From Fidelibacterota bacterium UBA6931 (lineage in GTDB: Bacteria; Fidelibacterota; Marinisomatia; Marinisomatales; S15-B10), in NCBI GenBank assembly GCA_002448795.1, contig DKAH01000017.1:54270-118269 (forward strand): DNA of 64,000 nucleotides, written 5' to 3'. This document shows, in pieces, positions 1 through 64,000 of the stretch; position 1 is the stretch's first letter; every line of letters begins with the position of its first letter. Under the pieces are notes generated by a model, which was not told the DNA's origin, made no database searches, and saw only the letters and a program-made list of their open reading frames with translations. Both the position numbers and the translations under genes were made by a program.

Positions 1-54
1 CTGAAAGCGGCAGAGAAGTTAAAAGTTTCGTCAGTTATCTCTATTCTCATTCGG

Positions 55-91
55 AAACCAAGGGTCACGACCGTGGTCTCTTTGGTTTTTT
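55..91 (+). terminator. Possible rho-independent terminator of a + strand gene lying upstream of the window
   Basis: Imperfect hairpin (CCAAGGG 58-64 pairing with CTCTTTGG 78-85) followed by T6 at 86-91. Confidence 0.35.
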
Positions 92-171
92 ATTGGAATT
101 GTGGCGGATAGGGCGGTTCCTTGGATCGTTGCTCAAACCGGTTCTTTAAGGCCAGTTTTTTCCCAACAATC

Positions 172-216
172 TCTCGTCGGTGCTCTCGTCGAAAAAACTT
201 GACATTACCGACGAGA
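172..216. promoter_or_regulatory. Operator-like inverted repeat bracketing the putative -35 of the mini-gene
   Basis: Perfect 9-bp inverted repeat TCTCGTCGG (172-180) / CCGACGAGA (208-216). There is an extra direct copy CTCTCGTCG at 183-191 and a related CCGTCGAGAAGAG at 231-243. Confidence 0.3.
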
Positions 217-228
217 AAGTGATAAACT
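199..228 (+). promoter_or_regulatory. Putative sigma70-type promoter for 282..506
   Basis: TTGACA at 199-204, an 18-nt spacer, then TG-n-TAAACT (220-228, extended -10 like). It lies about 55 nt upstream of the ATG. Confidence 0.35.
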
Positions 229-281
229 TTCCGTCGAGAAGAGTTTTAAAATTTCTCTAACTAAAAAAGAAGGAGAGAATC

Positions 282-506
282 ATGTCTGAAGTGGTCTCAA
301 GAACAGGTGTTTCGAAAGAATCCGGTTATCTGTACTACCTCGGAAAGGACGGCAATGTGTGGCGTTCTAAGATGGCACGTGCAGGAAAAGGTGGTGGCAA
401 TGCGGAAAAAGTCGCCGATGCCGGTGTATCGCGGGAGTCAGGCTATCTATACTACATCGATAAGAATGGCGATGTTTCCAGATCTCCCATGGCGAGAGGT
501 CGTTAA
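282..506 (+). CDS. Small basic protein made of two copies of a 25-aa GVS(K/R)ESGYLYY..K(D/N)G.V.RS.MAR unit; unknown family
   Basis: AGGAG at 271-275 lies 6 nt before the ATG. The repeats (aa 9-33 and 48-72) are 18/25 identical while their codons differ at many synonymous sites. A strong terminator follows directly. Confidence 0.6.
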   Translation: MSEVVSRTGVSKESGYLYYLGKDGNVWRSKMARAGKGGGNAEKVADAGVSRESGYLYYIDKNGDVSRSPMARGR

Positions 507-528
507 TAGCTGATTCTATCTGTCGACT

Positions 529-560
529 AAAAAACCCTCGGTCTCGGCCGGGGGTTTTTT
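529..560 (+). terminator. Rho-independent terminator after the mini-gene
   Basis: The 7-bp GC-rich stem CCCTCGG (535-541) / CCGGGGG (548-554) has a 6-nt loop. It is flanked by A6 (529-534) and T6 (555-560). Confidence 0.8.
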
Positions 561-629
561 GTATTGGGGTGAATCAAATTGCGCCGCTTAAATTAATCGG
601 AGAATATCTTGGTCACCTAGTGTGAGAGA

Positions 630-1262
630 TTGATGAAAATCATCTTAAGAATCCTGATCATTATTTCACTTTCTTACGGGCAAGTTGACTACAGTTCTCA
701 GGTCCAGCCCATATTCAATCAGGATTGTACCAGCTGTCACGGGGGTAGTGGAGGTCTAACTCTTAACTCTTATGAGGAGCTTATGAAGGGAGGGAATAGT
801 GGAGCAGTCATTGTGGCTGGGAACGCTACCAGCAGTCTTCTGGTGCAACGCCTCGATGGGTCTGTTACACCGAAGATGCCTCAGGGAGGCTCACTTCCAG
901 ATTCGACCATCGATCTCATCAAGCAGTGGATCAATGAGGGAGCCATAGAGGCTGTGTCTATCACCGAAGAAGAACTACTGCCTTTGCTGTTTGAGGTTGA
1001 TGGGAATTTTCCTAATCCATTCAACCCCCTTACCAGAATTGTGATCAGTTCCAGGACCAAAGTCGAAGGGAGGGCGATGATTACCACAGCATCGGGAACA
1101 GCTGTTTTCGACTTCGGCACGGTTCAGATGCACCCCGGAACGAATAGCCTCGTCTGGAATGGCGAAGACAATACCGGCCGGCGACTTGCATCCGGACCTT
1201 ATCTCTTTATCTTTAAGAACTCTGACCTCATCCTTTCGCACAGGATGATACTCTTGAAATAG
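630..1262 (+). CDS. Secreted c-type cytochrome domain protein (Planctomycete-cytochrome-c/PSCyt1-like) with a Por/T9SS-type C-terminal sorting domain
   Basis: Signal peptide; VQPIFNQDCTSCHGG..GGLTLNSYEELMKGGNSG..MPQGG..WINEGA with CXXCH at 726-740. The C-terminus has FPNPFNPLTRI...LASGPYLF...ILLK. An ATG at 633 is the likelier start. Confidence 0.8.
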   Translation: MMKIILRILIIISLSYGQVDYSSQVQPIFNQDCTSCHGGSGGLTLNSYEELMKGGNSGAVIVAGNATSSLLVQRLDGSVTPKMPQGGSLPDSTIDLIKQWINEGAIEAVSITEEELLPLLFEVDGNFPNPFNPLTRIVISSRTKVEGRAMITTASGTAVFDFGTVQMHPGTNSLVWNGEDNTGRRLASGPYLFIFKNSDLILSHRMILLK

Positions 1263-1292
1263 GTTTAGGATTTCCTTAACGCTAGTCTACAT

Positions 1293-1709
1293 ATGAAAAC
1301 CGAGGTTCGGTTCTTTTCCGCTCTGGTCAGTCTAATAATTATGTTTGGATGTATTGATATGGGAAGTGAGCCGAAAGAGGTCCCTCCTGATGGCTCTTCG
1401 GTTTTTGCGGATGACATTCAGCCCATTTTTGATATCAGTTGTGCCCTTTCGGGGTGTCATGTCTCGAGTGCCTTGAGACCGCCTGACTTGAGGGATGGGC
1501 AAAGCTATTTAGAGATTGTCGATGTTGAGTCGTCAGGTTTTGCGCCGCTTAAGCTCGTCAAACCAACGAAGCCTGAAGAATCGGTTATCTACTTGAAAAT
1601 TTTAGGCGATCAATCTACCGGTTCACGAATGCCTCCTGGCGGGACACTAAGTGATGCGAGCATTCTTGCCATACGCACGTGGATAGAGGCAGGGGCAAAG
1701 AACAATTGA
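1293..1709 (+). CDS. Lipoprotein with a PSCyt1-like domain carrying a variant CX4CH motif
   Basis: Lipobox MFGC (Cys20). IQPIFDISCALSGCHV (1440-1460) ... MPPGGTLS...IRTWIEAGA parallels the preceding gene. Confidence 0.7.
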   Translation: MKTEVRFFSALVSLIIMFGCIDMGSEPKEVPPDGSSVFADDIQPIFDISCALSGCHVSSALRPPDLRDGQSYLEIVDVESSGFAPLKLVKPTKPEESVIYLKILGDQSTGSRMPPGGTLSDASILAIRTWIEAGAKNN

Positions 1710-2815
1710 CGACGAACCGAAAACTGTTTTATTTAATCTTCGCAACCACGATTTCGTTCGAAATTTTGATAGCTATACCCCGGTTTGCCATCAAGGAAGG
1801 GTCGTGTAACACGTGCCATGTCAATCCCACCGGCGGTGCCCTCAGGAACGATTATGCCAATCTTGTTATATCCCCCGATGAGATTGCCATGCCTAAGACC
1901 GCCTCACTTGTTCAACTCAGCGATCCCGGGCAGCTGACTGATCATCTCCGAATAGGCGCCGACCTTAGAGCCCAGTTTATTTCAGACAGTGAAGAAGCGT
2001 CGTTTTTTCCCATGCAGGCAGATTTTTACGCCCATTATGATGTTGCTGGTTTTGCTGGAATCTATGTCGAATCTGAAGCTTTGCTTGGCACCACAGAATA
2101 CTGGTCGAATGTTTTTTTGCCGTTCTTGAACAGTTTTGTGAAAGTGGGGAAATTGCGTCCCTATTATGGACTGGGATTGGACGACCACACCTCATTTATT
2201 CGTGGAGGCAATATTAAGAGGACTAAGGGCCTGGTGAAGGAAGGACTTCCGTTCTCACCGATGCGCCCGCCGATAAACGGAGCCGAAATCGGATTCTTTG
2301 GTATGAACTACAGTGTGACGGGAAGCATCTCAAACGGTTTTCTATCCGGAGAATCTGCTGAGGCGGCTTTTCTCGGGCCACCGGGCAACAGAACTGTGGT
2401 TTTAAGAGGAGAACGGTCGATCTCTAGGGGCGAGATAGACGGATTTGTCGGGGCATCTTACCTGTCCGAAGGAGAGACGTTACTGCGGGGTATTTTCGGA
2501 GGCGTTGCCAGAGGCCCTTTACTGTGGATGGGTGAAGTGGATTTAATGACCGGTTGGAGCGGCAATGTAACAGGGATGGCATCTTACAGCGAATTTGCTT
2601 GGATTGTGAGGCAAGGCGTTCACCTGCTGGCAAAATATGATTTCATTGATGAAGACATCGAAGTGCTGGAAAATGCGCTTTCAAGATTCTCACTTGGTGT
2701 TGAACTTTATCCCTTCAGTTTTTTGGAGTTCAAGCTTCAAATAAGAAAGACTACGGTGGCTGGCGGGGGAACTTCTCCGGCCGAATTTCTCTTTCAAACT
2801 CATGCATGGTTCTAA
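1679..2815 (+). CDS. Candidate fused monohaem cytochrome c / outer-membrane beta-barrel (Cyc2-like architecture)
   Basis: Hydrophobic N-terminus, then CNTCHVNPTGG (CXXCH 1805-1819). About 320 aa of alternating amphipathic strand-like sequence follows, ending in the aromatic ...FQTHAWF. A TTG at 1706 overlaps the upstream stop (TTGA) and is a plausible true start. Confidence 0.6.
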   Translation: MDRGRGKEQLTTNRKLFYLIFATTISFEILIAIPRFAIKEGSCNTCHVNPTGGALRNDYANLVISPDEIAMPKTASLVQLSDPGQLTDHLRIGADLRAQFISDSEEASFFPMQADFYAHYDVAGFAGIYVESEALLGTTEYWSNVFLPFLNSFVKVGKLRPYYGLGLDDHTSFIRGGNIKRTKGLVKEGLPFSPMRPPINGAEIGFFGMNYSVTGSISNGFLSGESAEAAFLGPPGNRTVVLRGERSISRGEIDGFVGASYLSEGETLLRGIFGGVARGPLLWMGEVDLMTGWSGNVTGMASYSEFAWIVRQGVHLLAKYDFIDEDIEVLENALSRFSLGVELYPFSFLEFKLQIRKTTVAGGGTSPAEFLFQTHAWF

Positions 2816-2827
2816 GGAGGCAGACGT

Positions 2828-3190
2828 ATGAAAAAGTTTCTTATTGTTATGGTCGCAGTGACTGCCGTTCAATCAATTCGAGCGCAGAATGTGAAAAACC
2901 TTAAAGTTCTCTCCTTCAAAACAAAGAAGGAGACCATGGATTATATGAAGAAGACCATCGCGCCGTCTCTAGGGGTGAAATGTTCCTACTGCCACAATGT
3001 TCGCGATTTCCCATCAGATGGAAATAAATACAAAGAAATCACGAGAGAGATGATACTTATGACTGAGTGGATCAACAAGAATACGATCAAGTCGCTAAAG
3101 TATGAACCTGTTACCTGCTGGACGTGTCATCAGGGGAACATCTATCCACCGCGTTACAAGGGCGACAAGGGTGAAGGGGACAAAGATTGA
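2828..3190 (+). CDS. Small secreted dihaem c-type cytochrome (reaction-centre cytochrome c subunit-like, PF02276-type)
   Basis: Signal peptide; CSYCHN..DF.SD (2981-2995) and VTCWTCHQG (3116-3130). GGAGG lies upstream of the ATG. Confidence 0.75.
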   Translation: MKKFLIVMVAVTAVQSIRAQNVKNLKVLSFKTKKETMDYMKKTIAPSLGVKCSYCHNVRDFPSDGNKYKEITREMILMTEWINKNTIKSLKYEPVTCWTCHQGNIYPPRYKGDKGEGDKD

Positions 3191-4575
3191 GTATGGAGTC
3201 TATGTTTCCTGAAAAAGCGATACTGTATGCAGAGGAGAACAGCGGTCGTTTCCTTCAGGAGCTGAAGGAACTGGTTGCGATCCCTAGCGTGTCCAGTGAC
3301 TCGAACCATCTTGGCGATATGAAAGTTTGCGCCGATTTTGTGGAGGGTGCCATTTCAAGCATCGGATTTGATCGAGTGCAAATGGTGGAAACGAAAAAAC
3401 ATCCCATCGTTTACGGTGAGTGGCTCGGCGCCCCAGGCGCCACAACCGTCCTACTTTACGGCCATTACGATGTCCAGCCCGTTGATCCACTTGAGCTCTG
3501 GGAGACACCGCCTTTTGAAGCTTCAGAGCGGGACGGCCGTCTTTACGGTCGAGGTACAGTAGACGACAAGGGGCAGTTTTACCTTCATCTTAAGGCGATG
3601 GAGTCGTGGATGCGGTCGGCTGGTAGTCTCCCGGTAAACATGAAAGTGATCATTGAAGGTGAGGAAGAGGTCGGTAGCGAAAGCCTCGAACCGTTTCTTG
3701 ATGAAAATCGAGAAATGCTAGCGGCGGACGTGGCGGTCATTTCCGACACAAGCATGATCAAGAAGGGGTGGCCGTCCATCACCTATGGTCTCAGAGGGAT
3801 CGCTTATTTCCAGATCGGTCTGAAAGGGCCTTCTCAGGATCTTCACTCCGGTATTTTTGGTGGTGCGGTGAAAAATCCCATTCACGCCCTGATAGAAATC
3901 ATTGGCCAACTTAAGGATAAGAACGGCCGCATTGCTATTCCCGGAGTCTATGATGATGTTGTTGAACTTACATCTGAAGAACGCAGGGTTATGGCCGAGC
4001 TCCCTTTTGAAGAGGAGTTATTTCTCGATGAGGTGGGCGCTCCTAAGTTAAGTTGGGAAGATGGTTACACTCCCCTGGAGAGTTTATGGTGCCGCCCTGC
4101 CTTGGATGTAAACGGGATTTGGGGAGGGTTTTCTGGAGAGGGTTCCAAGACAGTGATCCCCTCAGAAGCCCACGCCAAGGTGAGTATTCGGCTGGTCCCG
4201 AATCAAGAGCCGGACATCGTCGGAAATCTACTAGAGACATATGTTCAGGAGATCGTTCCGCCTGAAGTGGAGGTTACGATACAGAGAATGCACGGCGGCC
4301 GCCCTTTTCTTGGAGATCTTTCTAACCCTGCCTTTTCCGCGGCGGGGAGAGCTCTGGAAAAAGGATTTGGCGCAAAGGCGGTCTATATTCGGGAAGGAGG
4401 CTCAATCCCATTCGTTCGGAATATGACAGAAACACTTGACTTGCCTTGTCTACTGCTCGGATTTGGCCTTCCCGGAGAAAACGCTCATGCCCCGAATGAA
4501 TGGATCGACCTTGAAAACTACGCCCTCGGGACACAGAGCGCTATTCATCTTTACCACGAATTGAGTTTGATGTAA
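3187..4575 (+). CDS. M20 family metallopeptidase (dipeptidase/deacylase-like)
   Basis: YGHYDVQP, GRGTVDDKGQ and EGEEEVGS motifs. TTG at 3187 or ATG at 3193. Confidence 0.85.
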   Translation: MSMESMFPEKAILYAEENSGRFLQELKELVAIPSVSSDSNHLGDMKVCADFVEGAISSIGFDRVQMVETKKHPIVYGEWLGAPGATTVLLYGHYDVQPVDPLELWETPPFEASERDGRLYGRGTVDDKGQFYLHLKAMESWMRSAGSLPVNMKVIIEGEEEVGSESLEPFLDENREMLAADVAVISDTSMIKKGWPSITYGLRGIAYFQIGLKGPSQDLHSGIFGGAVKNPIHALIEIIGQLKDKNGRIAIPGVYDDVVELTSEERRVMAELPFEEELFLDEVGAPKLSWEDGYTPLESLWCRPALDVNGIWGGFSGEGSKTVIPSEAHAKVSIRLVPNQEPDIVGNLLETYVQEIVPPEVEVTIQRMHGGRPFLGDLSNPAFSAAGRALEKGFGAKAVYIREGGSIPFVRNMTETLDLPCLLLGFGLPGENAHAPNEWIDLENYALGTQSAIHLYHELSLM

Positions 4576-4672
4576 GAGAGGTCTGAAAATCTTCAGCGGT
4601 GTTTTCCGTTTTCATTTAATCTTTTTTCTCGGCTCTATTCTCTGGCCTGAATTCGATGTCCGATCCCAACCG

Positions 4673-5881
4673 GTGGTAAGTACAATTACCATCGAAGGGA
4701 ATCACATCACTAAAGAATACATTATTCGAAGAGAAATTCAGCACCAATTGGATGTTCCCTTGGATTCGACCATGGTCAAAGCGGATCGGGATCGAATAGA
4801 TAATCTGTCAATCTTCACCAGTGTAAAGTGGGAAGCTGAATTACTGGATGACGGGTCCGTGGAGCTGGTTTTTGTTGTTATAGAAACCTGGCGGATTTGG
4901 CCAGGCGCAGCTCCTATGTATTGGGAAGATAAAGGTTGGTCCTTCTTCGGCGCGGTGCGTGTGCTCAACTTCAGAGGTCGAAACCAAGCATTCGCCATGG
5001 GTGGCGCGGTTGGGGCATTGGATATGTTTGGATTCCAGTTTTCCGATCCATGGTTCGCAGGTGATCACATCTCATTTTCGGGCGATATAGGTCGGGTGAT
5101 TTTCCAGCACCCTTTCCTGCCTTACGTCCAGATCACAGATTCATTCGAAGCGATTCTTGGCAGATGGTTTGGCTACAAATGGAAAGTGCGGGTAGGGTTC
5201 GAACTTGAACGTAAACAGTTCGAGGGTGAAACCGATACGCTCACATACAGTTATGTGGCACCCCAGGGGTCTGTTGCCTACGATACAAGAGATATCTACC
5301 GAGATCCGTCAGAGGGTATCTCTGTTCTTCAGCAGTTCTATGTCATGTTCCACAGTTCGGATTCAAATCGGAACCGATTGGTCTGGACACAAACTGTTGG
5401 TAGCTACTGGTCACCAGTTAAAGGGAAGAATAAACTGACTCTTGGATTGGGACTGATGTCCATTGCCACTTTCGGCGCCCTTGATGAGGTCTGGATCAAT
5501 TATTTTGGTGGTAGCTACAGTATCAGAGGTTGGTCAGTTCCATCTCGGGAGGATTTTCTAGACCCTGGCCACTCATTCCGTTTCGGAAACCAGGAATTGG
5601 TGTTTTCCGCGGAGGCACGAAAGACGATTGTATCTTCCTCCTCAGTTTCAGCTCTTTCATTAAATGCTGAGTACGGCCTGGCAGTCGTCGGATTTATCGA
5701 TGTGGGGGTTACTTCCTTAGAGCTTTCAGATCTTTTTGTGAGTGATCCGCTAATAGGAATGGGTTTCGGAATCCGCGTCCCCGTATTTGGGAGTTTTCTT
5801 CGCATAGATTATGGTTGGGCCTATTATGGCGGGAAAGCGTACGGAACTTCATTGAATATCGGTTCTGGACAGAAGTTTTAA
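4673..5881 (+). CDS. Omp85/BamA-TamA family outer-membrane protein with one POTRA-like domain
   Basis: ITIEGNHITKEYIIRREI is POTRA-like, and the beta-barrel tail ends ...GSGQKF. The in-frame upstream region (4571-4672) encodes a signal-peptide-like stretch without a canonical start (see findings). Confidence 0.75.
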   Translation: MVSTITIEGNHITKEYIIRREIQHQLDVPLDSTMVKADRDRIDNLSIFTSVKWEAELLDDGSVELVFVVIETWRIWPGAAPMYWEDKGWSFFGAVRVLNFRGRNQAFAMGGAVGALDMFGFQFSDPWFAGDHISFSGDIGRVIFQHPFLPYVQITDSFEAILGRWFGYKWKVRVGFELERKQFEGETDTLTYSYVAPQGSVAYDTRDIYRDPSEGISVLQQFYVMFHSSDSNRNRLVWTQTVGSYWSPVKGKNKLTLGLGLMSIATFGALDEVWINYFGGSYSIRGWSVPSREDFLDPGHSFRFGNQELVFSAEARKTIVSSSSVSALSLNAEYGLAVVGFIDVGVTSLELSDLFVSDPLIGMGFGIRVPVFGSFLRIDYGWAYYGGKAYGTSLNIGSGQKF

Positions 5882-5918
5882 CTTTCTTCACAGAATTCGC
5901 AGGTTAGCTGTCTCTGGG

Positions 5919-6563
5919 CTACCTCCGTCTAAAGACCAATACTCTTTCAAATCTCTTTTCGTTTCCACGGCGGAGGCGAGCAATATTATCTCGGTGTTTG
6001 AAGATGACAAAGAGAGGTACCACAAGTGTAAAGATCACAAACGATTGAGGTGCAGGTGTCAGTCCGGCCAATGGAAGCAGCAAGACTGAAATAGGTAAGG
6101 TTACGGCGGCAGTAATCGAGCTGAGTGAAACATAGCCCCAGATTCCGAAAGTTACACTGAACATTAAGAAGGATATGAATACCGCTGCCGGATAAAGTGC
6201 AGTCATCATGCCGGCGAGGGTAGCAATCCCTTTCCCACCACGGAATCGGGCGAAGATGGTGTAACTGTGGCCCAAGACAGCCGCACCGCCAGCAGCGATT
6301 TTAATAATTGTGATGTCTGTACCATCGCAGTTGCCTATGATGAGAGTCGGAACCCAAGCCGTCGCCAGCCAACCTTTCATGACGTCCACTACACCGACAA
6401 AGATACCCGCTTTTAAACCGATCACACGGATAACATTGGACATGCCGGCATTTCCACTTCCGTGTTCACGGATGTCGACTTTTCCGACTTTTTTCGCAAC
6501 AATAATGCTCATTGGCAGGGATCCAACTACATAGCTAATGATTATAATGATAAAAACTATCAT
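5919..6563 (-). CDS. plsY: Glycerol-3-phosphate acyltransferase PlsY
   Basis: GSLPMS...REHGSGNAGMSNV motif; polytopic membrane protein of about 210 aa. Confidence 0.9.
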   Translation of the reverse strand: MIVFIIIIISYVVGSLPMSIIVAKKVGKVDIREHGSGNAGMSNVIRVIGLKAGIFVGVVDVMKGWLATAWVPTLIIGNCDGTDITIIKIAAGGAAVLGHSYTIFARFRGGKGIATLAGMMTALYPAAVFISFLMFSVTFGIWGYVSLSSITAAVTLPISVLLLPLAGLTPAPQSFVIFTLVVPLFVIFKHRDNIARLRRGNEKRFERVLVFRRR

Positions 6564-6691
6564 GCAATAGTACGTAAAATATATTGTTTGTTATCTACTT
6601 TTTTTGATATTTTACGAGGAGTTTAAATACTAAATCGGTTCGGAAGATCTGTCTCACCCTCCTTAACCCCACGTTTCTTTCGGACTGATTC

Positions 6692-7300
6692 TTATTTTGG
6701 AAGGCTGGTAATTTCGTTTTCTTTAGGTGCCAGCATTCCCCCTGAAATAATCATCTTTAATCCTTCCTCAACAGTGAGTTTCGAATCGATGGCGTCTCCC
6801 CGTGGAATCATAACCATAACTCCAGAAGTTGGGTTTGGTGTGGTTGGAACGAACAGGTGGTAATAAGCTGTGCCATTTGCATCTTTGGATTCCCCGGTGA
6901 CAAAGGCAATGGTCCAGATCCCGACACGGGGGTAGCTGATGAGCACTGCTTTCTGAAAGGCCCGGTTTGAAGCGCCGGTGATTGATTGAGTAATCTGCTT
7001 TGCTGTGCCATAAATGGTGTTTGCAAGTGGGATACGACGAAGAAGAGACTCGCCGATGATGACCAGTTTTCTTCCGAGAAAGTTCGTTACGAAGATTCCG
7101 AGGAGATACATAAAAAGGAGTCCGATAATGACGCCTAGCCCAGGAATGTGGAAGGGGAGTAAAGGGTCCAGAATGGGTGCGGCGAAACTATCGAAAAAGT
7201 TGAAAAGGACTTTCAGTATCCAAATGGTAGCAAGGATAGGAGCAACAGTGACCAGTCCAGCCACTATCTTTCCACGGAGGTGTTTCAGTACGTGTGCCAT
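6692..7300 (-). CDS. DUF502 family membrane protein
   Basis: The N-terminal LRGKIVAGLVTVAPILATIWIL..FFD pattern and size are typical of DUF502. Confidence 0.65.
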   Translation of the reverse strand: MAHVLKHLRGKIVAGLVTVAPILATIWILKVLFNFFDSFAAPILDPLLPFHIPGLGVIIGLLFMYLLGIFVTNFLGRKLVIIGESLLRRIPLANTIYGTAKQITQSITGASNRAFQKAVLISYPRVGIWTIAFVTGESKDANGTAYYHLFVPTTPNPTSGVMVMIPRGDAIDSKLTVEEGLKMIISGGMLAPKENEITSLPK

Positions 7301-7337
7301 TGTCGTTTGTTTAAGTTAATCAGTTGATCCGAATCGA

Positions 7338-7850
7338 TCAATCGGAATGGGAGAGAGGGGACCTCTCATGTTTGAGGAGCCACTTTTTCATCGGCAATCC
7401 ACCGCCGAAGCCACCAAGGGTGCCGTCGTGAGCGATAACACGGTGGCACGGTATAACAATTGGAACGGGGTTTCTACCGTTGGCACTTCCCACTGCCCGG
7501 ACCGCCTTGGCATTGTTCATCCGCTCCGCAATCTCTTTGTAAGAAGCTGTCTTTCCGAAAGGAATCTCCGCTACCTTCTTGAGCGCTTTTTCTTGAAACT
7601 GTGTCGTTCTAAGATCAATGGGAAAAGTGAAATTCTCACGAACACCGTCAAAGTATTCCCGAAGCTCGTTCAGTTCATCTTGAAGGGCGTTGCTGTTTTC
7701 GACCATCTCTTCTTTGGGGAAGATATCCAAAATCCACTGGAAAAAAGTGCTATCGTTTTCAGACTGCAGACTGATCTTACATACGCCCAGGGATGTCTTG
7801 GCAATGAGAAGTTTTCCGATGGGGGTATCTAGAGAGGCGTAAGTGATCAC
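7338..7850 (-). CDS. ogt: Methylated-DNA--protein-cysteine methyltransferase
   Basis: IPCHRVI active-site motif; about 170 aa. Confidence 0.85.
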
Positions 7851-9994
7851 GCCCGGAGGTCTTCCGGCCGTATGGGGAGCTTTCGAATACGCTTACCGGT
7901 CGCGTCGAAGATGGCGTTTGCCACTGAAGGGGCGACGGGGGGGAGTCCCGGCTCACCAGCACCGCTGGGTGGTTCATCACTCGCGACAATATGAATCTCC
8001 ATCTCTGGTGATTCATCGATTCGTAGCAATTCAAAATCGTGGAAATTTGACTGTTCCACGGCACCTTTCTTAATAGTAATCTCACCCTTGAGTGTGGAGG
8101 TGAGGCCGTAGACGATGCCGCTTTCCATCTGCATTCTGATGCCGTCCGGGTGGACTGGAAGGCCGCAGTCGATTGCGCCCACAATTCTATCCACGGTGAA
8201 AGAACCGTCACTCTTTACTGTAACTTCAGCGACGTGGGCGGCCCAGGAGCCGAATGATTCATGAACAGCGATTCCTCGTCCCCGGCCTTTTCCAAGTTTT
8301 GTACCCCAGCCCGATTTCTCGGCGGCAACATTCAGGACACCGAGATGGCGAGGTGAATTCTTGAGTAATTTAACTCGAAAGTGGTAGGGGTCTTCGTCAG
8401 CTAGATGGGCCAGCTCATCCACAAAGCCTTCGTTGGCAAAGCCGTTCTGGGAGTTGTATACCGCGCGCCACCACCCCACAGGCACCTTAGTGTTCGTCAT
8501 TATATAGTCTATATGAAGATTAGGAATTTCATAAGGTAGGTTCCTAGCACCACTGACGGCGCTTTTGTCTAACTCTCCTTTTGTGAATTTTTGCGGGCTG
8601 CGTTGAGCTGAAATAGACGGTGCGATGATTCGATGAGACCAGCTTTTCGCTTGATTCTTTTTTGTCAAGGCTGCGGAAAGTTTGTGAATACTCGTAGGAC
8701 GAAAAAAATCATGCGCCATATCTTCTTCTCGCGTCCACAGCATTTTCACAGGCTTGCCTATTTTCTGAGAAATCTCCAATGCATCAGTAACGTAATCAGC
8801 AAATAACCTCCTCCCAAAACCGCCTCCAAGGAGGGTGACATGTACTTTCACTTGCTCTAGAGGGATACCGAGATGCTCAGCTGCTTTAGTCTGGACACGC
8901 TGAGGAACCTGCGTAGGAACCCAAATTTCGCATTTGCCATTACCGACATGCGCCACACAGTTCATCGGCTCCATCGTTGCATGATGGGTAAAAGGCACTT
9001 CATACTGCACCTCAAAAACAGAGGCCGCTTTCTTGTGAGCTGTTGTAACGTCGCCCTCTTTGCGGGCTATAACAGCTTTGCCACTGCCGCCCTTCTTTTC
9101 CATGAATGATTTGATCCGGTTACTATCCCAATTTGCGAAATCACCGTGATCCCATTCAATGTCCAATGCACGTTGTCCCTGGATTACTGACCAGGTGTTA
9201 TTTCCTACGATAGCGACACCTTCTTCTATGGCAAAAATATCGGTGACTCCAGGGATACCCTTAGCTGAATTAGAATTGAAAGATTTTGCCTTTCCTCCAA
9301 ATGTGGGACAGTGGATAACTGTGGCGTAGAGCATGTCCGGAATTCGAATATCGATTCCGAACTGTGCTTTGCCATTCGCCCTGGAGGGGGTATCCTTTCC
9401 AGGCATAGATTTTCCTATAAAATTGAAGTCTTCAGGATCTTTTAGTTTTGGATTGGTCGAAAGTGAATAACTTGAAGCCATTTCAGCTAATTCTCCAAAA
9501 GTAAACTGACGCTTAGTCGGGAGATGAATAATTTTACCTTTTGTAGCTATACATTCCTCAATAGTAACCCCCCATTTTTTTGCTCCCGCTTTTATCAATA
9601 CTTCTTTAGCCGCGGCGCCAGTTTTTCTTAAAATAGTAAATGATTCTCTGATCGAACCACTGCCTCCGGTACCTTGATTTCCATATTTTTGTTCATTAGC
9701 ATCTGCTTGAAGTACGGTTATTTGGCTCCAATCAGCTTCGAGCTCGTCTCCTAGTATCATTGGAAGAGAGGTTCTAACATGCTGGCCCATCTCAGACTTT
9801 GCTACTGTAATGACAACGCTATTGTCAGGGTGAATGGCGAGAAACGCGTTTGGTTCGAACGGCTGGGAAGGTGCAAGCCCTGCTGCCACGAGGCGTTCTT
9901 TCGCCGGTAGGAATACGCCAATCATCAACCCGACTCCGGCAGTTGAAGAAACCTTCAGAAAATCACGGCGGCTAACGGAAGATTCAGGCATCAT
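7847..9994 (-). CDS. Molybdopterin-binding subunit of an aldehyde oxidase/xanthine dehydrogenase-family oxidoreductase (IorB-like)
   Basis: Tat signal [10 protein letters not shown]. The length and conserved blocks are typical of the IorB/aldehyde dehydrogenase large subunit. It is coupled to the 2Fe-2S subunit gene upstream. Confidence 0.8.
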
Positions 9995-10449
9995 ATTTCC
10001 TTTGCTGCTCTATGGATCGCCTTCCGAATCCGCTGGTAGGTGCCACAGCGGCAAAGGTTCATCTTCATGGCGGTGTTAATATCCTCGTCCGAGGGGTCGG
10101 AATTTTTTTCCAACAGTGCCGCTGCTGTCATAATCTGACCAGACTGACAGTAGCCGCACTGGGGGACCTCTTCGGCAATCCACGCTTGCTGAAGAGGGTG
10201 AGAAAGATCAGTGGAGAGACCTTCGATGGTAGTAATCTCCGAGCCGTCGACGTATTCCACTGACGTCATGCATGCCCGTGTCGGTTCGCCATCAAGGTGA
10301 ATTGTACAGGTACCGCAAAGCCCACGGCCGCATCCAAACTTGGTTCCGGTGAGTCCCAACTCATCCCTGAGCACCCAGAGCAATGGCATATCTTCAGCAA
10401 CATTGACGTTCTGCTTCTTGCCATTGATTGTTATTGAGTACCGCGCCAT
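9991..10449 (-). CDS. (2Fe-2S)-binding small subunit (IorA-like)
   Basis: [10 protein letters not shown] and CGYCQSG...CRCGTY cluster motifs. Confidence 0.9.
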
Positions 10450-10509
10450 GAAAGTTCTTGAATCTAAGTCTCCACTGCATCTTTATCAAGGTATCGGTAA
10501 GACTAATTG

Positions 10510-11397
10510 CTAAATCCTCTCCCGACCCGGGGCCTGTCTAGAGTGAATGAGATAAACACTAAAAAGCACCAACATCCCGCCGCCGAACAGTTCAACACCG
10601 TAAGTTTCTCCGAGAAAAATCCACCCAACTGTCGCCGCAATAACAGGCGGCAAGAGACCAAATGTCGAAATTTGGTTTACTGAAAGGTGATTGTAAAGCC
10701 AGAAGTAGATCGTCCATGTAATCACCGTACCGAAAACCGCAAGGTAAGCGAGAGCCAGTATGCTCGTGCTGTTCCAAACAGTGGCAGACGGTTCTTCCAG
10801 CATATAAGCCAGGGGTATAAGCACGATCGCGGCGATGGACTGAGCTATCACATTAACATGGAGAGGATCGACCTCCTTCTGGTGTTTCTTAAGATAAATA
10901 TTGGGTCCAGAAGCCAGCATCACCGCGGCGAGGATTGCCAAGACTCCAACAAAATGAGTCTCGCCTGCTCCGCTCTGGAACGCTACAATCAGCGATACAC
11001 CGGAAAGCCCCAGAAGGCCTCCAGTGAATCTTCGGAGTGTGAGCGGTTCGGACGGGAGCTTAAAGTGGGCTGTAATGGAGACAAAGATGGGAAGTGTTGC
11101 CCATATGATAGCCGCGAGGCTTGAGTATATATACTGTGCGCCCCAATAAGTGAGGGAGTAGGCTGACACAAAACTGAGCAGAGAAAAACTTAGGTAAACC
11201 TTCAGCGCGGTGGATGAATAGCTGATTCTTGGCTTCTTTAAGAGGAGCAGTGGCCACAGGATAATGGCAGAAAAGGTAAATCTTAGACCCAGCCCGAATA
11301 TGGGTGGAATGTATTCGAGGCTGATCTTGAGCGCCAGCCAGGTTGAGCCCCAGATAAAGTTTAGGATAATGTAAAGAATAAAGACTTTCGGTGTCAC
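10510..11397 (-). CDS. EamA/DMT family transporter
   Basis: About 10 TM segments in a duplicated EamA pattern; GTG start. Confidence 0.75.
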   Translation of the reverse strand: MTPKVFILYIILNFIWGSTWLALKISLEYIPPIFGLGLRFTFSAIILWPLLLLKKPRISYSSTALKVYLSFSLLSFVSAYSLTYWGAQYIYSSLAAIIWATLPIFVSITAHFKLPSEPLTLRRFTGGLLGLSGVSLIVAFQSGAGETHFVGVLAILAAVMLASGPNIYLKKHQKEVDPLHVNVIAQSIAAIVLIPLAYMLEEPSATVWNSTSILALAYLAVFGTVITWTIYFWLYNHLSVNQISTFGLLPPVIAATVGWIFLGETYGVELFGGGMLVLFSVYLIHSRQAPGRERI

Positions 11398-11446
11398 GAC
11401 TTAGACCGGAAAGATCGTATGTTGAAGGTAAGCTGGTGGTTCGGCA

Positions 11447-12337
11447 CTAAGCGGAGGAACGCTGCTGCCACAGCACCACCACAGGACTCGCCACGTAGAT
11501 AGACGAATATGTACCGACAAGGACGCCCACAATCATGGCGAAGGAAAAATAGCGGATAACTTCGCCTCCGGCAATGTATAGAACAAAAACAACCGCAAAA
11601 GTTGTGAGCGATGTAATAATCGTCCTTGAGAGAGATTCATTGATACTCGTGTTAAAGATGGAGAAATGATCCTGGTTTTTCAATCGTTTCATATTTTCTC
11701 GCACCCTGTCAAAGACGACAATTGTGTCGTTGAGGGAATAACCGACGATGGTGAGAAATGCAGCAATAATCGCAAGCGAAATTTCGTAGTTGAGAATAGA
11801 GAATATGCCTAGTGTAATGAGTACATCATGAACAAGGGCGGCAATGGCGCCAATGGCAAACTTGAATTCGAACCGTATTGAGATATAGATCAGAATTCCG
11901 ATTATTGCCGTAATAATTGCGAAGAGAGCTTTTCCTTTCAGTTCAGAGCCTATCTTCGGTCCAACATTCTCCATGCGCCTGAAGTCAAGGTTCTGTCCGG
12001 GGAACTGATCTTGAAGCGCCTTTTTCAGTTCTAAGGCCATTTCACCAACTCCCGGGCTCAACTGAAGCCGAATTAGAATTTCGTTGGGGGCGCCGAATGT
12101 CTGAACCTCACCAACCCCGACATCGAGAGTCTCCAGAGCGCTCCTTACTCTGGAGATATCCGGTGGCTCTTCAAACTGAACCTGTGCAAGTGTCCCACCC
12201 GTAAAGTCTATGCTCAGTACAGGGCCACCGTTAAGTACGAGTGATACGAGTCCCGCAAGGATAAAGGAACCGGAAATGATAAATCCGAACTTTCGCATGC
12301 TTAGGAAATCGATGTTTGTCTGCTTTATAAATCTCAT
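11447..12337 (-). CDS. secF: Protein translocase subunit SecF
   Basis: Typical N-terminus IDFLSMRKFGFIISG and six TM segments. It overlaps secD by 4 nt. Confidence 0.9.
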   Translation of the reverse strand: MRFIKQTNIDFLSMRKFGFIISGSFILAGLVSLVLNGGPVLSIDFTGGTLAQVQFEEPPDISRVRSALETLDVGVGEVQTFGAPNEILIRLQLSPGVGEMALELKKALQDQFPGQNLDFRRMENVGPKIGSELKGKALFAIITAIIGILIYISIRFEFKFAIGAIAALVHDVLITLGIFSILNYEISLAIIAAFLTIVGYSLNDTIVVFDRVRENMKRLKNQDHFSIFNTSINESLSRTIITSLTTFAVVFVLYIAGGEVIRYFSFAMIVGVLVGTYSSIYVASPVVVLWQQRSSA

Positions 12338-14226
12338 ATACTCAAGACTTTCAGTTCGCGTTTTGCGGTAAACACATTGAAGATAGTGCGCGTGGTGAAA
12401 ATGGCTGTGAACATACTGGTCAAGATGCCCCAGAAGAGAACGACGGCAAATCCACGGATCGGTCCCGTGCCGAACTGCATCAGAACGAGTGCCGCCAGAA
12501 TGGTCGTAACATTGGCATCAATTATAGTGGTGATGGCTCGGGCATATCCGCTGTCAATGGCGGACCGGGGTGTTTTCCCTTTAGCCAATTCTTCCCTAAT
12601 TCGTTCGAAAATTATCACATTGGCGTCCACGGCCATGCCTACGGTAAGGATTAGTCCGGCAATGCCCGGAAGAGTGAGAGCAGCCTTGAAAGCGGCGAGA
12701 ACAGCAAGGACAAGAATAAGATTCCACATCAGTGCGAAAGAGGCGATGAATCCTGCACCCTTGTAGTAGAAGGCCATGAAAGCAAGGACAAGCAGAAGGC
12801 CTGTAATTATGGATCTCGTTCCTTGATCGATTGAATCCTGACCTAATGAAGGGCCGACTGTTCGTTCTTCAATAATATCTACTGGGGCTGGGAGGGCGCC
12901 CGCTCTCAAAACGATAGCGATATCTTTAGCTTCATTCATGTTGGCGAACCCTTCCACCTGCGTCTGTCCATCCGAAATCTTTGTCCGTATTACCGGCGCC
13001 ATGTGAACTTTCCCATCGAGAAGAATTGCGAGCCGCCGCCCGACGTTGGCGCCCGTAAGGCGAGACCATGTTTTGGCTCCTTCAGAGTTCATGCCCAATG
13101 TGACGATTGGTTGACCGTTGTAGAGTGTTGCCTGCGCTTCTTCGATAACACCACCCGTTAGACCGGCATCAGATTCAAGGTGGTACATACGGTAAAAAGA
13201 CTCATTGCCTCCTTCCGGAAGTGTCCATGTCTCAATCTCTTTAGTTAGGGATAAACGTCCCTCGCCAGCGTCAAGGAAATTTTGAACTTCCTCTTTTTCA
13301 ATAATTCTATTCACCGCCCTCAGATTCTGCTCCGGGACGCCGAGGTCGTCTCCAATCTGACGGAGCAGCGAAGAAAAGGGCCGTTGCTCAAAAAGATCCC
13401 TGTCAACAAGAACTTCAGAGGTATCCTCGGAAACAGTGTCTTCCTCTGTCGTCCCAAACAGTTCTGTGAGTGACACCTCTTGCTCGTCCGCGATGCGGGC
13501 TTCCGTCTCTTCCTTTGCGGGTGTTTTTTCAGACTCCAGCAGTTCTTCCAGTTCGTCACTACCTTTCAGAACTCTGTCGATTCGTGTCAGGAGGTTTTGC
13601 GTTACTGCTCCATCCTTCAGGAGAGCGAATTCCAGAAGGGCGGTGCTTTGAAGAAGGGACCTTGCACGGTCGGGGTCCTGGATTCCTGCTAATTCCACAA
13701 TCACGCGGCGGTTCCCCTGTTTTTGAATTGTAGGTTCTGAAACACCGAATTCGTCCACCCTGTTCTGGAAGATTTCCAGTGCCCTGTTGATGGCGTCAGT
13801 CGCTTCATCTTCAAGAGCAGTCTGAATAGCCATTGGGTCGTTGCCGTAATCCATGAAATATCTGGAGAGCCGTAGCTTCTGTGTCTGCGCCTCGGCCATA
13901 AATCGCTCGATAAAGTTCTCCGTCGAAATTTGATCTTCAGCTTTTACTTTTTCAAACACACTGTAAAAACGATCATTCCGGTTCGAAGCGAGATTTTCGA
14001 CCAGTGTTGGGATATCGACCTCCAGCACAATGTGCATACCACCCTGAAGATCGAGTCCTTGTCGAATGCTCCTCTTTTCAAGCTCCTCCAAGGTGCCTGC
14101 CTCGTTCATGGCCGCCTTCTCATCGGCCGAGAGTGAGTTGAATTTAAAGGTGGGAAAGAGGGCGTAAAGCGCCAACATCAGTACAACACCGATAACGATT
14201 AATCTGGGCGTATTATTCTTAAACAT
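12334..14226 (-). CDS. secD: Protein translocase subunit SecD
   Basis: Large periplasmic domain plus a conserved C-terminal TM bundle (GLDLQGG, IAGLILTVGMAVDANVIIFERIREE). Confidence 0.9.
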   Translation of the reverse strand: MFKNNTPRLIVIGVVLMLALYALFPTFKFNSLSADEKAAMNEAGTLEELEKRSIRQGLDLQGGMHIVLEVDIPTLVENLASNRNDRFYSVFEKVKAEDQISTENFIERFMAEAQTQKLRLSRYFMDYGNDPMAIQTALEDEATDAINRALEIFQNRVDEFGVSEPTIQKQGNRRVIVELAGIQDPDRARSLLQSTALLEFALLKDGAVTQNLLTRIDRVLKGSDELEELLESEKTPAKEETEARIADEQEVSLTELFGTTEEDTVSEDTSEVLVDRDLFEQRPFSSLLRQIGDDLGVPEQNLRAVNRIIEKEEVQNFLDAGEGRLSLTKEIETWTLPEGGNESFYRMYHLESDAGLTGGVIEEAQATLYNGQPIVTLGMNSEGAKTWSRLTGANVGRRLAILLDGKVHMAPVIRTKISDGQTQVEGFANMNEAKDIAIVLRAGALPAPVDIIEERTVGPSLGQDSIDQGTRSIITGLLLVLAFMAFYYKGAGFIASFALMWNLILVLAVLAAFKAALTLPGIAGLILTVGMAVDANVIIFERIREELAKGKTPRSAIDSGYARAITTIIDANVTTILAALVLMQFGTGPIRGFAVVLFWGILTSMFTAIFTTRTIFNVFTAKRELKVLSI

Positions 14227-14340
14227 TTTGTGGCGTCTCCGGAATATTTTGTCTGCCGGAAAAGCTGGCGAATTTAGCTTGAGCCTCTATCGACACCAAC
14301 GGCTTTTTGATTCTGGTTGCCAGCGGTACAATCTAATACC

Positions 14341-16662
14341 CTATTGTCTTGCGTGAAGAGAGAGGACAAGATTTCTGCCTGGCCCGTTCATGCCTGAACC
14401 GTGCTCGCGGTAATTGCGGTCGAGCATATTCTGAAGAGAAAGTTGCAGAATAACACTTTTGCCGATTGTAACGCCCCCTCGGACATTGACGGTAAACCAT
14501 CCGGGAGTCCCACCGGCAGGTATCCGGGGATCGTCGAGATCATCGGAAGACAATCTTTCCTGTCGTGAAGCGAAGCGAACAAAACCATCAACAAAGAGCC
14601 CCCCTCTGTTCCACCGTATGCCCGCGAGTCCGAATAGAGGAGGGATACCGCCCACCGGCTCGTTCAGTGTAATGTTCTCACCGGTGGTAGAAGTAAGATT
14701 AGCACGGAATGTCAGAGGGTCCGTCAGTGAATAGTCTAAGGCGAATTCCGCGCCACGGATTACCGCCTCACCGAAGTTCCGTTTCGTCTTAACCTTGAAT
14801 ACATCGCCATTGATCACCACCGTATCGGTGCCGGCGTATATGGCGTCATAACTGGTGAGGATATCGGTGATGTCGGACCGGTAGAGTGTTGCGCTTAGTC
14901 TGAGGTTCTGTGAAGAAACCTTAAGTCCAAGATCTGTGTTGAGCAGTTGCTCTGGTTTCAATCGACTGTTGGGAACTTCATAGATATCTCCCTTGGACTC
15001 TCCCAGCTTCGCCATATCGCTCAGGTTCGGTGCCCGGAAGGCCTGAGCAACATTGAGGTTGAGAGAAAGGAACCGAGACAGCTTGAAGACGGCGCCGACC
15101 GCTCCTGTTCCGGCGGTAAATGTTTGGGAAAATGGGGAAACTGTGCCTTCAATGTCCGTTAAATTAAATTCAGTTGAGTAGCTGCTGTATCGAAATCCGA
15201 TTTTTGTCAGGAGTCGATTATTTATTCTTAACTCATCCTGCAAGTAGATTCCGATGCTCTGGTATGATGCACCGTCGGGATAACGTCCTCGGAGGTCGCG
15301 ATCTTCATCACCCGACTGAGCATCGACAAAATGTCGTTTGCTTGAGACACGGTCCCGATACACTTCTCCGCCAGCGACCAGAAGGTGACGGCCCAGTTCC
15401 TTAACACCGCTCAAGCTCACCCCCTGCGAGTTTACATGGTCCAGTTCCTTCTTAAAGGAAGACGTCTCTTCCTTCTGACTTTCGCGTCCTTCCCGCTGAA
15501 TGTGGAGCGAGATATTGGTTCTCAGAGCATCAAACAGTTTTAACCCTCCGGTCTTCTCATAAATAGCATAAGTGAGAGCCCGTTTCTGGGGATGGTAAAC
15601 CCAGCGGTGATAGCCGCTGTAGTGATATTTATCGTATCGGGGAACGTTTGTCTGACTGCTGGACTGATGTGCGACCGTGACCTTCTGTTCCTTGCTAAGC
15701 TGAGAAGTCAACTTTACATCAATATCGATGGCGTCAAACCCGCTAGGCGACTGCACCAGATCATGCCCGGAGATCTCCGGATCGTCCCCGTTGCTTCCGC
15801 GCCGAAGGTGGCCGAATTGCTTCAGGCTAAAGGCACTGCTGAGGAGCAGTCGGTTATTCCCGGTGGTTGCTTCGCCTCTCACCGTCTTTTCCTGATCGGC
15901 CGTGGCGTAACGAAGAAACGATTTCAAATCGAAAGTCTTGTCTTGATTAATTCGCCTCGGTTTTTTAGTGATCAGATTGATGGTACCGCCAAGGGCGTCA
16001 CTGCCGTAAAGCACGGACGTAGGGCCGCGGACGACCTCCATCCGTTCGATCATTTGATTATCTACCGTTGTTAGGTATTGATGATTTCCCAATCGGTATA
16101 CGGAATTGTTCAGCCGAATCCCATCCACCAGAAGTAAGATCTGGTTGGAACTCAGGCCGCGAATGATGGCGGAACCTCCACCGTGATTTGTTTTTTGAAT
16201 AAAAACCCCCGGTTCCTCATGGAGAGCTTCCGCTGATGTTTTTGAGTTTCGCTCCCTGATTTCTCGAAAAGAGACGAGGCTAACCGACTCGGGGACATCC
16301 ACCACATCACGCTCCGCACGGCTTGCAGTCACCACCACATCTTCGAGGTCTAGAACATCATACTGAAGAATCACGGGAGGGAGAAAGACATTTTTCTCTG
16401 AAAGTGTGACTTCCTGAACTAAGTGAAAGAAACCGATATGCTGGAACAAAAGAGTGTAACTGCCCGGTAAGACATTTTCGAAATTGAAAGCTCCATCGCT
16501 ATCGGTGTAGAGGGTAAAGAATCCCGGTGTTAGAGTAATGTGGACTTCAGAGATTGGTTCGCCCTGAGGGTCCGCCACGGAACCGGCGATCGTATAATTC
16601 TGACCCATAGTAGCCAATGGAAAAAAGTTGAGCAGAATGGGTAGACACCGCATTGTAAGCAT
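14341..16662 (-). CDS. TonB-dependent receptor with an N-terminal carboxypeptidase-regulatory-like domain
   Basis: CarboxypepD_reg (GSVADPQGEPISEVHITL), a plug (IIRGLSSNQILLLVDGIRLNN...VVRGPTSVLYGSDALGGTINL) and a barrel. Confidence 0.85.
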   Translation of the reverse strand: MLTMRCLPILLNFFPLATMGQNYTIAGSVADPQGEPISEVHITLTPGFFTLYTDSDGAFNFENVLPGSYTLLFQHIGFFHLVQEVTLSEKNVFLPPVILQYDVLDLEDVVVTASRAERDVVDVPESVSLVSFREIRERNSKTSAEALHEEPGVFIQKTNHGGGSAIIRGLSSNQILLLVDGIRLNNSVYRLGNHQYLTTVDNQMIERMEVVRGPTSVLYGSDALGGTINLITKKPRRINQDKTFDLKSFLRYATADQEKTVRGEATTGNNRLLLSSAFSLKQFGHLRRGSNGDDPEISGHDLVQSPSGFDAIDIDVKLTSQLSKEQKVTVAHQSSSQTNVPRYDKYHYSGYHRWVYHPQKRALTYAIYEKTGGLKLFDALRTNISLHIQREGRESQKEETSSFKKELDHVNSQGVSLSGVKELGRHLLVAGGEVYRDRVSSKRHFVDAQSGDEDRDLRGRYPDGASYQSIGIYLQDELRINNRLLTKIGFRYSSYSTEFNLTDIEGTVSPFSQTFTAGTGAVGAVFKLSRFLSLNLNVAQAFRAPNLSDMAKLGESKGDIYEVPNSRLKPEQLLNTDLGLKVSSQNLRLSATLYRSDITDILTSYDAIYAGTDTVVINGDVFKVKTKRNFGEAVIRGAEFALDYSLTDPLTFRANLTSTTGENITLNEPVGGIPPLFGLAGIRWNRGGLFVDGFVRFASRQERLSSDDLDDPRIPAGGTPGWFTVNVRGGVTIGKSVILQLSLQNMLDRNYREHGSGMNGPGRNLVLSLHARQ

Positions 16663-16737
16663 CCATTAATTTACGACAATACCAAAGGTACGGTAGGTCA
16701 GAAAATGGACGTGGTCGCTGTGGCTACTCAGTTTTCC

Positions 16738-17898
16738 TTAGTCCCGAAGAGACTTCTTGAACCGCTCGCCGAGGCCTGTCAGCCTATCCACAGGTTCATT
16801 GGAAAAGACGATACGAACAAATCGTTTGGTGTTTTTACTCCCCCAGTTAATCATGGAGGTAGCGGCGATCTTTCCCTTATCCAAAAGACGTTTGGAAGCA
16901 GTTGGGCCGTCCATGCCGAGGGACGAGACATCCACAAGGAAAGACCACCCTCCGTCTGGCGGAATGACATTGAACTCTTTCAACTCCTCCAAGGCAGTAT
17001 CCCGCCGGCGTTTCCATTCCGCTACTGCTTGCTCGATACCGTCATGGGAATCTTCGATAGCCACAGCTGCGGCGCCCATGGCAATGCCCGTCTGACACAC
17101 CACATTGCTAATACTTACCCGCATCACATCGGCTATGATCTCCGCCGGTCCCACAGCCCACCCCACACGCCAGCCGATCATTCGGTATTCCTTGGTCACC
17201 GCCCCGCATGTGATCACCTTTTCTCGCATTTCCGGGAATGAGGCGGGATGGATTACCGGCCCTCCGTTATATAGTATTCGTTCCATGGCAGTGTCATCAA
17301 TGAGCCAGCAGTCTGCCTCTTTGCAGAAGTCGGTCAACGCTTCCCATTCCCCTTTGGTGAAGACACATCCCGTTGGCATGCCCGGACTCATGAGCATCGC
17401 CGCCGCTACAGGCTCAGGATCGATTTCTTTCAGCGCATCCGTATCCAGGCGCCAACCTTCAGATGACGGTATGAGCGGTACAAACCTTGGCACTCCGCCG
17501 GCAAGATGGACTCTGTTGATCAACCCCACGTAAATGGGATCGGTGAGCAGTACCTCATCGCCGGGTTCTAGTGTGGCCAGAAGTACATTGAGTATTCCCG
17601 ACATGCCACCGGCCCCGATGACGCACTCTCTTTCCCAGTCGTACTTCTGCCCGGACTGACGCTCTACAAGAGCTGTAGCTGCCTTCCTAAGTGGATTAAG
17701 ACCGAAAAAGGGGAGATAGCTGTTGGCATCGTCGTTATCAACAGCCCGCTTGGTAAAATCAATGGCGGATTGTGGCGGGCGGACATCGGTGTCGAGATTC
17801 TCAAGACGCAATACTTCGGGATCCGAAAGCTTATCGGCGAGGTCGCCCATCACCTCTACGCCGATCTTGGTGATATGTTTTAAACGTGATACCGACAT
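16738..17898 (-). CDS. Class I/II PLP-dependent aminotransferase
   Basis: Fold-type I pattern with TKEYRMIGWRVGW (Lys in the PLP position). Confidence 0.8.
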   Translation of the reverse strand: MSVSRLKHITKIGVEVMGDLADKLSDPEVLRLENLDTDVRPPQSAIDFTKRAVDNDDANSYLPFFGLNPLRKAATALVERQSGQKYDWERECVIGAGGMSGILNVLLATLEPGDEVLLTDPIYVGLINRVHLAGGVPRFVPLIPSSEGWRLDTDALKEIDPEPVAAAMLMSPGMPTGCVFTKGEWEALTDFCKEADCWLIDDTAMERILYNGGPVIHPASFPEMREKVITCGAVTKEYRMIGWRVGWAVGPAEIIADVMRVSISNVVCQTGIAMGAAAVAIEDSHDGIEQAVAEWKRRRDTALEELKEFNVIPPDGGWSFLVDVSSLGMDGPTASKRLLDKGKIAATSMINWGSKNTKRFVRIVFSNEPVDRLTGLGERFKKSLRD

Positions 17899-18560
17899 CA
17901 GCCGCTCTGTTCCGGGTAATTCAATTCATAAGCTTTCTTGAACCCGTCACGTTCTTTGAGATCAATAAGGTAGCGACTGCAGTTTTGCGGTACCATTACG
18001 GGGGTTTCGAGGACAAGGTTTAGTGCGAATTGCAGACAGGTCGCCATCAAAATATCTGCAACGGAGAAGGTATCGTTAACCAGATAGACTTTTCCGTCCT
18101 CCAGTTCATCGTCCAGTTTGACAATCTGGGTCTCAAATCCCTCTCTTGCACACTTCGCCGCAACTTCCGATTCACCGTAAACCTTTGCCAGTTTACCGCC
18201 ATGCTTGAACAGTGTGTAGAGCGTATGGGCATCGAGTTCGGTCATTGCGAAAAGGCTCCACTGATAAATCTTTGCTCTGTTCATGGAGTCAACCGTTTCT
18301 TTAGAACTGCCGAGGCCGTACCGTTCCGCCAGATAAAGACAGATGGCAGCGCTTTCACTGAGGGCAGTCTTGCCAATTGTGATAGAAGGTACTTTGCCCG
18401 ATGGGTTGATTTCTTTATACTCATCACTTAACGCAAATTCACTGCGGGGACGAACCTCCTCAGTTCGATATGGGAGAGACAATTCATTCAAGACCCAGTG
18501 GACTCTCAATGTTCTTGTGGTACCGACTCCGTAGACTACAATGTTGTTATCTGTTTCCAT
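17898..18560 (-). CDS. Glutathione S-transferase family protein
   Basis: N-terminal thioredoxin-like GST motif (..NPSGKVPS...LSESAAICLYLAE). Confidence 0.75.
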   Translation of the reverse strand: METDNNIVVYGVGTTRTLRVHWVLNELSLPYRTEEVRPRSEFALSDEYKEINPSGKVPSITIGKTALSESAAICLYLAERYGLGSSKETVDSMNRAKIYQWSLFAMTELDAHTLYTLFKHGGKLAKVYGESEVAAKCAREGFETQIVKLDDELEDGKVYLVNDTFSVADILMATCLQFALNLVLETPVMVPQNCSRYLIDLKERDGFKKAYELNYPEQSG

Positions 18561-18948
18561 TTTGACTCCGTTCTTTGGTTTCCATTTCCTTGTCTCTGTT
18601 CACTGTGTCGGGAGAAAAAGCTGGTAAACAGATAGCTATATATTCTGCCCCTTCAGGAGTGGGTGTGCTGTACTTTATCCATTCATTTGGTTCAGTTACA
18701 ACAGTTTGCCCACTTTTCACCTTTAGAACACCTTTTTGGTATTCTACATGAAGCTCTCCTGAAATAACATAAGTTATCTCTTTAAACTCTGGAGTTTGAC
18801 CGGGCTCGATCCATCCAGCAGGCGACGTCATTTTGGCAACACTTATATCTGATGTTTTTGTATTCGCGTTGCCCACGTATTCTTCAATTTTTTTTGGTTT
18901 GTTTCCGACTGACTCAATCACGGTTGCTTCTGATATTAACTTTGGCAT
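18547..18948 (-). CDS. Cupin domain protein (no obvious His metal triad)
   Basis: Small beta-barrel pattern GWIEPGQTPEFKEITYVISGEL...G; overlaps the GST gene. Confidence 0.6.
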   Translation of the reverse strand: MPKLISEATVIESVGNKPKKIEEYVGNANTKTSDISVAKMTSPAGWIEPGQTPEFKEITYVISGELHVEYQKGVLKVKSGQTVVTEPNEWIKYSTPTPEGAEYIAICLPAFSPDTVNRDKEMETKERSQNGNR

Positions 18949-19150
18949 TCTTTCTCCTTGTTGAAATACTTTGTCTAAAGGACCTTCGACTGAGCGTCAG
19001 GTCCTGGTTTCTGATTTGTTCTCCCAACTTTATAGCTTGAATTGTCATACCCACAAGTCCATTCATTTGTCAGGCAGATTGGAGGTTGGGTTGGATTGTT
19101 TTCAATCAAATGATGAATCCAATTCTTCTCGTAATTTATATGGTGATGGT

Positions 19151-20908
19151 ATGGTGAAAAAAGATTCATTCCTTTCTGCGGTTTTACTCCTGCTATGGTG
19201 CCAGAGTCTTTTCGCTCAGGTCAAATATACTCAAACTGTAGTCTCCTATAACGTCTTGAACTATCGCGGTACCAGCGTCGCCGACAATGATAGAGAGGAT
19301 GACTTCAGACTGGTGATCTCTGAGACTGATCCCGATCTTATCGTGGCGCAGGAATTGGAAAACACCACAGGCTACACCCACTTTCTCAACGATGTGCTCA
19401 ACCACGATGAGGCGGGCCGCTACGAAGGGGCCTCCTTTTCTGATCAGTCCAATACCGATATCGATATCGCTCTCTATTTCAGGAGTGGAGTTTATAGGGT
19501 AATCTCCACCGGCACGGTGAACACAACCTCAAGCTGGGGACACAGGGACGCAGTGGAGTTTGTGGTACGGCACCTTCCATCCGATCAAGAGCTGCGGCTT
19601 TACGGCGTCCACCTGAAAGCGGGATCTAGTGCCAGCAATGCCGCCGACCGGCAGTCGGAGGCGTCCAAACTGAGAGCCTATCTTAACGATCTCGAAGCCG
19701 ACAGCCACTTTCTCGTCCTGGGCGATTTCAATGTGTATGATGGAGACGAGGCTGGCTTTCAGAGGCTGGTGGAATCGCAAGATGACAACGACGGCCGGCT
19801 GTTTGATCCTATTAATCAGATCGGTGCTTGGCACAACAACTCTTCGTTTGCTTCCATTCATACGCAGGCGACTCGTGCCACTTTCGGTGGAATGGACGAT
19901 CGTTTCGACTTCATTCTTGCCTCCGAAGCGGTTCTGAATGCATCGTCAGTGAACTTTGTTGAGGATTCATACACCGCCTTTGGAAATGATGGGACGCGGT
20001 GTTGTAATGAGGCGATTAACAGCGGCACCAACGGGGTTGTTTCGGCTAATGTGGCCGATGCCCTCCACGACGCATCAGACCATCTCCCGGTGGTGATGAA
20101 AATTGAATTCATCGGGGCCGAAGCGAGTGACCACACCATCGTCATCAACGAAATTATGAAGGACCCCTCGGCGGTAAGCGACGCCAGCGGAGAATGGTTC
20201 GAGCTCTATAACGCCGGGGAGACCGCTGTCGACCTGTGCGGCTGGACACTGAAGGACAACGACAATGATGAATTTATCATCACGTGTGATGACAGTTTTG
20301 TAATTGCAGCAGGCGAATACGTGGTACTGGCGCCCAACGGTGATTCTGCGTCCAACGGTGGTCTCTCTGTCAATTATACCTACATCTACGGCAGTTTCAA
20401 ACTGGCAAACGCCAACGATGAAATTATTCTAATTGATGCCAGCGGCGGAGAGGCGGACAGGGTGGAATACGATACCTCTTTTCCTGATCCTACCGGCGCG
20501 TCCATGGCCCTCACCGATCCATCTGCAGATAACAGTGATGGTGCCAACTGGAATGTTTCCACGCTGGTTTATGGCGCCGGCGACAAAGGAACACCGGGTC
20601 AGAATAACAGCGGTATCACTGTCACTACCTCAAAACCGCTGCCTAAGGAATTCGAGCTACACCAGAATTATCCCAACCCGTTTAATGCCATCACCACAGT
20701 CCCGTTCACCATGGCCGAACGCGGTGAGGTCCACGTCTCCATTTTTAACCTTCATGGAAAGGAGATGGCGGTGCTGATGAGTGGATCCGCGAGGGCCGGA
20801 GAACAAAGGGTCAAGTGGGACGCCTCTCAGTTTTCTAGCGGTCTCTATATCTGTCGGCTCGAAGTGACGGGTAAGAGTATTACGCGGAAGCTCCTCTTGC
20901 TGAAATAG
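19151..20908 (+). CDS. Secreted endonuclease/exonuclease/phosphatase (EEP) family hydrolase with a lamin-tail domain and a Por/T9SS-type C-terminal domain
   Basis: An ATG at 19151 gives the signal peptide MVKKDSFLSAVLLLLWCQSLFAQ. EEP blocks are VVSYNVLN, AQELEN, LGDFN, DRFDFIL and SDHLPV. The LTD is VINEIM.DP....GEWFELYN and the tail is YPNPFNAITTVPF...SGLYICRL...LLLLK. Confidence 0.8.
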   Translation: MVKKDSFLSAVLLLLWCQSLFAQVKYTQTVVSYNVLNYRGTSVADNDREDDFRLVISETDPDLIVAQELENTTGYTHFLNDVLNHDEAGRYEGASFSDQSNTDIDIALYFRSGVYRVISTGTVNTTSSWGHRDAVEFVVRHLPSDQELRLYGVHLKAGSSASNAADRQSEASKLRAYLNDLEADSHFLVLGDFNVYDGDEAGFQRLVESQDDNDGRLFDPINQIGAWHNNSSFASIHTQATRATFGGMDDRFDFILASEAVLNASSVNFVEDSYTAFGNDGTRCCNEAINSGTNGVVSANVADALHDASDHLPVVMKIEFIGAEASDHTIVINEIMKDPSAVSDASGEWFELYNAGETAVDLCGWTLKDNDNDEFIITCDDSFVIAAGEYVVLAPNGDSASNGGLSVNYTYIYGSFKLANANDEIILIDASGGEADRVEYDTSFPDPTGASMALTDPSADNSDGANWNVSTLVYGAGDKGTPGQNNSGITVTTSKPLPKEFELHQNYPNPFNAITTVPFTMAERGEVHVSIFNLHGKEMAVLMSGSARAGEQRVKWDASQFSSGLYICRLEVTGKSITRKLLLLK

Positions 20909-22261
20909 CTACTCGTCCGGAATAATGTTCTCATCCACAGTGTTGGAGAGACGGTACCGGACAATCCGCGAATTCACCGTATCACAGATGTAAATAATTC
21001 CCCGCTCATCTACTGCCAGTCCCCTTGGAGCGTCAAGAATGCCCGGTCGTTCCACCGTGAGGAAGGTATCCACCAGGGCAGAATCACCATCGGAGTAAAC
21101 CCAGATAGTGGTATCAACGAGGGCCTCCTTAACCCCTGCCTTCATGAAAAAACTTCCATTAGAGTTGAAAATCTGAATCTCATCGGCGAGAGTGTTGGCA
21201 ACGTAAACCTGCTGTTTCTGATCCACCGCTATATCCGCCGGTTTTAAGAACCGCCACAGATCCATGATGTCATGAGATCCCTGTTGGAAGACAGAAGGGT
21301 AGGTGGTGTATCCACCCGCGGAGACAGGGCGGATTTTGTGTACTGAAAAGAATTCCCCCGCCTGGACGTAATAGATGTTGCCGGCAAAATCGACATCAAG
21401 AGCGGAAGGCCTATTCACCGTGCCTGCTCCCGTGCCGTAGCCCGTCACCGTGTGGCCGAAAACACCTCTGTGGGTCCACACCTCCTCGCCAGTGGTTAGA
21501 CGAATAAGTTGCGACCGTTCAAAGTTGATCCGGACGATGCGGTTGAGTGCGTTGTCCGTGACGTATATGTAGTCGCCGTCCGCCGCGGAAATTCCTGAAT
21601 AGAGGGATTGGCTACTGCTGTAATAGACATCCTTTAAGGACGTCGCATTCACGCCGGCGTCAAAGAAGAGATGTGGGCTGGAAAGAGAATCGATAAGGGG
21701 CTGTTGCGACGACCAGACAGCGTCACCCATCTGCCATTCACCCCCATGAAGCTTTACATACCAGTCGGAAGTCCCGGCAGATACGGACACCTCCTTTCCT
21801 GATGCGATATTTACGAACGTGGCACCGGTCATCACTTCCGCAATTTTATTCTGCCGCCAGAGCTGGTTCCACCGTATGACACGGCTGGAGCCGTCGATCA
21901 TGAAGATATTCATTTTCTGGTCTATGTCCATATCGATGGGAGCAAAGGAATCGCCGGAGTGGTCTTTTATGTTCACGAGGTCATCAAAACCGCTCAGGAC
22001 AGTCCCATCCTGCTTCAAGACAAAAACCGATCGTGCCGCCGAGTCGGCTACAAAGAGGCGTCCATCCGGTGCGATGGAGATCTCAACAGGAGAGGAAAAA
22101 CCCAGGCTGGCATCCCATATGGGATTCATAATCAGATAGGTTGTGTCTCCGGCAGCAAATTCAACGTTCTCATTGATGGTGGCCGGAAGAGGCATTTTCT
22201 CCACACAGCCGCTGACAATTATCAGAAAACAGCCCGCTATAGTCAAAAGCCAGTTTCTCAT
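20909..22261 (-). CDS. NHL-repeat beta-propeller lipoprotein
   Basis: Lipobox VSGC. There are about six NHL-like blades (e.g. IYVTDNALNRIVRI, VYVANTLADEIQIF, IYICDTVNSRIVRY). The ATGA overlaps the upstream gene. Confidence 0.6.
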   Translation of the reverse strand: MRNWLLTIAGCFLIIVSGCVEKMPLPATINENVEFAAGDTTYLIMNPIWDASLGFSSPVEISIAPDGRLFVADSAARSVFVLKQDGTVLSGFDDLVNIKDHSGDSFAPIDMDIDQKMNIFMIDGSSRVIRWNQLWRQNKIAEVMTGATFVNIASGKEVSVSAGTSDWYVKLHGGEWQMGDAVWSSQQPLIDSLSSPHLFFDAGVNATSLKDVYYSSSQSLYSGISAADGDYIYVTDNALNRIVRINFERSQLIRLTTGEEVWTHRGVFGHTVTGYGTGAGTVNRPSALDVDFAGNIYYVQAGEFFSVHKIRPVSAGGYTTYPSVFQQGSHDIMDLWRFLKPADIAVDQKQQVYVANTLADEIQIFNSNGSFFMKAGVKEALVDTTIWVYSDGDSALVDTFLTVERPGILDAPRGLAVDERGIIYICDTVNSRIVRYRLSNTVDENIIPDE

Positions 22262-23271
22262 CAGAACTCCACCGCCAGGCTGAGGCGAGTTGGATCAGAA
22301 AGGTGGATCATGTTAGTGTAAGCAAAATCTACCCGCAGCTTGGCAGGGCCCACAGGAATGTAGAATCCGGCACCGATAGAAAAATCTTCCTCTTCCACAT
22401 TGATCTTATACCCGCCGCGAAGGGCCAGTGTGTTGAGGAATATATATTCCCCTCCCGCCACAATATTCTCTGCGTTATCCACTGGATGGTTGAGCTGAAG
22501 GGATACGGTTAACGAGTGATTTTGAGATTTCACAATCTCCATAGCGCTCCCCACCCGGAAAATGGTTGGCGGTGAGAACAGCTCAAATTCCGAATCGATG
22601 ATTACTTCATCGCCAGTCTCGCGATCAAGGATGAACCGCTCGTAACTTCCTTCGGGCCTTGCCTGTGGACCGAAATTGGAGAGGACTGCCGAGAACCGCA
22701 GTGTCCGAAAGCCTGTCCAGTAGAAGGTTCCCACATCAAGGAGCATGGAACGCATTCGATGGTCGGCAAGGTTCTCCTCTACATGCTTGAGCGTAAGGCC
22801 AAAGCTGAAACGGTCCGACATTCTTACGCTGTAGCTTAGGCCGACAAACCGATCCTGAAAAATGAAATAGTTTCCCGTGCCGTGGGGCATGTATTCGGTG
22901 GTCTCCTGCATGGGCGCCATGTGGAGAATCCCAGCTGATATACCCAGGTAATGGCTTCCGGCCAATTGACGCGACATACCCAGAAAATCGTAGGTGATGT
23001 CAGCAGGCCATTGAATACGGGAGCTGGACACCTGTGTTCCGGAAAGCTGGCCGATAGCAGCGGGATTGTAGACCAGGGAAGATGCATCCTGATTCAGTGC
23101 TACAACTGCTTCGGCCATTCCCGCCGCTCTGGCGCTGGCACCAATCTTCAAAAAGGTAAAGACTGACGTTCCCACCCGCTGACCGCCTAGGATGGGAAAG
23201 AAATTCTGCTGTCCGGAGAGAGCCAGAGGGAACAGTGTGAGGATGAGGATTTTCCGATAATGTTGATTCAT
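22261..23271 (-). CDS. PorV/PorQ-family (FadL-like) outer-membrane beta-barrel
   Basis: GTSVFTFLKIGASARAAGMAEAVVALNQDASSLVYNPAAIG matches the family N-terminal signature as I recall it. The protein ends ...SLAVEF. Confidence 0.6.
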   Translation of the reverse strand: MNQHYRKILILTLFPLALSGQQNFFPILGGQRVGTSVFTFLKIGASARAAGMAEAVVALNQDASSLVYNPAAIGQLSGTQVSSSRIQWPADITYDFLGMSRQLAGSHYLGISAGILHMAPMQETTEYMPHGTGNYFIFQDRFVGLSYSVRMSDRFSFGLTLKHVEENLADHRMRSMLLDVGTFYWTGFRTLRFSAVLSNFGPQARPEGSYERFILDRETGDEVIIDSEFELFSPPTIFRVGSAMEIVKSQNHSLTVSLQLNHPVDNAENIVAGGEYIFLNTLALRGGYKINVEEEDFSIGAGFYIPVGPAKLRVDFAYTNMIHLSDPTRLSLAVEF

Positions 23272-26051
23272 CAGAACATCACCTGAAGTCCGACGCTGGC
23301 CGTTCGGGGCGTTCGAAAACGTGATGGATCAATATTCGGGTTGGGTGTCTCGATCATACTGTATGGGATGATGACGCCTGGATTATAACCTCTGCCGGTG
23401 AAAGGATTTATTCGGCGGGGAATGCGCTGATCCAGAAGGTTCTCCACTTCCGCCAACCACCGGAGATTGACACCACCGACAGTCATCTTCTTGTATAGTT
23501 TTAGGTCCACGTTTGAGACCGGGTCCTTAGCAAGATAAAAGTAGGGCTTGTCATCTTCAACGGTACCGATGTAGTAGGCGACGCCGTCCACCTCGATGAG
23601 GCCATCGGGATATTCACGGGTGCCGGGAATAGACCGCGTGTAGCGTCGCCCGCTTTCGAACTCAAACCGCCATGACATTCCCCAGCCGGAGGGATGATCG
23701 TATGAGATATTGGCGAAAGTCTGAAGTGGCTTGTCCCATTGGAGGAAAACCTCATCCAGAGGCTTCTCCCGAAGCTGGCCCGACTGAACAAGGAGGTTAT
23801 CATCAGGATTGGAGCTTTTCCCGGTGGCAATGGAATAGTTGAAGTTTACATCGGCGTACCAGTTGGCCAGCAGCCGGCTCCTCAGAATCATTTCGATTCC
23901 TCGGGCTCTGGCATAATCAGCATTGAGGTACATGAGGAATCGGAGGTGGGCATATTTCGGATTTGAAGGTGTGATGCTCTGGGAAGTCTCGTAGTCGAAC
24001 ATGTCTTTCCAATAAGCTTTCAGTTCAAGCACCTGGTCTTCGCTAAAACGGTGTTTCAGCCCGATTTCATACTGAACTGTTGTTTTCGGGCTCAAGTTTG
24101 GATTCCCAAAAACCTGGTAGGTGGAAGGGGCTATAGTGTTCAGTTTTGCGTAGACGTACTGAAATGAAGGAAGCTGAGAAAAGTGACCGTAATAGAAATA
24201 GAGTACGTCATTGTCTGTTACAGGATGGGAGATGCCGACTCGCGGAGAAAGCCTTGCTTTTCCACGATAGCCCATGAATTCAAATGTCTCTTCCATGAAC
24301 AGTTCCCGAGCCTCGTCCGTGATAGTAACAGCATCTGGATTGGCGATAGCCTCTTCCACATATTTTCCGGGAAACCAGTAGTCGTAGCGGAGCCCGAGGT
24401 TTGCTGTCATCCCTTCAAAAACGATCCTGTCCTGAACGTAGAAGGCACCGAATAGTGTTCTTGCGCGGTAGGCATCGTAGTTAATGCCGAAGCCTGTTGT
24501 ACCGGTCCACGGCTCATCGATATCCACCACTTGAATTTCTGTGGATGTGGCCTCCACCCCTGCTTTAATCTTGTGTCGATTCAGGGTCTGGTAAGTCCAG
24601 TCGAAATCAAGGCGTGTGTTGTCACTGGAAAGATCATACCACTCCGGCGAAAAGCCCGTGTCGTAAAACTCGTCTCCGTAAGTGATGCGCACATTCCCGT
24701 CCCTGTCGCGGATGATGTAGTTGACAGGCTCGATGTCAAGACGCTCTCTGTAGTCGGTCCAGTGGAGGTCCTGAACCGCACTATGTTCCAATGTGAGGAA
24801 TTGCCCGATGGTCAATTCATAAAAGTTTCGGGGACTGAGGGTGTGAGTCCAGTTAATCTTCACGAGACGAGATTCCCGGGTGATGGTGTTATAATTGTCA
24901 AGAATCTGACTGTAGGCGTAAGGGAAATAGGTGGTGGAAAAAGCCCTAGGCATGAAGAAGCCCTGATTGATATTCAGTGAAATGTCGTAGGAAGCCGACA
25001 GCTTCTTCAACTCGTCTGGTTGCCACGACAGTTTGTAGAGAGCGTGCCAGTCATTGTTCTCCCGGGGAGCCAGGTTACCAAGCAGGGTGTCCGCTCTTTT
25101 TGCGGACAGTCCCGCCGGCAGACGCCAGTTCCGGTGGGGATAGAGCTGCATGGCTGTTGGGAGGTGTGAATCAGTGATCTTGCCGTAGGCGTTGGCGAAG
25201 AAGGAGAACTTGCCCGGAATGTCGAGACCCAACCGTGGTGCCATCAATTCGAGGAGTGGCGAAGGGCCTCCGAGGTTCACCTCGAGTCTGTCGCTATTGA
25301 AGTGATCAAAAGCTCCGGGAGCCGCTCCCCAATGATCACTCAGGTATTTCAGACTCCCTTCAAATTTGTCCCGCCCTTCCTTGAGCCGAATGTTGATGAC
25401 CCCGGACATAGCCTGGCCGTACTCGGCATTGTAGCCACCGGTGATAATTTCCAAGTCTTGGATGCTCTCTGGGTTGATAAACAGGTTTCCTGAGTAGCCT
25501 GAGAGAGGATCCTTAATTGAGAGTCCATCGATGACGTACAGGCTCTCATCAATCCGGCCGCCGCGAATGTGGATTTCGTTGTTAACCTTCGTAACCCCTA
25601 CCTGATCGGCGAGAATGTCCTCCACACTGTTGACAATTCTGTCCTCAATGTCATCGCTGGTAAGTTTGGTGATAGAGGCAGTTTCATCAACATCAAAGAG
25701 CGGTTTCTTACCGAGGACCACCAACTCTTCACCCAATGCGAGGACCGTTTGTTCCAGCTCGAAATCTACAGTGGTGGTTCGCTCCGCTTCCACCGTTACG
25801 CCTGTTCTGAGGATCACTTTGTAGCCGATCATGGAGACTTCCATATCGTAGCTACCTGCTGAAACATCTGTTATACGATAAAGGCCGTTACCATCGGAAG
25901 CGGCGCCGTAATAGGTCCCCTTTACCATCACGTTGACACCGGGAAGAGGCTCTCCAGTTTCACTGTCCGACAGCAGGCCGGTGATTGTCCCTTTCTCCTG
26001 CGCTGAGAGGGGAAGTACTAGCAGAAGTATCGTCAATAGCATACGCTTCAA
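23271..26051 (-). CDS. TonB-dependent receptor-like outer-membrane barrel with a CarboxypepD_reg domain
   Basis: GLLSDSETGEPLPGVNVMVKG...GLYRI, a plug (IHIRGGRIDESLYVIDGLSIKDPLSG), a long barrel and terminal ...VGLQVMF. The TTG start overlaps the upstream stop (TTGA); an alternative ATG is at 26042. Confidence 0.8.
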   Translation of the reverse strand: MKRMLLTILLLVLPLSAQEKGTITGLLSDSETGEPLPGVNVMVKGTYYGAASDGNGLYRITDVSAGSYDMEVSMIGYKVILRTGVTVEAERTTTVDFELEQTVLALGEELVVLGKKPLFDVDETASITKLTSDDIEDRIVNSVEDILADQVGVTKVNNEIHIRGGRIDESLYVIDGLSIKDPLSGYSGNLFINPESIQDLEIITGGYNAEYGQAMSGVINIRLKEGRDKFEGSLKYLSDHWGAAPGAFDHFNSDRLEVNLGGPSPLLELMAPRLGLDIPGKFSFFANAYGKITDSHLPTAMQLYPHRNWRLPAGLSAKRADTLLGNLAPRENNDWHALYKLSWQPDELKKLSASYDISLNINQGFFMPRAFSTTYFPYAYSQILDNYNTITRESRLVKINWTHTLSPRNFYELTIGQFLTLEHSAVQDLHWTDYRERLDIEPVNYIIRDRDGNVRITYGDEFYDTGFSPEWYDLSSDNTRLDFDWTYQTLNRHKIKAGVEATSTEIQVVDIDEPWTGTTGFGINYDAYRARTLFGAFYVQDRIVFEGMTANLGLRYDYWFPGKYVEEAIANPDAVTITDEARELFMEETFEFMGYRGKARLSPRVGISHPVTDNDVLYFYYGHFSQLPSFQYVYAKLNTIAPSTYQVFGNPNLSPKTTVQYEIGLKHRFSEDQVLELKAYWKDMFDYETSQSITPSNPKYAHLRFLMYLNADYARARGIEMILRSRLLANWYADVNFNYSIATGKSSNPDDNLLVQSGQLREKPLDEVFLQWDKPLQTFANISYDHPSGWGMSWRFEFESGRRYTRSIPGTREYPDGLIEVDGVAYYIGTVEDDKPYFYLAKDPVSNVDLKLYKKMTVGGVNLRWLAEVENLLDQRIPRRINPFTGRGYNPGVIIPYSMIETPNPNIDPSRFRTPRTASVGLQVMF

Positions 26052-27604
26052 GGTTGGAATTCCTCCCGCCAGAGATAACTGATAAATCTTGATGCCGAAC
26101 CGGTTCCTTCCATGAGCGGTTCGGAGCCGTTGTGGAGTGGAAGCGTCATGAATACAGCCTTCCCGGAGAGAGTGGTAGAATTGACTCTAAACTGATTTAT
26201 GGCACAAACGTTGGGCATTCCGAGCCAGCTGTATGTATCTCCCGGTTCCTGAAGTTTGTAAAGACTCTTTACATAAGGGGCATTTGTTGAATCTATTTCG
26301 AAAGCGCGGACGCGAATAGCGATCAGTTTGGAAAGTGAGAGGTCAAATGATGAATCCCACTGAGCGTGAAGCTCAGTCCCTTTCAACAATCTCCCGGAAG
26401 GATTGAGGGTATAGGCGGAATCGATGGGAAACCAGGCTAAGGTGGTGTCTTTGAGCTCCGCGGTGTTTAGAAAAAGATTACCACCGTTGGCAAGAAAATT
26501 GGCAATGTTTGCCCCGGCCTCACTGTAGGTCTCCGGTCCGGTGTAAGCGGTGTACCAGAGAATCTTGTCAAAATAGTTCAGGTTTGCATTAATGTCAGCA
26601 TTGGAGTAGGGGAGTTTGTCACCAATCTCCCAGACCGAATAGTCACCATCCTCCGCCAGTGTGTCGAGGATACTTTTGTACCACTCCTGAGCGCGATTGT
26701 AGCGATCTTGAGGGAAGTCATCCACAAGTAGCGTTTTGCCCAAAACGGGCATCACTTCCCAATGGTTTGCTGTGCTAAGGTCATCCGGATCGGGAAACTG
26801 AATGGTGTTGCTCTCTGCGCCGGCGATGTCTCTCGCCTTTGCGTAGAAGATGTGGGGTCCCGGTTCGAGACCGGTTACCGTTACACTGGAGTTCAGCGCC
26901 GCATCGAGTTGGTGCCAGCAGGTGGTGCAGGTATCATCCACTGCATAAAAGATATCGGGAACGGTCTCGATACCGTCCTCGTCCTCAATGTCCCAGACAA
27001 ACGTCCGAGTTGGGAAAGTGAAATTGGTGTCGCCGGGATCGTTCACTAACGGATTGCTCCTGTACCTGAAACCGATCTTCGGCGCTGAATTCCTGACGGG
27101 GATGACCACTTTTGCCGTGGTAGAATCTATGAGACTGTCATTATCTACTGCCGCTACCTGAAAAGTGAAAACGTCCATGTCCGTTTTCAGAGGGAGGAAA
27201 AAGAGGCCTGATTCCTTGGTTGTAAAGGTCCATCCATCGTCCACGTTCCACCTGTAGCGATACCCCACCACGTGACCATCGGAATCTTCACCCCACCAGT
27301 TGAGACGCTGCTTGCTTGTAGTGATGGTGGTGAAAGCGTTACTGAGGGTGTCCCAGAGATAATCCGGATTCGGTTCTTCATCAACCGTATAGATCCACGA
27401 TGTATCGAGATAGCTCTCGCCGGTAACGGGGTCAGTCTTTTGCTGAACGGACTCGATTCGGGAGTAGAGTGTTTCCGCCGCCGCAAGCGTTAGGTATGTT
27501 TCCGGTGCACGGTTTGATATGGGTGCTGATGGATCAGCGTACTCCCAGAGATCGCAACTCAGCATCAGAGCAGCGACTACAAGAATCGGCGAGGGGTTTT
27601 TCAA
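26048..27604 (-). CDS. Hypothetical lipoprotein (Ig-like region plus a C-terminal flavodoxin/GATase1-like region is only a guess)
   Basis: Lipobox MLSC; long ORF in an operon; TTG start; no recognisable catalytic motif. Confidence 0.55.
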   Translation of the reverse strand: MKNPSPILVVAALMLSCDLWEYADPSAPISNRAPETYLTLAAAETLYSRIESVQQKTDPVTGESYLDTSWIYTVDEEPNPDYLWDTLSNAFTTITTSKQRLNWWGEDSDGHVVGYRYRWNVDDGWTFTTKESGLFFLPLKTDMDVFTFQVAAVDNDSLIDSTTAKVVIPVRNSAPKIGFRYRSNPLVNDPGDTNFTFPTRTFVWDIEDEDGIETVPDIFYAVDDTCTTCWHQLDAALNSSVTVTGLEPGPHIFYAKARDIAGAESNTIQFPDPDDLSTANHWEVMPVLGKTLLVDDFPQDRYNRAQEWYKSILDTLAEDGDYSVWEIGDKLPYSNADINANLNYFDKILWYTAYTGPETYSEAGANIANFLANGGNLFLNTAELKDTTLAWFPIDSAYTLNPSGRLLKGTELHAQWDSSFDLSLSKLIAIRVRAFEIDSTNAPYVKSLYKLQEPGDTYSWLGMPNVCAINQFRVNSTTLSGKAVFMTLPLHNGSEPLMEGTGSASRFISYLWREEFQP

Positions 27605-27623
27605 GTTACATAGCAGATGTGGA

Positions 27624-27640
27624 GCCCCGAAGATCGGGGC
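27624..27640 (-). other. Intercistronic GC hairpin between the cargo genes and the lipoprotein/TonB block
   Basis: GCCCCGA-AGA-TCGGGGC (7-bp stem) lies in the 51-nt gap. No T-tract follows on the transcribed strand. Confidence 0.35.
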
Positions 27641-27655
27641 CCCGCACAGCTTACT

Positions 27656-30325
27656 TTATCTAACCAGCGTCATCTTTTTGTGATCAATGAATTCGCCAGC
27701 TTTAACACGGTACATATAAACGCCTGAACTAACAAGTTGACCGTGATCATCCGTACCATCCCAGTTCATTACATGGAAACCGGCATTGAGTGTCTCTTTT
27801 GAAAGAGTCCGAACCTTGAAGCCGCGGATGTCATAGATCACAACATCCACCTGCTGCCGTTCCGCAATCTCGAACCGGATCCGTGTGGACGGGTTGAACG
27901 GGTTAGGAAAGTTCTGGTATAGCCTGTAGGTGTACGGTGTGATGTCCTGTTCAACGCCAGCCGTTACCACTCCAAGATCAGCTTCGTCTCTCACCTGGAT
28001 CTTGTAGGTTCCGAAACTAAAGTTGAACACTCCGGCCACATAGTCCACCTGCTGGAACTGCTCCAGTGCCTCTAACTCGGCATCCCCGGCTGGGGTTGCC
28101 ATATCGTCATCCATCAGACATAGACCTTCTGTCTCATCCCATATTGACCAGTCATACTGGTTGATGGAGACAACCATGGGATCTTCCACGGTGACGACAA
28201 CACCTTCGTAGGACTCAACTTCATCAGCGTCCTGCGAAAGATCGGCACTTTTCACAAGGAGGGATGTGATGGTGTGTCCCGAAGAGATTTTCGTCACTTT
28301 AGTCGCTTCGATCATGGTGTTGTTGTCATACTTGAAGTGCCAGGAAGGGTTGTACTCTTCAACTGTCCCAGTCACACTAATGCTGTCGCCTCTTGTGAGG
28401 ACTTCAGTATCATCGTAGTTGAATACGATTCCGTTCCACGGCGCGCTCGTCGCCTGCATGGCGTAACCTCCATACCCAGCGTTATTCTGAGAAGTATCCG
28501 CGGTCACGATACCGTTAACTGTTACTTCACAACCGTCAAAAGGAGAATCGCCGCCGGACCATTTTGTATACTGAAGGTCGTAAATGGTCAGGTTACCCGT
28601 CTTGGTAATATAGCTGTACTGTTGTACTTCTGTATCACTGGGAAGCGTGGCTGACATGGCCGAGTTCTGGCCATCGCCATCATCCGTGGCCTTCACATAG
28701 TAATGAACCCTGGCCCCATCTGTGCTTGTGGCAGGGATGGTTCCTGCATATGTGGTTCCGGATGTGTTTGTCATGGTCACAGATTGATACGAGCCAGCAT
28801 CAACTGCGTAGTAGATCTCTGCTGATGCGATGGTCGAGTTATCGCTGATTGTGACCGTCAGAGTGACGGACGAATCCGGTTTCGGCACGCAGGGTGAACG
28901 GCTGTAGTCCTTGATCACGGGAGGACCACCGCTGATAACAATATCGTCAGGATAGAGCGGCTCGAGCTTATAAGACGTGGAATCACCGTAGCTGCCATAG
29001 TGGTGGTAAACCCACCCTTGGATAGAATCCACTAGTGTGCCTACGGGTGGCCTTCCGTTCTCTTCCTGCCAGTCAGCGATTTCACCCGAATCGTCATCAA
29101 TTTTCACGGAACCAGAGCCGTCATCCACAGCCCATTCACCGTAAGCAAGGTCGTTGGCAGTCACCGTTGCATTCTTCACACGGACCATCACTGTACCCCA
29201 CTGTTCGGCCTCGGTGGGCCATCTGAGGTCGCCAGTGTTCACTACTTCGACAGGCGGTGTGTCCAGTCCCGTATCCAGAATTTCGATGGGCTCTGTAACG
29301 AATAGTTCAGTCATATTTGCCGGACCGGTGGAATATTCAGCGATATATCCCGTTGCCCGGATATGATCCCCTTCGTAGAGTACTGGGAATGCCGTGCTGT
29401 CGGGATCATAGGAAAGAATAGAACTCCACGGTCCGCCATTAACATCCTGATAGATGAACTTCACGCCGGCACCAGCATAGCTGAGTCCTGTGGGCATAGT
29501 GACGATCCCTTCAATGCTTAATGTGTCCCCAGTCATATATGAAATATCTGATTCTTCATCATCACCAGTTTCTATGAGATCACTGTATAGGACCTGCTGT
29601 ACACGCTGAATCCGTGTCATATCAAATTCCACTACGTCATTGGCGAGACGGGGCAGAATCTTGAAATTGTCGTAACTGTAATCGAGAACGCCGACAACTT
29701 CAGCCAGATTATGACCAATGATAGGCGTGTAATAGTAAGCCATTACATCGTCTACTCTGACAATTCCTGAACTGTCGGCCACTGACCACTCACCGTAACC
29801 AAGATCAGCAGAATCGACAGCGACATCAACTATGCGTACCAAGACACCTTCATACTGTTCAGCTGTGGCCGAGCCAGTATTGATTACCGAGGCCAACACA
29901 TCGATGGGTTCCACTTCGTGGCCGCTACTGTGTATAGTCACCGCGGTAACATCAACGATCTGTGTCTTGCCATAGTACTCGTCTACTGTTCCAGTGACAG
30001 AGACGCTATCGCCTCTGGCCAAGGAGTTTGTCGTTGAACCATCTTCTGCCGTAATTGAGAAGGTGTCCCAGCCGTCATGGTTATAGACCATGATTCCACT
30101 CCATGCGGAATCGGCATCCTGAACAAAAAACGTCCGCTTGTTATAACTCCCCCAGAACTCGGCTGTCACAATCCCTGAGATTGTAACAGTTTCTCCATCC
30201 TTAGGAGAATCACCGGAAGCGTCACTGGTTTTCTGAATATCCGCAATAGACGTTTGCGCTACAACCGCGAAGGGTAAAGTCAGTGCTAACGTATACAGGG
30301 ATATTGACTTTAGCATTTTGCTCAT
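27656..30325 (-). CDS. Large secreted surface protein: three copies of a ~210-235 aa double OB-fold-like module (as in the N-terminal part of ExeM/NucH nucleases), an Ig/Fn3-like spacer and a Por/T9SS-type C-terminal domain
   Basis: Signal peptide. The repeated blocks are I.D(I/L)Q...G(E/D)TV.I.GIVT...Q(D)...W.GI..Y...GDS(V/I)SVTGTV.EY...SGH...E.YEGV.V.V...YGEW.V.D.SG.V..DD. The tail is FPNPFNPSTRIRFEI...SGVYMYRV. Confidence 0.75.
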   Translation of the reverse strand: MSKMLKSISLYTLALTLPFAVVAQTSIADIQKTSDASGDSPKDGETVTISGIVTAEFWGSYNKRTFFVQDADSAWSGIMVYNHDGWDTFSITAEDGSTTNSLARGDSVSVTGTVDEYYGKTQIVDVTAVTIHSSGHEVEPIDVLASVINTGSATAEQYEGVLVRIVDVAVDSADLGYGEWSVADSSGIVRVDDVMAYYYTPIIGHNLAEVVGVLDYSYDNFKILPRLANDVVEFDMTRIQRVQQVLYSDLIETGDDEESDISYMTGDTLSIEGIVTMPTGLSYAGAGVKFIYQDVNGGPWSSILSYDPDSTAFPVLYEGDHIRATGYIAEYSTGPANMTELFVTEPIEILDTGLDTPPVEVVNTGDLRWPTEAEQWGTVMVRVKNATVTANDLAYGEWAVDDGSGSVKIDDDSGEIADWQEENGRPPVGTLVDSIQGWVYHHYGSYGDSTSYKLEPLYPDDIVISGGPPVIKDYSRSPCVPKPDSSVTLTVTISDNSTIASAEIYYAVDAGSYQSVTMTNTSGTTYAGTIPATSTDGARVHYYVKATDDGDGQNSAMSATLPSDTEVQQYSYITKTGNLTIYDLQYTKWSGGDSPFDGCEVTVNGIVTADTSQNNAGYGGYAMQATSAPWNGIVFNYDDTEVLTRGDSISVTGTVEEYNPSWHFKYDNNTMIEATKVTKISSGHTITSLLVKSADLSQDADEVESYEGVVVTVEDPMVVSINQYDWSIWDETEGLCLMDDDMATPAGDAELEALEQFQQVDYVAGVFNFSFGTYKIQVRDEADLGVVTAGVEQDITPYTYRLYQNFPNPFNPSTRIRFEIAERQQVDVVIYDIRGFKVRTLSKETLNAGFHVMNWDGTDDHGQLVSSGVYMYRVKAGEFIDHKKMTLVR

Positions 30326-30347
30326 TTTTTGTTGCTCCTTTTTTCTG

Positions 30348-32522
30348 TCATTTGATAATCAGGAATTTCCCTTCCTTGATTTTACCAAAAGAAGAGCTTT
30401 TTTCATCCTGATTTTGTACTGTAAAAAGGTAGAGTCCCGAAGCGAGGGCCTGATCATGTTCGGTGATCAGATCCCAGGCGTGTTCCCCTCCTCCAAAGCT
30501 TGGTGATTTGTGCTGATCAATATTTTCAATATCCGCGCCGGCATAGTTGGGGGAATCGTGTTGAATTACATCCACGAGGTCGCCGGCCAGTGTAAATATT
30601 CTTATTTCCGCCATCCGCGGAAGATTCGTAAACCAGATCATCCGTTCCCTATTGCCGTACCCTTCCCACACGGCCTGACCCCTGTACGGGTTGGGATAAA
30701 CACCTGGCTCGGCTGTCCATTCGTTTGTTGCTGTCTTCGAACCGGGGTAAACATAGATACGGTTGGAATAATATGAACTTTCGAGACTTCCAAGGTTGGC
30801 CTGCGGATCACCCCTGTCGTAGGCAGTGACGGCGTAGTAGTTGAGCCAGCCGTTCTTCACATCGTTGTTTGTAAAACTGTAGTGATAATAACGGCCATTT
30901 ATCTCGACGCTGTCTGGAGCGCCGTACTGATTCTTGATTCTTACCGCATCGAATCCGCTGTTGTAACCGATGTGTCGATAAGCGGAGTCAGCCCGGTCGA
31001 ATTCCGCCAGCAGAGTAAATTCCGCCATTTCATCTCCTGCTGTTTTCCGGGCGCCGTAAATCCGGTACCCTTCAAAATCCTTCTGCCGGCTGACCGGATC
31101 GATAAAGGCCTCAGCGTTATTGGCCCAGAAGACAGTCACCTTCTCATCACCTACATCCACCGTTACATCAGGAACGGGTGGTGGTGCCGGCAGGATATAC
31201 CTGTCAATTTCTCCATCGAAATCAATATCTTCATCTTCGTCGAGTTTGTTATTCCTGTTTTTGTCTTCACCATCGTAAGCCCGCTGCGCCCAATCGCCAT
31301 TAATGTGGAGGTTCGCTCGCCGGGCATGGGAATCTTCGCCGCCGCCGTGCCATCTCGCAGCCACAGTGGCAAAGATGATATTGACTGACTCCCCTGGAGG
31401 GAGCTGCCATTTGGAAGAATCGGCCGTCATTGGTACTGTGCCCAGCGGACCAGCCGACACCATGAAAAGCCAGCTGTTGGCATTGGAAGGATATCCCGCC
31501 TCCGTGTAGCCTTCGCCAGAACCGCGGCGGACAGTAGTACTCAACTGCTTGTACCTTTCGCTGTCGTTCAGCGGCATCCCGAAATCAGGATAATCGGTGT
31601 TTGTGCTCGTGGTCCAGACCCACTGATTGTAATTGGTTCTTAAGTAAGGGCGGCGGACAGTGCTACCCAAAACTTTCAGGCCAATATACGATTCAGCCCA
31701 TCCATCGTCACCATCGAGATCATATTGATAACCGATGTCTCGATTAAAACCGGCACCGTCCACCGATCTATCAAAGCCGTCCAGATTGTCGTACCACGTA
31801 AAGCCACCGCCAGGCTCGTATCTGCTGGTATAATTCATGTTGGCAACAGAAGCATCTGTCCATATTCCGCTGTAGATGTTTTCTATAGTCTCCTCCGATT
31901 CATTTGTAAAAGTATAGTTGAGCAGAACGAAAGCGTCGGCAAATGTGAAATTCCAGGCGTACGCTTCCAGATGGATGGAAATGCCAAGAGGAGTATGGTT
32001 GGGGATGCCGAAATTGTCCAACGTGTTTTCACCGTAATCCTTGAAATCCGTGATAAGGTCTTGATGTGATACCGCGTACGGTGAATAATACTGTGCCATT
32101 GAATCTTGTGAGGTGGAAGAGATGGAAGACTTGATTTCCATACCGGAAGTCGCAACGAGCTCGAACCCTTCCTGTCCCGATTCAAAAACGCCATCCACGA
32201 TAGCGGTAGAAACTCTCCGCTCACCGTTGACAATACCGCCGATCCAGAGCCCCGCGTAGGAGAAATGTTCAACCTGTTCACGCAGATTCTCCGTATGTTG
32301 CTTATACTGACAGGAAGGTAGAATTCTACCGTTGATTCTGTTCCATCCGTTGCCAAGAACCCCAAAGTTGGTGACTGTCATACCCAACTGCCCCACAGAG
32401 GAATATTTGTCAAAAACGTCAGCAGTACCCTGAGACAGAGCCGACTCGGCAAAAATCAGCATGAAAATAATAGTAGAAATCCGAGGTTTTGGCGGAGATA
32501 AAATTTGTATAGACTGCATCAT
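30348..32522 (-). CDS. Secreted hypothetical protein with an acidic Ca-binding-like loop, an Fn3-like domain and a divergent Por/FlgD-Ig-type C-terminal domain
   Basis: Signal peptide; DKNRNNKLDEDEDIDFDGEIDR; VTVFWANNAE..FEGYRIYG. The tail is VYPNPYRG...IRIFTLAGDLV...SGLYLFTV...GKFLIIK. Confidence 0.65.
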   Translation of the reverse strand: MMQSIQILSPPKPRISTIIFMLIFAESALSQGTADVFDKYSSVGQLGMTVTNFGVLGNGWNRINGRILPSCQYKQHTENLREQVEHFSYAGLWIGGIVNGERRVSTAIVDGVFESGQEGFELVATSGMEIKSSISSTSQDSMAQYYSPYAVSHQDLITDFKDYGENTLDNFGIPNHTPLGISIHLEAYAWNFTFADAFVLLNYTFTNESEETIENIYSGIWTDASVANMNYTSRYEPGGGFTWYDNLDGFDRSVDGAGFNRDIGYQYDLDGDDGWAESYIGLKVLGSTVRRPYLRTNYNQWVWTTSTNTDYPDFGMPLNDSERYKQLSTTVRRGSGEGYTEAGYPSNANSWLFMVSAGPLGTVPMTADSSKWQLPPGESVNIIFATVAARWHGGGEDSHARRANLHINGDWAQRAYDGEDKNRNNKLDEDEDIDFDGEIDRYILPAPPPVPDVTVDVGDEKVTVFWANNAEAFIDPVSRQKDFEGYRIYGARKTAGDEMAEFTLLAEFDRADSAYRHIGYNSGFDAVRIKNQYGAPDSVEINGRYYHYSFTNNDVKNGWLNYYAVTAYDRGDPQANLGSLESSYYSNRIYVYPGSKTATNEWTAEPGVYPNPYRGQAVWEGYGNRERMIWFTNLPRMAEIRIFTLAGDLVDVIQHDSPNYAGADIENIDQHKSPSFGGGEHAWDLITEHDQALASGLYLFTVQNQDEKSSSFGKIKEGKFLIIK

Positions 32523-32668
32523 TTGTGCACTTTCTCAATCCATTAAATAATACTCTCACCCAAGCCGATAGAGTAGAAGGAAATTACCAATCGGCAGGAG
32601 AGGAATCAACTTCATTAGCGCCACGTTTCAACTTTGTTCACTGTAGCGGTGTGTGTAGTTTGTAATTC

Positions 32669-33667
32669 ATGGGAATATTCAAACATCTCTTCCTGACGGC
32701 GGTGGTAACCATTGTACTTGGCGCTCCTCAGGAGGTCTCCTACATCCGTTATTTTCAAACGGAGGACGACCTTCTTCGAGGTGTCGAGATGAAACCTGTC
32801 GAGGCAAGGAATGCTCCCCATATTGAAGCGCTCTATAACCACCTTGATCAGTTGGTGAACAAGATCACCTTAGGCAATGATGAAATGATAACTGAGCAGG
32901 AAATGTATGAGTATCGTGAAAACGGTACACTTTGGAAGCGGGTCATTGCCGATGGAGATGGGAACATCAAGCGAATGTTTGTCTATGGAGATGAAGAGAT
33001 GTCCGCTGTTTTCATCAGCCTGGTTTTTCCCCACCGGAACAGCGCCGATTTTGATGAACGGACAACGATCTACGAATACAACAGTGACGGCAGAGTGTGG
33101 CGCTATCAGTTTCTTTCTCTCGATCACACCGCCTTGGGTCAGATCGAATTCGACTTCTTTGAAGAAGGGCTTGTAAAAGAAGAGAGGTGGACCGACCTGC
33201 TGGCTGGGCAGACGGTTCGCCTGTTCACCTACCGGTTCAATCCAATCTCCCGTGACTATACCATGATTGAGCGAGATGTACGGGGTCAGGAAGTAAGTAC
33301 CGTCGGGATCAAACTACCGCAAAATTTTCTCACTTCCGGCACGGCCGGCGGCGTGGAAGAAATCGGGTTTGGAAACCGATTGGAAGAGAGTTCTGAAATT
33401 ATCGAAGATATTCTTTTGAAGAAGGCGGAAGGGTGGAGTCCATCTGATGCAATCGGACATCTTGCAGATCCAAAACTTTTCTCATCTCCCGACCTCATCT
33501 ATATGAAAACAGGAGATATACTTAAGGTAACTCTCATTGCTGTTACGGAGGAATATGTCCGGTTTCTTTTTACTGGCGATCGTGATGTTCTGACCCTTCC
33601 GCTGACTGGCGTCAGTGAGATTGAGCGGCGCGACGGTGAGGTAATTTACCCCGTTATATACCGCTGA
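32669..33667 (+). CDS. Hypothetical secreted/membrane-anchored protein with YD/MORN-like beta-hairpin repeats
   Basis: Hydrophobic N-terminus and repeats such as YEYRENGTLWKRV and YEYNSDGRVWRYQF. No known family was recognised. Confidence 0.5.
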   Translation: MGIFKHLFLTAVVTIVLGAPQEVSYIRYFQTEDDLLRGVEMKPVEARNAPHIEALYNHLDQLVNKITLGNDEMITEQEMYEYRENGTLWKRVIADGDGNIKRMFVYGDEEMSAVFISLVFPHRNSADFDERTTIYEYNSDGRVWRYQFLSLDHTALGQIEFDFFEEGLVKEERWTDLLAGQTVRLFTYRFNPISRDYTMIERDVRGQEVSTVGIKLPQNFLTSGTAGGVEEIGFGNRLEESSEIIEDILLKKAEGWSPSDAIGHLADPKLFSSPDLIYMKTGDILKVTLIAVTEEYVRFLFTGDRDVLTLPLTGVSEIERRDGEVIYPVIYR

Positions 33668-33669
33668 CG

Positions 33670-33697
33670 CCTCCCTTGCCTTAGAAGGCGAGGGAGG
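33670..33697 (+). terminator. Strong hairpin directly after 32669..33667 (terminator or attenuator)
   Basis: An 11-bp stem CCTCCCTTGCC / GGCGAGGGAGG (one G-U pair) with loop TTAGAA. The downstream T-tract is weak. Confidence 0.4.
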
Positions 33698-33714
33698 GTT
33701 ATATTCACTAGGAC

Positions 33715-34476
33715 ATGCGTCACACCTCGGCGGCAATCCTTACTCTCGCGGTCTCTCTTTCAGCGCAGGACTACCCTCCACCAACAAATCTTGTTACCAT
33801 TCCCACTGCCGGCGGCCTTGTCCGTGGAGCATTTTCTGCCCATATGCATATGCAGCGGGAAGGAGGCCTCACGACAGCTCTCGCTGTGGGAATTTCGGAT
33901 CGATTCATGTTCGGGCTCTCCTATGGTGCCAGCAAACTGATCGGTGATGGTGAACCGACCCCCTATCCGCGGCCCGAAGTGATATTCAAATACCGCATTG
34001 TAGATGAATCGATGGTGTTTCCGGGGATCGCCATCGGCATTGATACACAGGGGTTTGGCAATTATAACGAAGCGGATTTCCTCCAGAGATATGATATTAA
34101 AGGTTTTGGCACCTACATCGCAGCAAGCAAGAACTGGAGAACACCCTTGGGAAATCTTGGCGCACACTTGGGAGTTAACCAGAACTTTACAGAAACAACT
34201 GATGGTGACGAAGATATTAACCTATTCACAGGGTTCGACCTTGAGTTCAATCCTGAATTTTCATTCCTCGCTGAATACAACGCCGCCCTGAATCAGAACA
34301 ATATGACAGCCGAATCGATCGCCCTCAGTCGTGGTGGCTATCTGAACGCCGGACTTCGGTGGTCGCTATTTCAAAATTTCCACATTGAGTTCCATTTCAA
34401 GAATCTGCTCTTTGATGAAGAAAAAGTGAGTTACTTTAATCGGGAGCTGAAAGTCAACTATATAGAATATTTCTAG
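33715..34476 (+). CDS. Hypothetical small outer-membrane beta-barrel protein
   Basis: Signal peptide ...SLSAQ, alternating strand pattern and terminal ...NYIEYF. Confidence 0.5.
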   Translation: MRHTSAAILTLAVSLSAQDYPPPTNLVTIPTAGGLVRGAFSAHMHMQREGGLTTALAVGISDRFMFGLSYGASKLIGDGEPTPYPRPEVIFKYRIVDESMVFPGIAIGIDTQGFGNYNEADFLQRYDIKGFGTYIAASKNWRTPLGNLGAHLGVNQNFTETTDGDEDINLFTGFDLEFNPEFSFLAEYNAALNQNNMTAESIALSRGGYLNAGLRWSLFQNFHIEFHFKNLLFDEEKVSYFNRELKVNYIEYF

Positions 34477-34514
34477 GTTGGATTTCGTTCGGTTCCTACC
34501 ACTTCCCACTATTC

Positions 34515-35075
34515 ATGAAAGAACTTACTGAATCGAAACTTAGCTCAAAGCAGGTGTTCAGCGGTCGCCTTCTTGACGTTAGAAGCGATGAAGTGTCTCT
34601 CCCCGATGGCGCTGTTTCTACGAGGGAATATATTCGCCATCCCGGAGCGGTAGTGATCGTCCCTGTTCTCCCCAGCGAGGAGATTCTTCTTATACACCAG
34701 TTTCGGTATCCCATGGGCATATCTGAGATCGAGATTCCTGCTGGAAAGATTGATCAGGGAGAACGACCGGAAGAGACACTTCACCGTGAGTTGAAAGAGG
34801 AGACCGGATACCGGGCGGAACGAACCACATTCCTTACGGAGATTCACCCCTGCATCGGTTACAGTGATGAGAAGATGTGGCTCTATCTCGCTGAGGATTT
34901 AAAGGAGGGCACTTCGGGAGGAGATGAAGATGAGTTCATCGAGTTGATGCCAACGCCCCTGGAGGAGGCGCTGAAGATGATCATGTACGGCCAGATTACC
35001 GATGTGAAAGCGATCATCGGCCTTTTTTGGGTTGACAAAGTACGAAGGGGAGAATGGCAACCGCGGGATCTATAA
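34515..35075 (+). CDS. NUDIX hydrolase (ADP-ribose pyrophosphatase-like)
   Basis: Nudix box GKIDQGERPEETLHRELKEETGY. Confidence 0.85.
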   Translation: MKELTESKLSSKQVFSGRLLDVRSDEVSLPDGAVSTREYIRHPGAVVIVPVLPSEEILLIHQFRYPMGISEIEIPAGKIDQGERPEETLHRELKEETGYRAERTTFLTEIHPCIGYSDEKMWLYLAEDLKEGTSGGDEDEFIELMPTPLEEALKMIMYGQITDVKAIIGLFWVDKVRRGEWQPRDL

Positions 35076-35983
35076 GAGAACTGACGGAAAAGATCCGGCA
35101 TCGAGCCGTTGAACTGGGTTTTCAGAAGGTCGGTTTTGCCGATGCGCTTTACTCACAGAGAGATGAAGCTCGTCTTTTAGAATGGCTTGCACTCGGCTAT
35201 CACGCTACCATGGGGTGGATGTTCAATCGGAAGAATGAAAGAGGGGATATCAAGGAGTACTTTCCAGAAGCTCGATCGGTCGTTGCTGTCGGTATGAATT
35301 ACTTTCATGGTGAAGCGAGCGGCGAAATGAAAATTTCGAATTACGCCTGGGGCGATGACTACCATGATGTCCTAAAAGAAAGACTACGGGAACTCCTAAA
35401 CTTTGTTCAGGAGCAGAGTCCCGGTGTTCGCGGTCTGACATCTGTCGATTCCTCACCTGTAATGGAGAAGTCGTGGGCCCAGCGTGCTGGATTGGGATGG
35501 ATAGGAAAGCACACCAATCTGATCAGTAGAGATTTTGGATCTTGGTTATTTTTGGGAGAACTGATTCTTGATTGCGAACTGGAATTTGATGCCCCCTTTG
35601 AAGAAGATCTGTGTGGCTCATGCACCGCCTGTATCGACGCATGCCCCACCGGTGCCATCGCAGATGAATATCTTCTTGATGCAAACCGATGCATTTCTTA
35701 CCTCACCATTGAACACCGCGGAGATTTGCCTTTCGAATTTGAGGATCAGCTCCATGGCTGGATATACGGTTGTGATATTTGCCAGGAAGTGTGTCCCTGG
35801 AACGAGAAGTTCGCTGTTACTAGCAAGGAGGAAGCCTTTGCGCCACGGAAAGAAATTTTTGAACGGTCAGGCGAGTCTTGGCGTTACCTTTCCGAGGATG
35901 ATTACCAAAAACAATTTAAAGGAAGCGCCGTGAAACGGACCAAGTATAAAGGGCTCAGACGCAACATTGCGGCCAACTTATGA
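35054..35983 (+). CDS. queG: tRNA epoxyqueuosine(34) reductase
   Basis: CGSCTACIDACPTGAI and CDICQEVCPWN ferredoxin motifs in the QueG context. Confidence 0.85.
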   Translation: MATAGSIRELTEKIRHRAVELGFQKVGFADALYSQRDEARLLEWLALGYHATMGWMFNRKNERGDIKEYFPEARSVVAVGMNYFHGEASGEMKISNYAWGDDYHDVLKERLRELLNFVQEQSPGVRGLTSVDSSPVMEKSWAQRAGLGWIGKHTNLISRDFGSWLFLGELILDCELEFDAPFEEDLCGSCTACIDACPTGAIADEYLLDANRCISYLTIEHRGDLPFEFEDQLHGWIYGCDICQEVCPWNEKFAVTSKEEAFAPRKEIFERSGESWRYLSEDDYQKQFKGSAVKRTKYKGLRRNIAANL

Positions 35984-36288
35984 CTAATTGGACGAAACTT
36001 ACTGACTGCCGAAATCTTCCCGTTCAGCAGGGACGAGTTGTCGTTGTGAATGAGAAGCCTATTGCCGTCTTCAATATTGACGGTGAATTTACGGCCATGG
36101 ATAACCGGTGTCCCCACAGGGGAGGCTCGTTGGGCGACGGTGAAATAGAGGGAGAAATTGTCACCTGCCCGTGGCACGGATGGCAGTTCAACTGTCGAAC
36201 CGGGCGTGCGGTAGAGAACAGCTCAATTACTGTGCCGACCTTTCCCGTTGATGTTCGTCCGGATGGGCTTTTTGTGAGGATTGACTGA
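35980..36288 (+). CDS. Rieske (2Fe-2S) domain protein, NirD-like
   Basis: CPHRGGSL ... CPWHGWQF. Confidence 0.8.
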   Translation: MTNWTKLTDCRNLPVQQGRVVVVNEKPIAVFNIDGEFTAMDNRCPHRGGSLGDGEIEGEIVTCPWHGWQFNCRTGRAVENSSITVPTFPVDVRPDGLFVRID

Positions 36289-36967
36289 GATGGAACTGTT
36301 GGAAGACCGGCTCAAGGATTTTACGGGAACCGCACCTATTTTCCCACTGCCGAACGTGGTTTTCTTTCCAAAAACCTTCCTGCCTCTTTATATCTATGAA
36401 CCTCGGTACCGCCAGATGGTCACCGATGCAGAAAACGGTAAAAAGCTGATCTGCATAACCTTACTTAAACCAGGCTGGGAAGAGGACTATGAAGGCACCC
36501 CGCCGATTGAGACAATGGGTACGCTCGGCTACATGGAATTCAAGAATGACCGGTCTGATGGCACCTCTAACATTCTTATTGCCGGGCTCACGAAGGTAAT
36601 CATCAATGAGGTTGAGACGGACGGACCCTATCGCATAGGTGAACTTGAGCCGATTCCCGAGTCAAGAGGGGAGGAAGATATTGAGCTTCTGAAGCAGAAA
36701 GTGTTCAGAGGATTTGAACGAATGTCAGCGGGGAGCGGTTTTCCTAAGATTCCGCAGCAGTTCAGGGAGGCCATCGATTTTGAAATGGCGGTAAACTTTC
36801 TGGCAGCGCATCTTCCTATCGATATGGAGGAGAAACAGAAACTGCTGGAGCTGAAAAATGTTTCGCTTAGAGCGAGAATACTGGTTCAGTTCATGGAAAG
36901 TGGTATAGGAATGGAAGAGATGGGAGGTTTCGGTTCCGTCTCTCCCGGTGATCCAAGAATGAACTGA
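36281..36967 (+). CDS. LON N-terminal substrate-binding domain protein
   Basis: PIFPLPNVVFFPKTFLPLYIYEPRYRQM is typical of the Lon N domain. Confidence 0.75.
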   Translation: MTEMELLEDRLKDFTGTAPIFPLPNVVFFPKTFLPLYIYEPRYRQMVTDAENGKKLICITLLKPGWEEDYEGTPPIETMGTLGYMEFKNDRSDGTSNILIAGLTKVIINEVETDGPYRIGELEPIPESRGEEDIELLKQKVFRGFERMSAGSGFPKIPQQFREAIDFEMAVNFLAAHLPIDMEEKQKLLELKNVSLRARILVQFMESGIGMEEMGGFGSVSPGDPRMN

Positions 36968-36972
36968 CCCCC

Positions 36973-37548
36973 TCACACTGAGGCGGTTTCTCCTTCAAGC
37001 CCAAGATCTTCAGCTTTTTCCCTCAACGCTTCGATGACGAACTGGATATGTTCTTCTAAAGATACGCCCAGCTCTTCCGGCCCCTTGTAGACTTCCTCCC
37101 GGTTTACCGACGCGGCAAAACTTTTCTGCTTCAGTTTTTTCTTTACCGATTTCACTTTCACATCATGGATGGATTTTGATGGCCGGACATAGGTAACAGC
37201 AAAGATGAAACCGCTGATCTCATCAGCGGCGTAGAGTGACTTTGCCAAAAGGCTTTCCCGGGCGACGCCGGTGTAGTTAGCGTGTCCCATAATGGCGGTG
37301 GTAACTGTTTCCGGATAGCCTTGTTCGTTTAGAATTTTGTTGCCCACATAAGGGTGTTCATCCGCGGTGGGATACTTCTCATAATCGAAATCGTGGAGCA
37401 GTCCAGTCATACCCCATAACTCCTCATCTTCGCCGTACTTTCGGGCCAGGCACCTCATCACCTGTTCCACCGCCAGAGCGTGGCGTTTGAGGGAATCAGA
37501 CTCGGTATATTCACACAGTAGTTCCCAGGCGTCTTCACGTGAGGGCAT
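36973..37548 (-). CDS. HD/HDIG domain phosphohydrolase
   Basis: H...HD pattern (KRHALAVE...GLLHDFDY). Confidence 0.75.
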   Translation of the reverse strand: MPSREDAWELLCEYTESDSLKRHALAVEQVMRCLARKYGEDEELWGMTGLLHDFDYEKYPTADEHPYVGNKILNEQGYPETVTTAIMGHANYTGVARESLLAKSLYAADEISGFIFAVTYVRPSKSIHDVKVKSVKKKLKQKSFAASVNREEVYKGPEELGVSLEEHIQFVIEALREKAEDLGLEGETASV

Positions 37549-37565
37549 ATCTCATTCTCCTTCGA

Positions 37566-39014
37566 TTAATCTTTCAGGATTGAAAGTTTACGGACGGCGT
37601 TGTGCCACGCCGAAATCTTTTTCTCTCTTGCTGATGCGGGCATTATAGGATGAAAAACTTTGTCTCTTGATGTGACAGCATCTAACGGTTGACCCAGAGC
37701 CGAATGCGCCGCGAGACGGGCGACGCCCAGGGCGGTCATGTCTTTTCCCTGTGTGGTGTGCAGATCTGTATCGAGCAAATCGGAAATGAACTGGAGCAAT
37801 GGAGTTCGGGACGATCCGCCGGAGGCGACAATATCTCCAGTCTCAATGCCTGCCTCCTCTTTCATTACATGGCAGATATCATGGACAAGGAATCCGATGG
37901 ATTCCATGGCGGCCCGAATAAACTGGTTTGGCTCCGTGTCATTGTTGAGGCCGAATACCTCCGTTTCGAATTCACCGGTCCAGTAAGGGGCTGAGATTCC
38001 ATTTAATCCAGGTACGAGAACACCCTCAGTCTCCAGCTCGCACCGCTTGTCCCACATTATCTCTTCGTGGGGAATCTCGAGCCGTCCTTCCACCCATTTG
38101 AACAGTGATCCGATGCTGTTGATGGTACCCTCCAGTAGAAAATGGGTAGCTTCAGCGGTTGAATAGAGGACATTTGTTAATAGTGATGGTACAACTATCG
38201 ATGATTGACCACAGTTCACAAGAACCGATCCAGAAGTCCCGAAGTTCATCGAGACGTCACCTTTGCGCCACCGCCCCTGTCCGATAAGGGACGCTTGCTG
38301 GTCGCCTATAACGCAGAGAAGAGGAATTGCTTTCCCGCCAGCTTTCACCGTGCCAAAGCTGTAGCTGGTCGGGACAATCTGGGGCAGTGCCCTTTCCCTG
38401 ACTTGGAACAGTTTCAGGAGATCATCCTCCCATTGAAGTGTTGCGATGTCCATGAGAAGAGATCGGCCTGCGATGGACTGGTCAATGAGATGGTTTCCAG
38501 TCAGCCGATGAGTCACGAAGGAACTGAGGGGACCAAAAAAAAGATCACCCTTTTCCACGCCGTCCTTGATATTGCTATGGTTGGTAATTGTGTGAAGATA
38601 CTTTGGTCCTCCGAAATGGCCTGTAAGAGGGATACCAGTTTTCTGTTGTACAAAGCCAGAATGTTCAGAAATTCCTTTTGCCAGCCCATCGGCCCGGGAG
38701 TCTTGCCAACTCATGGCCGGAGCGGCAGGCTCACCGTCAGCTTTCCGCCAGAAAAGGAATGTTGATCGCTGAAACGCCATGCCGATGGTGGCTATAGTCA
38801 GCGATTGAGTGTGAGCTTCCTCAACCATCTTGTCGATGACTGTCTCACAAGCGGTAAGAATTTCCGTGGCATCGCATTCTACCCAGCCTGGCTTCGGGCG
38901 ATCTACAGTGTGGCGAATCTTTTCGGTAGCTACAATTTCCAACCTTTTATCAAAAAGGAATCCCTTTGTTGCTGATGTTCCATGATCAACGACGATGATA
39001 CCGGGACGACTCAA
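37566..39014 (-). CDS. FGGY-family carbohydrate kinase (glycerol kinase-like)
   Basis: N-terminal VVDHGTSATKGF and FGGY C-terminal blocks; TTG start. Confidence 0.8.
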   Translation of the reverse strand: MSRPGIIVVDHGTSATKGFLFDKRLEIVATEKIRHTVDRPKPGWVECDATEILTACETVIDKMVEEAHTQSLTIATIGMAFQRSTFLFWRKADGEPAAPAMSWQDSRADGLAKGISEHSGFVQQKTGIPLTGHFGGPKYLHTITNHSNIKDGVEKGDLFFGPLSSFVTHRLTGNHLIDQSIAGRSLLMDIATLQWEDDLLKLFQVRERALPQIVPTSYSFGTVKAGGKAIPLLCVIGDQQASLIGQGRWRKGDVSMNFGTSGSVLVNCGQSSIVVPSLLTNVLYSTAEATHFLLEGTINSIGSLFKWVEGRLEIPHEEIMWDKRCELETEGVLVPGLNGISAPYWTGEFETEVFGLNNDTEPNQFIRAAMESIGFLVHDICHVMKEEAGIETGDIVASGGSSRTPLLQFISDLLDTDLHTTQGKDMTALGVARLAAHSALGQPLDAVTSRDKVFHPIMPASAREKKISAWHNAVRKLSILKD

Positions 39015-39072
39015 CAGGATGTCTCTAGTTTGCGACTAGGGTAAAAATAGGGAGTCGTAAGGGGAATCAGAT

Positions 39073-39576
39073 CTATTCAATCAATTCGCAGGTGCTGCCT
39101 AATGTCACTTCACCAGCTTCGAGTACACGAGCGTACCACCCTCGCCTGCCCATTGTTGTTTTAACAAACTCTGGGCCGCGGTCCTCGCCCACGTACGGCA
39201 GACTGTGCAGTTTGTAACATGGATCGCACTCGTAGGAGATCTGGATGACGGATGATCCCAGCTTGAACTTTACTTCTGGTTGAAGAGTACTGTAGGGTAT
39301 TCCTTCCGTAACAATATTCTCCCCCATATCTCCCGCCTTCACCGGCCAACCTTCTCTGTTCAACTCATCGATAGTCTCAGCCGGCATAACAAGAAGGGCC
39401 ATGTCCCGATGGCCATTCTTCTTGGTGGTTCTGTAATCGTTGTAGTCTCCCTGCATGCCTTCAGCCGTGATTTGGCAACTTTCTATCAAGGGTTTTCTCA
39501 GACCGAATTCGCCGGGTGTCTTTGGTTTCTGGTGAAGGTGCAGAATTTTCCCGGTCATTGAAAATGTTCCTGACAT
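39073..39576 (-). CDS. MOSC domain protein
   Basis: GDMGENIVTEG motif; about 165 aa. Confidence 0.75.
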   Translation of the reverse strand: MSGTFSMTGKILHLHQKPKTPGEFGLRKPLIESCQITAEGMQGDYNDYRTTKKNGHRDMALLVMPAETIDELNREGWPVKAGDMGENIVTEGIPYSTLQPEVKFKLGSSVIQISYECDPCYKLHSLPYVGEDRGPEFVKTTMGRRGWYARVLEAGEVTLGSTCELIE

Positions 39577-39606
39577 AAGCGACGCATCTTATGTTTTTCT
39601 ACACTA

Positions 39607-39933
39607 TCAGGATACGGTAATTCCGTATACCTTTTCAAACTCTTCGGTAGGGATCATTCGGATTGCATCCCAAGTCAGTTTTGTGCATACTCGGGCACAG
39701 ATCTGACATCCGATACATTCATCAAACCGGACCTGCACTGGGGGGATCGGGATATTGTATTTTCCCGGTGCCACTGATTCAATACAGTCAACAGGGCAGA
39801 AGGGTACACAGACCTGACATCCGGTGCAGTTGTCCTCATCTACCACAGCCATCAGCTTTGGCTTCTTCTTTTTATGTCCCGGCTCTTGCGAGAGTTCGGG
39901 AACCGGTTTGTAATGATCGTAGATTTTCGCCAT
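39607..39933 (-). CDS. 2x[4Fe-4S] ferredoxin-type protein
   Basis: CTGCQVCVPFCP and CIGCQICARVC. Confidence 0.8.
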   Translation of the reverse strand: MAKIYDHYKPVPELSQEPGHKKKKPKLMAVVDEDNCTGCQVCVPFCPVDCIESVAPGKYNIPIPPVQVRFDECIGCQICARVCTKLTWDAIRMIPTEEFEKVYGITVS

Positions 39934-40070
39934 GGCGTTAAACAGTGGAGCTTGAATTGGTCCGGAAGTTATACTTTTGTTTCAGGACAATCAAAGAGAA
40001 ACTGAGAAACATACCTCGATTAGGAGAGTACTTCGAAAAAGATTTCACATCTCATTTTGGTAAACCTAAA

Positions 40071-40087
40071 TTTTGCTAAGAGCAAAA
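40071..40087. promoter_or_regulatory. Palindrome just upstream of a TTGACA hexamer in the divergent ferredoxin intergenic region
   Basis: TTTTGCT-AAG-AGCAAAA (7-bp arms), with TTGACA at 40093-40098. The fdx ATG is at 40134 and is preceded by AGGAGG. Confidence 0.3.
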
Positions 40088-40133
40088 AGGTTTTGACAGA
40101 AACTTAAACAAAAATTGAGAGTAGGAGGCAAGA

Positions 40134-40430
40134 ATGACCTACATAATCGCTGAGCCGTGTGTCGGGGTGTGCGATACAGCATGTGTGGAAGTGTGCCCTG
40201 TAGATTGTATTCATGGTCCAGAGGATCCTAAAGGGGCTGGAGGTGAAGCGAAGGCAGATGGGTTTGATCCCGATGGGAAACAGCTATACATTGATCCCGA
40301 AGAGTGTATCGATTGTGGTGCCTGCGAACCGGAATGCCCTGTGGAAGCCATTTTCGAAGAGAGTGAGGTTCCTGAAGAGTGGTCCAAATATACTCCTCTT
40401 AATTACCAATTCTTCGGGCAGGAACCGTAA
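40134..40430 (+). CDS. Ferredoxin (Thermus/Mycobacterium FdxA-like)
   Basis: YIIAEPCVGVCDTACVEVCPVDCIHG ... CIDCGACEPECPVEAI. Confidence 0.85.
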   Translation: MTYIIAEPCVGVCDTACVEVCPVDCIHGPEDPKGAGGEAKADGFDPDGKQLYIDPEECIDCGACEPECPVEAIFEESEVPEEWSKYTPLNYQFFGQEP

Positions 40431-40452
40431 AAAAAGCCCGATCAATCTAGCA

Positions 40453-40483
40453 GCGGCTGTTCAGCAATGGACAGCCGTTTTTC
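40453..40483 (+). terminator. Rho-independent terminator after the ferredoxin gene
   Basis: Stem GCGGCTGT / ACAGCCGT (7 WC pairs plus 1 G-U), a 10-nt loop and T5 at 40478-40482. Confidence 0.7.
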
Positions 40484-40515
40484 TATCCAACGCATAATCC
40501 AGCAAAGAGCGATTC

Positions 40516-41640
40516 ATGACTAAAGATGAAGTGATGGAGCAGCTGAGAGGGGTCAAGTACCCCGGCTTCAGTCGGGATATTGTCTCCTTTGGGATTGTTA
40601 AGTCTGTGGACATTGAAGGGAAATCGGTTAAGGTATTGTTGCAAATGTCTTCAGCCAGTGAGGAAAGTCAGGAGGAGATCCGCGGCAGGGTCATCTCCGC
40701 ACTTAAAGAAGATTTTTCAGCCGTTGATATTCAGTTAGATCAACAACAGGCCTCGGCACAGGAGCCGGTTCAGCAAGCAGAGCTGCTCTCGGGTGTTAAG
40801 CGGACCATTGCCGTAGCGAGCGGGAAAGGAGGCGTCGGTAAATCGACCGTGGCGGTCAACCTCGCGGCAGAATTGATGAACCGGGGTCACTCAGTGGGAC
40901 TCCTTGATCTTGATATATACGGGCCTAGTCTTCCAATCCTTCTCGGAATCAATGAACGGCCTTCAATGACGCAGGAGAAAAAACTGATTCCGCTAGAGAA
41001 ATTTGGCATGAAAGTAATGTCCTTTGGATTCCTGAGTGGGAACGATACACCTGTTATCTGGCGGGGGCCCATGGTTGCAAGGATGACGGAACAGTTTTTT
41101 GGTGATGTTCTCTGGGATGAGCTAGACTACCTTATTTTGGATCTCCCTCCCGGGACGGGGGACATTCAGCTAACATTGGTTCAGAAGTTGAAAATCGCCG
41201 GCGCTGTTATTGTCACCACGCCGCAGGATTTGGCCGTCTCTGATGTAAGAAAAGGGGCAGACATGTTCGGCAAAGTTCACACGCCCGTCCTCGGGGTTAT
41301 TGAAAACATGGCAGGGTTTGTGGTCTCCGGTTTTGTTAGGGATAGAGAAGGGGAACCACTCTCAGGAGGATCGGTCTCTTTCGCCGAAATGGACGGCTTC
41401 CGCGATGTGCAGTTGCAGGCGGATGGCAAGTTCGAACTCGAAGTTGATCTGTTTAAACGGGGTGGAGGAAAAAGTGAAAGTGAACGACTTAATGTGCCGT
41501 TGCTTGGGGAAATCCCTGTTTCTCAGGAATTGATGCAAGCGTGTGATGAAGGGACACCCATTGTCATGAAGGATAGACAGTCTGCGGTGAGCCATGCTTT
41601 CTCATTCATTGTGGATAAGATTGAGGACTCTTTAGCCTGA
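40516..41640 (+). CDS. Mrp/NBP35 (ApbC)-family P-loop ATPase with an N-terminal DUF59-like domain. It lacks the canonical CXXC and carries an insertion instead
   Basis: Walker A SGKGGVGKST and DLPPGTGD. After ENM the usual F.CP.CG is replaced by AGFVVSGFVRDREGEPLSGGSV...DGKFELEV. Confidence 0.8.
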   Translation: MTKDEVMEQLRGVKYPGFSRDIVSFGIVKSVDIEGKSVKVLLQMSSASEESQEEIRGRVISALKEDFSAVDIQLDQQQASAQEPVQQAELLSGVKRTIAVASGKGGVGKSTVAVNLAAELMNRGHSVGLLDLDIYGPSLPILLGINERPSMTQEKKLIPLEKFGMKVMSFGFLSGNDTPVIWRGPMVARMTEQFFGDVLWDELDYLILDLPPGTGDIQLTLVQKLKIAGAVIVTTPQDLAVSDVRKGADMFGKVHTPVLGVIENMAGFVVSGFVRDREGEPLSGGSVSFAEMDGFRDVQLQADGKFELEVDLFKRGGGKSESERLNVPLLGEIPVSQELMQACDEGTPIVMKDRQSAVSHAFSFIVDKIEDSLA

Positions 41641-41671
41641 TCAATTCTCTCTTTCCTCTCTTTTCTATTCT

Positions 41672-42442
41672 ATGCTGACATTTCTTCTTACGCTTACCCT
41701 GGTCCTTTTTGCCGCCATCTTCCCGCTATTCCTCTGGATTGTCGAGCGGGAAACAGTTGAAATGAATATTCACCGATTTATTCTGGGACTGTCGCTCGCA
41801 GCGGGAGTGGCTGGTCTGCTCCTTACCTTTTCGCTGAATGTTCCAGATGGCAAGTTAGTTACCTCCATATGGCTCGGGCTACTCTTTGCAGTGACACTTT
41901 TATATTGGCCTAAGAGTCGTGTTAGTGCATGGATCATTATTTTTCCTTCCTTGTTAGGAGTTGGGGCGAGTGTTAAGCTTATCTCGTTTATGGTTTTATC
42001 GGGCGTGGCATCGGTTCCGGTCATGCTTCTCGGAGGATTGATCTTCTCCGGATCCCTGTTCGCCATGATCCTCGGCCACTGGTACCTGAACGTAGTCGAC
42101 CTTCCCATCACTCTCCTCAGAAACGCTACTCGACTGATTTTAGTCCTTCTCATCATACGCTTGATTTGGAATGTCATAGCACTCCTGTTTCAATCCGTGA
42201 TGACCGAAGGATATTTGGTTCCTTTAACTGAATTCCTTTTCACAATAGACGGAATCTTTCTTGCTACCGCCATCCTTTTTGGCACTGTGCTTCCCCTCAT
42301 ACTTGTTTTTCTAACACTTAGAACAGTGGCAATCCAGTCAACCCAATCCGCCACGGGATTACTCTATGTGCTGGTTCTTTCAGTCGCGATGGGAGACCTC
42401 ATTTACAAGTATTACGCAATCCAGTATGGCCTCATCCTCTGA
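41672..42442 (+). CDS. Hypothetical polytopic membrane protein (about 8 TM)
   Basis: Hydrophobicity pattern only; GHWYLN motif. Its stop overlaps the next start (ATGA-type). Confidence 0.55.
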   Translation: MLTFLLTLTLVLFAAIFPLFLWIVERETVEMNIHRFILGLSLAAGVAGLLLTFSLNVPDGKLVTSIWLGLLFAVTLLYWPKSRVSAWIIIFPSLLGVGASVKLISFMVLSGVASVPVMLLGGLIFSGSLFAMILGHWYLNVVDLPITLLRNATRLILVLLIIRLIWNVIALLFQSVMTEGYLVPLTEFLFTIDGIFLATAILFGTVLPLILVFLTLRTVAIQSTQSATGLLYVLVLSVAMGDLIYKYYAIQYGLIL

Positions 42443-42846
42443 TGTCGTCAGTTTCAAAAGAGTGTGATGTATGCGGAAATTATTATGGTGCAGAAGCCGA
42501 TGGGATGTCAGTTCTTTGTCCACAGTGCGGAGAGGAAGAACTTTCAGTTTTTTCAGGTGATTGGCCTTTCCAGAGATGTCCCTGCTGTGATTGCCATCAA
42601 TTTTACAGGAGGAAAGATTTTAATCAGATCATCGGATGCTTCATCATCCTTGTGGGAGCAATCTTTGTTCCTTTCACTTATGGACTTAGCCTGATCGTTC
42701 TTTCGCTACTTGACTATCTACTCTATCGGAAGGTTCCGGAACTGTTCGTTTGTTATAAATGCGGGGCGGAGTTCCGCGGTTTTGGGCCACTTCCAAAGGA
42801 TGTTGCAGTTTTTGATCATCATATTGGCGAATTGTACGAAAAGTGA
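42442..42846 (+). CDS. Hypothetical zinc-ribbon membrane protein
   Basis: CDVC..CPQC, then CPCCDC, two TM segments, then CYKCG. Confidence 0.55.
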   Translation: MSSVSKECDVCGNYYGAEADGMSVLCPQCGEEELSVFSGDWPFQRCPCCDCHQFYRRKDFNQIIGCFIILVGAIFVPFTYGLSLIVLSLLDYLLYRKVPELFVCYKCGAEFRGFGPLPKDVAVFDHHIGELYEK

Positions 42847-42897
42847 GTCTCGTTGGATAATGGCTCTCTGACAGATTAACTTTCATGTTTAAGATAG

Positions 42898-43662
42898 ATG
42901 ACTAGAGAAGAAGAACTGCTAACCAAAGTCCAGAAGACCGGGGATCTTCCAAGCCATATCGCTATCATTATGGATGGAAACGGGCGGTGGGCAAGGAAAA
43001 GAAGTCTCCCTCGAATAGCCGGTCACAGGGAGGGGATTAATTCTGTGAGAGAGATTACCCGAACCTGCGGCGAATTGAACATAGACTACCTTACCCTCTA
43101 CACTTTTTCCCAGGAAAACTGGCGCCGGCCCAAGCTTGAAGTCTCAGCACTGATGAACCTCCTTGTGGACACGATCCGCAGAGAGATCGATGAACTGATG
43201 GAGAATAATGTAAGGCTTAAGGTGATTGGTAAGTTAGAGGAACTTCCAGTGAAACCGCGAGTTGAGATGGAAGAGGGGATTCAAAGGACCTCTGAAAATG
43301 ATGGACTGACACTCGTTCTTGCTCTTAACTACAGCGGCAGGATGGAAATCCTAGAGGCGGTGGCTAAGATGTGGACGCTCCAGAATAATGGCAAAGAGAT
43401 TCCAGAAATGACTGAACAGCTTTTTGAAAAGCAGCTCTACACTGCGGGCAGTCCGGACCCCGACCTTGTAATACGGACCAGTGGTGAATCTAGGATCAGC
43501 AACTTTCTTCTTTGGCAGATAGCCTACTCTGAGATTGTTATTACCCCAACTCTCTGGCCTGAGTTCCGACGAGAAGAACTTTACAAAGCAATTATTGAAT
43601 ATCAATCGAGGGAACGCCGTTTTGGGAAGATTCCCCATCAAGTGAAAAGGAGCAAGGTGTGA
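42898..43662 (+). CDS. uppS: Isoprenyl transferase (undecaprenyl diphosphate synthase)
   Basis: HIAIIMDGNGRWA and RTSGE.R.SNFLLWQ motifs. Confidence 0.9.
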   Translation: MTREEELLTKVQKTGDLPSHIAIIMDGNGRWARKRSLPRIAGHREGINSVREITRTCGELNIDYLTLYTFSQENWRRPKLEVSALMNLLVDTIRREIDELMENNVRLKVIGKLEELPVKPRVEMEEGIQRTSENDGLTLVLALNYSGRMEILEAVAKMWTLQNNGKEIPEMTEQLFEKQLYTAGSPDPDLVIRTSGESRISNFLLWQIAYSEIVITPTLWPEFRREELYKAIIEYQSRERRFGKIPHQVKRSKV

Positions 43663-46037
43663 AAGTAGTAAAGACGATCCTTGCGACAGTTCTGTTTCAA
43701 GTCGGATTTTTCTCTGCGCAGACGCCAGCCCCAATGAAAATTGCCGGTGTAGAAGTTGAGGGAAACAACATTACCACCGCGACAGTGGTTAAATACACAT
43801 CAGGCATCGTGGAAGGGAAAGAGATCATGCCCGGGGAATTCGGCAAGGCCGTTAAGAAGTTGTGGGCTACAGGTTTCTTTTCAGATATCCAAGTACAGCT
43901 TGATCGCGAATCTGTAGATGGTCTTTATGTGACAATCATAGTCGAAGAGACACCTATTCTTGGAAATGTAACTTTCACCGGTGACAAGAAAAAACGGCGG
44001 GATATCGAAGACGAACTCGATCTCAAAAAAGGTCAGCGAATACGGCCCCACCTCATCAAAGAATCGATCGAGAAAATCAAGCGGCTTCTGGCTGAGGATG
44101 GCTATCTCCGCGCCCACGCGGAAGCGACCATCACTGATGGTGACATGGACAATGTGAAGGATGTTTCTTTCAGGGTGAAAACCGGGAAAAAGGTGAAGAT
44201 CGGAGCTATCAATTTCCACGGCAACGAGGCGTTCAAGGAACGGAAATTGAGAAAAGAGATGAAGGATACCAAGATCCAGAAATGGTACCTATTCTGGCGC
44301 ACTGCTTTTGACAAAGAAAAATTCAGGACTGACAAGGGTCTACTCACACAGTTCTACCAGAATAACGGCTTTAAGGATTTTCGAATTGTCGCGGATTCAC
44401 TTTCCTATTCAAAAAATGGTAAGATTAACCTCGATCTGTGGATCCACGAAGGCGAAAAGTACTACTTTCGTAATTTCACCTGGGAAGGGAACGATCTCTA
44501 CGAAATGGATGAACTGGTGTATACCCTCGATATACGAAAGGGAGACCTGTTCAACGGTGAAGAATTTGATAAGGCTGTGAATGAGCGAGTACATGGTCTC
44601 TATATGGATCGGGGCTATATCTATAGTATGGTAAATCCGATGTTTACACCCATTGGCGATGATTCTATCGACGTCCATTTTTCCATCACCGAGAATCATC
44701 AAGTTTCCGTCCGTCGCCTCGATATCTCCGGCAACGACCGCACTCGGGAGAATGTTATTCGTCGGGAAATGAAAGTGATACCGGGAGAAGTGTTTAACAG
44801 AGAACTGTTGATGCGGAGTGCTAGGGAAGTTTTTATCCTGAATTACTTTGCGGACGTCCGGCCGGATGTAATTCCTGTAGATGAGGATGAGATCGACATC
44901 CTCTTAACAGTGGAAGAGAAATCTTCTGATCAGGCGAACGCAAATATTGGGTATTCACAGGAATTCGGCATCATGGGCGGCGGCGGAGTTCAGTTCAATA
45001 ATTTTAGCGGCAAGGGTCAGCAATTTGCTGTCAATCTCAGTCAGGGTGTTCAGGGGAACATGCGGAATTATGGTTACGGTTTTGGTTATCAGGCTGCCCA
45101 ATATAAGAGCATTTCATTCAGCTTTACCGATCCCATGGTGAATGACCGACCAGTTCTTCTTGGCTTTTCTGTCTTCTACTATTTGAGAGGTCAGAACCGC
45201 TATTACTACAGCATCCCTTTTGATCGTGAAATGCAGGGCGCCAGTTTTAGAATCGGTACGCGGTTGAAATGGCCGGACAACTATTTTCGTTCCTTCTGGG
45301 CCATAAGTATATCCCAGAAAAACTACAGAGGGACCGAAGAAAATCTTAAGGAGTATGGCCTTCTCGGTATCAGCAACAGTGTCGGGCTTAGTTTTTCTCA
45401 AACGGTCACAAGAGATAGCCGAAACCACCCGGAGTTTCCATCCCGAGGCTCCAGTTTCTCATGGACTTCAACACTCTCCGGCGGACCATTCAGCTCAGAA
45501 CTATTGCCAGTACACGAAAATTTCCACAAGCATATCTTAAAATTTGATTGGTTTACCAATCCGTTCTGGAAGGCGGCGCTGGTTTCTTCCTGGCAATTCG
45601 GTGCTATCAAGGACTTGCCGCCTCGCCACACGGAGAATACCATTATTCCCATAGACGAAAAATTCATTATGGGTGGAAGTGGCATCCCTTACGGCACTCT
45701 TCTAAGGGGATATCAGGATAATACCGTTGGGCCATACAACCGCTACCCCTTGGGCGGTCGGGTGATGATGAAATATCTTGCCGAGATCCGCTTCCCCTTT
45801 TCAGAGAATCCCACAGTCTACGGCCTCCTCTTTGCCGAGATGGGAAATAACTGGCTCAATTTCAAGGAGACAGATCCATTTGATCTGAAACGTTCCGCTG
45901 GCTTTGGAATCCGGATGTTTATGCCGATGCTTGGTATGCTCGGATTTGACATGGGGTACGGATTCGACGATATTTCATTCACGGAGAAGAGTCCTGAGGG
46001 TTGGAGGTTCCATGTTCTCTTTGGAATGCCCTTATAG
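43659..46037 (+). CDS. bamA: Outer membrane protein assembly factor BamA
   Basis: Multiple POTRA repeats plus an Omp85 barrel. It lies between uppS and skp. Confidence 0.9.
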   Translation: MKVVKTILATVLFQVGFFSAQTPAPMKIAGVEVEGNNITTATVVKYTSGIVEGKEIMPGEFGKAVKKLWATGFFSDIQVQLDRESVDGLYVTIIVEETPILGNVTFTGDKKKRRDIEDELDLKKGQRIRPHLIKESIEKIKRLLAEDGYLRAHAEATITDGDMDNVKDVSFRVKTGKKVKIGAINFHGNEAFKERKLRKEMKDTKIQKWYLFWRTAFDKEKFRTDKGLLTQFYQNNGFKDFRIVADSLSYSKNGKINLDLWIHEGEKYYFRNFTWEGNDLYEMDELVYTLDIRKGDLFNGEEFDKAVNERVHGLYMDRGYIYSMVNPMFTPIGDDSIDVHFSITENHQVSVRRLDISGNDRTRENVIRREMKVIPGEVFNRELLMRSAREVFILNYFADVRPDVIPVDEDEIDILLTVEEKSSDQANANIGYSQEFGIMGGGGVQFNNFSGKGQQFAVNLSQGVQGNMRNYGYGFGYQAAQYKSISFSFTDPMVNDRPVLLGFSVFYYLRGQNRYYYSIPFDREMQGASFRIGTRLKWPDNYFRSFWAISISQKNYRGTEENLKEYGLLGISNSVGLSFSQTVTRDSRNHPEFPSRGSSFSWTSTLSGGPFSSELLPVHENFHKHILKFDWFTNPFWKAALVSSWQFGAIKDLPPRHTENTIIPIDEKFIMGGSGIPYGTLLRGYQDNTVGPYNRYPLGGRVMMKYLAEIRFPFSENPTVYGLLFAEMGNNWLNFKETDPFDLKRSAGFGIRMFMPMLGMLGFDMGYGFDDISFTEKSPEGWRFHVLFGMPL

Positions 46038-46100
46038 CCTAAGTTTGCTTAAATTCGTTTGATTTTATACAGGAAACGAAATCAAAGAACTTTATAAACG

Positions 46101-46649
46101 GTGGAGGTTAATGTGAAACCTTTGAATAGATTATTTTTGAGCGCTCTGCTTATGGCAGCACCTGTTATGGCAACTGCCCAGCTAAAAGTTGGGTTTGTCC
46201 AATCGGATCGTATCCGAGCCGAGTATGAGGAATTCAAAGAAGCCGAAAGCGAATTGCAGCTCGAATTCAGGAAAGTACAGTTTGAGTTCCAGACTATGAC
46301 TGAAAGGCTTGACAGCCTTAAACAGGCCTTCGAAACCCAGCGTCTTATGAGTTCGCCCGATCGACGGCGCGAAAAGGAGACAGAGATCAGTGTCCTTGAA
46401 CAACAAGTGAAAGATTTTCAAACGCAGAAAGTCGGTCCTGAAGGTCAGCTATACCGACGGCAACTCCAGCTTGAAACTGAGATTATTCAAAAAGTTCAGC
46501 GAGCGGTCAACAAGGTTGCCATCGATAAGGGATATGACTATATCCTAGATTCGGTCAGTCTGCTCTATGGAAAACCGACACATAATCTGACGGATGACGT
46601 TCTCTATCAATTGAGGCAGATTACCGAAGAGGGATCTAACGACGACTGA
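46101..46649 (+). CDS. skp: OmpH/Skp periplasmic chaperone
   Basis: Signal peptide plus a coiled-coil-rich ~170 aa sequence in the position after bamA. GTG at 46113, 5 nt after GGAGG, is the likelier start. Confidence 0.8.
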   Translation: MEVNVKPLNRLFLSALLMAAPVMATAQLKVGFVQSDRIRAEYEEFKEAESELQLEFRKVQFEFQTMTERLDSLKQAFETQRLMSSPDRRREKETEISVLEQQVKDFQTQKVGPEGQLYRRQLQLETEIIQKVQRAVNKVAIDKGYDYILDSVSLLYGKPTHNLTDDVLYQLRQITEEGSNDD

Positions 46650-46652
46650 TTC

Positions 46653-47675
46653 TTGACCACACTCCAGGAACTATCTTCATTGGTTGGTGGTGAACTGGTG
46701 GGTGAGCCTGATCTTGAGATAACAGGTGTTTCAGAAGTTCAGAGCGGCGTGCCGGGAACCATCACATTTGTACATATGCCTAAGTATAGGCAGTATCTAG
46801 ATACTACCCAGGCGTCGGCTGTTCTAACCGGAAAAGACGAATCTCTTATGAACGTGAACGGTATTATCGCAAAGAATCCAACCTTGGCATTTTCCAAGAT
46901 TTTGGATTATTTTGCTCCGGAGGCCGGAGACAGTTCAGGCGTTCACGAAACTGCGGTTGTGCACAGCTCGGCGTCACTCGGTAAGGATGTTACGGTTGGT
47001 CCCTTTGCCGTTATTGAGGAAAGGGTGAATATCGGCGACGGCGCCGTAATCGGTCCTCAATGCACTATTGGAAGGCAGTCGACGGTAGGACAAGACAGTA
47101 AATTGAAATCATTGGTCGCAATATATTCTAGCTGTAACATTGGCCGCGACGTGCTGATCCATAGCGGAACAGTCATTGGATGTGATGGCTACGGTTACGC
47201 TACTGAAGGTGGAGCTCATCTCAAGATTCCCCAGATCGGCGGCATTGAAATTGGAGATAATGTGGAAATTGGTGCTAACTGTACCATTGATCGGGGAACC
47301 ATTGGTAATACGGTCATCGGTCAGGGATCTAAACTGGATAACCTTGTACATATCGCACATAATGTGAAAATAGGTAAGGGATGTCTTCTTACTGCTCAGA
47401 CAGCTGTAGCTGGAAGTTCTGTCATTGGCGACTATGTCGCTTTCGGGGGTAAAGCATCTGTGGCGGGACATCTTGAGGTTGGAGACCATGCAAAATTAGC
47501 GGCAAAGAGTGGTGTTACCAAATCACTTCCCGGTGGTGAAGCATATTCTGGAATGCCTGCTCGGAAGATTTCCGAAAAAAACAGACAGGACGCCCAAATT
47601 TCTAGATTGCCAGAGATGGCAGAAAAGCTGAAAGAGTTAGAGAAACGTCTAGATGAATTAAAGCTAGATGATTAA
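46653..47675 (+). CDS. lpxD: UDP-3-O-acylglucosamine N-acyltransferase
   Basis: N-terminal L.EL..LVGGEL.G plus hexapeptide repeats; TTG start. Confidence 0.9.
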
Positions 47676-49062
47676 ACAACAGACGATAAAAGAATCTGTT
47701 TCTTGTTCAGGGATCGGTCTACATACCGGTGTTGACAGCACAATTACCTTCAAACCGAGCGATGAGAATACAGGCATTCGTTTTATCAGAAATGATGTTG
47801 ATGGTTCGCCAGAGATACAGGCGGATATCGATCATGTTGTAGACATTTCACGGGGAACGACCATAGCTCAGAACGGCACACGAATCCACACTGTAGAGCA
47901 TGTATTGGCTGCCTTGGTGGGTCTCGAGATTGACAATATTCTTATCGAACTGACGAACAAGGAACCGCCTGTAATGGATGGAAGCTCCAAAGATTTCGTC
48001 GACGTTCTTCAAAAGGCGAACATCGTTGAGCAGCATCAACCCCGAGAGTATCTGGAGATAGACAAGGCGGTTACGTACAGCGACCCTGCCAAGAAAACTG
48101 ACATTTCTGTACTTCCTTCTGATCGATACCGCCTTACGTGCATTATTGACTACCAGTATCCTTGGCTTGGCACTCAGTATCTAACAATTCATTCAATCAA
48201 CGATTTTCCGACTGAAATCGCGCCCGCCCGGACTTTTAGTTTCCTCAGCGAAGTTGAAGACCTCAGGGAAGCGGGGCTTGTTCAGGGTGGTCGTCTTGAC
48301 AACGCCATCGTTATCATGGACAAAGAAGTAGACATTGATGAAATAAACCGGTTGCGGTCACTTTTTCATATTGAGGAGGATATAGAGATAGGTACAAACG
48401 GTATCCTACATGGTGTGAAGTTGCGGTTCGAGAATGAGCCGGTGCGACACAAGGCGTTGGATGTGATCGGAGATCTGGCCCTTCTTGGGATGCCCATAAA
48501 GGGACATGTTATTGCCGCACGTCCTGGACATGCTGCCAATGTAGAGATCGTGAAAAACATCAAGAAGGAATATGAGAAAAAGATTTTGAAGAAGAAGTAC
48601 CAAGCAAAAGTCTCTTCTGAATTCTTATTCGACATCAATGCAATCAGCAAAATTCTTCCTCACCGGTATCCTTTCCTGCTAATCGACAGGATACTTGATA
48701 TGAAGCCCGGAGAATCACTGAGCGCCATCAAGAATGTTTCTGTGAGCGAACCTTTTTTTCAAGGACACTTTCCCAATCAGCCTGTTATGCCTGGTGTGCT
48801 GATTATTGAAGCGATGGCCCAAGCAGGAAGTTTTATGTTGTTGCATACCGTACCAGATCCTGAAAAAAAACTGATGTATTTCACTGGAATTGAAAAGTCC
48901 AAATTCCGCCGTCAGGTTCTTCCGGGAGATCAAATTCTGTTCAAAATAGATCTCCTCAAACTAAGACTTGGTACCTGCAAGCTCCACGGTATTGCCTATG
49001 TTGATGATAATGTTGTTGCTGAGGCAACATTTATCACAACCATCGGCGATCGAAAGGAGTAA
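47668..49062 (+). CDS. lpxC/fabZ: Bifunctional UDP-3-O-acyl-GlcNAc deacetylase / 3-hydroxyacyl-ACP dehydratase
   Basis: The LpxC N-terminus (GIGLHTG..., HAANVE) is fused to FabZ ([12 protein letters not shown]...FFQGHFP..PVMPGVL). Confidence 0.9.
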
Positions 49063-49091
49063 TCATTTCTCAAAAAATTCACCCCACCGCG

Positions 49092-49838
49092 GTGGTTGAC
49101 TCCGCCGCCACAATTGGCAATGGTGTGGGAATCGGTGCATACTCTGTCGTGGAAGGGGATGTTGAGGTCGGAGATGGAACATGGGTCGGGAATCACGTCA
49201 ATCTCCGAAATGGCGCTAGGATCGGCAAGCGGTGTAAGGTATTCCACTCAGCTGTAATCGGTGAAATTCCTCAAGACCTGAAATTTGGCGGTGAGGAAAC
49301 CACAGCGGTCGTCGGTGATGATGTAGTCGTGAGGGAGTTTGTGACGGTCAACCGTGGCACTAAAGCGCTCGGCAAAACTGAAATTCGCGATAAAAGCTAT
49401 CTCATGGCCTACGTGCACATTGCCCACGATTGCATGATTGGTGAGAACGTGATTATGGCAAATTCTATTAATCTCGGTGGTCACGTTGAAATTGGCGACT
49501 GGGCGATACTGGGTGGTGCGGTGCAAGTGCATCAGTTCACCAAGATCGGCAGGCACGTTATGATTGGCGGTGGCTTCCGGGTGGTTCAGGATGTTCCTCC
49601 TTTCATCCTTGCTGCTGGTGAACCGCTCAAGTTTTCAGGCATCAACGCCATCGGGCTGCGACGGAGAGGTTTTTCTGGGGGGACTAGGAAGGAGATTAAG
49701 GAGTCATACCGTGTTCTATTCCAAAGGGACAAACATCAGGCTGAAGCGCTGGCGGAAATGATGGAAAATTATCCCTACAGTGCCGAAGTTCAAGAAATCA
49801 TTTCATTTGTCGAAAATAGCGAGCGCGGTCTTATCTAA
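49092..49838 (+). CDS. lpxA: Acyl-ACP--UDP-GlcNAc O-acyltransferase
   Basis: Hexapeptide repeats plus an LpxA C-terminal domain. The conserved IHPTA lies upstream of the first canonical start, so the probable start is ATT at 49065 (see findings). Confidence 0.88.
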   Translation: MVDSAATIGNGVGIGAYSVVEGDVEVGDGTWVGNHVNLRNGARIGKRCKVFHSAVIGEIPQDLKFGGEETTAVVGDDVVVREFVTVNRGTKALGKTEIRDKSYLMAYVHIAHDCMIGENVIMANSINLGGHVEIGDWAILGGAVQVHQFTKIGRHVMIGGGFRVVQDVPPFILAAGEPLKFSGINAIGLRRRGFSGGTRKEIKESYRVLFQRDKHQAEALAEMMENYPYSAEVQEIISFVENSERGLI

Positions 49839-50535
49839 GACCACGGTATTCTATCTCTTCCTCAGCTATGCCTTGCCGCTATTTGGGCAACGGCCGAACT
49901 ACAAATTTAATTGGACTGCCGAGAGCTACAAGGCAGAGGCGGCCCCCTTTTTCAATCAGTTGACGCTCCAAAGCGGTCCCATTCTCCAAGTAGGTCATGG
50001 CCGTGAGGGGAGAACATCTCTTAAGGCCACTGTCAGTTCAGGACTATCAAAAGCAACGGGGACAATTCCGCTCTTTTCCGGTTTATACCGTTTTTCAGAA
50101 AATCTCTGGCTAGGGGGACTCATTTCAGGTTACAGGGCAGGAGGCGATGTGATTATTCTGTCTGGATACGCCGCAGAAATACTTCCTGTTGAACCTTCCG
50201 AAGAAGGATCATCATGGTCGGTGGAAGTGAGCCGAAGAGCGGTTGAAGGTGCCGAGGATTTTAATTTCAAAACTGTTGGTGTAGTACTGTCCAGAAGAAT
50301 AAATTTTCACGGCGCTCAATTCTACTACGGGTTAGGATTTGCCTTTTTTGATGTTATTTTTCATGGTTCTTCAGTGGCTGTTGAAGGTATTCCCCAACAA
50401 CTCGAAGGCCAGGTTAATCTGCTGTCGGGTGGAGTAGAACGATCGCTAGGCGAACACGTCGTCGGTTTGACAGCAAGAACCAGCAATAAAGGCGCATCTG
50501 TGATGATACACTTAAGCAAGTTAATCAACGAATGA
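49780..50535 (+). CDS. Hypothetical secreted protein, possibly a small beta-barrel, inserted between lpxA and dxr
   Basis: Signal-like TTVFYLFLSYALPLFGQ. TTG at 49807 is a possible start, and the ATGA overlaps dxr. Confidence 0.5.
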   Translation: MPKFKKSFHLSKIASAVLSKTTVFYLFLSYALPLFGQRPNYKFNWTAESYKAEAAPFFNQLTLQSGPILQVGHGREGRTSLKATVSSGLSKATGTIPLFSGLYRFSENLWLGGLISGYRAGGDVIILSGYAAEILPVEPSEEGSSWSVEVSRRAVEGAEDFNFKTVGVVLSRRINFHGAQFYYGLGFAFFDVIFHGSSVAVEGIPQQLEGQVNLLSGGVERSLGEHVVGLTARTSNKGASVMIHLSKLINE

Positions 50536-51698
50536 GACGATCCGTCGGAATATTGGGGTCCACAGGCTCCATCGGCGTAAACGCCTTGGAGGTGTTGCGA
50601 CACCACCGCGACCGCTTCTCAATTAAATATCTTTCAGCTAAATCCAATTCCGAGAGACTAATAAATCAGGCGATTGACATCAAGCCGGAGGTGGTTGCTA
50701 TCATTGATGCGAGAGCGGCAGAATCGGTACGTGATGCACTGAAGGATCATTCTGTAGAAGTATTGGCAGGCAGAGATGGTCTGCTCGAATTGGCATCTCG
50801 GAATGATGTGGACATCTGCCTTAACGCACTTGTAGGTAGCGCTGGGATGGAACCGACCGTGAGAGCGATGGAAGCGGGAGTGGATGTTGCGCTGAGTAAC
50901 AAGGAAAGTCTTGTTATGGCCGGAGGCATTATCACGGAAATTATTGAGAGGAAAGGGGTCAAGCTCATCCCAGTCGATAGCGAACATAGCGCTATTTTCC
51001 AATGTCTAACGGGAGAGGAAAATGCCTCTGTCAAACGTCTCATCCTCACTGGTTCAGGCGGCCCGTTCCGGGATAGATCGATCGATCTATTCTCAACCGT
51101 TACCGTTGATGAAGCCCTAGCTCATCCCAACTGGGAAATGGGGAGAAAAATCACCATCGATTCGGCAACCATGATGAACAAAGGATTAGAGGTTATCGAA
51201 GCATATTGGCTATTTAAACTATCCGTAGATAAGATTGATATCGTGATTCATCCCCAATCGATCATTCACAGTATGGTTGAATTCATTGACGGGTCGGTGA
51301 AAGCTCAGCTTGGCTATCCCGATATGAAAATTCCAATTCAGTACGCTTTGACCTATCCTGAAAGACTTGAATCGGACTGGGAGCAGTTCGTCCCGGCGGA
51401 GCTTTCCGACATTACGTTTGAAGAACCGGATTTGGAGAAATTCCCATCTATACGACTGGCGTATGAAACGCTTGCGCGAGGTGGGACAGCCCCGGCCGCA
51501 CTTAACGTTGCCAATGATCACACCGTAGAGTTGTTTCTGAGCGGAACCATTGCCTTCCCGCAGATTTTGGAGATCAACGAGGCAGCAGTGACGTCCCATA
51601 ACTGGGTAGAAAATCCGGATATTTCAGATATTCTGGAACTTGAACGCTGGGGGAGGAGTTTTGTAGAATCAAACATTGAGGAAACAGTGATAGCATGA
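50532..51698 (+). CDS. dxr: 1-deoxy-D-xylulose 5-phosphate reductoisomerase
   Basis: ILGSTGSIG, SNKESLV and PVDSEHSAIFQC motifs. Confidence 0.92.
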   Translation: MRRSVGILGSTGSIGVNALEVLRHHRDRFSIKYLSAKSNSERLINQAIDIKPEVVAIIDARAAESVRDALKDHSVEVLAGRDGLLELASRNDVDICLNALVGSAGMEPTVRAMEAGVDVALSNKESLVMAGGIITEIIERKGVKLIPVDSEHSAIFQCLTGEENASVKRLILTGSGGPFRDRSIDLFSTVTVDEALAHPNWEMGRKITIDSATMMNKGLEVIEAYWLFKLSVDKIDIVIHPQSIIHSMVEFIDGSVKAQLGYPDMKIPIQYALTYPERLESDWEQFVPAELSDITFEEPDLEKFPSIRLAYETLARGGTAPAALNVANDHTVELFLSGTIAFPQILEINEAAVTSHNWVENPDISDILELERWGRSFVESNIEETVIA

Positions 51699-52870
51699 CA
51701 ACAATCCTTGCAATGATTTTCGTATTAGGTATTCTGATTTTTGTCCATGAACTCGGGCACTTTATGGCGGCCCGTTCCATTGGTGTCAGGGTAGAGCGTT
51801 TCTCCCTTGGTTATCCGCCGAGATTTATATCGTTTACTCCTACACCCGAAGGCCTCCTGTTTAAGCTTTTTTTCTACAGATGGGGTGAATCCCGAAAGCC
51901 AGTATGGGGGCCGATTGTTGAGAAGTTGATCTCAGCTCCTCGGCTAAAAGCCTCCAACACTGAGTACTGTCTCGCCATTATCCCGTTGGGCGGCTACGTG
52001 AAAGTGGCCGGATATGTGGATGAGAGTCTCGATGTTGAGATAACTGGCGATCCTGACGAACTTAACTCCAAGAATCGGCTGCAGCAGATCTGGTTCATGT
52101 CTGCGGGCGTCATTATGAACATTTTGCTGGCGGTGATTTTCTTTGCCGGTATCACCAAATATTCCGGCATCCCAGAGAGAACGGGCGAACCGGTGGTAAT
52201 GGATGTTTCACCGGGATTCCCCGCCGCTGAGGCGGGCATTGAACCGGGAGACCGTGTTGTTTCAGTACAGTCGAAACGGATCAACGAATGGGGCGACCTA
52301 ACAGAAATCATTCACGCCAGTCCCAATGAAGAGATCAACGTAGTCTGGATGAGAGACGGACAGACTCAGTCGGCATTGATGAAAACTAGGGTGGGACCTA
52401 TTCCGGATGGAGACAGCATTAAAGAAGTCGGTCTCATTGGAGTCGCCGGTGGCTACACCATCCGGCAAGCGACCATCGGTGAATCAATTGTTAATGGGAT
52501 GGAGAGGACCGGCTACTGGTACGGGATGATTGTTAGATCCCTATCGATGATTGTTAAAGGGGAAGCATCTATGAAGGACATCGGAGGCCCCATACTGATT
52601 GCCCAACTGGCGGGGGAATCAGCTCGCGCGGGAATGATTGCCTTGCTCTCCTTTACTGCCATCATCAGCGTTAACCTAGCGTTTATTAACATTCTCCCTA
52701 TTCCCGGTCTTGATGGCGGACATATTCTTATCGTCACACTGGAAGGTATCGCGAGGCGTCATTTTTCGCTGAAAGTTCGGATGGCCATCCAGCAGGCGGG
52801 GATGGCTCTGTTGCTATTGCTTATTATTGTCGTACTTTATAATGATCTGACGCGATTATTCACCAATTAA
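51695..52870 (+). CDS. rseP: RIP site-2 metalloprotease (M50), RseP-like
   Basis: HELGHF, one PDZ-like region and LNILPIPGLDGGH. Confidence 0.88.
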   Translation: MTTILAMIFVLGILIFVHELGHFMAARSIGVRVERFSLGYPPRFISFTPTPEGLLFKLFFYRWGESRKPVWGPIVEKLISAPRLKASNTEYCLAIIPLGGYVKVAGYVDESLDVEITGDPDELNSKNRLQQIWFMSAGVIMNILLAVIFFAGITKYSGIPERTGEPVVMDVSPGFPAAEAGIEPGDRVVSVQSKRINEWGDLTEIIHASPNEEINVVWMRDGQTQSALMKTRVGPIPDGDSIKEVGLIGVAGGYTIRQATIGESIVNGMERTGYWYGMIVRSLSMIVKGEASMKDIGGPILIAQLAGESARAGMIALLSFTAIISVNLAFINILPIPGLDGGHILIVTLEGIARRHFSLKVRMAIQQAGMALLLLLIIVVLYNDLTRLFTN

Positions 52871-53577
52871 GGTGAGTGCTCCGTCAGTTTCATAACCAGA
52901 GAACCGAACCTCGCCTTAGAGATGATCATAACCGGCAGTCGATGCTGGTCATCACTGATCCAAACTTTCATATCACCTTTGTTCTTGAACAGGGCGCGCC
53001 CTTCCCTGAATGGCTCCACCACAAAGCAGTCATATTGGCCCGCCGCTACCTTGACAATCTCCTTTCTATGAACAATCATTTTCAGATCGGTGAACCGGTA
53101 GTTGTCAAAAATAGTGAAACTGAATAGGCCTCCTACTTTCAAGGGGAGAGTCCTTAAGTAATAGAAGAACGAATAGGGGTCTCTTGCTTCATCCTTCATG
53201 GGGATTGAAGTTCGGTTAGTCGTCACGGTGCCGGCATTGTAATCAAAATCGGCAGTCAAATCCTGAGCGTAGGCTCCCTCGCGAATAACTTTCTTCAGTT
53301 TCCTCGTAGCAAGTCCCTTAGTGTCAATCCAGCTCTTCACCGTATCCCGGATGGGAAAGATCTGGTCCCAAAGTGAATTGGTTTTCATTTGGAAAGTGAT
53401 AAGGTATAATGATGTTCCATTTGTTTCTAGATTTTCATCGATTTCCAGACTTGCGTCTCCCGCGGCCAAGATATTCAGACTCACTTCGTAATTGAGGGTT
53501 TCACTGGCCGTAAAGGGATAAGATTGACCAAGGATCAGAGATCCGTGAAGTGCAAGCGAGAGAAGGATTGTTTTCAC
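52867..53577 (-). CDS. DUF3108-like secreted protein
   Basis: Signal peptide; the size and pattern resemble DUF3108. This is a recollection-based call. Confidence 0.5.
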   Translation of the reverse strand: MKTILLSLALHGSLILGQSYPFTASETLNYEVSLNILAAGDASLEIDENLETNGTSLYLITFQMKTNSLWDQIFPIRDTVKSWIDTKGLATRKLKKVIREGAYAQDLTADFDYNAGTVTTNRTSIPMKDEARDPYSFFYYLRTLPLKVGGLFSFTIFDNYRFTDLKMIVHRKEIVKVAAGQYDCFVVEPFREGRALFKNKGDMKVWISDDQHRLPVMIISKARFGSLVMKLTEHSP

Positions 53578-54164
53578 CGCAATTTTTCGATGGGGTCTCT
53601 TGTAAGATTGTAGATTGTTGAACCGCTGGAGGGGTGGAGAGTTCCTGCATCGATAATCAGCTGGATCTCTTCAGGGAACTGTTCGGCAATCTGAATGGGA
53701 TCGTTCATAGCCGATTCGCCCGAACGATTTACGCTTGTTGAGGTAATCGGCCTTCCCAGTTGGCGCACCAGATTGGTAGAGATAGAATGATCGGGAATTC
53801 GCATTCCGATTGAACGGTCATCTCCAAGGAGATCTGGCGCCAATGTCTCGGCTGCCTCAGGGAGAATGAGTGTAACAGAGCCGGGCAAATTCTGTGTAAC
53901 AAATGTGGCATGATTTTTCGGGATTACACAATACTGCTCCAACATTTTGTGATCGCTCACGGCGATGCTCCATGGTCCAGAACGCCCTTTGATTTGAGAA
54001 ACTTTCTGGACGGCCGAAGTGTTCAGAGCGTCAGCACCCAAACCGTAGAGAGTGTCAGTGGGGTAGGCAACAATCCCGCCATTATTTAGCACGTCAGCGG
54101 CCTCAGCTAACGCTTCGGAAGATAATGCGGAGATTATCTTTACTTCTTCGGGATGGATTTCCAT
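53574..54164 (-). CDS. tsaC: L-threonylcarbamoyladenylate synthase (YrdC/Sua5 family)
   Basis: YPTDTLYGLGADA and SVN.SGE motifs. Confidence 0.85.
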   Translation of the reverse strand: MEIHPEEVKIISALSSEALAEAADVLNNGGIVAYPTDTLYGLGADALNTSAVQKVSQIKGRSGPWSIAVSDHKMLEQYCVIPKNHATFVTQNLPGSVTLILPEAAETLAPDLLGDDRSIGMRIPDHSISTNLVRQLGRPITSTSVNRSGESAMNDPIQIAEQFPEEIQLIIDAGTLHPSSGSTIYNLTRDPIEKLR

Positions 54165-54991
54165 CTCCTGTGGAACCAGAAATACTGAGCAGGTCGCTTC
54201 ATCACTTCTGATTCGAGAAGGGAGGTGAACCTCTCCATGACTGTTTCTCCGCCGTCATTGGGCAATCTGTCGAATTTCAATTCATAATCGCCTGCCGGCT
54301 TCCGATAGCAGAAAGCGGTGATCACCATCGCTCCTGTCTTTTTGTTGAAGACTGCGGGCCCTCGTGGCGAGGAGGTGGGGCGTCCGAAAAAGTGAACAAA
54401 CTCACCTCGCTTTCCGGCGTTCTGATCACTGGCAAGGATCAGTATCTTTCCCTCGCGAAGGGCGTCAATCATCGCTGAAGGGTCGGTGGATGGAGGTATG
54501 GGAGAAGTGCCAGTTTGCTGTCGGTTCTCTGTGAAAAAAAGATCGGCCCCCCGATTAGACTGGCGCTGTGCTACTGTCATTATTTCATAACCATGGAACG
54601 ATAACCAGGGGGGGATTAGCTCCCAGTTTCCGAAATGTCCCGCCATAAGTATCACTCCCCGATTGGCGTTGTAGGCGGACGCAAGTTTCTCTTCACCCTT
54701 TACCGTTATTCGGCCATTTGTCAAAATAACATTAGCGCAGAGTGCATCGAGAAACATGATACCGAAATGATGATGTAACTGTCGCAAAGTTGTTTTGCGG
54801 AACTGACGAGTTGAGTCAGGGAAGGCAATCTCTAAATTCAGGATCGCTTCATTCTGGCGCACTTTCAATCGATGAAAAGCAAGGGAGCCAATTCTCTCAC
54901 CGACACGAATCCTTTCTCGATTAGACAATCGGCCGAGCCACCGATAGAAAAGTTTCAGAGTGAAGTATGTGAGTTGGTGAGTGATTGACAT
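54140..54991 (-). CDS. Lipid A biosynthesis (LpxL/HtrB-family) lysophospholipid acyltransferase
   Basis: MAGHFGNWE motif; about 280 aa. Confidence 0.8.
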   Translation of the reverse strand: MSITHQLTYFTLKLFYRWLGRLSNRERIRVGERIGSLAFHRLKVRQNEAILNLEIAFPDSTRQFRKTTLRQLHHHFGIMFLDALCANVILTNGRITVKGEEKLASAYNANRGVILMAGHFGNWELIPPWLSFHGYEIMTVAQRQSNRGADLFFTENRQQTGTSPIPPSTDPSAMIDALREGKILILASDQNAGKRGEFVHFFGRPTSSPRGPAVFNKKTGAMVITAFCYRKPAGDYELKFDRLPNDGGETVMERFTSLLESEVMKRPAQYFWFHRRWKSIPKK

Positions 54992-55116
54992 GGAGCAACA
55001 GTGGCCAATTTATCCGACGTCACCGCAGTCAACCAAACGGTTTCACGATGATTGTTTGCTGCAGCCTACAAGCAAAGTCGTTGGCTATTGGCGGAGGTAA
55101 AAGTAATTTTGATACG

Positions 55117-56472
55117 ATGAAACTCCGCTTTCTTTCACTTCTGCTCTCTCTAATTGCAACATCAGTCACAGCTGAAGTTGTCTATCGTGTTCCAATTCAG
55201 CGGACCATTGATTTGGGGCTTCCTCCTTTTATCCAGCGTGCTGTTGAGCAGGCGGAATCTGAAGGGGCGGACGCGATCGTTTTTGATATCGATACTTTTG
55301 GGGGAAGGGTGGACGGCGCCACTCAGATAAAAGACGCAATTCTTGATTCCAAGGTTTTGACTGTGGCTTTTATCAACCGCCGTGCAATTTCAGCAGGAGC
55401 ACTTATTTCTCTTTCCTGTGAAAAAATTTACATGACCGATGGTGGAACCATTGGTGCAGCCACCGCCGTTGACATGTCAGGAAAAAAAGGGAGCGAAAAG
55501 GTTATTTCTTACATGAGAGAGGAGATGGCGTCAACTGCTGAGAGTCGTGGCCGGAGTGAAGAGATCGCCCGTGGAATGGTGGATGAAGAACTGAAGTTTA
55601 CGCATCTAGTGGTAGATGAGGATTCCGTTGAGGTAACCGACATTGAAGGGCGGAAGGAAGGGAAACTGATTTCGCTGACGACTTCTCTCGCCTTGAAGTA
55701 TGGTATTGCCGACGGCGCTACGGAGACCTTTGAAGAGGTGCTGGATGAACTCGATCTTTCAAATGCGGAGGTAATAGATCTTCGTGTGAACTGGTCTGAA
55801 AAGCTGGTCCGTTTCCTTACGGACCCAACGGTCAGCTCACTCCTGATGACTCTCGGTTTCCTTGGTCTTTTGTTTGAAATCCAGTCTCCAGGATGGGGTG
55901 TTCCAGGGACGGTGGGAATTGTCCTACTTAGCCTTTTCTTTGGCTCCACCATTCTAACGGAACTGGCAACTATGACAGAACTGCTGATCATTGGTGTCGG
56001 GGTGGCTCTCCTTTTAGTGGAGGTGCTGGTGATCCCTGGATTCGGATTCGTTGGGATTTTAGGCGGGGTCACGATCATGGGCGGTCTCTTTATGATGCTC
56101 TTACCGGCGCACCCCATGCCCGGCGACATCTCTGCCGCTTCTTGGGGATTTACCATCTCCATTATTGGTGGTTTTGTGGCCCTCTATCTTTTGGCAAGGG
56201 CCCTGATCAAGACCGAGTTCTGGAAAAAGATTACGCTCCCTTTCAGCGAGAAAAGCTCTGAAGGATACAGCACCTCCTTAGGGCTCGAAAATCTGGTGGG
56301 CAAGAGAGGTTCAGCTGCATCCGACCTACGTCCTTCCGGTTGGGCCATTGTTAGGGAGGAAAAGATTTTTGTTGTTTCGGAAGGGGAGTTTGTCGAGAGT
56401 GGGGAGAACATAAAAATTCTTTCGGTTGAAGGTAACCGAATAGTAGTCAGAAAAATCAACAACGAGGAGTAG
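55117..56472 (+). CDS. NfeD-family membrane-bound ClpP-class serine protease
   Basis: An ATG at 55117 gives the signal peptide [19 protein letters not shown]. Also [15 protein letters not shown], central TM segments and a C-terminal OB-like NfeD domain. Confidence 0.8.
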
Positions 56473-56480
56473 GAGGTAAT

Positions 56481-57488
56481 ATGGTAACACCTTTGGTTCT
56501 GTTAGGCATAATTGTATTTGCCCTATTAATCATCTTTTATTTTGTTCCCCTTGGTCTCTGGATTCAGGGAATTGTTTCGGTGGGAGTCGGGAAGATTACC
56601 ATTATAGATCTAATCCGGATGCGATTGCGGAAAATACCACCAAGAGTTATGGTTGACTCGATCATCAACCTCCATAAGGCCGGACTAGAGAATATTTCGA
56701 CAGGAATGGTGGAGACGCACTTTCTTGCAGGTGGGAATGTGCCAAATGTTTCCATTGCCCTAATTGCTTCGGATAAGGCGCGGATACCCCTTGACTTTTC
56801 TACGTGTACGGCCATCGACCTCGCTGGTCGAGATGTGAAAGGGGCAGTGGAGACTTCTGTCTATCCCAAGGTGATTGACGCCCCGGTGAATGGTACGCTG
56901 GCCGCCGTTGCAAAGGATGGCATCGAAGTGAAAGCTCGTGCCCGTGTCACCGTAAGAACAAACATTCCCGGATTGGTGGGTGGCGCCACTGATGAGACAA
57001 TAATCGCCCGTGTAGGTGAAGGAATTGTCAGTGCCATTGGTTCATCCGATTCGTACAAAAAAGTGTTGGAGAACCCCGATTACATTTCCAAGTTTGTTCT
57101 TGAGAAAGGGTTAGACGCTGGCACTGCATTTGAGATTCTCAGTATTGATATAGCCGATGTGGATGTCGGTAAAAACGTGGGAGCACATCTTCAAGCTGAC
57201 CAGGCCGAGGCCGATTTGAGAGTCGCTCAGGCCAGAGCTGAAACGCGCCGCGCCATGGCTGTTGCCCAGGAACAAGAGATGACCGCCAAAGTTGCGGAGA
57301 TGCGGGCAAAGGTTGTGGAGGCCGAAGCCGAAGTACCGCAAGCGATGGCCCAGGCTTTCCGTGAAGGAAATCTCGGAATCATGGATTATTACTCCATGAA
57401 GAACATCCAGTCCGACACAGGAATGAGAGATGCCATCTCCGGCCAAGGTGAAGAAGGCCCGGATACATCTCAGGGTAACGACGGATAA
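56481..57488 (+). CDS. floA: Flotillin-like protein FloA (SPFH, YqfA family)
   Basis: N-terminal hairpin [34 protein letters not shown] and a C-terminal EA-rich coiled coil. Confidence 0.88.
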
Positions 57489-57496
57489 TAGTATAA

Positions 57497-57997
57497 ATGG
57501 ACGTTGGTTACTGGATATTTATCCTTATAGCCTACCTTGTTTCTCAATGGCTGAGAAAGAGGATGCAGTCCTTTAGTCAACCACCGCCTCAGGAACAGCA
57601 GCCGGAAGATAATCAGAAGGAGGTTGTGCCAGAGTTTCTTAGAAACCTTGGTATTGATGAGCTTTTTGAAGAAATCAAGTCAGAAATTCGGCCTGATGAA
57701 GCTTATGAACAAGCAGATATCGAGATTGCGGAGGTGGCTGATCTTGATGAGGACTTTGAGATTATACATGAAACAGTCGATGAATCGGAAGCCGAACCGG
57801 AGGAAGCTACAGTTTTTGAACAAGAGACCGAACGCGAATGGTCACAGCTTGAACCTCTAGGAATAAAGAAAGCAGCATCTCATTCCATCCACGCCTATTT
57901 CGAAAGCATAGCGGATTTAAGAAACGTGATTTTAATGAAGGAGATTCTTGGGCCGCCCCGAGCCATTGAGCGACACCGTTTTCGCCGGTATTATTAA
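57497..57997 (+). CDS. Hypothetical membrane-anchored, highly acidic protein
   Basis: One N-terminal TM segment, then an E/D-rich sequence. It is the third gene after nfeD-floA. Confidence 0.5.
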   Translation: MDVGYWIFILIAYLVSQWLRKRMQSFSQPPPQEQQPEDNQKEVVPEFLRNLGIDELFEEIKSEIRPDEAYEQADIEIAEVADLDEDFEIIHETVDESEAEPEEATVFEQETEREWSQLEPLGIKKAASHSIHAYFESIADLRNVILMKEILGPPRAIERHRFRRYY

Positions 57998-58000
57998 CCG

Positions 58001-60193
58001 CTAGGCGAGTGCGCTCTCCTGACCTGAATCTCTGATAAAGAGACAGGTGGTGCCCGCTTCCATTGTAATGGTGTGCATTGCCTTTACATCAATTTCGTTT
58101 GAAATACCAAAAATGTTGATGTCTGCTGACGGACAATCCTTCAGGTCTTTTGGGAACGAACCGGCGAGCACCTGAGATTCGCAGTCCAAAGGGAGTCGAC
58201 CCCGCCGCGCCACTGCCTCAAGACCGACCTTCGCTTTAACGATTTGTGTATCATCTTCTATCATCCGCAACAGCCGCAGCTGACCGTTCCAGTTTTTCTC
58301 CAGTTGAATAGCGGTGAGAATGGATAGGTTTCGATTGGGTGAGCCGCTCCGAAGCCACATATTAATATCTTTCCTTCTGCCGAAACCGCGGTCTTCAAAA
58401 AGGTTCAGGACAATGAGTCCAAGCTCTTCCTGCATAGCCATGGATATCAACTGTTCGAGTCGGTCATCTTTTTCCGGATCATCACTCATGGTAAGGAACA
58501 TGACATTGGGTGGCAGCGGCATCCCTTTAAGGGATTGTGTCACAACACTGATACCATGGAGAAAGTGATTCGCTTCAATGAGAGTGGAGACAGCTAGAAG
58601 CCCCTCTTTCCGGAACGGTTGGATGAGGGCAGCAAGATCTTCTTCCAGCTTTACCGAATCATTATTAGGTTCTTCGTCATCTTTTTTCTTGCCGATGATC
58701 TGAGAGACCATGTAGCTGATTCTATGGCGCACTCCCTGCTCAAGAATCTTAACACTGAAGATTCGGACACTTCCGCGAGGGAAAATGATATCACGGATAA
58801 AATCCATTCGCTCCTTCCAAGCTTCGGGCTGTTCCACCGGCACAACAAGATTTGGTTTCCATGACTTCGGGCCGGCGGGAACTCGAGCGCCCATCCGGAC
58901 CGCCCATTCCGCTATCGCAGTGAAAATTCCTGAACGAACATCGCCCCAAGGCGCCTGAAGCCCTTCCCGGACGAGCCAGAGATACACACCAATAATAACA
59001 ACGATGGCACTTCCCGCGAACAGAGGATTGATCAAAAACATGGCGATAGTGCACCATACGAAACCGATGAAAGGAACAATCGCTGGTACTTTAAAAGTGG
59101 GGCGGTAGCTTGAAATCCCGATCCGATTTTCGATAAAAACCACAAGATTGATAGTACCGTAGGTGATGAGGAAAAACATGGTCAGGAGAGGTGCTATGGT
59201 GTTGAGGTTTCCGAAGAAGACGCCTACAGCTATGATGATTCCGGTGATCAGTGTCGCAACGCGGGGTTCGCCATTGGCGCTCTGTTGACCGAGAATCTTT
59301 CCGAAAGGAAGAACATGGTGCTGCCCCAGCGCCATTAGTGTACGCGGCCCACCAACGAGACTGCCAAGGGCTGAGGACAGTGTTGCACCCAGCACGGCCC
59401 CTGCCACAACAGGCCGCCATTTCGATACATCCATCATCACCATGTAGTTGCTTCTAAGAAGTTCTGGCGAGATAGCGTGATCCATCCAGAAAGCCAGTGT
59501 GACGTATACCACAAAAGAGACGCCGATGGCGCCAAGTATTCCAGTTGAAAGGGATCGCTTCGGATCTTTCAGATCACCGGACATGGCGGCCCCGGCTTCA
59601 ATCCCTGTCACCGCTGGAAAGAAGATCGCGAAAACGGTCCAGAATGGCGCCGATTCGAAACCGCCCCAAAGTGCTATTTCAGCCGAACCGTCACTTTTGC
59701 CTTGAAAAAATGACACGAGCGAGGCGGAAATCAGGGCCATAATAATGAACTGGAATTTCATTGCCACTTTGGCGCTAATGAGAGCGATTGGAAGGAGGAA
59801 CAGGAGTACACCTCCAGCAATCTGCAGCGGTGGGTGATGAGGGAAAAGCGCCATCCACGCCTCGGTAAAGCCAATGATATACATGGAGCCGCCAAGTGCC
59901 TGAGATAGATAGAGGGGAATTCCCACAGCGCCGCCGATTTCCAGACCCAGGGATCGCGAAATGATGGCGTAGGAACCACCGGCGCCAATCTTGACATTGG
60001 ACGCCATGGACGCAATAGCCAGTCCTGTAGTGACAGTAACAAGCTTTGCCAGAAGAATGATGACAAGTGCACCGCCAAAGCCGGCATTTCCCACTACCCA
60101 TCCGAGGCGGAGGTACATAATAGCACCAAGAATCGTAAGGATTGTTGGTGTGAAAACACCTTCGAAGGTGCCGAATCTTCTTGAGGAAGCCAT
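58001..60193 (-). CDS. SLC12-type cation-chloride cotransporter homolog (APC superfamily) with a cytoplasmic C-terminal domain
   Basis: GTFEGVFTPTILTILGAIMYLRLGWVVGNAG signature, 12 TM segments and a ~280-aa soluble tail. Confidence 0.75.
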   Translation of the reverse strand: MASSRRFGTFEGVFTPTILTILGAIMYLRLGWVVGNAGFGGALVIILLAKLVTVTTGLAIASMASNVKIGAGGSYAIISRSLGLEIGGAVGIPLYLSQALGGSMYIIGFTEAWMALFPHHPPLQIAGGVLLFLLPIALISAKVAMKFQFIIMALISASLVSFFQGKSDGSAEIALWGGFESAPFWTVFAIFFPAVTGIEAGAAMSGDLKDPKRSLSTGILGAIGVSFVVYVTLAFWMDHAISPELLRSNYMVMMDVSKWRPVVAGAVLGATLSSALGSLVGGPRTLMALGQHHVLPFGKILGQQSANGEPRVATLITGIIIAVGVFFGNLNTIAPLLTMFFLITYGTINLVVFIENRIGISSYRPTFKVPAIVPFIGFVWCTIAMFLINPLFAGSAIVVIIGVYLWLVREGLQAPWGDVRSGIFTAIAEWAVRMGARVPAGPKSWKPNLVVPVEQPEAWKERMDFIRDIIFPRGSVRIFSVKILEQGVRHRISYMVSQIIGKKKDDEEPNNDSVKLEEDLAALIQPFRKEGLLAVSTLIEANHFLHGISVVTQSLKGMPLPPNVMFLTMSDDPEKDDRLEQLISMAMQEELGLIVLNLFEDRGFGRRKDINMWLRSGSPNRNLSILTAIQLEKNWNGQLRLLRMIEDDTQIVKAKVGLEAVARRGRLPLDCESQVLAGSFPKDLKDCPSADINIFGISNEIDVKAMHTITMEAGTTCLFIRDSGQESALA

Positions 60194-60221
60194 CAGGAAG
60201 GGCTGCTGACGGCGGAGATGG

Positions 60222-60815
60222 TCAGATTATCTCCTGATAGATTTCATCCACCTGACGGAAAAGGTGATCACTGTCGCCGTTATTGTCGATCACAAAATCG
60301 GCCATCTGCACTTTCGATTCTTCTGGCAACTGCAAATCCATCCGCTTCTGGATATCTTCCCTTGTCAGCGTGCCCCTGTTAAGGGATCGGTTAATTCGCG
60401 TGCCGTATTGTGCTGAAACTACGACTACATAATCGAGGTGCAGATAAAGTCCCGATTCATACACTAGGGCTGCATCGACAACAAAGAGAGGAATATCATC
60501 TCGCTCATTAACTTGATAGTAACGTTCATCGATGGTATCGAAAACATACGGGTGGACAATGGCGTTGAGGATCGACTGATTCTCTTCATTGGAGAAGGCA
60601 ATCTTGGCTAACTTTTTCGGGTTGATGGAATTGTCCGCGTCCATCACATCGGTTCCAAATTCGTTCCTGAGATCCTCCTGTATCTTTTTGTCTTTAGCCA
60701 GAATCTGTTTTGCCTCCTTATCAGCATCAAAAACGTAGGCGCCCAGTTCTTTTATCCTCTCGCTGGCGGCACTCTTTCCAGAACCAATACCACCAGTAAT
60801 TCCAACCTTCAGCAT
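60222..60815 (-). CDS. coaE: Dephospho-CoA kinase
   Basis: GITGGIGSGKS; about 197 aa. Confidence 0.88.
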   Translation of the reverse strand: MLKVGITGGIGSGKSAASERIKELGAYVFDADKEAKQILAKDKKIQEDLRNEFGTDVMDADNSINPKKLAKIAFSNEENQSILNAIVHPYVFDTIDERYYQVNERDDIPLFVVDAALVYESGLYLHLDYVVVVSAQYGTRINRSLNRGTLTREDIQKRMDLQLPEESKVQMADFVIDNNGDSDHLFRQVDEIYQEII

Positions 60816-61474
60816 GATTCCTTCGTGGGTTTATCGTTAAAATGCTCTTCGATTTTCCCTGCTACTTCTTTGACAGTCTCGATCCCGCTGATCCATACCA
60901 ATAACCCTTTCTTGTCATAGTATTCCACCAGCGGTTTAGTCTGATCTCGGTAGACATCGAGTCGTTTCAGGATTACTTCTTCCTTATCATCATCCCGCTG
61001 GAAAAGTTCACCTCCACACTGATCGCAACGCTTTTCAACTTTTGGTGGAGAGAAAATCAAGTTTGTAATTTTTCCACATTTTGAACAGGTTCGTCGGCCG
61101 GACAGTCGTTCCAACAGGATTGCATCGTCTCCTATTAAGTAAATCACTTGGTCGATGAATAAGTCGAGAGATTGCAGAAGCTCCTCGAATCCTCGTGCCT
61201 GGGCTTTGGTTCTGGGAAAGCCGTCGAAGATAAATCCGCTGCTGGTGTCGGGTGCTCCGAGCCGATTCCTTACCATCTCGAGAACCACGCTGTCGGGAAC
61301 GAGTTTTCCCTTATCCATGTATGACTTTGCCAGAAGTCCGACTTCAGTTTCCTGTTTGATATGGGATCGCAACATATCTCCGGTAGAGAGGTGTGCCAGC
61401 GAATTTTTTTTTGATATTAGTTTCGCCTGTGTCCCTTTACCAATACCGGGAGGGCCGAGAAAGATCAACCGCAT
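60809..61474 (-). CDS. adk: Adenylate kinase (zinc-lid type)
   Basis: GPPGIGKGTQA and lid CSKCG...CDQCGG. Confidence 0.92.
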   Translation of the reverse strand: MRLIFLGPPGIGKGTQAKLISKKNSLAHLSTGDMLRSHIKQETEVGLLAKSYMDKGKLVPDSVVLEMVRNRLGAPDTSSGFIFDGFPRTKAQARGFEELLQSLDLFIDQVIYLIGDDAILLERLSGRRTCSKCGKITNLIFSPPKVEKRCDQCGGELFQRDDDKEEVILKRLDVYRDQTKPLVEYYDKKGLLVWISGIETVKEVAGKIEEHFNDKPTKESC

Positions 61475-61492
61475 ATTGCTTGAAGTCCTTTC

Positions 61493-62713
61493 CTAGATAA
61501 TTATTCCTGCAATCGTGGCGGTAAGCCATGACGCCAACGCCCCGGCGATCATTGCCTTGAGAGCAATCTTGGCCAGATCTTTTCGTCGTTCCGGCGCGAT
61601 GCCTCCTATCCCGCCGAGTTGAATCCCAATAGATGCGAAATTGGCGAATCCGCAAAGTGCATAACTGGCGATTATGGCTGTTCTGTCCGAAACGGCATTC
61701 TGGGCCCGTATTTCCATCAGATCAGTGAACGCGATCAACTCAGTCAATACCAGTTTTTCTCCCATCAGTTGACCGAGTATAGCTGCCTCGGACCAAGGGG
61801 CGCCCATGGCCCACGCTAACGGTCGGAAGAGCCAGCTAAGCATTTCTTCAACTGTCAACCCAAACAGTCCAAGGATGCCGTTCACCAAAGCGATAAAGGC
61901 GACAAAAGCGACGAGCATAGCCCCTACATTTGCGGCCAGTTTCATTCCGTCAGTGGCGCCTCGGGAAAGGGCTTCCATGGCATTGTCGTCCGGCGTTTCG
62001 ACATTAATCTTATGATTGCCCAGCGTCTTCGACTGTTCCATTTCGGGAAATATGATCTTTGCCATAACAAGGGCGGCCGGAGCACTCATGATAGATGCAG
62101 CCATAAGGTGCCCCGCAATTCCCGGTATGTCGCTGAGCATGGCGACATATATGGCCATGACGCCACCGGCCACCGTGGCGAATCCTCCTGTCATGACTGC
62201 CATCAATTCCGACTTGGTCATTTTGCTAATGAAAGGCCTAACCATAAGAGGTGACTCTGTCTGTCCAACGAATATGTTAGCCGCCACACTGAGTGTCTCT
62301 GACCCACTTGTTCCCATCGTTTTTTGCATTCCCGCAGCCATCCAACTAATCAGTTTCTGCATAATCCCCAGATAGTACATCAGAGCCATGAGCGAGGAGA
62401 AAAAAATAATTGTGGGAAGAATTCGAAAAGCAAAATTCAACAGCGGCGCTTCGACGATTCCATTACCGAACGATTTGAAAAGAAAATCACTCCCGGCATC
62501 GGCGAAGCCCAGAAGTTGTTCTATAACGCCATCGATAGCGGCAAAAAATGGTTGTCCTACGGGCGTTTTGAGAATGAACATCGCAAAAAGTAGTTGGAGT
62601 CCCAGTCCCCACAAAACAATTCTTTTCGAGATTGAAGAACGGTTGTTGGACATGGCGTAGGCTATCCCCAGCAAAGCCACGATTCCAATCAATCCGACAA
62701 ATCTATCCATCAT
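61493..62713 (-). CDS. nupC: NupC/CNT-family concentrative nucleoside transporter
   Basis: Typical CNT TM pattern and conserved blocks ([11 protein letters not shown]). Confidence 0.85.
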
Positions 62714-63297
62714 TCCTTCGGCGATTCATAACACTTTCTACACCTCGCCTCATATTTGTCCGTCTCTCCGATAACAACCTGATCTTTTTCGTGACTCAAC
62801 CGCTGTGAGTAGTTTGCGGGATTCCCGCAGATCACACAGATGGCCAGTGTCTTGGTGATATATTCGGCTTCGGCGAGGAGTTTAGGCATAGGGCCGAATG
62901 GTATTCCCCGGAAATCTTTATCGAGTCCGGCAACAATAACACGCTTGTTTTGTGCCGCCAGTTTACCGCACGTTTCAAGAAGTGAGTCGTCAAAGAACTG
63001 TGCTTCATCAATCCCCACTACATCATGATCTTTTGAACTTTCCAGTATCTCATCCGCCGATTCTACAATTTCAGAAGCCATTCTCAATTCGGAATGTGAG
63101 ACAATATGGTTATGACTGAACCTTGAATCAACCCTCTGTTTGAAAATACCCACAGACTGGCGGGCGATCTGGGCGCGCCTTAGGCGCCGGATCAACTCCT
63201 CCGTTTTCCCGCTGAACATACTGCCGCAGATCACTTCGATCCATCCTGACTCTTTTGGGCTCGGTGTAAGCATGGCGTTTTGCGGATAACGCGACAC
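62710..63297 (-). CDS. tdk: Thymidine kinase
   Basis: [20 protein letters not shown] and a C-terminal Zn motif C..CG...C..C. Confidence 0.9.
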
Positions 63298-63316
63298 GAG
63301 GGCGCGAATGGCGATT

Positions 63317-63952
63317 TCAGTTATTCAGTGACTTCCCCTTCAATAGCGACTGAATCTTGGTCTGAATGAGGTCCACTGCGACTGCGTTCTCGCCCCCTTC
63401 GGGTAGTATAATATCAGCATATTTCTTGGTTATTTCCACAAATTGTTCGTGCATGGGCCGGACTGTCGATTCGTACTGTTGTATCACATCGTCTACTGTT
63501 CTTCCTCGCTCTTTGATGTCACGCTGGAGCCGGCGTAGGAATCTTACATCTGAATCGGTCTCAACATAAATCTTGATTGTCATCATATTCCGGAGCTCTT
63601 CATCTGTCAATACCATGATTCCCTCCAGTAGTATAGCACGGTGAACATCCACAGTTCTGGTTTCCGGTTGACGCGTATGAGTGGAAAAATCATAGATCGG
63701 CATTTCTATGGATTGATCATGGAGAAGCGACTGTAGGTGCTCCTTCAACAGGTCGAAATCGATGGCGTCGGGATGATCAAAATTTCTCTCAGTCCGTTCC
63801 TCAAAGGAGACATGAGCCAAGTCTTTATAGTAGGCATCCTGTTCAAGAATGATCATTTCGCCTTCGTCGAATTCCGTGAGGAGGTTCTTGGCAAATGAGG
63901 TCTTGCCAGAGCCAGTGCCGCCCCCGATGCCGATCAAGACATTGTTACTCAT
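63317..63952 (-). CDS. udk: Uridine kinase
   Basis: An ATG at 63952 gives [19 protein letters not shown]. The ORF-track extension to 64000 is unlikely to be real. Confidence 0.88.
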
Positions 63953-64000
63953 CGTTCTTTTTAAGGAATCGGTTATCAAATGCCCTTGGAAGCAAATCAC

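Follow-up and report, generated by a model that had tools for sequence, protein, structure and literature searches.

We describe a locus of four co-directional genes, named a to d, that probably encodes a divergent, Cyc2-like conduit for moving electrons across the outer membrane of Marinimicrobia (Fidelibacterota), native to the FCB group, as judged from sequence comparison and structure prediction. The core of the system would be the product of gene c, a 16-strand outer-membrane porin carrying a single c-type haem on an N-terminal extension of about 50 residues. Two small cytochromes appear to be encoded with it and translationally coupled: b, a PSCyt1-type lipoprotein, and d, a soluble periplasmic dihaem protein of the PufC type. 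In the dark and the low-oxygen ocean, Marinimicrobia (SAR406) rank among the most abundant lineages of heterotrophs, and the locus suggests that they may be able to pass electrons across the outer membrane. On a more speculative reading, these bacteria would trade electrons in sea water with iron, whether dissolved or colloidal, or with other redox species outside the cell, a process not currently attributed to them.

Organization of the locus

The four genes, each encoding a secreted protein with a haem motif, occupy positions 630-3190 on the plus strand of the window, meaning the whole 64 kb stretch of DNA that was analyzed. The features of the region are as follows.

528..561, + strand: intrinsic-terminator-like hairpin followed by a U-run (RNA fold -21 kcal/mol, z = -5.1 relative to shuffles)
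633..1262 (alternative start TTG 630), + strand: gene a, putative secreted monohaem PSCyt1-type cytochrome (PF07635)
1293..1709, + strand: gene b, putative small PSCyt1-type monohaem lipoprotein (similarity to a and to orthologs)
1706..2815 (alternative start GTG 1679), + strand: gene c, predicted fusion of a monohaem cytochrome and a 16-strand outer-membrane porin (AF2 model, homologs)
2828..3190, + strand: gene d, putative small secreted dihaem cytochrome (PF02276, NF033196)
3193..4575, + strand: M20 dipeptidase gene, 2 nt after d (NF006053 dipeptidase, 575 bits)

The original prediction placed four open reading frames here, separated by 30, -4 and 12 nt, and the sequence agrees in coordinates, strand and spacing: positions 1263-1292 separate a from b, the stop codon of b (1707-1709) overlaps the TTG at 1706, and positions 2816-2827 separate c from d. 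The predicted haem motifs can likewise be read directly, with CTSCH in a, CALSGCH in b, CNTCH in c and two CXXCH in d. One detail changes: the reading frame proposed for gene a (630-1262) is present, but ATG 633 is its likelier start, and in the public annotation the gene has 209 aa. The overlap of -4 nt between b and c is also usual in relatives (e.g., loci L002, L037, L040, L051 and L080), and because it is the rule there we favor TTG 1706 over GTG 1679 as the start of c. An overlap of this kind implies co-translation of the two genes.

Among all open reading frames of 60 aa or more in the window, seven contain CXXCH or CX3-4CH, and four of these are genes a-d. The other three (10012-10263, 42442-42846 and 62012-62254) show no signal peptide when their N-termini are read, so the clustering of a-d is beyond chance. 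Genes a-d are the sole credible c-type cytochromes of the window.

The hairpin at 528..561 lies 3' of an upstream 74-aa gene and is predicted to delimit the cytochrome transcription unit on its 5' side. Downstream, the first terminator-like site falls at 4595-4610, and since none precedes 4595 the dipeptidase gene is possibly co-transcribed with a-d. It stands outside the conserved module, as other Marinimicrobia have a 240-aa lipoprotein or nothing in its place. The earlier statement that the window holds no oxidase or reductase was essentially correct, the exception being a molybdopterin oxidoreductase pair encoded on the opposite strand; near the module, no oxidase was found in the window. 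Two TonB-dependent receptors are encoded in the same window.

A cytochrome-porin related to Cyc2

The product of gene c is 369 aa long from TTG 1706 (378 aa from GTG 1679) and comprises a signal peptide, AIPRFAIKEGS leading into CNTCH (1805-1819), a barrel encoded from about 1946 to 2809, and a C-terminal HAWF. Its signal peptide consists of a basic n-region and a hydrophobic stretch (TTNRKLFYLIFATTISFEILIA) ahead of AIPRFA, and AF2 models residues 2-22 as one helix. The single CNTCH occupies residues 34-38. The original prediction hinged on c folding as a closed barrel and on its homologs retaining CXXCH. AF2 does predict a closed barrel of 16 strands spanning residues 81-368 (pLDDT mostly 80-90; overall pLDDT 77, pTM 0.76), and its confidence is below 50 over residues 26-75, so the haem domain is not placed relative to the pore. 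The best Foldseek matches of the model are general porins with 16 strands, namely OmpU, OprP (2o4v), PorB, Omp32 and OprO (4rjw), with E from 1e-9 to 1e-7. CXXCH is present in all 77 of the 77 full-length homologs, which come from several phyla and extend down to 26% identity. Residues C34, C37 and H38 are invariant in the family, as are a loop-3 motif, DDHTSFIRGGN (2180-2212), and Met103 and His366. The family comprises 2,364 clusters at 50% identity; it is unnamed and has no match in Pfam, NCBIfam or PDB sequences.

Fused cytochrome-porins are known as Cyc2 proteins (FeGenie clusters 1-3) and include A. ferrooxidans Cyc2, Mariprofundus Cyc2PV-1 and Leptospirillum Cyt572. The only characterized relatives of c are Cyc2 proteins, which are electron-accepting Fe(II) oxidases (PMC8406198). 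These are recognized by a signal peptide, a single N-terminal CXXCH, a 16-strand porin and a length of at least 365 aa, together with the signature AXPXFAR[Q/K][T/Y] upstream of CXXCH and a PXL motif four residues after it; Keffer et al. (2021) reported OprP and OprO as structural matches and templates (PMC8406198). Gene c has the signal peptide, the single motif, the length and, in the model, the 16-strand porin, and hhalign and hmmsearch both relate its N-terminal module to Cyc2-type proteins.

The reference set for these comparisons comprised motif-bearing proteins of Burkholderiales, Methylocystis, Polymorphobacter and an A. ferrooxidans plasmid, leaving aside the biochemically tested Cyc2 proteins themselves; against it, hhalign related the c family to six Cyc2-type sequences at 88% (E 3e-6), and 237 family sequences to 124 Cyc2-type sequences at 95.8% (E 7.6e-9) over 86 N-terminal columns. 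Reciprocal hmmsearch matched 124/124 Cyc2-type and 236/237 c-family sequences. On 4,034 open reading frames from the loci, a control set that includes their PSCyt1-like and PufC-like secreted cytochromes, the Cyc2-type HMM gave family c a median of 13.4 and a maximum of 23.7 bits, compared with 7.3 for the best unrelated protein. The similarity is confined to about 90 N-terminal columns, which are partly signal peptide, and a barrel-only comparison of the c family with Cyc2-type proteins found no significant sequence similarity (P 0.025). The haem module and first strands of c are detectably homologous to those of Cyc2-type proteins.

At the level of motifs, the family follows the published signatures only in part. 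The window protein reads AIPRFAIKE, sharing A, P, F and A with AXPXFAR[Q/K][T/Y]; the Arg and the Thr/Tyr are not conserved, and FA-x-R-T-G occurs in some distant family members. In the family consensus, A-x-P-R-F-A-x-x-x-G-x-S-C-x-x-C-H, and in most homologs, Phe and Cys are 8 positions apart with Gly at +5, as in Cyc2-type proteins such as AVPAFARQTGMACMACH. The window protein is one residue shorter (F-A-I-K-E-G-S-C, a Phe-to-Cys distance of 7), producing an alignment gap. PXL is absent from the c family, which has H-V-N-P-T-G-G-x-L-R-N-D-Y-G, with Pro at +3 and Leu at +8, where the Cyc2-type counterpart is H-x-x-F-P-E-L-T-P-F-G-R. The motif rule of the published Cyc2 tree would have filtered out c (PMC8406198).

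Taken side by side, c and Cyc2 share a signal peptide with a single CXXCH a few residues past the cleavage site, the frame A-x-P-x-F-A ... G-x-x-C-x-x-C-H, a predicted 16-strand porin with OprP and OprO among its best structural matches, and an adjoining gene for a periplasmic c-type cytochrome; neither family has a Pfam model. They differ in that the c barrel falls short of the Cyc2-type proteins compared (438-517 aa) by about 70-100 residues and that the c family has invariants of its own (Met103, DDH161TSFIRGGN and His366). In addition, the partners of c are PSCyt1 and PufC-type cytochromes rather than c4/Cyc1, and its host belongs to a marine heterotroph lineage that is not known to oxidize iron.

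Cytochromes encoded beside the porin

Gene d carries CSYCH (2981-2995) and CWTCH (3116-3130), along with invariant Met40 and Met75, which are likely sixth ligands. PF02276, a profile suggested in the original prediction, matches d at 61.2 bits (cutoff 22.4), as does NCBIfam NF033196 c_type_nonphoto, the model of the non-photosynthetic branch, at 82.5 bits (cutoff 70), and PDB PufC chains align with it at E 1e-17 over chain residues of about 73-164. We rejected d as a true PufC equivalog, given 67.5 bits on NF040706 against a cutoff of 150. The class-I cytochrome c models PF13442 and PF00034 gave no match at E up to 1, and d, as a PufC-type dihaem protein, was also rejected as a homolog of Cyc1 or cytochrome c4. 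Gene d therefore appears analogous, not homologous, to Cyc1. Like the Cyc1 of cyc2-cyc1 and rus operons, it is small, secreted, dihaem, beside a haem-porin and presumably a periplasmic acceptor, whereas it is built not as a c4 protein but of PufC-type helix-CXXCH segments. These align with the first two haem-binding segments of PufC, the tetrahaem reaction-center cytochrome of purple bacteria (e.g., 1prc chain C), with the Met-helix-CXXCH pattern kept. In contrast to PufC, d has two haems instead of four and 120 aa instead of more than 300, and it occurs without reaction-center genes in a non-phototroph.

Gene b has a lipobox Cys20 (MFGC, 1350-1352), the CX4CH motif CALSGCH (1440-1460) and a conserved Met113-Pro114. 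It had been described as having the same domain as a. No direct profile match supports this, as searches of Pfam (at E up to 1) and NCBIfam found none for b, but the assignment holds through similarity to a and to positional orthologs, which align with b at 38% identity and themselves match PF07635. Its spaced-out haem motif is a recurrent conserved variant and no one-off: among 86 PSCyt1-like neighbor reading frames, CXXCH occurs in 64, CX4CH in 14 and CX3CH in five, with CA[LTV]SGCH itself in 14 of the 86. The window's clade has kept this form throughout, and it turns up again in further lineages, one Bacteroidota locus among them. The lipoprotein export signal (LES) of Bacteroidota surface lipoproteins calls for a polar residue at +2 and then at least two acidic residues beside the lipidated Cys (PMC5080379); b and its orthologs, with C-[STI]-D-[LMF]-G-[ST]-[NE]-P, have one acidic residue, and Marinimicrobia have no defined signal of this kind.

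Gene a encodes a signal peptide, CTSCH (726-740), a conserved Met-Pro and a probable C-terminal T9SS type-A sorting domain (about 1002-1259) that reads NFPNPFNP ... ILLK. Its proposed PSCyt1 identity was confirmed by a PF07635 profile search (37.1 bits, cutoff 22). The tail scores 13.2 bits against TIGR04183 / PF18962 over model positions 2-70 of 72, below the cutoff of 23. It shares 31% identity (E 1e-16) with the C-terminal domain of the window reading frame 27656-30325 and 23% (E 6e-9) with the one of 18971-20908, and these two sorting domains both pass TIGR04183 (37.8 and 40.9 bits). By this homology the tail, which had been called Por-type, is probably a T9SS sorting domain. Gene a was found only in loci L004-L008 and L063, with analogous genes in L020, L042 and L052. 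While b appears to be the core partner of the barrel, a would be an accessory, clade-specific paralog of b: a PSCyt1 domain that was duplicated in the window's clade may have acquired a T9SS sorting domain, and because of that gain the product is probably exported to the cell surface.

Conservation of the module

Of 53 Marinimicrobia-type loci, 49 place a PSCyt1 gene directly upstream of the barrel, and a d-like PufC-type dihaem gene follows downstream of the barrel in 55 of 59. All four genes had been expected to be co-conserved. This stands for b-c-d, with a restricted to the window's clade and a few lineages, so that the conserved unit is b-c-d, not a-b-c-d. Such conservation bears on whether the locus could be a chance juxtaposition or a set of mis-called reading frames, with c a plain porin holding a fortuitous CXXCH and b a decaying pseudogene. 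The missing family annotation of c, the lack of a direct Pfam match for b and its non-canonical motif would fit such an account, which we nevertheless regard as extremely improbable. It is effectively refuted by the conservation data, namely CXXCH in every homolog down to 26% identity, the CA[LTV]SGCH form that persists in the clade and recurs elsewhere alongside CX3CH, the synteny counts, and the 2,364 clusters of the family.

Housekeeping genes surround the module, in a region whose synteny extends over the phylum; the 74-aa gene, Omp85, PlsY, DUF502 and Ogt are conserved as well. Because the whole region is syntenic, adjacency within Marinimicrobia is weaker evidence of linkage than it appears; the rearranged pairing across phyla is the stronger argument. 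Twelve of 16 distant loci have a PSCyt1 gene beside the barrel, in eight of those 12 on its downstream side, so gene order has been rearranged. Two MAG loci, L068 (labeled Myxococcales) and L079 (labeled Enterobacterales), carry a gene for a c4-type dihaem protein right after the barrel, in the manner of cyc2-cyc1, and the former also has 5-haem and 8-haem proteins on its flanks. The order of barrel then cytochrome is the same in canonical Cyc2-type loci, and the downstream partners there and in L068 and L079 match class-I cytochrome c models. Pairing of the barrel with a c-type cytochrome was seen in MAGs labeled Bacteroidota, Chlorobiaceae, Fibrobacteraceae, Myxococcales and Enterobacterales, and thus outlasts both rearranged gene order and partner replacement. 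The Cyc2/Cyc1-like logic of the original prediction is therefore real: the haem module of c is Cyc2-homologous and c is almost always flanked by genes for c-type cytochromes, across several phyla. Its Cyc1 side is one of analogy, as d is not a Cyc1 homolog.

The same data weigh on a reading in which the haem of c lies outside any trans-membrane electron path, acting as a redox or gas sensor, a pore gate or a peroxidase-like protectant, while b and d are ordinary periplasmic carriers held nearby by phylum-wide synteny. Strong general synteny fits this picture, as do the poorly modeled haem extension of only about 50 residues and the invariant Asp-Asp-His at the constriction-loop position, which could bind a ligand or gate the pore. 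We think it quite improbable all the same, since the pairing outlives rearrangement and partner replacement across the five MAG labels, the 4-nt overlap implies co-translation of b and c, and the haem module has its homolog in a protein for which electron transfer is proven.

Proposed electron path and its role

In the conduit that we favor, the haem of c would sit in or at the pore, with Met103 (strand 2), His161 (loop 3) and His366 (last strand) as candidate sixth ligands or metal-binding residues. Electrons would pass between an outside or pore-diffusing species and periplasmic d, perhaps also b, and the periplasmic cytochromes would then hand over to the respiratory chain. The analogy with Cyc2 and the apparent His/Met ligation of the partners favor inward flow from a soluble donor, with Fe(II) oxidation as the precedent. 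A bolder version, which we offer as speculative, is that Marinimicrobia possess as a core trait a minimal four-haem outer-membrane wire. It would run from an outside PSCyt1 monohaem protein, either lipid-anchored b or T9SS-anchored a, through the c haem inside the 16-strand porin to periplasmic d, with the c family an FCB-native sister of Cyc2.

Alternatively, the same architecture may serve a housekeeping, non-energetic role, such as redox-assisted acquisition or detoxification of iron and trace metals, instead of lithotrophic Fe(II) oxidation. Iron might be reduced or oxidized while crossing the pore, or electrons might leave the cell for Fe(III), organic complexes or oxidants in the surroundings. 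Oxic sea water contains far too little Fe(II) for use as an energy source, and, judged from MAG and sample names (Tara, Red Sea, Mediterranean, Saanich Inlet and Black Sea), the c family occurs in Marinimicrobia of both the open ocean and low-oxygen basins, where the module is near-universal. This distribution would suit a housekeeping role, as would the placement among housekeeping genes and the TonB-dependent receptors of the window; the clade-specific and probably surface-exported paralog a suggests contact with something extracellular. Against this, no genes for iron transport (Feo, Efe, Ftr or binding proteins) are adjacent in any inspected locus, and the only characterized relatives, Cyc2 proteins, accept electrons from Fe(II) (PMC8406198). 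On balance we judge a housekeeping role unlikely, and we retain the respiratory conduit as the preferred reading.

Comparison with other systems

Large barrels of about 26 strands that sheathe a separate decahaem protein are typical of MtrCAB, PioAB, MtoAB and Pcc. The locus would share with these systems the general logic of an outer-membrane barrel with c-type cytochromes on both sides, whereas c is predicted to have 16 strands and a fused haem, and its partners have one or two haems. A second parallel is with the Planctomycetes-type PSCyt1-PSCyt2-PSD1 proteins, as a, and b by way of its orthologs, have a monohaem PF07635 domain with a conserved Met-Pro. Unlike in those proteins, PSCyt1 here either makes up a lipoprotein of about 130 aa by itself or is joined to a probable T9SS sorting domain, and the domain tolerates CX3CH and CX4CH.

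Gene organization of the locus

We identified four co-directional genes with haem-attachment motifs, as the original prediction had described, all on the forward strand and with intergenic gaps of 30, -4 and 12 nt (a/b, b/c and c/d). The motifs were located by reading the sequence.

528-561, forward strand: hairpin followed by a U-run (-21 kcal/mol, z = -5.1), at the end of an upstream 74-aa gene
630/633-1262, forward strand: gene a
726-740, forward strand: CTSCH haem motif of gene a
1293-1709, forward strand: gene b
1440-1460, forward strand: CALSGCH haem motif of gene b
1679/1706-2815, forward strand: gene c, encoding the barrel
1805-1819, forward strand: CNTCH haem motif of gene c
2828-3190, forward strand: gene d
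2981-2995 and 3116-3130, forward strand: CSYCH and CWTCH haem motifs of gene d

Among all ORFs of 60 aa or more across the 64 kb window, seven contain CXXCH or CX3-4CH, four of them being genes a to d. The other three (10012-10263, 42442-42846 and 62012-62254) lack a signal peptide when their N-termini are read by eye, so the clustering of haem genes is not a chance occurrence. The strong hairpin and U-run at 528-561 set the 5' edge of the cytochrome unit. No terminator-like site was found between gene d and position 4595, which lies past an M20 dipeptidase gene, and a promoter consensus scan gave no more matches than the shuffled expectation, the sigma-70 consensus being unsuitable for FCB bacteria. 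The predicted absence of a terminal oxidase or reductase was borne out in 40 further Pfam-scanned ORFs and in the gene annotations of ~1-12.8 kb. These same ORFs and annotations describe a housekeeping neighbourhood (TonB receptors, BamA, LpxACD, Dxr, RseP and transporters), in which a molybdopterin/2Fe-2S oxidoreductase pair, encoded on the opposite strand, is the sole redox enzyme.

The barrel family

Gene c had no match in Pfam, NCBIfam or PDB sequence searches, and its relatives form a large family. A HMMER search of 1.84 billion representatives returned 2,364 clusters (defined at 50% identity) at E <= 1e-3, with 1,224 at E <= 1e-10 and 283 at E <= 1e-30. Their labels are overwhelmingly Candidatus Marinimicrobia or Neomarinimicrobiota, in agreement with the FCB-type genome first proposed, since Marinimicrobia (SAR406) are the Fidelibacterota of the FCB group. 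Protein c itself is 100% identical to a protein on DDZX01000028.1 (GCA_002346965.1) and to proteins on Tara Oceans scaffolds. The haem motif is retained in these homologs, with Cys34, Cys37 and His38 invariant in an alignment of 40 sequences at 30-80% identity, as are Gly43, Arg47, Gly84, Arg88, Met103, Gln104, Asp160, His161 and His366. In a 237-sequence alignment including distant phyla, Met103, the Asp-Asp-His161 segment and His366 are still conserved at or above ~95%.

The AF2 model of c (pLDDT 77, pTM 0.76) has 16 strands across residues 81-368, upholding the predicted barrel fold, and in a Foldseek search of the PDB it matched the 16-strand general porins OmpU, OprP (2o4v), PorB, Omp32 and OprO (4rjw) at E about 1e-9. 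The long loop between strands 5 and 6 of the model, which corresponds in position to constriction loop L3 of general porins, holds the invariant DDHTSFIRGGN segment. Confidence is low for the haem extension (residues 26-75).

Relationship to Cyc2

Cyc2, a fused monohaem cytochrome-porin, is the main genetic marker for inferring microbial iron oxidation from genomes and metagenomes. Its published definition comprises a signal peptide, a single CXXCH with AXPXFAR[Q/K][T/Y] just upstream and PXL downstream, a 16-strand porin modelled on OprO/OprP, and a length of at least 365 aa (Keffer et al. 2021, PMC8406198). We recovered Cyc2-type reference genes by tblastn against PLSDB, using a motif peptide, from a Ralstonia megaplasmid, Caballeronia, Methylocystis, Ideonella, Polymorphobacter and an A. 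ferrooxidans plasmid, and later enlarged the set to 124 sequences. The recovered genes are full-length haem-porin ORFs, each with a cytochrome gene next downstream.

An example Cyc2-type N-terminus reads AVPAFARQTGMACMACHVSFPELTPFGR, that of the window's protein c reads AIPRFAIKEG-SCNTCHVNPTGGALRNDY, and the c family consensus is AxPRFAxxxGxSCxxCHVNPTGGGLRNDYG. Common to both groups are the Ala, Pro, Phe and Ala residues and the Gly at +5, and the family consensus has the same Phe-to-Cys spacing (8) as Cyc2, with one residue deleted in the window's copy, whereas the Arg, Thr/Tyr and PXL of Cyc2 are not found in gene c. Profile-profile comparison by hhalign of the c family with six Cyc2-type sequences gave a probability of 88% (E 3e-6), which rose to 95.8% (E 7.6e-9) over 86 columns when the full sets were compared. 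Reciprocal hmmsearch matched 124/124 Cyc2-type and 236/237 c family sequences, always in the N-terminal ~40 residues. Against 4,034 ORFs of the fetched loci, a control set that includes their PSCyt1-like and PufC-like secreted cytochromes, the Cyc2-type HMM scored family c at a median of 13.4 and a maximum of 23.7 bits, compared with 7.3 bits for the best unrelated ORF.

A comparison of the barrels alone found no significant similarity between c and the Cyc2-type sequences, so homology is claimed for the N-terminal module only; in line with this, the poor conservation of the Cyc2 porin has been remarked on in the literature. A tblastn search for Cyc2 homologs on plasmids, with the distant family members of loci L079 and L068 as queries, found no match even at E 10. 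On these profile data, gene c is a superfamily-level homolog of Cyc2 with the same architecture. Strict membership in Cyc2 was rejected, the published signature being only partly matched by c, and the published motif filter would have excluded the gene from the Cyc2 tree (PMC8406198).

Partner cytochromes

Gene a passes the Pfam model PSCyt1 (37.1 bits, cutoff 22) and gene d passes PF02276, whereas gene b has no direct family match in Pfam or NCBIfam. Gene b does align with gene a and with its own positional orthologs, which match PSCyt1. Its lipobox Cys is followed by a conserved C-x-D-[LMF]-G-[ST]-[NE]-P. The Bacteroidota signal for surface export of lipoproteins calls for a pair of acidic residues following the Cys, where b has a single one; b may face either the periplasm or the surface.

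The haem motif of b, CX4CH, belongs to a wider set of variants. Among 86 PSCyt1-like ORFs adjoining barrels, 64 have CXXCH, 14 CX4CH and five CX3CH (for example, CGNNCH and CGGGCH). The CX4CH form (L004-L009, L014, L015, L027, L053, L063, L064 and L077), mostly CA[LTV]SGCH, spans the window's entire clade and one Bacteroidota locus, and the CX3CH form occurs at L017-L019, L026 and L036. Given this frequency and clade-wide retention, the CX4CH of gene b, as read from sequence, is not a lesion. The retention of CX3CH and CX4CH within clades and their recurrence in different lineages suggest that they are functional, selected variants of the haem-attachment site, and they offer a natural series for haem-attachment studies.

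Gene a is very probably cargo of the type IX secretion system (T9SS). The last ~90 residues of its product score 13.2 bits with the T9SS type-A model TIGR04183 (cutoff 23), and this tail is homologous to the C-terminal domains of ORFs 27656-30325 (31% identity, E 1e-16) and 18971-20908 (E 6e-9), both of which exceed the TIGR04183 cutoff. The ORF at 18971-20908 (forward strand) encodes a large secreted protein with endonuclease/exonuclease/phosphatase, lamin-tail and Por_Secre_tail domains, and that at 27656-30325 (reverse strand) a large secreted protein of 889 aa with a FlgD_ig-type sorting domain; together these proteins show that T9SS cargo signals are in use in this genome. As a gene of its own, a (PSCyt1 plus tail) is present only in the window's clade (L004-L008 and L063, with c at least 65% identical). 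Analogous genes occur at L020, L042 and L052, and L014 has a degenerate copy missing the haem domain.

Gene d also passes the NCBIfam model of non-photosynthetic PufC-like cytochromes and aligns with the first two haem segments of solved PufC chains (E 1e-17). A set of 26 homologs shows no variation at Met40, Met75 or either CXXCH motif. Its AF2 model (pLDDT 63.7, pTM 0.30) is of low confidence and too poor for a fold search, and we used only its pattern of a helix ahead of each CXXCH. A homolog search for other genomic contexts of d found no new one among 52 matches, all of 78-121 aa; the few with a source name are Marinimicrobia.

Conservation across genomes

We compared 80 loci carrying the barrel family (L001-L080), obtained by a pattern scan with one genome per GTDB species, and assigned neighbours by ORF-level phmmer. 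At Marinimicrobia-type loci (c at E < 1e-40), a PSCyt1 gene lies upstream of the barrel in 49/53 and a d-like gene directly downstream in 55/59, and in many the PSCyt1 gene overlaps the barrel gene by 4 nt. The original prediction is partly borne out: its core logic stood, c being a haem-barrel with a Cyc2-homologous haem module and cytochrome neighbours, but the proposed four-gene unit proved to be three conserved genes plus an accessory, a, confined to the window's clade and a few analogues.

The 16 distant loci (26-30% identity) come from MAGs labelled Bacteroidota, Chitinophagaceae, Chlorobiaceae, Fibrobacteraceae, Ignavibacteriaceae, Myxococcales and Gammaproteobacteria. A PSCyt1 gene adjoins the barrel in 12/16 (downstream in eight), and a d-like gene is directly downstream in 1/15. 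L068 (Myxococcales-labelled MAG) and L079 (Enterobacterales-labelled MAG) have a c4-type dihaem gene downstream instead, an arrangement like that of cyc2-cyc1, and canonical Cyc2-type loci have the same barrel-then-cytochrome order. A c-type cytochrome neighbour therefore persists despite changes in gene order and partner family. This cross-phylum pairing is a stronger sign of functional coupling than synteny within the phylum, because the latter also spans housekeeping neighbours (the 74-aa gene, Omp85, PlsY, DUF502 and Ogt).

The L068 locus (2271-10679) has the barrel between an upstream 5-haem protein and a directly downstream c4-type dihaem protein, with an 8-haem protein beyond, and has the appearance of a more complete extracellular electron-transfer locus organised around this barrel family. 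Its barrel was called as a 531-aa ORF, the start of which is possibly over-extended. Contigs labelled 'Gammaproteobacteria bacterium' (L010) and 'Winogradskyella sp.' (L047) have Marinimicrobia-type loci with barrels 67% and 42% identical to the window's, M20 and Omp85 genes also lying downstream in L010; both contigs are probably mis-binned in their MAGs.

Proposed function and significance

By sequence and predicted structure, these data show that c is a secreted barrel of 16 strands whose single conserved haem-attachment site is homologous to the one in Cyc2. It is encoded together with, and translationally coupled to, a predicted monohaem lipoprotein (b) and a dihaem soluble cytochrome (d). 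The window's clade very probably adds a T9SS-exported monohaem paralog, a, which would work at the cell surface. The haem of c may lie in or at the pore, with Met103 on strand 2, His161 on the L3-like loop and His366 on the last strand as candidates for distal ligation or metal binding, and d, and probably b, would pass electrons along in the periplasm. Inward flow from a soluble donor would be favoured given the Cyc2 precedent and the His/Met-type partners. Judged by MAG and sample names, the c family is also present in open-ocean Marinimicrobia. Fe(II) is scarce in oxic sea water, which together with this occurrence argues against obligate iron lithotrophy and keeps in play a trace-metal or general extracellular redox role for the module.

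Full-text searches found no literature linking Marinimicrobia, Marinisomatota or Fidelibacter with Cyc2, FeGenie or outer-membrane cytochromes. Reports exist of FeGenie calling Cyc2 in further uncultured phyla, Krumholzibacteria and Aminicenantes among them (PMC7914226), and the Cyc2 of Chlorobium is regarded as a horizontal acquisition from Proteobacteria (PMC9342728). The c family is not a categorically new system; it is a distinct branch with its own partners, mainly in Marinimicrobia and other FCB-group MAGs. What makes it noteworthy is the size and ecological reach of an unannotated family that bears on Cyc2 as a marker. This large sister family has the haem module and 16-strand porin in common with Cyc2 and fails the published motif filter, so surveys that rely on the signature may overlook this entire branch of fused cytochrome-porins or call its members inconsistently. 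In Marinimicrobia, which are abundant in the sea worldwide, the branch appears to be a core trait; it also reaches MAGs labelled Bacteroidota, Chlorobiaceae, Ignavibacteriaceae, Fibrobacteraceae, Myxococcales and Gammaproteobacteria. Were it to work as an electron conduit, organisms now treated in models as plain heterotrophs would be credited with redox activity outside the cell. With four haems in 369 + 138 + 120 residues, the system is also very small and could serve as a test case for electron transfer through a porin by a single fused haem.

Neighbouring genes

The molybdopterin/2Fe-2S pair (7847-10449, reverse strand) is of the aldehyde-oxidase or xanthine-dehydrogenase type and consists of a 715-aa molybdopterin-binding subunit with a twin-arginine-like N-terminus (SRRDFLK) and a 152-aa 2Fe-2S subunit; it is missing at the corresponding position of another locus, L002. 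Two TonB-dependent receptor genes (14341-16662 and 23271-26051, both reverse strand) encode carboxypeptidase-regulatory-like N-terminal domains, a combination typical of FCB nutrient-uptake loci.

An Omp85-family gene of ~400 aa with no clear POTRA (4673-5881, forward strand) lies 3' of the operon in most Marinimicrobia loci, and dedicated insertion of the haem-porin is a conceivable role for it. The gene at 43659-46037 encodes the true BamA, which has POTRA repeats. Between d and the Omp85 gene, many relatives have a conserved 240-aa lipoprotein with no haem motif and no Pfam match (for example, L002 7447-8175), which in the window's clade is replaced by the M20 dipeptidase.

The 74-aa gene (282-506, forward strand) is found 5' of the operon in many fetched Marinimicrobia loci and encodes a basic protein of two ~37-aa repeats beginning GVSKESGYLYYLGKDGNVWRS, with no Pfam or NCBIfam match. 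It is 88% identical in loci whose barrel is just 33-38% identical. Because designed symmetric beta-propellers ('Cake', E 9e-7) are all that it matches among PDB sequences, the protein may be a two-blade unit that oligomerises into a propeller.

Follow-up and report, generated by a model that had tools for sequence, protein, structure and literature searches.

Cyc2 is the main genetic marker from which microbial iron oxidation is inferred in genomes and metagenomes, with Acidithiobacillus ferrooxidans Cyc2, Mariprofundus Cyc2PV-1 and Leptospirillum Cyt572 as examples; its clusters 1–3 are those of McAllister 2020 and Keffer 2021. One gene in a 64,000-nucleotide stretch of DNA (the window, to which all coordinates refer) encodes a protein of apparently similar layout, a lone CXXCH followed by a porin-like barrel, and raises the question of whether this is a Cyc2, a relative of Cyc2, or a separate fusion of haem and porin. 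The host belongs to SAR406/Marinimicrobia, a group counted among the most abundant bacteria of the deep, dark ocean and of oxygen-minimum zones, and usually treated as plain heterotrophs. As argued below, the gene probably encodes an outer-membrane 16-strand porin with a fused N-terminal c-haem peptide (the haem-porin), belonging to a sister family of Cyc2.

The haem-porin and its family

The gene and its parts, with the evidence on which each assignment is based, are as follows.

1706..2815, +: fused monohaem cytochrome / 16-strand outer-membrane porin (ORF, homologues, AlphaFold, hhalign)
1706..1774, +: signal peptide with n-region TTNRK, h-region LFYLIFATTISFEILIA and predicted cleavage after LIA (read from the sequence)
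1772..1849, +: haem-binding N-terminal peptide AIPRFAIKEG-SCNTCH-VNPTGGALRN (conservation in 240 relatives, profile match to Cyc2)
1946..2812, +: predicted 16-strand beta-barrel, residues 90-378, with aromatic C-terminal signal HAWF (AlphaFold/DSSP, Foldseek, profile match)
2006..2017, +: FPMQ motif in strand 2, M112 being a candidate axial haem ligand (conservation)
2156..2272, +: long loop between strands 5 and 6, residues 160-198, at the position of porin loop L3 (AlphaFold model)
2180-2212, +: DDHTSFIRGGN within the strand 5-6 loop (conservation in alignment A1 and 240 relatives)
2801..2812, +: C-terminal H-A-W-F (H375 98% conserved in 240 relatives)

Read from a GTG codon, the open reading frame (1679..2815, +; stop at 2813-2815) specifies 378 aa ending in ...THAWF, and a start at TTG 1706 gives 369 aa with a TTGA overlap with the stop of the upstream gene. 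The first-pass annotation had left the choice between these codons open. TTG 1706 is preferred, since 369 aa agrees with the length of orthologues P0004, P0005 and P0006 (367-369 aa) and creates the TTGA overlap; the first residue of P0005 is L, so its start was called from a non-ATG codon. The mature protein is identical in either case. The hydrophobic segment LFYLIFATTISFEILIA stops 10 residues upstream of the first Cys, as originally described, and the signal-peptidase site, A-x-A followed by [IL]PRFA, is consistent across the homologues of a Marinimicrobia alignment (A1, 33 members), confirming the proposed signal peptide. The equivalent region of Cyc2 has the same layout, A-x-A and then IPxFAR.

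CNTCH (nt 1805-1819, residues 43-47) is the sole CXXCH of the protein, contains both of its Cys residues and is directly followed by VNPTGGALRN. It is kept in 33/33 A1 members and in 240/240 full-length relatives, 235 of which have exactly one CXXCH. At typical Cys and His frequencies the probability of a chance CXXCH in 378 aa is estimated to be in the order of 1e-3, and a generic porin with a chance CXXCH was rejected because the motif is invariant. C43, C46, H47, G52 and R56 do not vary at all among the 240 relatives (100%), and P50 is kept in 97%, as against 65% for T51 and 72% for G53; the PTGG motif is thus constant, or nearly so, at its Pro and first Gly and variable at its Thr and second Gly. 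This haem-bearing N-terminal extension, 57 residues long, precedes the barrel, and the haem peptide has pLDDT <50 in the AlphaFold model.

The model as a whole (pLDDT 75.5, pTM 0.74) contains 16 DSSP strands, with pLDDT mostly 80-94 in the barrel. All segments that had been read as strands by eye coincide with modelled ones: LRIGADLRAQF falls in strand E90-102 and FYAHYDV in E107-122, GAEIGFFGMNYSVTGS covers E199-207 and E211-218, and FSLGVELYPFSFLEFKLQIRK covers E333-346 and E349-360. The barrel and its aromatic HAWF terminus, both recognized at the outset, therefore stand, but not the barrel's supposed size of ~320 aa, since residues 90-378 amount to about 289 aa. OprP (2o4v) is the best PDB fold match (Foldseek E 1.9e-10), and OprO (4rjx, 4rjw) is also within the top six; OprP/OprO, OmpU, OmpF, PorB and Omp32 match at E 1.9e-10 to 1e-7 and TM about 0.5-0.55. 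These porins share with the model 16 strands and a long strand 5-6 loop at the position of constriction loop L3, whereas OprP/OprO and general porins, unlike the haem-porin family, have no haem peptide. Neither the haem-porin nor the A1 profile matched any PDB sequence, solved porins included (E<=10), the window protein had no Pfam porin match (E<=1), and Pfam Porin_O_P was touched by one of the 33 A1 members (E 0.054). The modelled likeness to known porins is one of fold only.

Several barrel residues are highly conserved. In FPMQ, M112 is found in 95% and Q113 in 90% of the 240 relatives, and M112 may act as an axial haem ligand. Within the strand 5-6 loop D168, D169, H170, R175, G176, G177 and N178 are invariant in A1, and D169 (90%), H170 (95%) and R175 (98%) are nearly so among the 240; DDH is present in one of 90 Cyc2 proteins. 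An H-x-[WFY]-hydrophobic terminus is found in 220/240 family members versus 0/90 Cyc2 proteins.

Relatives are numerous: phmmer recovered 171 homologues, and a search with the profile yielded 2,252 clusters at 50% identity. Those that are named belong to Fidelibacterota/Marinimicrobia, Ignavibacteria, Gemmatimonadota, Nitrospirota and Deltaproteobacteria. Every source-named member among the matches listed is labelled 'hypothetical protein', and no Pfam or NCBIfam family was found for the window protein, all 33 A1 members and the 10 distant relatives scanned, a blank that says nothing on kinship with Cyc2 because bona fide Cyc2 proteins are also unmatched. The family signature consists of CHxNPxGGxxR, FPMQ, DDH in the strand 5-6 loop and a C-terminal H-x-W-F, and its median length is 372 aa, versus 449.5 aa in the Cyc2 set described below.

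Partner genes

The haem-porin is flanked by genes for cytochromes, which the first-pass annotation had missed as conserved partners.

282..506, +: 74-aa ORF with two GYLYY..K.G.V.RS.MAR repeats and no signal peptide, first gene of a putative operon
633..1262, +: monohaem cytochrome of ~209 aa with a PSCyt1 domain, CTSCH at 726-740 and a type IX secretion C-terminal sorting domain
1293..1709, +: 138-aa PSCyt1-like lipoprotein monohaem cytochrome, lipobox Cys20 at 1350-1352, CALSGCH (CX4CH) at 1440-1460
2828..3190, +: 120-aa secreted dihaem c-type cytochrome, kin of reaction-centre PufC, CSYCH at 2981-2995, CWTCH at 3116-3130

An ORF of 74-75 aa occupies the position equivalent to that of 282..506 in L006, L008 and L132. 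The 633..1262 protein matches Pfam PSCyt1 at 4.8e-09 (over the cut-off) and, on its C-terminal part, FlgD_ig at 8e-05; it has an NPFNP-type tail and weak PorU/PorZ C-terminal matches, and PorV and other Por_Secre_tail proteins are encoded within the window. Because of its type IX sorting domain this cytochrome is probably displayed at the cell surface, and it was found in the closest relatives only (L001-L003). The gene for the lipoprotein cytochrome overlaps the haem-porin start. In its alignment (A2) C50, C55 and H56 are invariant, the haem motif being CX4CH in the window and L004 and CXXCH in L006 and L008; orthologues match Pfam PSCyt1, and a similar lipoprotein adjoins distant haem-porin family members in L131, L134 and L136. 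The dihaem cytochrome matches Pfam CytoC_RC (1.4e-16) and NCBIfam c_type_nonphoto (82.5 bits, cut-off 70), and both CXXCH motifs together with M40, M75 and M78 are invariant in its alignment (A3).

This arrangement recurs across the ten gene contexts compared. The dihaem cytochrome lies directly 3' of the haem-porin in seven, including all five from Marinimicrobia, the PSCyt1-like lipoprotein cytochrome adjoins it in seven, and a cupredoxin in two; a gene for a cytochrome bd-like oxidase comes after it in L131. Overall a cytochrome or cupredoxin partner is adjacent in 9/10 contexts, the remaining one (L135) having housekeeping genes around and no redox partner near the haem-porin. In Acidithiobacillus cyc2 is followed by a dihaem cytochrome in the same order. 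Gene overlaps and short gaps suggest that the haem-porin is co-translated with its partners. A promoter-like site (199-228) and a terminator-like site (4595-4610) fit a single operon at 282-4575, but sites of these kinds are no more numerous than in shuffled sequence, and neither of the two is above chance.

Relation to Cyc2

Cyc2 is described as 16-stranded, with OprP/OprO as structural templates, and its published criteria (Keffer et al. 2021, PMC8406198) are a single N-terminal CXXCH after a signal peptide with AXPXFAR[Q/K][T/Y] just upstream, PXL ~4 residues after CXXCH, a length of at least 365 aa and mostly at least 400 aa, a ~16-strand OprO/OprP-like porin, and a blastp match at E<=1e-5 with any representative of clusters 1-3, besides a score over the calibrated cut-off of a FeGenie Cyc2 cluster HMM and either Fe(II)-oxidising activity or a haem potential that allows electrons to be taken from Fe2+. 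Comparison was made to 90 full-length proteins carrying the published motif, obtained by scanning a genome collection with the back-translated motif and including Mariprofundus, Sideroxydans and Acidithiobacillus proteins; being motif-selected among the loci listed, this set is a sample rather than the published tree, and cluster 2 (Leptospirillum, Tenderia) was not knowingly included.

The window protein has the single N-terminal CXXCH after a signal peptide and the predicted 16-strand OprO/OprP-like barrel, and narrowly exceeds the length limit with 369 aa (TTG) or 378 aa (GTG), but lacks the PXFAR[Q/K][T/Y] motif, PXL and the blastp link. Its peptide AIPRFAIKE agrees with the Cyc2 motif in A, P, F, A and K, with I in place of R and E in place of T/Y; PXFAR[Q/K][T/Y] is found in 0/240 family members, 109 of which keep AxPxFA. 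CxxCH-x4-PxL also occurs in 0/240 and CxxCHxNPxG in 201/240, the window protein reading CH-VN-PTGGALRN. No blastp match at 1e-3 connects it to any of the 90 motif-defined Cyc2 proteins, which here stand in for the Keffer references, nor was there a link at 1e-5 even in a 330-sequence database; the best cross-family blastp edges reach 41-45 bits, and the family and Cyc2 form separate components at 1e-10.

At the level of profiles the two are related. An hhalign comparison of A1 with the 90 Cyc2 proteins gave Prob 98.0 and E 2.6e-13 over 310 collinear columns, versus no solved porin at E<=10. Sub-cluster profiles scored 91.3% (Sideroxydans/Zetaproteobacteria) and 95.5% (Acidithiobacillus). The mature N-terminus matched the Cyc2 AIPxFARxxGxxCxxCH peptide at Prob 97.7 and score 48, twice that of other CXXCH contexts (20-24), and a barrel-only superfamily profile matched the Cyc2 barrel at Prob 97.3 and E 2.5e-11 over 237 collinear columns, reversed controls of the profile comparisons giving 0.1-0.15% (0.1% for the barrel-only test). 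The A1 barrel alone was not significant (Prob 55% against the whole set, 9.5% against sub-cluster 0), so that homology of the barrel rests on transitivity via the wider family. Intermediates, among them P0144 and L126, can be aligned over their full length with scores of 51-56 bits: an HMM built here from the 90 Cyc2 proteins aligns with the entire P0144 at 55.6 bits, and the family HMM matches 90/90 Cyc2 proteins, at best with 51.5 bits. The window protein itself scores 9.5 bits with this Cyc2 HMM, by its N-terminal 30 residues alone.

Both families thus share the mature N-terminus A-[IL]-P-x-F-A, x3, G, x2, CXXCH at equal spacing after the signal peptide, a single haem, 16 strands with OprP/OprO as templates, a C-terminal aromatic residue, and a gene often followed by that of a periplasmic dihaem cytochrome. 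They differ in that Cyc2 has R-[Q/K]-[T/Y] and, after the haem, a PXL/FG..F..NGY segment, in place of which the haem-porin has CH-x-N-P-x-G-G-x-x-R-N-x-Y-G; in length, the haem-porins being ~75 residues shorter at the median; in barrel near-invariants, which are FPMQ, DDH...RGGN and H-x-W-F in the haem-porin and almost only glycines in Cyc2; and in partners, a PSCyt1-type lipoprotein cytochrome and PufC-like dihaem as opposed to Cyc1 (c4) and rusticyanin. The profile evidence shows that the haem-porin is homologous to Cyc2 in its haem peptide and, at the superfamily level, in its barrel. Since it lacks the published defining motif and the blastp link, it is on sequence grounds to be called 'Cyc2-like', not 'a Cyc2', and its family, large and unannotated, is probably a sister family of Cyc2. 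The first-pass view of a compact, ~370-aa Cyc2-like cytochrome-porin of a distinct clade is upheld by median length, profile homology and a signature of its own; its statement that this is the defining architecture of Cyc2 agrees with the shared fused haem-porin layout.

The case for a genuine short Cyc2 deserves consideration even so. Such an Fe(II) oxidase would admit dissolved Fe2+ to the pore and oxidise it at the haem, cytochromes in the periplasm and a terminal oxidase then receiving the electron. Architecture, fold templates and the position of the haem peptide are all as in Cyc2, profile homology extends to all of its sub-clusters, and the order of porin and dihaem cytochrome is that of Acidithiobacillus. 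Moreover, relatives adjoin a cupredoxin and a dihaem cytochrome with two Cytochrom_C domains, or a bd-like oxidase, neighbourhoods resembling the composition of known iron-oxidation operons (PMC10654088). Nevertheless, the defining motif is absent from the window protein (PRFAIKE) as from all 240 family members, PXL is missing, and the families separate at the blastp level. The conservation of M112, DDH and H375, lacking in Cyc2 barrels, hints at a different active-site arrangement. To our knowledge the family contains no cultured iron oxidiser, and on balance we regard this interpretation as rather unlikely.

Proposed working and its alternatives

As a member of the sister family, the haem-porin is most likely an outer-membrane electron conduit, and together with its cytochrome cluster looks like a wire by which electrons could cross the outer membrane. 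The host is a diderm, and the window also carries BamA, Skp, LpxA/C/D and type IX secretion genes. The protein would be exported by Sec, receive its haem in the periplasm and be inserted as a barrel by BAM. Its 57-residue haem peptide, presumably too small to fold alone, may pack into the half of the barrel that faces the periplasm. There the sixth ligand, and perhaps a site for a cation, could come from the strand 5-6 loop and M112, H170 or H375; in view of the model, haem position and sixth ligand are guesses. The dihaem cytochrome in the periplasm would then exchange electrons with a partner outside the cell, which may be a reduced metal in solution, for example Fe2+, or the surface cytochromes. 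Judged by the analogy to Cyc2 and to the pairing of cyc2 with cyc1, electrons are somewhat more likely to flow inward, an external donor being oxidised, than outward; Fe(II) is the most economical guess for that donor.

Flow in the opposite direction would carry electrons of respiration from the dihaem cytochrome through the haem-porin to the lipoprotein and type IX surface cytochromes, and on to metal oxides on particles or to humics, in a miniature analogue of MtrCAB. Consistent with this, the window cassette includes both a type IX-tailed monohaem cytochrome and a lipoprotein cytochrome, surface-exposed partners for which the oxidation of a dissolved ion inside a pore has no need; in L006 two ~470-aa proteins encoded a few genes upstream have faint Pfam matches to multihaem and MtrC-like cytochromes, and in L136 the adjoining cupredoxin bears a type IX tail. 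However, the surface cytochrome is restricted to the closest relatives, the lipoprotein could face either the periplasm or the cell surface, characterised homologues work inward, and a lone haem in a barrel of 16 strands cannot by itself reach across the membrane (an argument of PMC8406198), all of which leaves outward flow a possibility of low probability. The cassette does resemble MtrCAB, MtoAB and PioAB in that a barrel, a lipoprotein or surface cytochrome and periplasmic cytochromes are encoded together. In those systems, though, a 26-strand barrel sheathes a separate decahaem protein (PMC8406198), unlike the 16 strands, haem within the barrel polypeptide and mono- or dihaem partners found here, and no sequence relationship to the haem-porin was seen.

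A role outside respiration, be it in sensing, in detoxification of peroxide or superoxide at the surface or in the uptake of iron or haem, to which the adjacent cytochromes would have only a loose connection, appears improbable. SAR406 genomes reportedly include many that are predicted to be auxotrophic for haem (bioRxiv 10.1101/2021.01.11.426183), the DDH/His cluster could bind metal for transport, and the family member surrounded by housekeeping genes has no redox partner. Yet covalently bound haem is not transported haem, redox partners accompany the gene in nearly every context and seem to be co-translated with it, and the homologous Cyc2 is an electron-transfer protein. Convergent fusion of a haem motif onto an ordinary porin unrelated to Cyc2, the independent invention that the first-pass annotation had offered as an alternative, could appeal to the fast divergence of porin barrels, to the non-significant Marinimicrobia-only barrel profile and to the mutually exclusive signature motifs, but is very improbable and was rejected because of the haem-peptide and barrel-only matches to Cyc2, full-length alignment of intermediates likewise arguing against it.

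The literature searched contains no paper that links Cyc2 with Marinimicrobia, SAR406, Marinisomatota or Fidelibacterota, or Marinimicrobia with extracellular electron transfer, and no description of SAR406 as an iron oxidiser. We tentatively suggest, as a speculation of rather low probability, that SAR406 possesses a conserved, near-core conduit of lipoprotein or surface monohaem cytochrome, haem-porin and periplasmic dihaem cytochrome, in which the Met, Asp-Asp-His and His residues form a metal redox site absent from Cyc2. If true, pelagic heterotrophs would have a direct part in cycling iron, or else manganese, iodine or humic substances, by redox reactions outside the cell, and surveys relying on Cyc2 markers would overlook a whole family: the published screen (motif and blastp at 1e-5) would exclude it, because it is without the defining motif. 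A sister family of this extent, conserved in SAR406 with its partner cytochromes, would likewise add a dominant lineage of the deep ocean to the known holders of outer-membrane electron conduits. Because its interior residues are strongly conserved, the family may be better suited than Cyc2 for studying ligation of a single haem and substrate contact within a 16-strand barrel, and at three to four genes and ~2.5 kb the system is small enough to express and test.

The haem-porin gene and its family

The haem-porin is a secreted protein in which one conserved haem-attachment site, at about mature position 11, is fused to a predicted 16-strand barrel, and it is encoded together with secreted and lipid-anchored c-type cytochromes. 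Its ORF, 1679..2815 (+), yields 378 aa from the GTG start and 369 aa from an in-frame TTG at 1706, which overlaps the preceding gene's stop codon as TTGA. The TTG codon is preferred because 369 aa agrees with the lengths of the closest orthologues (P0004, 369 aa; P0005, 368 aa; P0006, 367 aa), and the mature protein is the same from either start. The N-terminus comprises a charged TTNRK segment and a hydrophobic core (LFYLIFATTISFEILIA), followed by an A-x-A type site and IPRFA; the CNTCH motif (nt 1805-1819, residues 43-47) holds the protein's only two cysteines, and the chain ends in QTHAWF. The sequence details of this ORF reported in the first-pass annotation (CNTCH, ends and segments) were all found where it had placed them. 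A contig of assembly GCA_002346965.1 matches the window at 100% identity.

A phmmer search retrieved 171 relatives, those with a source name being 'hypothetical protein' entries of Candidatus Marinimicrobia or Fidelibacterota. Across an alignment of 33 Marinimicrobia (SAR406) sequences (A1, down to 32% identity), invariant positions surround the haem motif (C43, C46, H47, P50, G52, R56) and recur as D168, D169, H170, R175, G176, G177 and N178, and at H375. When 1.84 billion cluster representatives were searched with a profile, the family grew to 2,252 proteins at E<=1e-3 (of which 1,113 at E<=1e-10 and 257 at E<=1e-30), the named members of this wider family belonging to Ignavibacteria, Nitrospirota, Gemmatimonadota and Deltaproteobacteria and all being annotated 'hypothetical protein'. 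Among 240 full-length members the CXXCH (C43, C46, H47), G52 and R56 are 100% conserved, P50 97%, M112 95%, H170 95% and H375 98%. Conservation of the CXXCH across all 240, together with the presence of a single such motif in 235, argues that it is functional and not a chance occurrence. The barrel of the wider family conserves M112, Q113, Y117, E140, D169, H170, R175, E203, E286, D288, D324, R336, R356 and H375.

An AlphaFold2 model built on the 33-sequence alignment (mean pLDDT 75.5, pTM 0.74) places 16 strands between residues 90 and 377, with a long loop (160-198) bearing DDHTSFIRGGN between strands 5 and 6. The haem peptide (residues 28-68) has pLDDT <50, as expected since the model was built without haem. 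Foldseek returned the phosphate porin OprP (2o4v, E 1.9e-10) as the top PDB fold match, followed by OmpU, OprO (4rjx, 4rjw) and other 16-strand porins; 16 strands, and exactly the OprP/OprO templates, have been described for Cyc2 (Keffer et al. 2021, PMC8406198). The outer-membrane biogenesis proteins BamA, Skp, LpxD, LpxC-FabZ and LpxA (43659-49838) are encoded in the window too, as are PorV and type IX-tailed proteins, which indicates that the organism is a diderm equipped to make a protein of this kind.

Relationship to Cyc2

Neither the window protein nor its relatives match Pfam or NCBIfam, which cannot decide the question of Cyc2 kinship because genuine Cyc2 proteins match neither: motif-bearing Cyc2 of Mariprofundus (L012), Acidithiobacillus (L034), Sideroxydans (L096) and Ignavibacterium (L103) drew nothing from Pfam-A or NCBIfam release 20 at E<=0.1, so that Cyc2 has no model in standard annotation pipelines. 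Published criteria for Cyc2 are a minimum length of 365 aa, CXXCH, a porin and a blastp match at 1e-5 to cluster representatives, with AXPXFAR[Q/K][T/Y] upstream and PXL downstream of the CXXCH (Keffer et al., PMC8406198). A motif-selected Cyc2 sample was collected by searching one genome per GTDB species with the back-translated motif P-x-F-A-R-[QK]-[TY]-x3-C-x2-C-H, which gave at least 120 loci and 90 full-length proteins from Mariprofundus, Zetaproteobacteria, Sideroxydans, Gallionellaceae, Acidithiobacillus, Nitrospira defluvii, Ignavibacterium, Ralstonia and many Acidobacteriota, Gemmatimonadota and Bacteroidota.

Profile-profile comparisons with Cyc2 (reversed-sequence controls: Prob 0.1-0.15%)
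A1 vs 90 Cyc2, full length: Prob 98.0%, E 2.6e-13, 310 columns (query 14-353, target 25-408)
A1 vs Cyc2, mature N-termini: Prob 97.7%, E 2.5e-12, 18 columns, score 48, 56% identity
A1 barrel vs barrel of all 90 Cyc2: Prob 55%, E 1.2e-4, 227 columns
A1 barrel vs Cyc2 sub-cluster 0 barrel: Prob 9.5%, E 0.0034, 252 columns
240-sequence superfamily barrel vs Cyc2 sub-cluster 0 barrel: Prob 97.3%, E 2.5e-11, 237 columns
Marinimicrobia profile vs Nitrospira/Ignavibacterium/Marinilabilia 'ARKY' sub-cluster: Prob 97.0%
Marinimicrobia profile vs sub-cluster containing Acidithiobacillus: Prob 95.5%
Marinimicrobia profile vs sub-cluster with Sideroxydans, Gallionellaceae and Zetaproteobacteria: Prob 91.3%

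Against the score of 48 for the mature N-termini, unrelated CXXCH contexts scored 20-24. The barrel match is weak from the narrow Marinimicrobia alignment and clear from the superfamily profile; the barrel link between the Marinimicrobia clade and Cyc2 is thus transitive, running via the wider family. A Cyc2 HMM aligned over the full length of family member P0144 (55.6 bits), and the family HMM matched 90/90 Cyc2 proteins. The highest of these scores, 51.5 bits over the full length, belongs to a 400-aa protein of Bacteroidetes MAG FW215_bin.12 (L126). This protein carries the strict Cyc2 motif (MPNFARKYGLACTSCH) and is the strongest candidate intermediate linking the families. The family profile had no match at E<=10 among PDB sequences, OprP, OprO, OmpF and similar porins included. 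Together with the Cyc2 matches this shows that the family is homologous to Cyc2 and nearer to it by sequence than to any solved porin, and bears out the earlier suggestion of a Cyc2-like protein over a generic porin.

Several features nevertheless set the two apart. In place of the PxFAR[QK][TY] of Cyc2 the window protein reads PRFAIKE, and in place of CH-x3/4-PxL it reads CH-VN-PTGG; the strict Cyc2 motif occurs in 0/240 family members. CxxCHxNPxG is found in 201/240 of the family but 0/90 of Cyc2, an H-x-aromatic-hydrophobic end in 220/240 but 0/90, and DDH in only 1/90 Cyc2 proteins. Little is conserved in Cyc2 barrels beyond glycines, unlike the many conserved residues of the haem-porin barrel, and median lengths differ (372 aa vs 449.5 aa). 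All-against-all blastp of the 330 sequences gave two separate components at 1e-10, which join only at 1e-5, via 41-45-bit edges, and the window protein had no match at 1e-3 among the 90 Cyc2 proteins. On these differences in motif, blastp, barrel residues and length, the family is filed as a putative sister of Cyc2 within the fused cytochrome-porin kind. Since Cyc2 homologues are known to occur widely, a remote sister is no great surprise; what draws interest is the size of the family, the distinctive residues conserved inside the barrel, the fixed pairing with a small lipoprotein cytochrome and the fact that a dominant lineage of the dark ocean conserves it. No paper tying Marinimicrobia/SAR406 to Cyc2 or to extracellular electron transfer was found in the literature searched, and the family would fall outside the published Cyc2 survey, since that pipeline drops sequences without the motif (PMC8406198).

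The cytochrome cassette and the direction of electron flow

The haem-porin gene and its neighbours from 282 to 5881 are tightly packed on one strand.

Genes of the cassette and its flanks
282-506 (+): 74-aa repeat protein
633-1262 (+): monohaem PSCyt1 cytochrome with type IX secretion tail
1293-1709 (+): 138-aa lipoprotein
1706-2815 (+): haem-porin
2828-3190 (+): 120-aa dihaem cytochrome, PufC-like (NCBIfam c_type_nonphoto, 82.5 bits vs cut-off 70)
3202-4575 (+): M20 peptidase
4673-5881 (+): single-POTRA Omp85 paralogue

The PSCyt1 cytochrome, with its type IX C-terminal sorting domain, is probably exported to the cell surface by the T9SS. The lipoprotein aligns with PSCyt1-type cytochromes of orthologous loci and carries the motif CALSGCH (CX4CH, 1440-1460). 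Ten distinct contexts of family genes were compared. A dihaem c-type cytochrome lies directly downstream in 7/10 (PufC-like in the five Marinimicrobia loci; in L130 and L131 a protein with two Cytochrom_C domains), and a PSCyt1-like lipoprotein cytochrome ending in W-I-x-x-G-A-x-N-N adjoins the gene in 7/10, including the distant L134 (Ignavibacteria), L131 (deltaproteobacterial MAG) and L136. A cupredoxin adjoins it in two (a lipoprotein in L130, with a type IX tail in L136), L131 further on encodes a cytochrome bd-like oxidase and more cytochromes, and only L135 lacks a redox neighbour. The downstream dihaem gene resembles the cyc2-cyc1 arrangement (PMC10654088) of Acidithiobacillus (L034), where cyc2 is directly followed by a 213-aa dihaem cytochrome.

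The sequence evidence makes it probable that the haem-porin is an outer-membrane electron conduit of the Cyc2 kind. In porins both termini are periplasmic, and the strand 5-6 loop is an extracellular loop that in general porins folds into the lumen. With this topology the 57-residue haem peptide, which would form no cytochrome fold alone, probably sits as a plug in the barrel's periplasmic half, its haem pocket probably being completed by the D-D-H of the strand 5-6 loop, M112 and H375, one of which would supply the sixth ligand; the acidic and histidine residues may also make a cation site. Electrons would pass between the periplasmic dihaem cytochrome and the outside, either a dissolved reduced metal in the pore or surface cytochromes. 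Outward transfer, which we consider the less likely direction, would suit the surface-directed cytochromes of the window and the genes near the L006 porin whose products match multihaem families faintly in Pfam; inward flow is favoured by the Cyc2 homology, the cyc2-cyc1-like order and the presence of a cupredoxin or bd-like oxidase beside relatives. For such an inward conduit Fe(II) is the most economical guess at a substrate, and a role as Fe(II) oxidase specifically is doubtful.

Further observations around the cassette and in the window

The CX4CH spacing is unusual yet recurrent in several lineages of one small lipoprotein cytochrome family (CSGGGCH in L004, CVNQGCH in L134; ordinary CXXCH in L006, L008, L131 and L136). 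The cupredoxin of L136 (2475-3143), adjoining a distant family member, has the same kind of type IX tail as the PSCyt1 cytochrome. The 74-aa ORF, which lacks a signal peptide and falls in no Pfam family, is made up of two repeats of G-V-S-x-E-S-G-Y-L-Y-Y-x-x-K-x-G-x-V-x-R-S-x-M-A-R. In L006, L008 and L132, whose porins are just 37-42% identical, a 74-75-aa ORF occupies the same site ahead of the cassette. These three loci also keep the position of the short Omp85 (402 aa, one POTRA), two genes downstream of the cassette; this paralogue might help haem-porin assembly. The complete BamA, with 792 aa and four POTRA matches, is encoded at 43659-46037 in a bamA-skp-lpxD-lpxC/fabZ-lpxA cluster. The M20 peptidase follows the cassette in the 42%-identical Marinimicrobia locus L132 (6480-7859) and with a much more distant member in L136 (5582-6961), a synteny without obvious functional reason.

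Large ORFs without Pfam match lie within 23271-34476 (26048-27604, 518 aa; 30348-32522, 724 aa; 32669-33667; 33715-34476). Their neighbours are a PorV-like protein (22261-23271), a barrel resembling TonB-dependent receptors (23271-26051) and, at 27656-30325, a protein of 889 aa that has a T9SS-type tail. A molybdopterin hydroxylase at 7847-10449 (-), with a 715-aa large subunit bearing an N-terminal twin-arginine-like RRDFLK and a 152-aa 2Fe-2S small subunit, is a periplasmic enzyme of the aldehyde/xanthine-oxidase type and is kept near the cassette in L001, L002 and L132.

Follow-up and report, generated by a model that had tools for sequence, protein, structure and literature searches.

A block of six genes in the genome of a Marinimicrobia (SAR406/Fidelibacterota) bacterium may encode a machine for polymer import that is powered by TonB, relies on type IX secretion (the T9SS), operates without SusD and is here set up for DNA. 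On the comparative sequence evidence presented below, we give this reading about an even chance of being correct. The block lies in a window of 64,000 nucleotides, the whole stretch of DNA that was analysed. Its arrangement is far from chance; in every one of the 80 species-level genomes fetched for Marinimicrobia, the genes keep the same order and strand.

Gene arrangement and conservation

The six open reading frames (g1–g6; 20909-32522, - strand) had exactly the coordinates given in a preliminary description of this DNA, and the gaps, overlaps and domain calls made there were all confirmed. They are listed with a spacer hairpin and the neighbouring genes.

30348-32522, - strand: g1, 724 aa, secreted protein with a Sec signal peptide, a beta-sandwich, a D-rich Ca-type loop, an Fn3-like domain and a divergent T9SS-type C-terminal domain
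27656-30325, - strand: g2, 889 aa, cargo protein with three DUF5689/OB modules, a middle Ig/CBM56-like domain and a type A T9SS sorting domain
27612-27651, - strand: GC-rich hairpin in the g2-g3 spacer (dG -26.8 kcal/mol, z -3.9)
26048-27604, - strand: g3, 518-aa lipoprotein with Fn3/Ig-like beta-sandwich domains and a C-terminal alpha/beta domain; its stop overlaps the g4 start
23271-26051, - strand: g4, 926 aa, with CarboxypepD_reg, a TonB-box-like motif, Plug, a barrel and a C-terminal Phe
22261-23271, - strand: g5, 336 aa, PorV/PorQ-family beta-barrel
20909-22261, - strand: g6, 450-aa lipoprotein with an NHL beta-propeller and a VSGC lipobox
18971-20908, + strand: secreted nuclease with an EEP (Exo_endo_phos) domain, a lamin-tail domain (LTD) and a type A T9SS sorting domain
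32669-34476, + strand: two genes of 332 aa and 253 aa (the latter barrel-like, with a signal peptide and a C-terminal Phe), no family match

Gaps of 22 and 51 nt separate g1 from g2 and g2 from g3, and the remaining junctions overlap by 4 nt (g3/g4), 1 nt (g4/g5) and 1 nt (g5/g6). The TTGA string described earlier for g3/g4 was recovered (cCTTGAag, a TTG start and a TGA stop overlapping by 4 nt), whereas the ATGA given for the other two junctions was only loosely right; both read TGATGA, a TGA stop and an ATG start with one common A. In most of the 80 genomes there are overlaps between the last four genes: the 4-nt overlap of g3/g4 was kept in 57/67 loci and the 1-nt overlap of g4/g5 in 56/78, while g5 and g6 overlapped by 4 or 1 nt in 64/76.

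In the common arrangement, the block is located about 9 kb from SprA, which lies just upstream together with an M28 peptidase, a protein with a sorting domain and two barrels of the PorV/PorQ type. In the clade of the window, the block is separated from the SprA cluster and exactly g1–g6 are inverted, between the nuclease gene and the 332-aa gene, which indicates that the block behaves as a unit. Conservation as a unit, on which the preliminary description had made its reading depend, is therefore seen both across the phylum and in the inversion en bloc. The nuclease gene is convergent with g6 and abuts it. It adjoins the block whichever way this is arranged: in the window's clade it comes after g6, and in loci L003, L047, L062 and L064 it is upstream of g1. 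A role of the nuclease and the nucleoside-related genes in salvage instead of in this system is conceivable, a point against DNA import. The 332-aa and 253-aa genes, which in most genomes directly follow g6 on the same strand, may be associated with the system.

A hairpin with a dG of -10 or lower was present in 44/46 orthologous g2-g3 spacers, often with a T-run after it, and probably serves as an attenuator within the block or stabilises the RNA. Since this conserved hairpin splits the block into g1–g2 and g3–g6, it is uncertain whether the block forms a single transcript. Profile and domain scans of all six proteins found no SusD-like protein and no enzyme domain, in line with the earlier remark that a SusD-like gene and recognisable enzyme motifs are missing.

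Transporter and PorV/PorQ-family barrel

The predicted features of a TonB-dependent transporter are all found in g4: a Plug domain (50.9 bits, cutoff 23.9), a TonB-box-like motif (GEELVVLG, nt 25710-25733), a barrel (OMP_b-brl_4, 42.3 bits, cutoff 30) and a terminal Phe. In 70 g4 orthologs the motif, written GEE[VL]VV.G, was for the most part conserved at the 90% level, and it also occurs in Rhodothermus marinus. The transporter thus looks intact, which speaks to the earlier concern that a functional plug or TonB box might be lacking. The barrel matches the long OMP_b-brl_4 profile and not the classical TonB barrel profile. Assignment to the SusC/RagA barrels was rejected (TIGR04056, 73.9 bits against a cutoff of 368, N-terminal region only). 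Alignment of g4 with the other TonB barrel of the window is limited to the N-terminal 234 aa. The barrel of the R. marinus cassette described below shares 30% identity with g4 over 94% of the length.

The g5 protein is a member of the PorV/PorQ family: it scores 178.9 bits with NF033709 (cutoff 90), and the match spans the whole profile (positions 1-326 of 326). In a profile search against the PDB, PorV (6h3i) was the sole significant match (E 2e-12), followed by two designed beta-barrels (E 0.05-0.2). The FadL Pfam model stayed below its cutoff, and the possibility raised earlier that the 336-aa protein is a generic FadL/OmpP1 transporter was discarded. It is neither PorV proper (NF033710, 57 bits, cutoff 250) nor PorQ proper (NF033711, 77 bits, cutoff 220). 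Related genomes encode further PorV/PorQ-family barrels in a secretion-related gene cluster (starting at SprA in locus L003), so that g5 is an additional paralog. It shares 30% identity with the PorV-like barrel of the R. marinus cassette. We propose, from sequence comparison, that g5 anchors the retained C-terminal domain of g1 and perhaps that of g2.

Predicted surface proteins and their probable link to DNA

The divergent C-terminal domain of g1 (about aa 606-724, nt 30348-30707) resembles the C-terminal region of PorZ (E 1e-6). The likeness is confined to that region; TIGR04183 did not match, and a domain scan of g1 gave no Pfam match. A word-index search found 1541 homologs. The predicted structure was poor (pLDDT 60), and this poor model was weakly like beta-sandwich domains of glycoside hydrolases or phosphorylases. 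An R. marinus protein of 1132 aa is a global homolog of g1, including the stretch IRI[FY]TLAG[DE]LVDVI.HD.

The signal peptide of g2 is of the Sec type and lacks a lipobox cysteine, and the sorting domain (TIGR04183, 34.8 bits, cutoff 23) marks the protein as type A T9SS cargo. Its DUF5689/OB modules (aa 21-240, 236-470 and 576-800) are real internal repeats, with 34% identity between modules A and D (E 5e-28) and 32% between A and B (E 3e-20). Module A covers the full DUF5689 profile at 25.4 bits, just below the cutoff of 28.6; that the window's own g2 falls under this cutoff counts against DNA import. Among 35 g2 orthologs, DUF5689 was matched in 18, with scores above the cutoff, an OB fold in 31, LTD in 12 and a sorting domain in 31-35. 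The best-scoring families are nuclease-associated (DUF5689, E 4e-18; LTD, E 2e-26; ExeM/NucH, E 1.6e-23). A CBM56-like middle domain occurred in 10/35 orthologs (best E 1e-8), and this domain of g2 could point to glucan and away from DNA import.

In the ExeM/NucH model (NF033681), modules A and D align to positions 1-117 (E 7e-14 and 6e-11), and tblastn matches of module A in plasmids were mostly annotated as ExeM/NucH nucleases. The protein itself is not an ExeM/NucH endonuclease (83 bits against a cutoff of 300, positions 1-117 only, without Exo_endo_phos). The neighbouring nuclease, whose sorting domain scored 38 bits (cutoff 23), matches positions 282-545 of the same model. One gene thus corresponds to the N-terminus and the other to the catalytic part of ExeM/NucH, a domain-fusion link between the two. 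We propose on these grounds that g2 is a DNA-binding surface protein. The guess of the preliminary description that nucleic acids are the substrate is strengthened comparatively by these N-terminal modules, by the linked nuclease and by a precedent in Bacteroides that it had not taken into account, the ddb loci.

Cys17 of the lipoprotein g3 was invariant across 43 homologs. In its predicted structure, the beta-sandwich domains match tandem Fn3 repeats and are followed by the C-terminal alpha/beta domain. This protein is confined to Marinimicrobia and is a candidate surface partner of the g4 barrel. The other lipoprotein, g6, is likewise an accessory specific to Marinimicrobia.

A core cassette in other bacteria

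The order TonB-dependent barrel, g1-like protein, PorV-like barrel was found in 70/71 and 69/69 informative metagenomic loci from Rhodothermus, Ignavibacteria and Marinimicrobia. The identities of the three cassette proteins to their R. marinus copies were correlated (r 0.69-0.85). By these comparisons, g1, g4 and g5 are the components of a generic core cassette that several related phyla have in common. The preliminary description had singled out a triad of TonB barrel, PorV-like barrel and NHL protein; the two barrels indeed belong to the widespread core, but its third member is g1 and not the NHL protein. No description of such a cassette was found in the literature, and it is unnamed.

The metagenomic cassettes adjoin peptidoglycan hydrolases rather than nucleases. 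The gene upstream encodes FG-GAP in 35/52 loci and a sorting domain in 36/52; the gene downstream (n=54) was Amidase_2 in 14 cases, M23 in 6, NamZ in 2 and M15 in 2. Two tandem cassettes are present on contig L151. Marinimicrobia also carry this second, FG-GAP/amidase type of cassette. As the same core occurs with FG-GAP cargo and peptidoglycan hydrolases elsewhere, the choice of substrate appears to lie with the accessory genes, just as in polysaccharide utilization loci.

Proposed function and alternative explanations

A possible mechanism of DNA import has four steps. The T9SS would export the neighbouring nuclease as well as g1 and g2, all of which have a signal peptide and a sorting domain, the latter divergent and putative in g1. 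The dedicated barrel g5 would then hold g1, and possibly g2, at the surface via the uncleaved C-terminal domain, in the way that PorQ holds PorZ and PorV holds PorU. By homology, the DUF5689/OB modules of g2 would bind DNA and the secreted EEP nuclease would cut it. The fragments would finally pass through the TonB-energised g4, whose plug and TonB-box motif are in place, with help from the lipoproteins g3 and g6. The capture-and-import reading of the preliminary description gains comparative support, as the gene set is a conserved unit, g5 is no generic FadL/OmpP1 protein and g4 retains plug and TonB-box motif.

It is unlikely that the block is instead a cargo-specific T9SS secretion or anchoring module without import, in which the PorV-like and TonB-type barrels help to export, fold or attach g1 and g2. 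The TonB-type barrel Oar of Myxococcus is reportedly needed for secretion of PopC and offers a precedent for an export role. The SprA, M28 peptidase, sorting-domain and PorV/PorQ genes just upstream in the common arrangement, the PorZ-like C-terminus of g1 and the fit of g4 to the long OMP_b-brl_4 profile rather than the classical one are consistent with such a role. So is the housekeeping-level conservation, with identities of at least 61% for the barrel and at least 63% for the best 120 of the 1541 g1 homologs. The very high conservation across the phylum and the proximity of SprA also fit a housekeeping secretion role, which counts against DNA import. The conserved TonB box and plug of g4, however, speak against a secretion module. 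Such a module also fits poorly with accessory genes that vary by cassette type as if by substrate (nuclease and DNA-binding modules in one type, peptidoglycan hydrolases in the other), with tandem cassettes on L151 that look like paralogous nutrient systems, and with a block that lies apart from the SprA cluster in the window's clade.

Import of another polymer, such as beta-glucan/laminarin or peptides, with the OB and LTD domains as generic binding domains, seems quite improbable. OB folds can bind oligosaccharides, and both the CBM56-like matches in the middle domain of g2 and the weak likeness of the poor g1 model to glycoside hydrolase or phosphorylase domains would agree with such a substrate. 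Yet no glycoside hydrolase or peptidase was present in or beside the block in any of the 80 genomes, the best-scoring families of g2 are the nuclease-associated ones, and the linkage to the nuclease survives rearrangements. The least probable alternative is DNA uptake for natural transformation rather than nutrition, which would agree with the conservation of the block throughout the phylum and with the R. anatipestifer pair of CarboxypepD_reg barrel and DUF5689 protein, homologs that are essential for transformation (PMC8459023), but is opposed by the tight linkage of a degradative secreted nuclease, by the lack of matches to ComEC, ComEA and DprA among the roughly 30 window proteins scanned, and by the linkage of the sister cassette type to catabolic peptidoglycan hydrolases.

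Extending the import reading to the core cassette is more tentative, and we regard it as conceivable but rather doubtful. The core would represent an undescribed class of outer-membrane import machine of the Fibrobacteres-Chlorobi-Bacteroidetes (FCB) group, in which a g1-like adaptor or lid, secreted by the T9SS and attached by its retained C-terminal domain to a dedicated PorV-like barrel that is docked to the TonB transporter, replaces SusD. Interchangeable T9SS cargo would set the substrate; this would be DNA for the Marinimicrobia block, while the FG-GAP/amidase type would take up fragments of peptidoglycan. That Marinimicrobia also have the latter type may be connected with the dependence on muropeptides that has been reported for this phylum.

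Implications

Few uncultured bacteria of the dark and the low-oxygen ocean are as abundant as Marinimicrobia, whose feeding is known mostly by inference. A highly conserved machine for DNA capture throughout the phylum, if real, would be a concrete route for the turnover of dissolved DNA and hence of phosphorus and nitrogen. The cassette unites type IX secretion with TonB-dependent uptake, both of them hallmarks of the FCB group of phyla, in a single genetic unit and suggests a SusD-independent design for polymer uptake. It provides a testable role for 'hypothetical' proteins by the thousand, given the 3453 clusters (50% identity) of the g1-like family, and a candidate importer of peptidoglycan or muropeptides in Rhodothermus, Ignavibacteria and Marinimicrobia. 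As R. marinus can be grown and its cassette is plasmid-borne, the idea is open to genetics.

Comparison with known systems

The block resembles ddbABCDEF of gut Bacteroidales and RA0C_RS04915/RS04920 of R. anatipestifer in that a CarboxypepD_reg TonB-type barrel is encoded beside a DUF5689/OB protein and secreted nucleases, without SusD. In the ddb loci of Bacteroides, a DUF5689 protein and a TonB transporter act together in the use of DNA, which in B. thetaiotaomicron requires DdbD (DUF5689), DdbC (TonB transporter) and nucleases, and DdbD is the proposed DNA-binding partner of the transporter in these DNA-utilization loci (bioRxiv 10.1101/2025.03.18.642099). The R. anatipestifer genes, which are ddb homologs, are required for natural transformation (PMC8459023). 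The likeness of g4 to DdbC and RA0C_RS04915 is one of CarboxypepD_reg and plug architecture only. In the block, which belongs to a different phylum, the DUF5689 gene is located two genes upstream of the barrel and encodes a three-module T9SS cargo protein with a sorting domain, whereas the DUF5689 partner in ddb loci is a lipoprotein (SPII signal peptide). The block also adds a PorV/PorQ paralog, g1, the 518-aa lipoprotein and the NHL lipoprotein. Its nuclease is of the EEP/LTD type, and the likeness to the ddb nucleases consists in the presence of a secreted nuclease in the locus.

With the ExeM/NucH endonucleases, the g2 modules share homology to the N-terminal non-catalytic domain, and LTD is common to some orthologs. 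The EEP catalytic domain, in contrast, is absent from g2 and placed in the separate neighbouring gene.

The T9SS pairs PorQ-PorZ and PorV-PorU, and PorP/SprF beside type B cargo, likewise combine a PorV-family barrel with cognate cargo, adjacent genes and a retained C-terminal domain. Binding of retained C-terminal domains by cognate PorV-like barrels has a precedent (PMC10202324). Unlike the barrels of these attachment pairs, g5 is neither a PorV nor a PorQ equivalog and is always encoded with a TonB barrel; g1, similar to PorZ at the C-terminus only, is not PorZ. In the BAM complex of Bacteroidota, the FadL/PorV-like barrel BamG is docked on BamA and holds the surface protein BamH (PMC12578637). 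By analogy only, this offers a structural precedent for a small FadL-family barrel that sits on a large barrel while anchoring an extracellular protein; the large barrel there is BamA and not a TonB transporter, the function differs and no T9SS cargo is involved.

SusC/SusD loci and the surface 'utilisome' also co-encode a TonB barrel with surface binding proteins and degradative enzymes, and there, too, a constant core is combined with accessory genes that determine the substrate. In contrast to these systems, the block has no SusD-like lid, and its binding proteins and enzymes would reach the surface via the T9SS instead of as lipoproteins.

Organization and conservation of the six-gene block

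Recomputed gene calls placed six ORFs, all on the − strand, at 20909–32522, as in the preliminary description: g1 (724 aa), g2 (889 aa), g3 (518 aa), g4 (926 aa), g5 (336 aa) and g6 (450 aa). Spacers of 22 and 51 nt and overlaps of 4, 1 and 1 nt were recovered from the sequence, the overlap junctions reading TTGA once and TGATGA twice, and the domain calls for the six proteins were borne out by profile scans.

By the names of its homologs, the window belongs to Marinimicrobia/Fidelibacterota (SAR406). In a scan with one genome per GTDB species, at least 134 genomes had the PorV-like gene (g5). All of the 80 best loci came from this phylum, including two whose record titles look mis-binned ('Opitutia bacterium', L078, and 'Winogradskyella sp.', L079); both carry a typical Marinimicrobia block (58–61% identity), and their contigs were probably mis-binned. 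Gene order and strand (g1-g2-g3-g4-g5-g6) were kept in every one of the 80 loci, as far as the contig reached. The overlap was 4 nt at g3/g4 (57 of 67 loci), 1 nt at g4/g5 (56 of 78) and 4 or 1 nt at g5/g6 (64 of 76), these distances being approximate since the first in-frame start codon was taken as the ORF start. The usual arrangement, seen in most genomes, was nuclease, g1 to g6, a 332-aa gene and a 253-aa gene, all on the + strand, then NUDIX and QueG. In the clade of the window, precisely g1–g6 lie in reverse orientation, with the nuclease on one side and the 332-aa gene on the other. An inversion of exactly six genes shows that the block is a unit, with the nuclease remaining adjacent. 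The supposed conservation of the gene set as a unit therefore held, both in the order and strand kept among relatives and in the inversion as one block.

Features of the block and its surroundings
14341–16662, − strand: second, classical TonB-dependent receptor (773 aa, TonB_dep_Rec_b-barrel), 4 kb from the block
18971–20908, + strand: 645-aa EEP nuclease with a lamin-tail domain (LTD) and a T9SS sorting domain
27612–27651, − strand: strong GC-rich hairpin in the g2-g3 spacer (dG −26.8, z −3.9)
32669–33667, + strand: 332-aa gene, poorly conserved; directly after g6 on the same strand in most Marinimicrobia genomes
33715–34476, + strand: 253-aa gene, well conserved (~60% identity), with signal peptide and terminal Phe; follows the 332-aa gene

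The hairpin was also found in 44 of 46 orthologous g2-g3 spacers (L001–L084), often with a T-run after it, and probably serves as an attenuator or stabiliser within the block. Given its conservation, g1-g2 and g3-g6 may be expressed at different levels, and the 'operon' may comprise two expression units. A promoter and terminator consensus scan performed no better than chance. The convergent nuclease gene and g6 end back to back at 20908/20909: zero nucleotides separate their stop codons, so a terminator would have no space there. Because the block is inverted, the 332-aa and 253-aa genes are divergent from g1 in the window. Neither product had a family match; with its signal peptide and terminal Phe, the 253-aa protein looks like a small barrel. 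Farther away, the window encodes a xanthine-dehydrogenase-type molybdopterin oxidoreductase at 7847–10449 and, at 61493–62713, a NupC/CNT-family nucleoside transporter that is Na+-dependent. Both would be consistent with nucleoside or purine use, but 11–30 kb separates them from the block.

The two barrels and the proteins without known families

Profile scans identified g4 as a CarboxypepD_reg, Plug and barrel protein. Its transporter features looked intact, as had been supposed: Plug is present, the TonB-box-like motif GEE[VL]VV.G is conserved and the last residue is Phe. It resembled the 773-aa receptor in the N-terminal 234 residues only, a PDB sequence search with its barrel gave no match, and profile scores ruled out the label 'SusC-like barrel'. 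On the PorV/PorQ family model g5 scored 178.9 bits (cutoff 90), its FadL score was under the cutoff, and PorV was the sole significant PDB match of its profile. The proposed PorV/PorQ-like identity was thus upheld and a generic FadL transporter rejected, although by profile scores g5 is neither the PorV nor the PorQ equivalog.

Upstream of the nuclease and g1 in the common arrangement lies a secretion-related cluster (L003:1–9900; L007:14246–19047; L017:7722–14408), which in L003 begins at SprA. It contains an M28 peptidase, a protein of ~550 aa with a FlgD-Ig/sorting-type domain and adjoining PorV/PorQ-family barrel genes, the last confirmed in L007, L008 and L017. These additional genes in related genomes make g5 an extra paralog; the idea that it is the organism's sole PorV was dropped.

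No Pfam family matched g1, whose C-terminus was similar to that of PorZ (E 1e-6). Its predicted structure was poor (pLDDT 60), and PDB matches of the model to GH116/GH65-type beta-sandwiches (TM about 0.2) were discarded as unreliable. The lipoprotein g3 belongs to no known family; its predicted model (pLDDT 81) comprises beta-sandwich domains matching tandem Fn3 repeats and a C-terminal alpha/beta domain, and a fold search with it returned nothing beyond generic Fn3 tandems. An NHL propeller and a lipobox were found in g6.

A wider cassette of barrel, g1-like protein and PorV-like barrel

A search of 72,556 plasmids gave a single full-length match to g4 and a single match to g5, both in one locus on Rhodothermus marinus pRMAR01. 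Its gene order is as follows.

pRMAR01 locus: FG-GAP T9SS cargo, barrel (30% identity to g4), 1132-aa hypothetical protein, PorV/PorQ protein (30% to g5), amidase, beta-lactamase-like hydrolase

The 1132-aa protein, encoded by Rmar_2818, shows global homology to g1, and one stretch of the C-terminal domain is almost the same in both. A metagenome scan using this pair yielded at least 533 relatives. In the best 80 of these loci, ordered by how closely they resemble the R. marinus protein, the g1-like gene was preceded by the barrel in 70 of 71 informative cases and followed by the PorV-like gene in 69 of 69. The three proteins' identities to their R. marinus counterparts co-varied (r 0.69–0.85), locus GC ranged from 33 to 63%, and one contig held two tandem cassettes. 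Named carriers were Rhodothermus, Rhodothermaceae, 'Bacteroidetes bacterium', Ignavibacteria and Marinimicrobia, with all proteins annotated as hypothetical. The g1-like family comprised 3453 clusters at 50% identity (E up to 0.001). A core triad of TonB barrel, PorV-like barrel and NHL protein, as first proposed, did not stand: neither g6 nor g3 was found in the 80 non-orthologous cassettes examined, and the g1-like protein was always there.

Neighbouring genes were tallied by taking, on either side, the closest ORF of 120 aa or more, so some unrelated neighbours are counted. An FG-GAP T9SS cargo was encoded ahead of the barrel in 35 of 52 cases. The gene after the PorV-like barrel often encoded a peptidoglycan hydrolase (of 54: Amidase_2 14, M23 6, NamZ 2, M15 2), many bearing a sorting domain. 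Marinimicrobia also have a second, long-type cassette (L099; also L089–L122), linked to peptidoglycan hydrolases.

L099, long-type cassette: FG-GAP cargo, barrel, 1125-aa g1-like protein, PorV-like barrel, amidase

This cassette is of interest given that a member of the same phylum, Fidelibacter multiformis, relies on an external supply of muropeptides (PMC11652737).

g2 and the adjacent nuclease

An OB fold, DUF5689 and a type A T9SS sorting domain were detected in g2. Its three internal modules proved to be true repeats, as described initially (34% and 32% identity, E 5e-28 and 3e-20). Orthologs ranged from 552 to 1633 aa; among 35 scanned, DUF5689 was found in 18 (best E 4e-18), the OB fold in 31, LTD in 12 and the sorting domain in 31–35. 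Five of the 35 carried a cytochrome c-like N-terminal domain (PSCyt1, best E 3e-13; e.g., L001:1622–5641), an odd partner for a putative DNA-binding surface protein. A PDB sequence search with g2 retrieved only FlgD-Ig, corresponding to the sorting domain.

Modules A and D of g2 matched the N-terminal domain, and the adjacent nuclease the catalytic part, of the model for ExeM/NucH extracellular endonucleases; a single protein of other bacteria is thus divided between two neighbouring genes here. Matches of module A in annotated plasmids were mostly ExeM/NucH nucleases, and a search of the plasmid collection for a Bacteroidota pair of DUF5689 protein and barrel, for comparison with g4, returned ExeM/NucH nucleases only. 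DdbD, a protein proposed to bind DNA in partnership with the TonB transporter DdbC (WP_008762511.1), belongs to the DUF5689 family; both come from the Bacteroides ddbABCDEF locus, which is required for DNA use (bioRxiv 10.1101/2025.03.18.642099).

Interpretation and comparison with known systems

The accessory genes of the window point to nucleic acid as the substrate. Judged from sequence, the block may be a T9SS-dependent, TonB-type polymer import system for nucleic acid, the preferred reading, in which our confidence is evenly balanced. A pure secretion or anchoring module seems unlikely. Import of another polymer is somewhat more doubtful. DNA uptake for transformation is slightly less probable again; its precedent is Riemerella, in which natural transformation needs a DUF5689-family protein and its CarboxypepD_reg barrel (PMC8459023).

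With a constant trio and substrate-like accessory genes, the arrangement fits a nutrient import design like that of polysaccharide utilization loci. In contrast to those loci, we propose that the surface parts arrive by T9SS, with lipid anchoring and SusD giving way to a dedicated PorV-like barrel. There is precedent for retained C-terminal domains bound by cognate PorV-like barrels (PMC10202324) and for a FadL-like barrel that docks on a larger one and at the same time keeps hold of a surface protein (PMC12578637). A literature search found no description of the cassette of barrel, g1-like protein and PorV-like barrel. The nearest described system is the ddb loci, whose lipoprotein-type DUF5689 partner the window locus lacks. 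We file the locus as a putative, previously undescribed variant of TonB-dependent polymer utilization loci; there is a fair chance that the cassette core would represent a new kind of outer-membrane complex.
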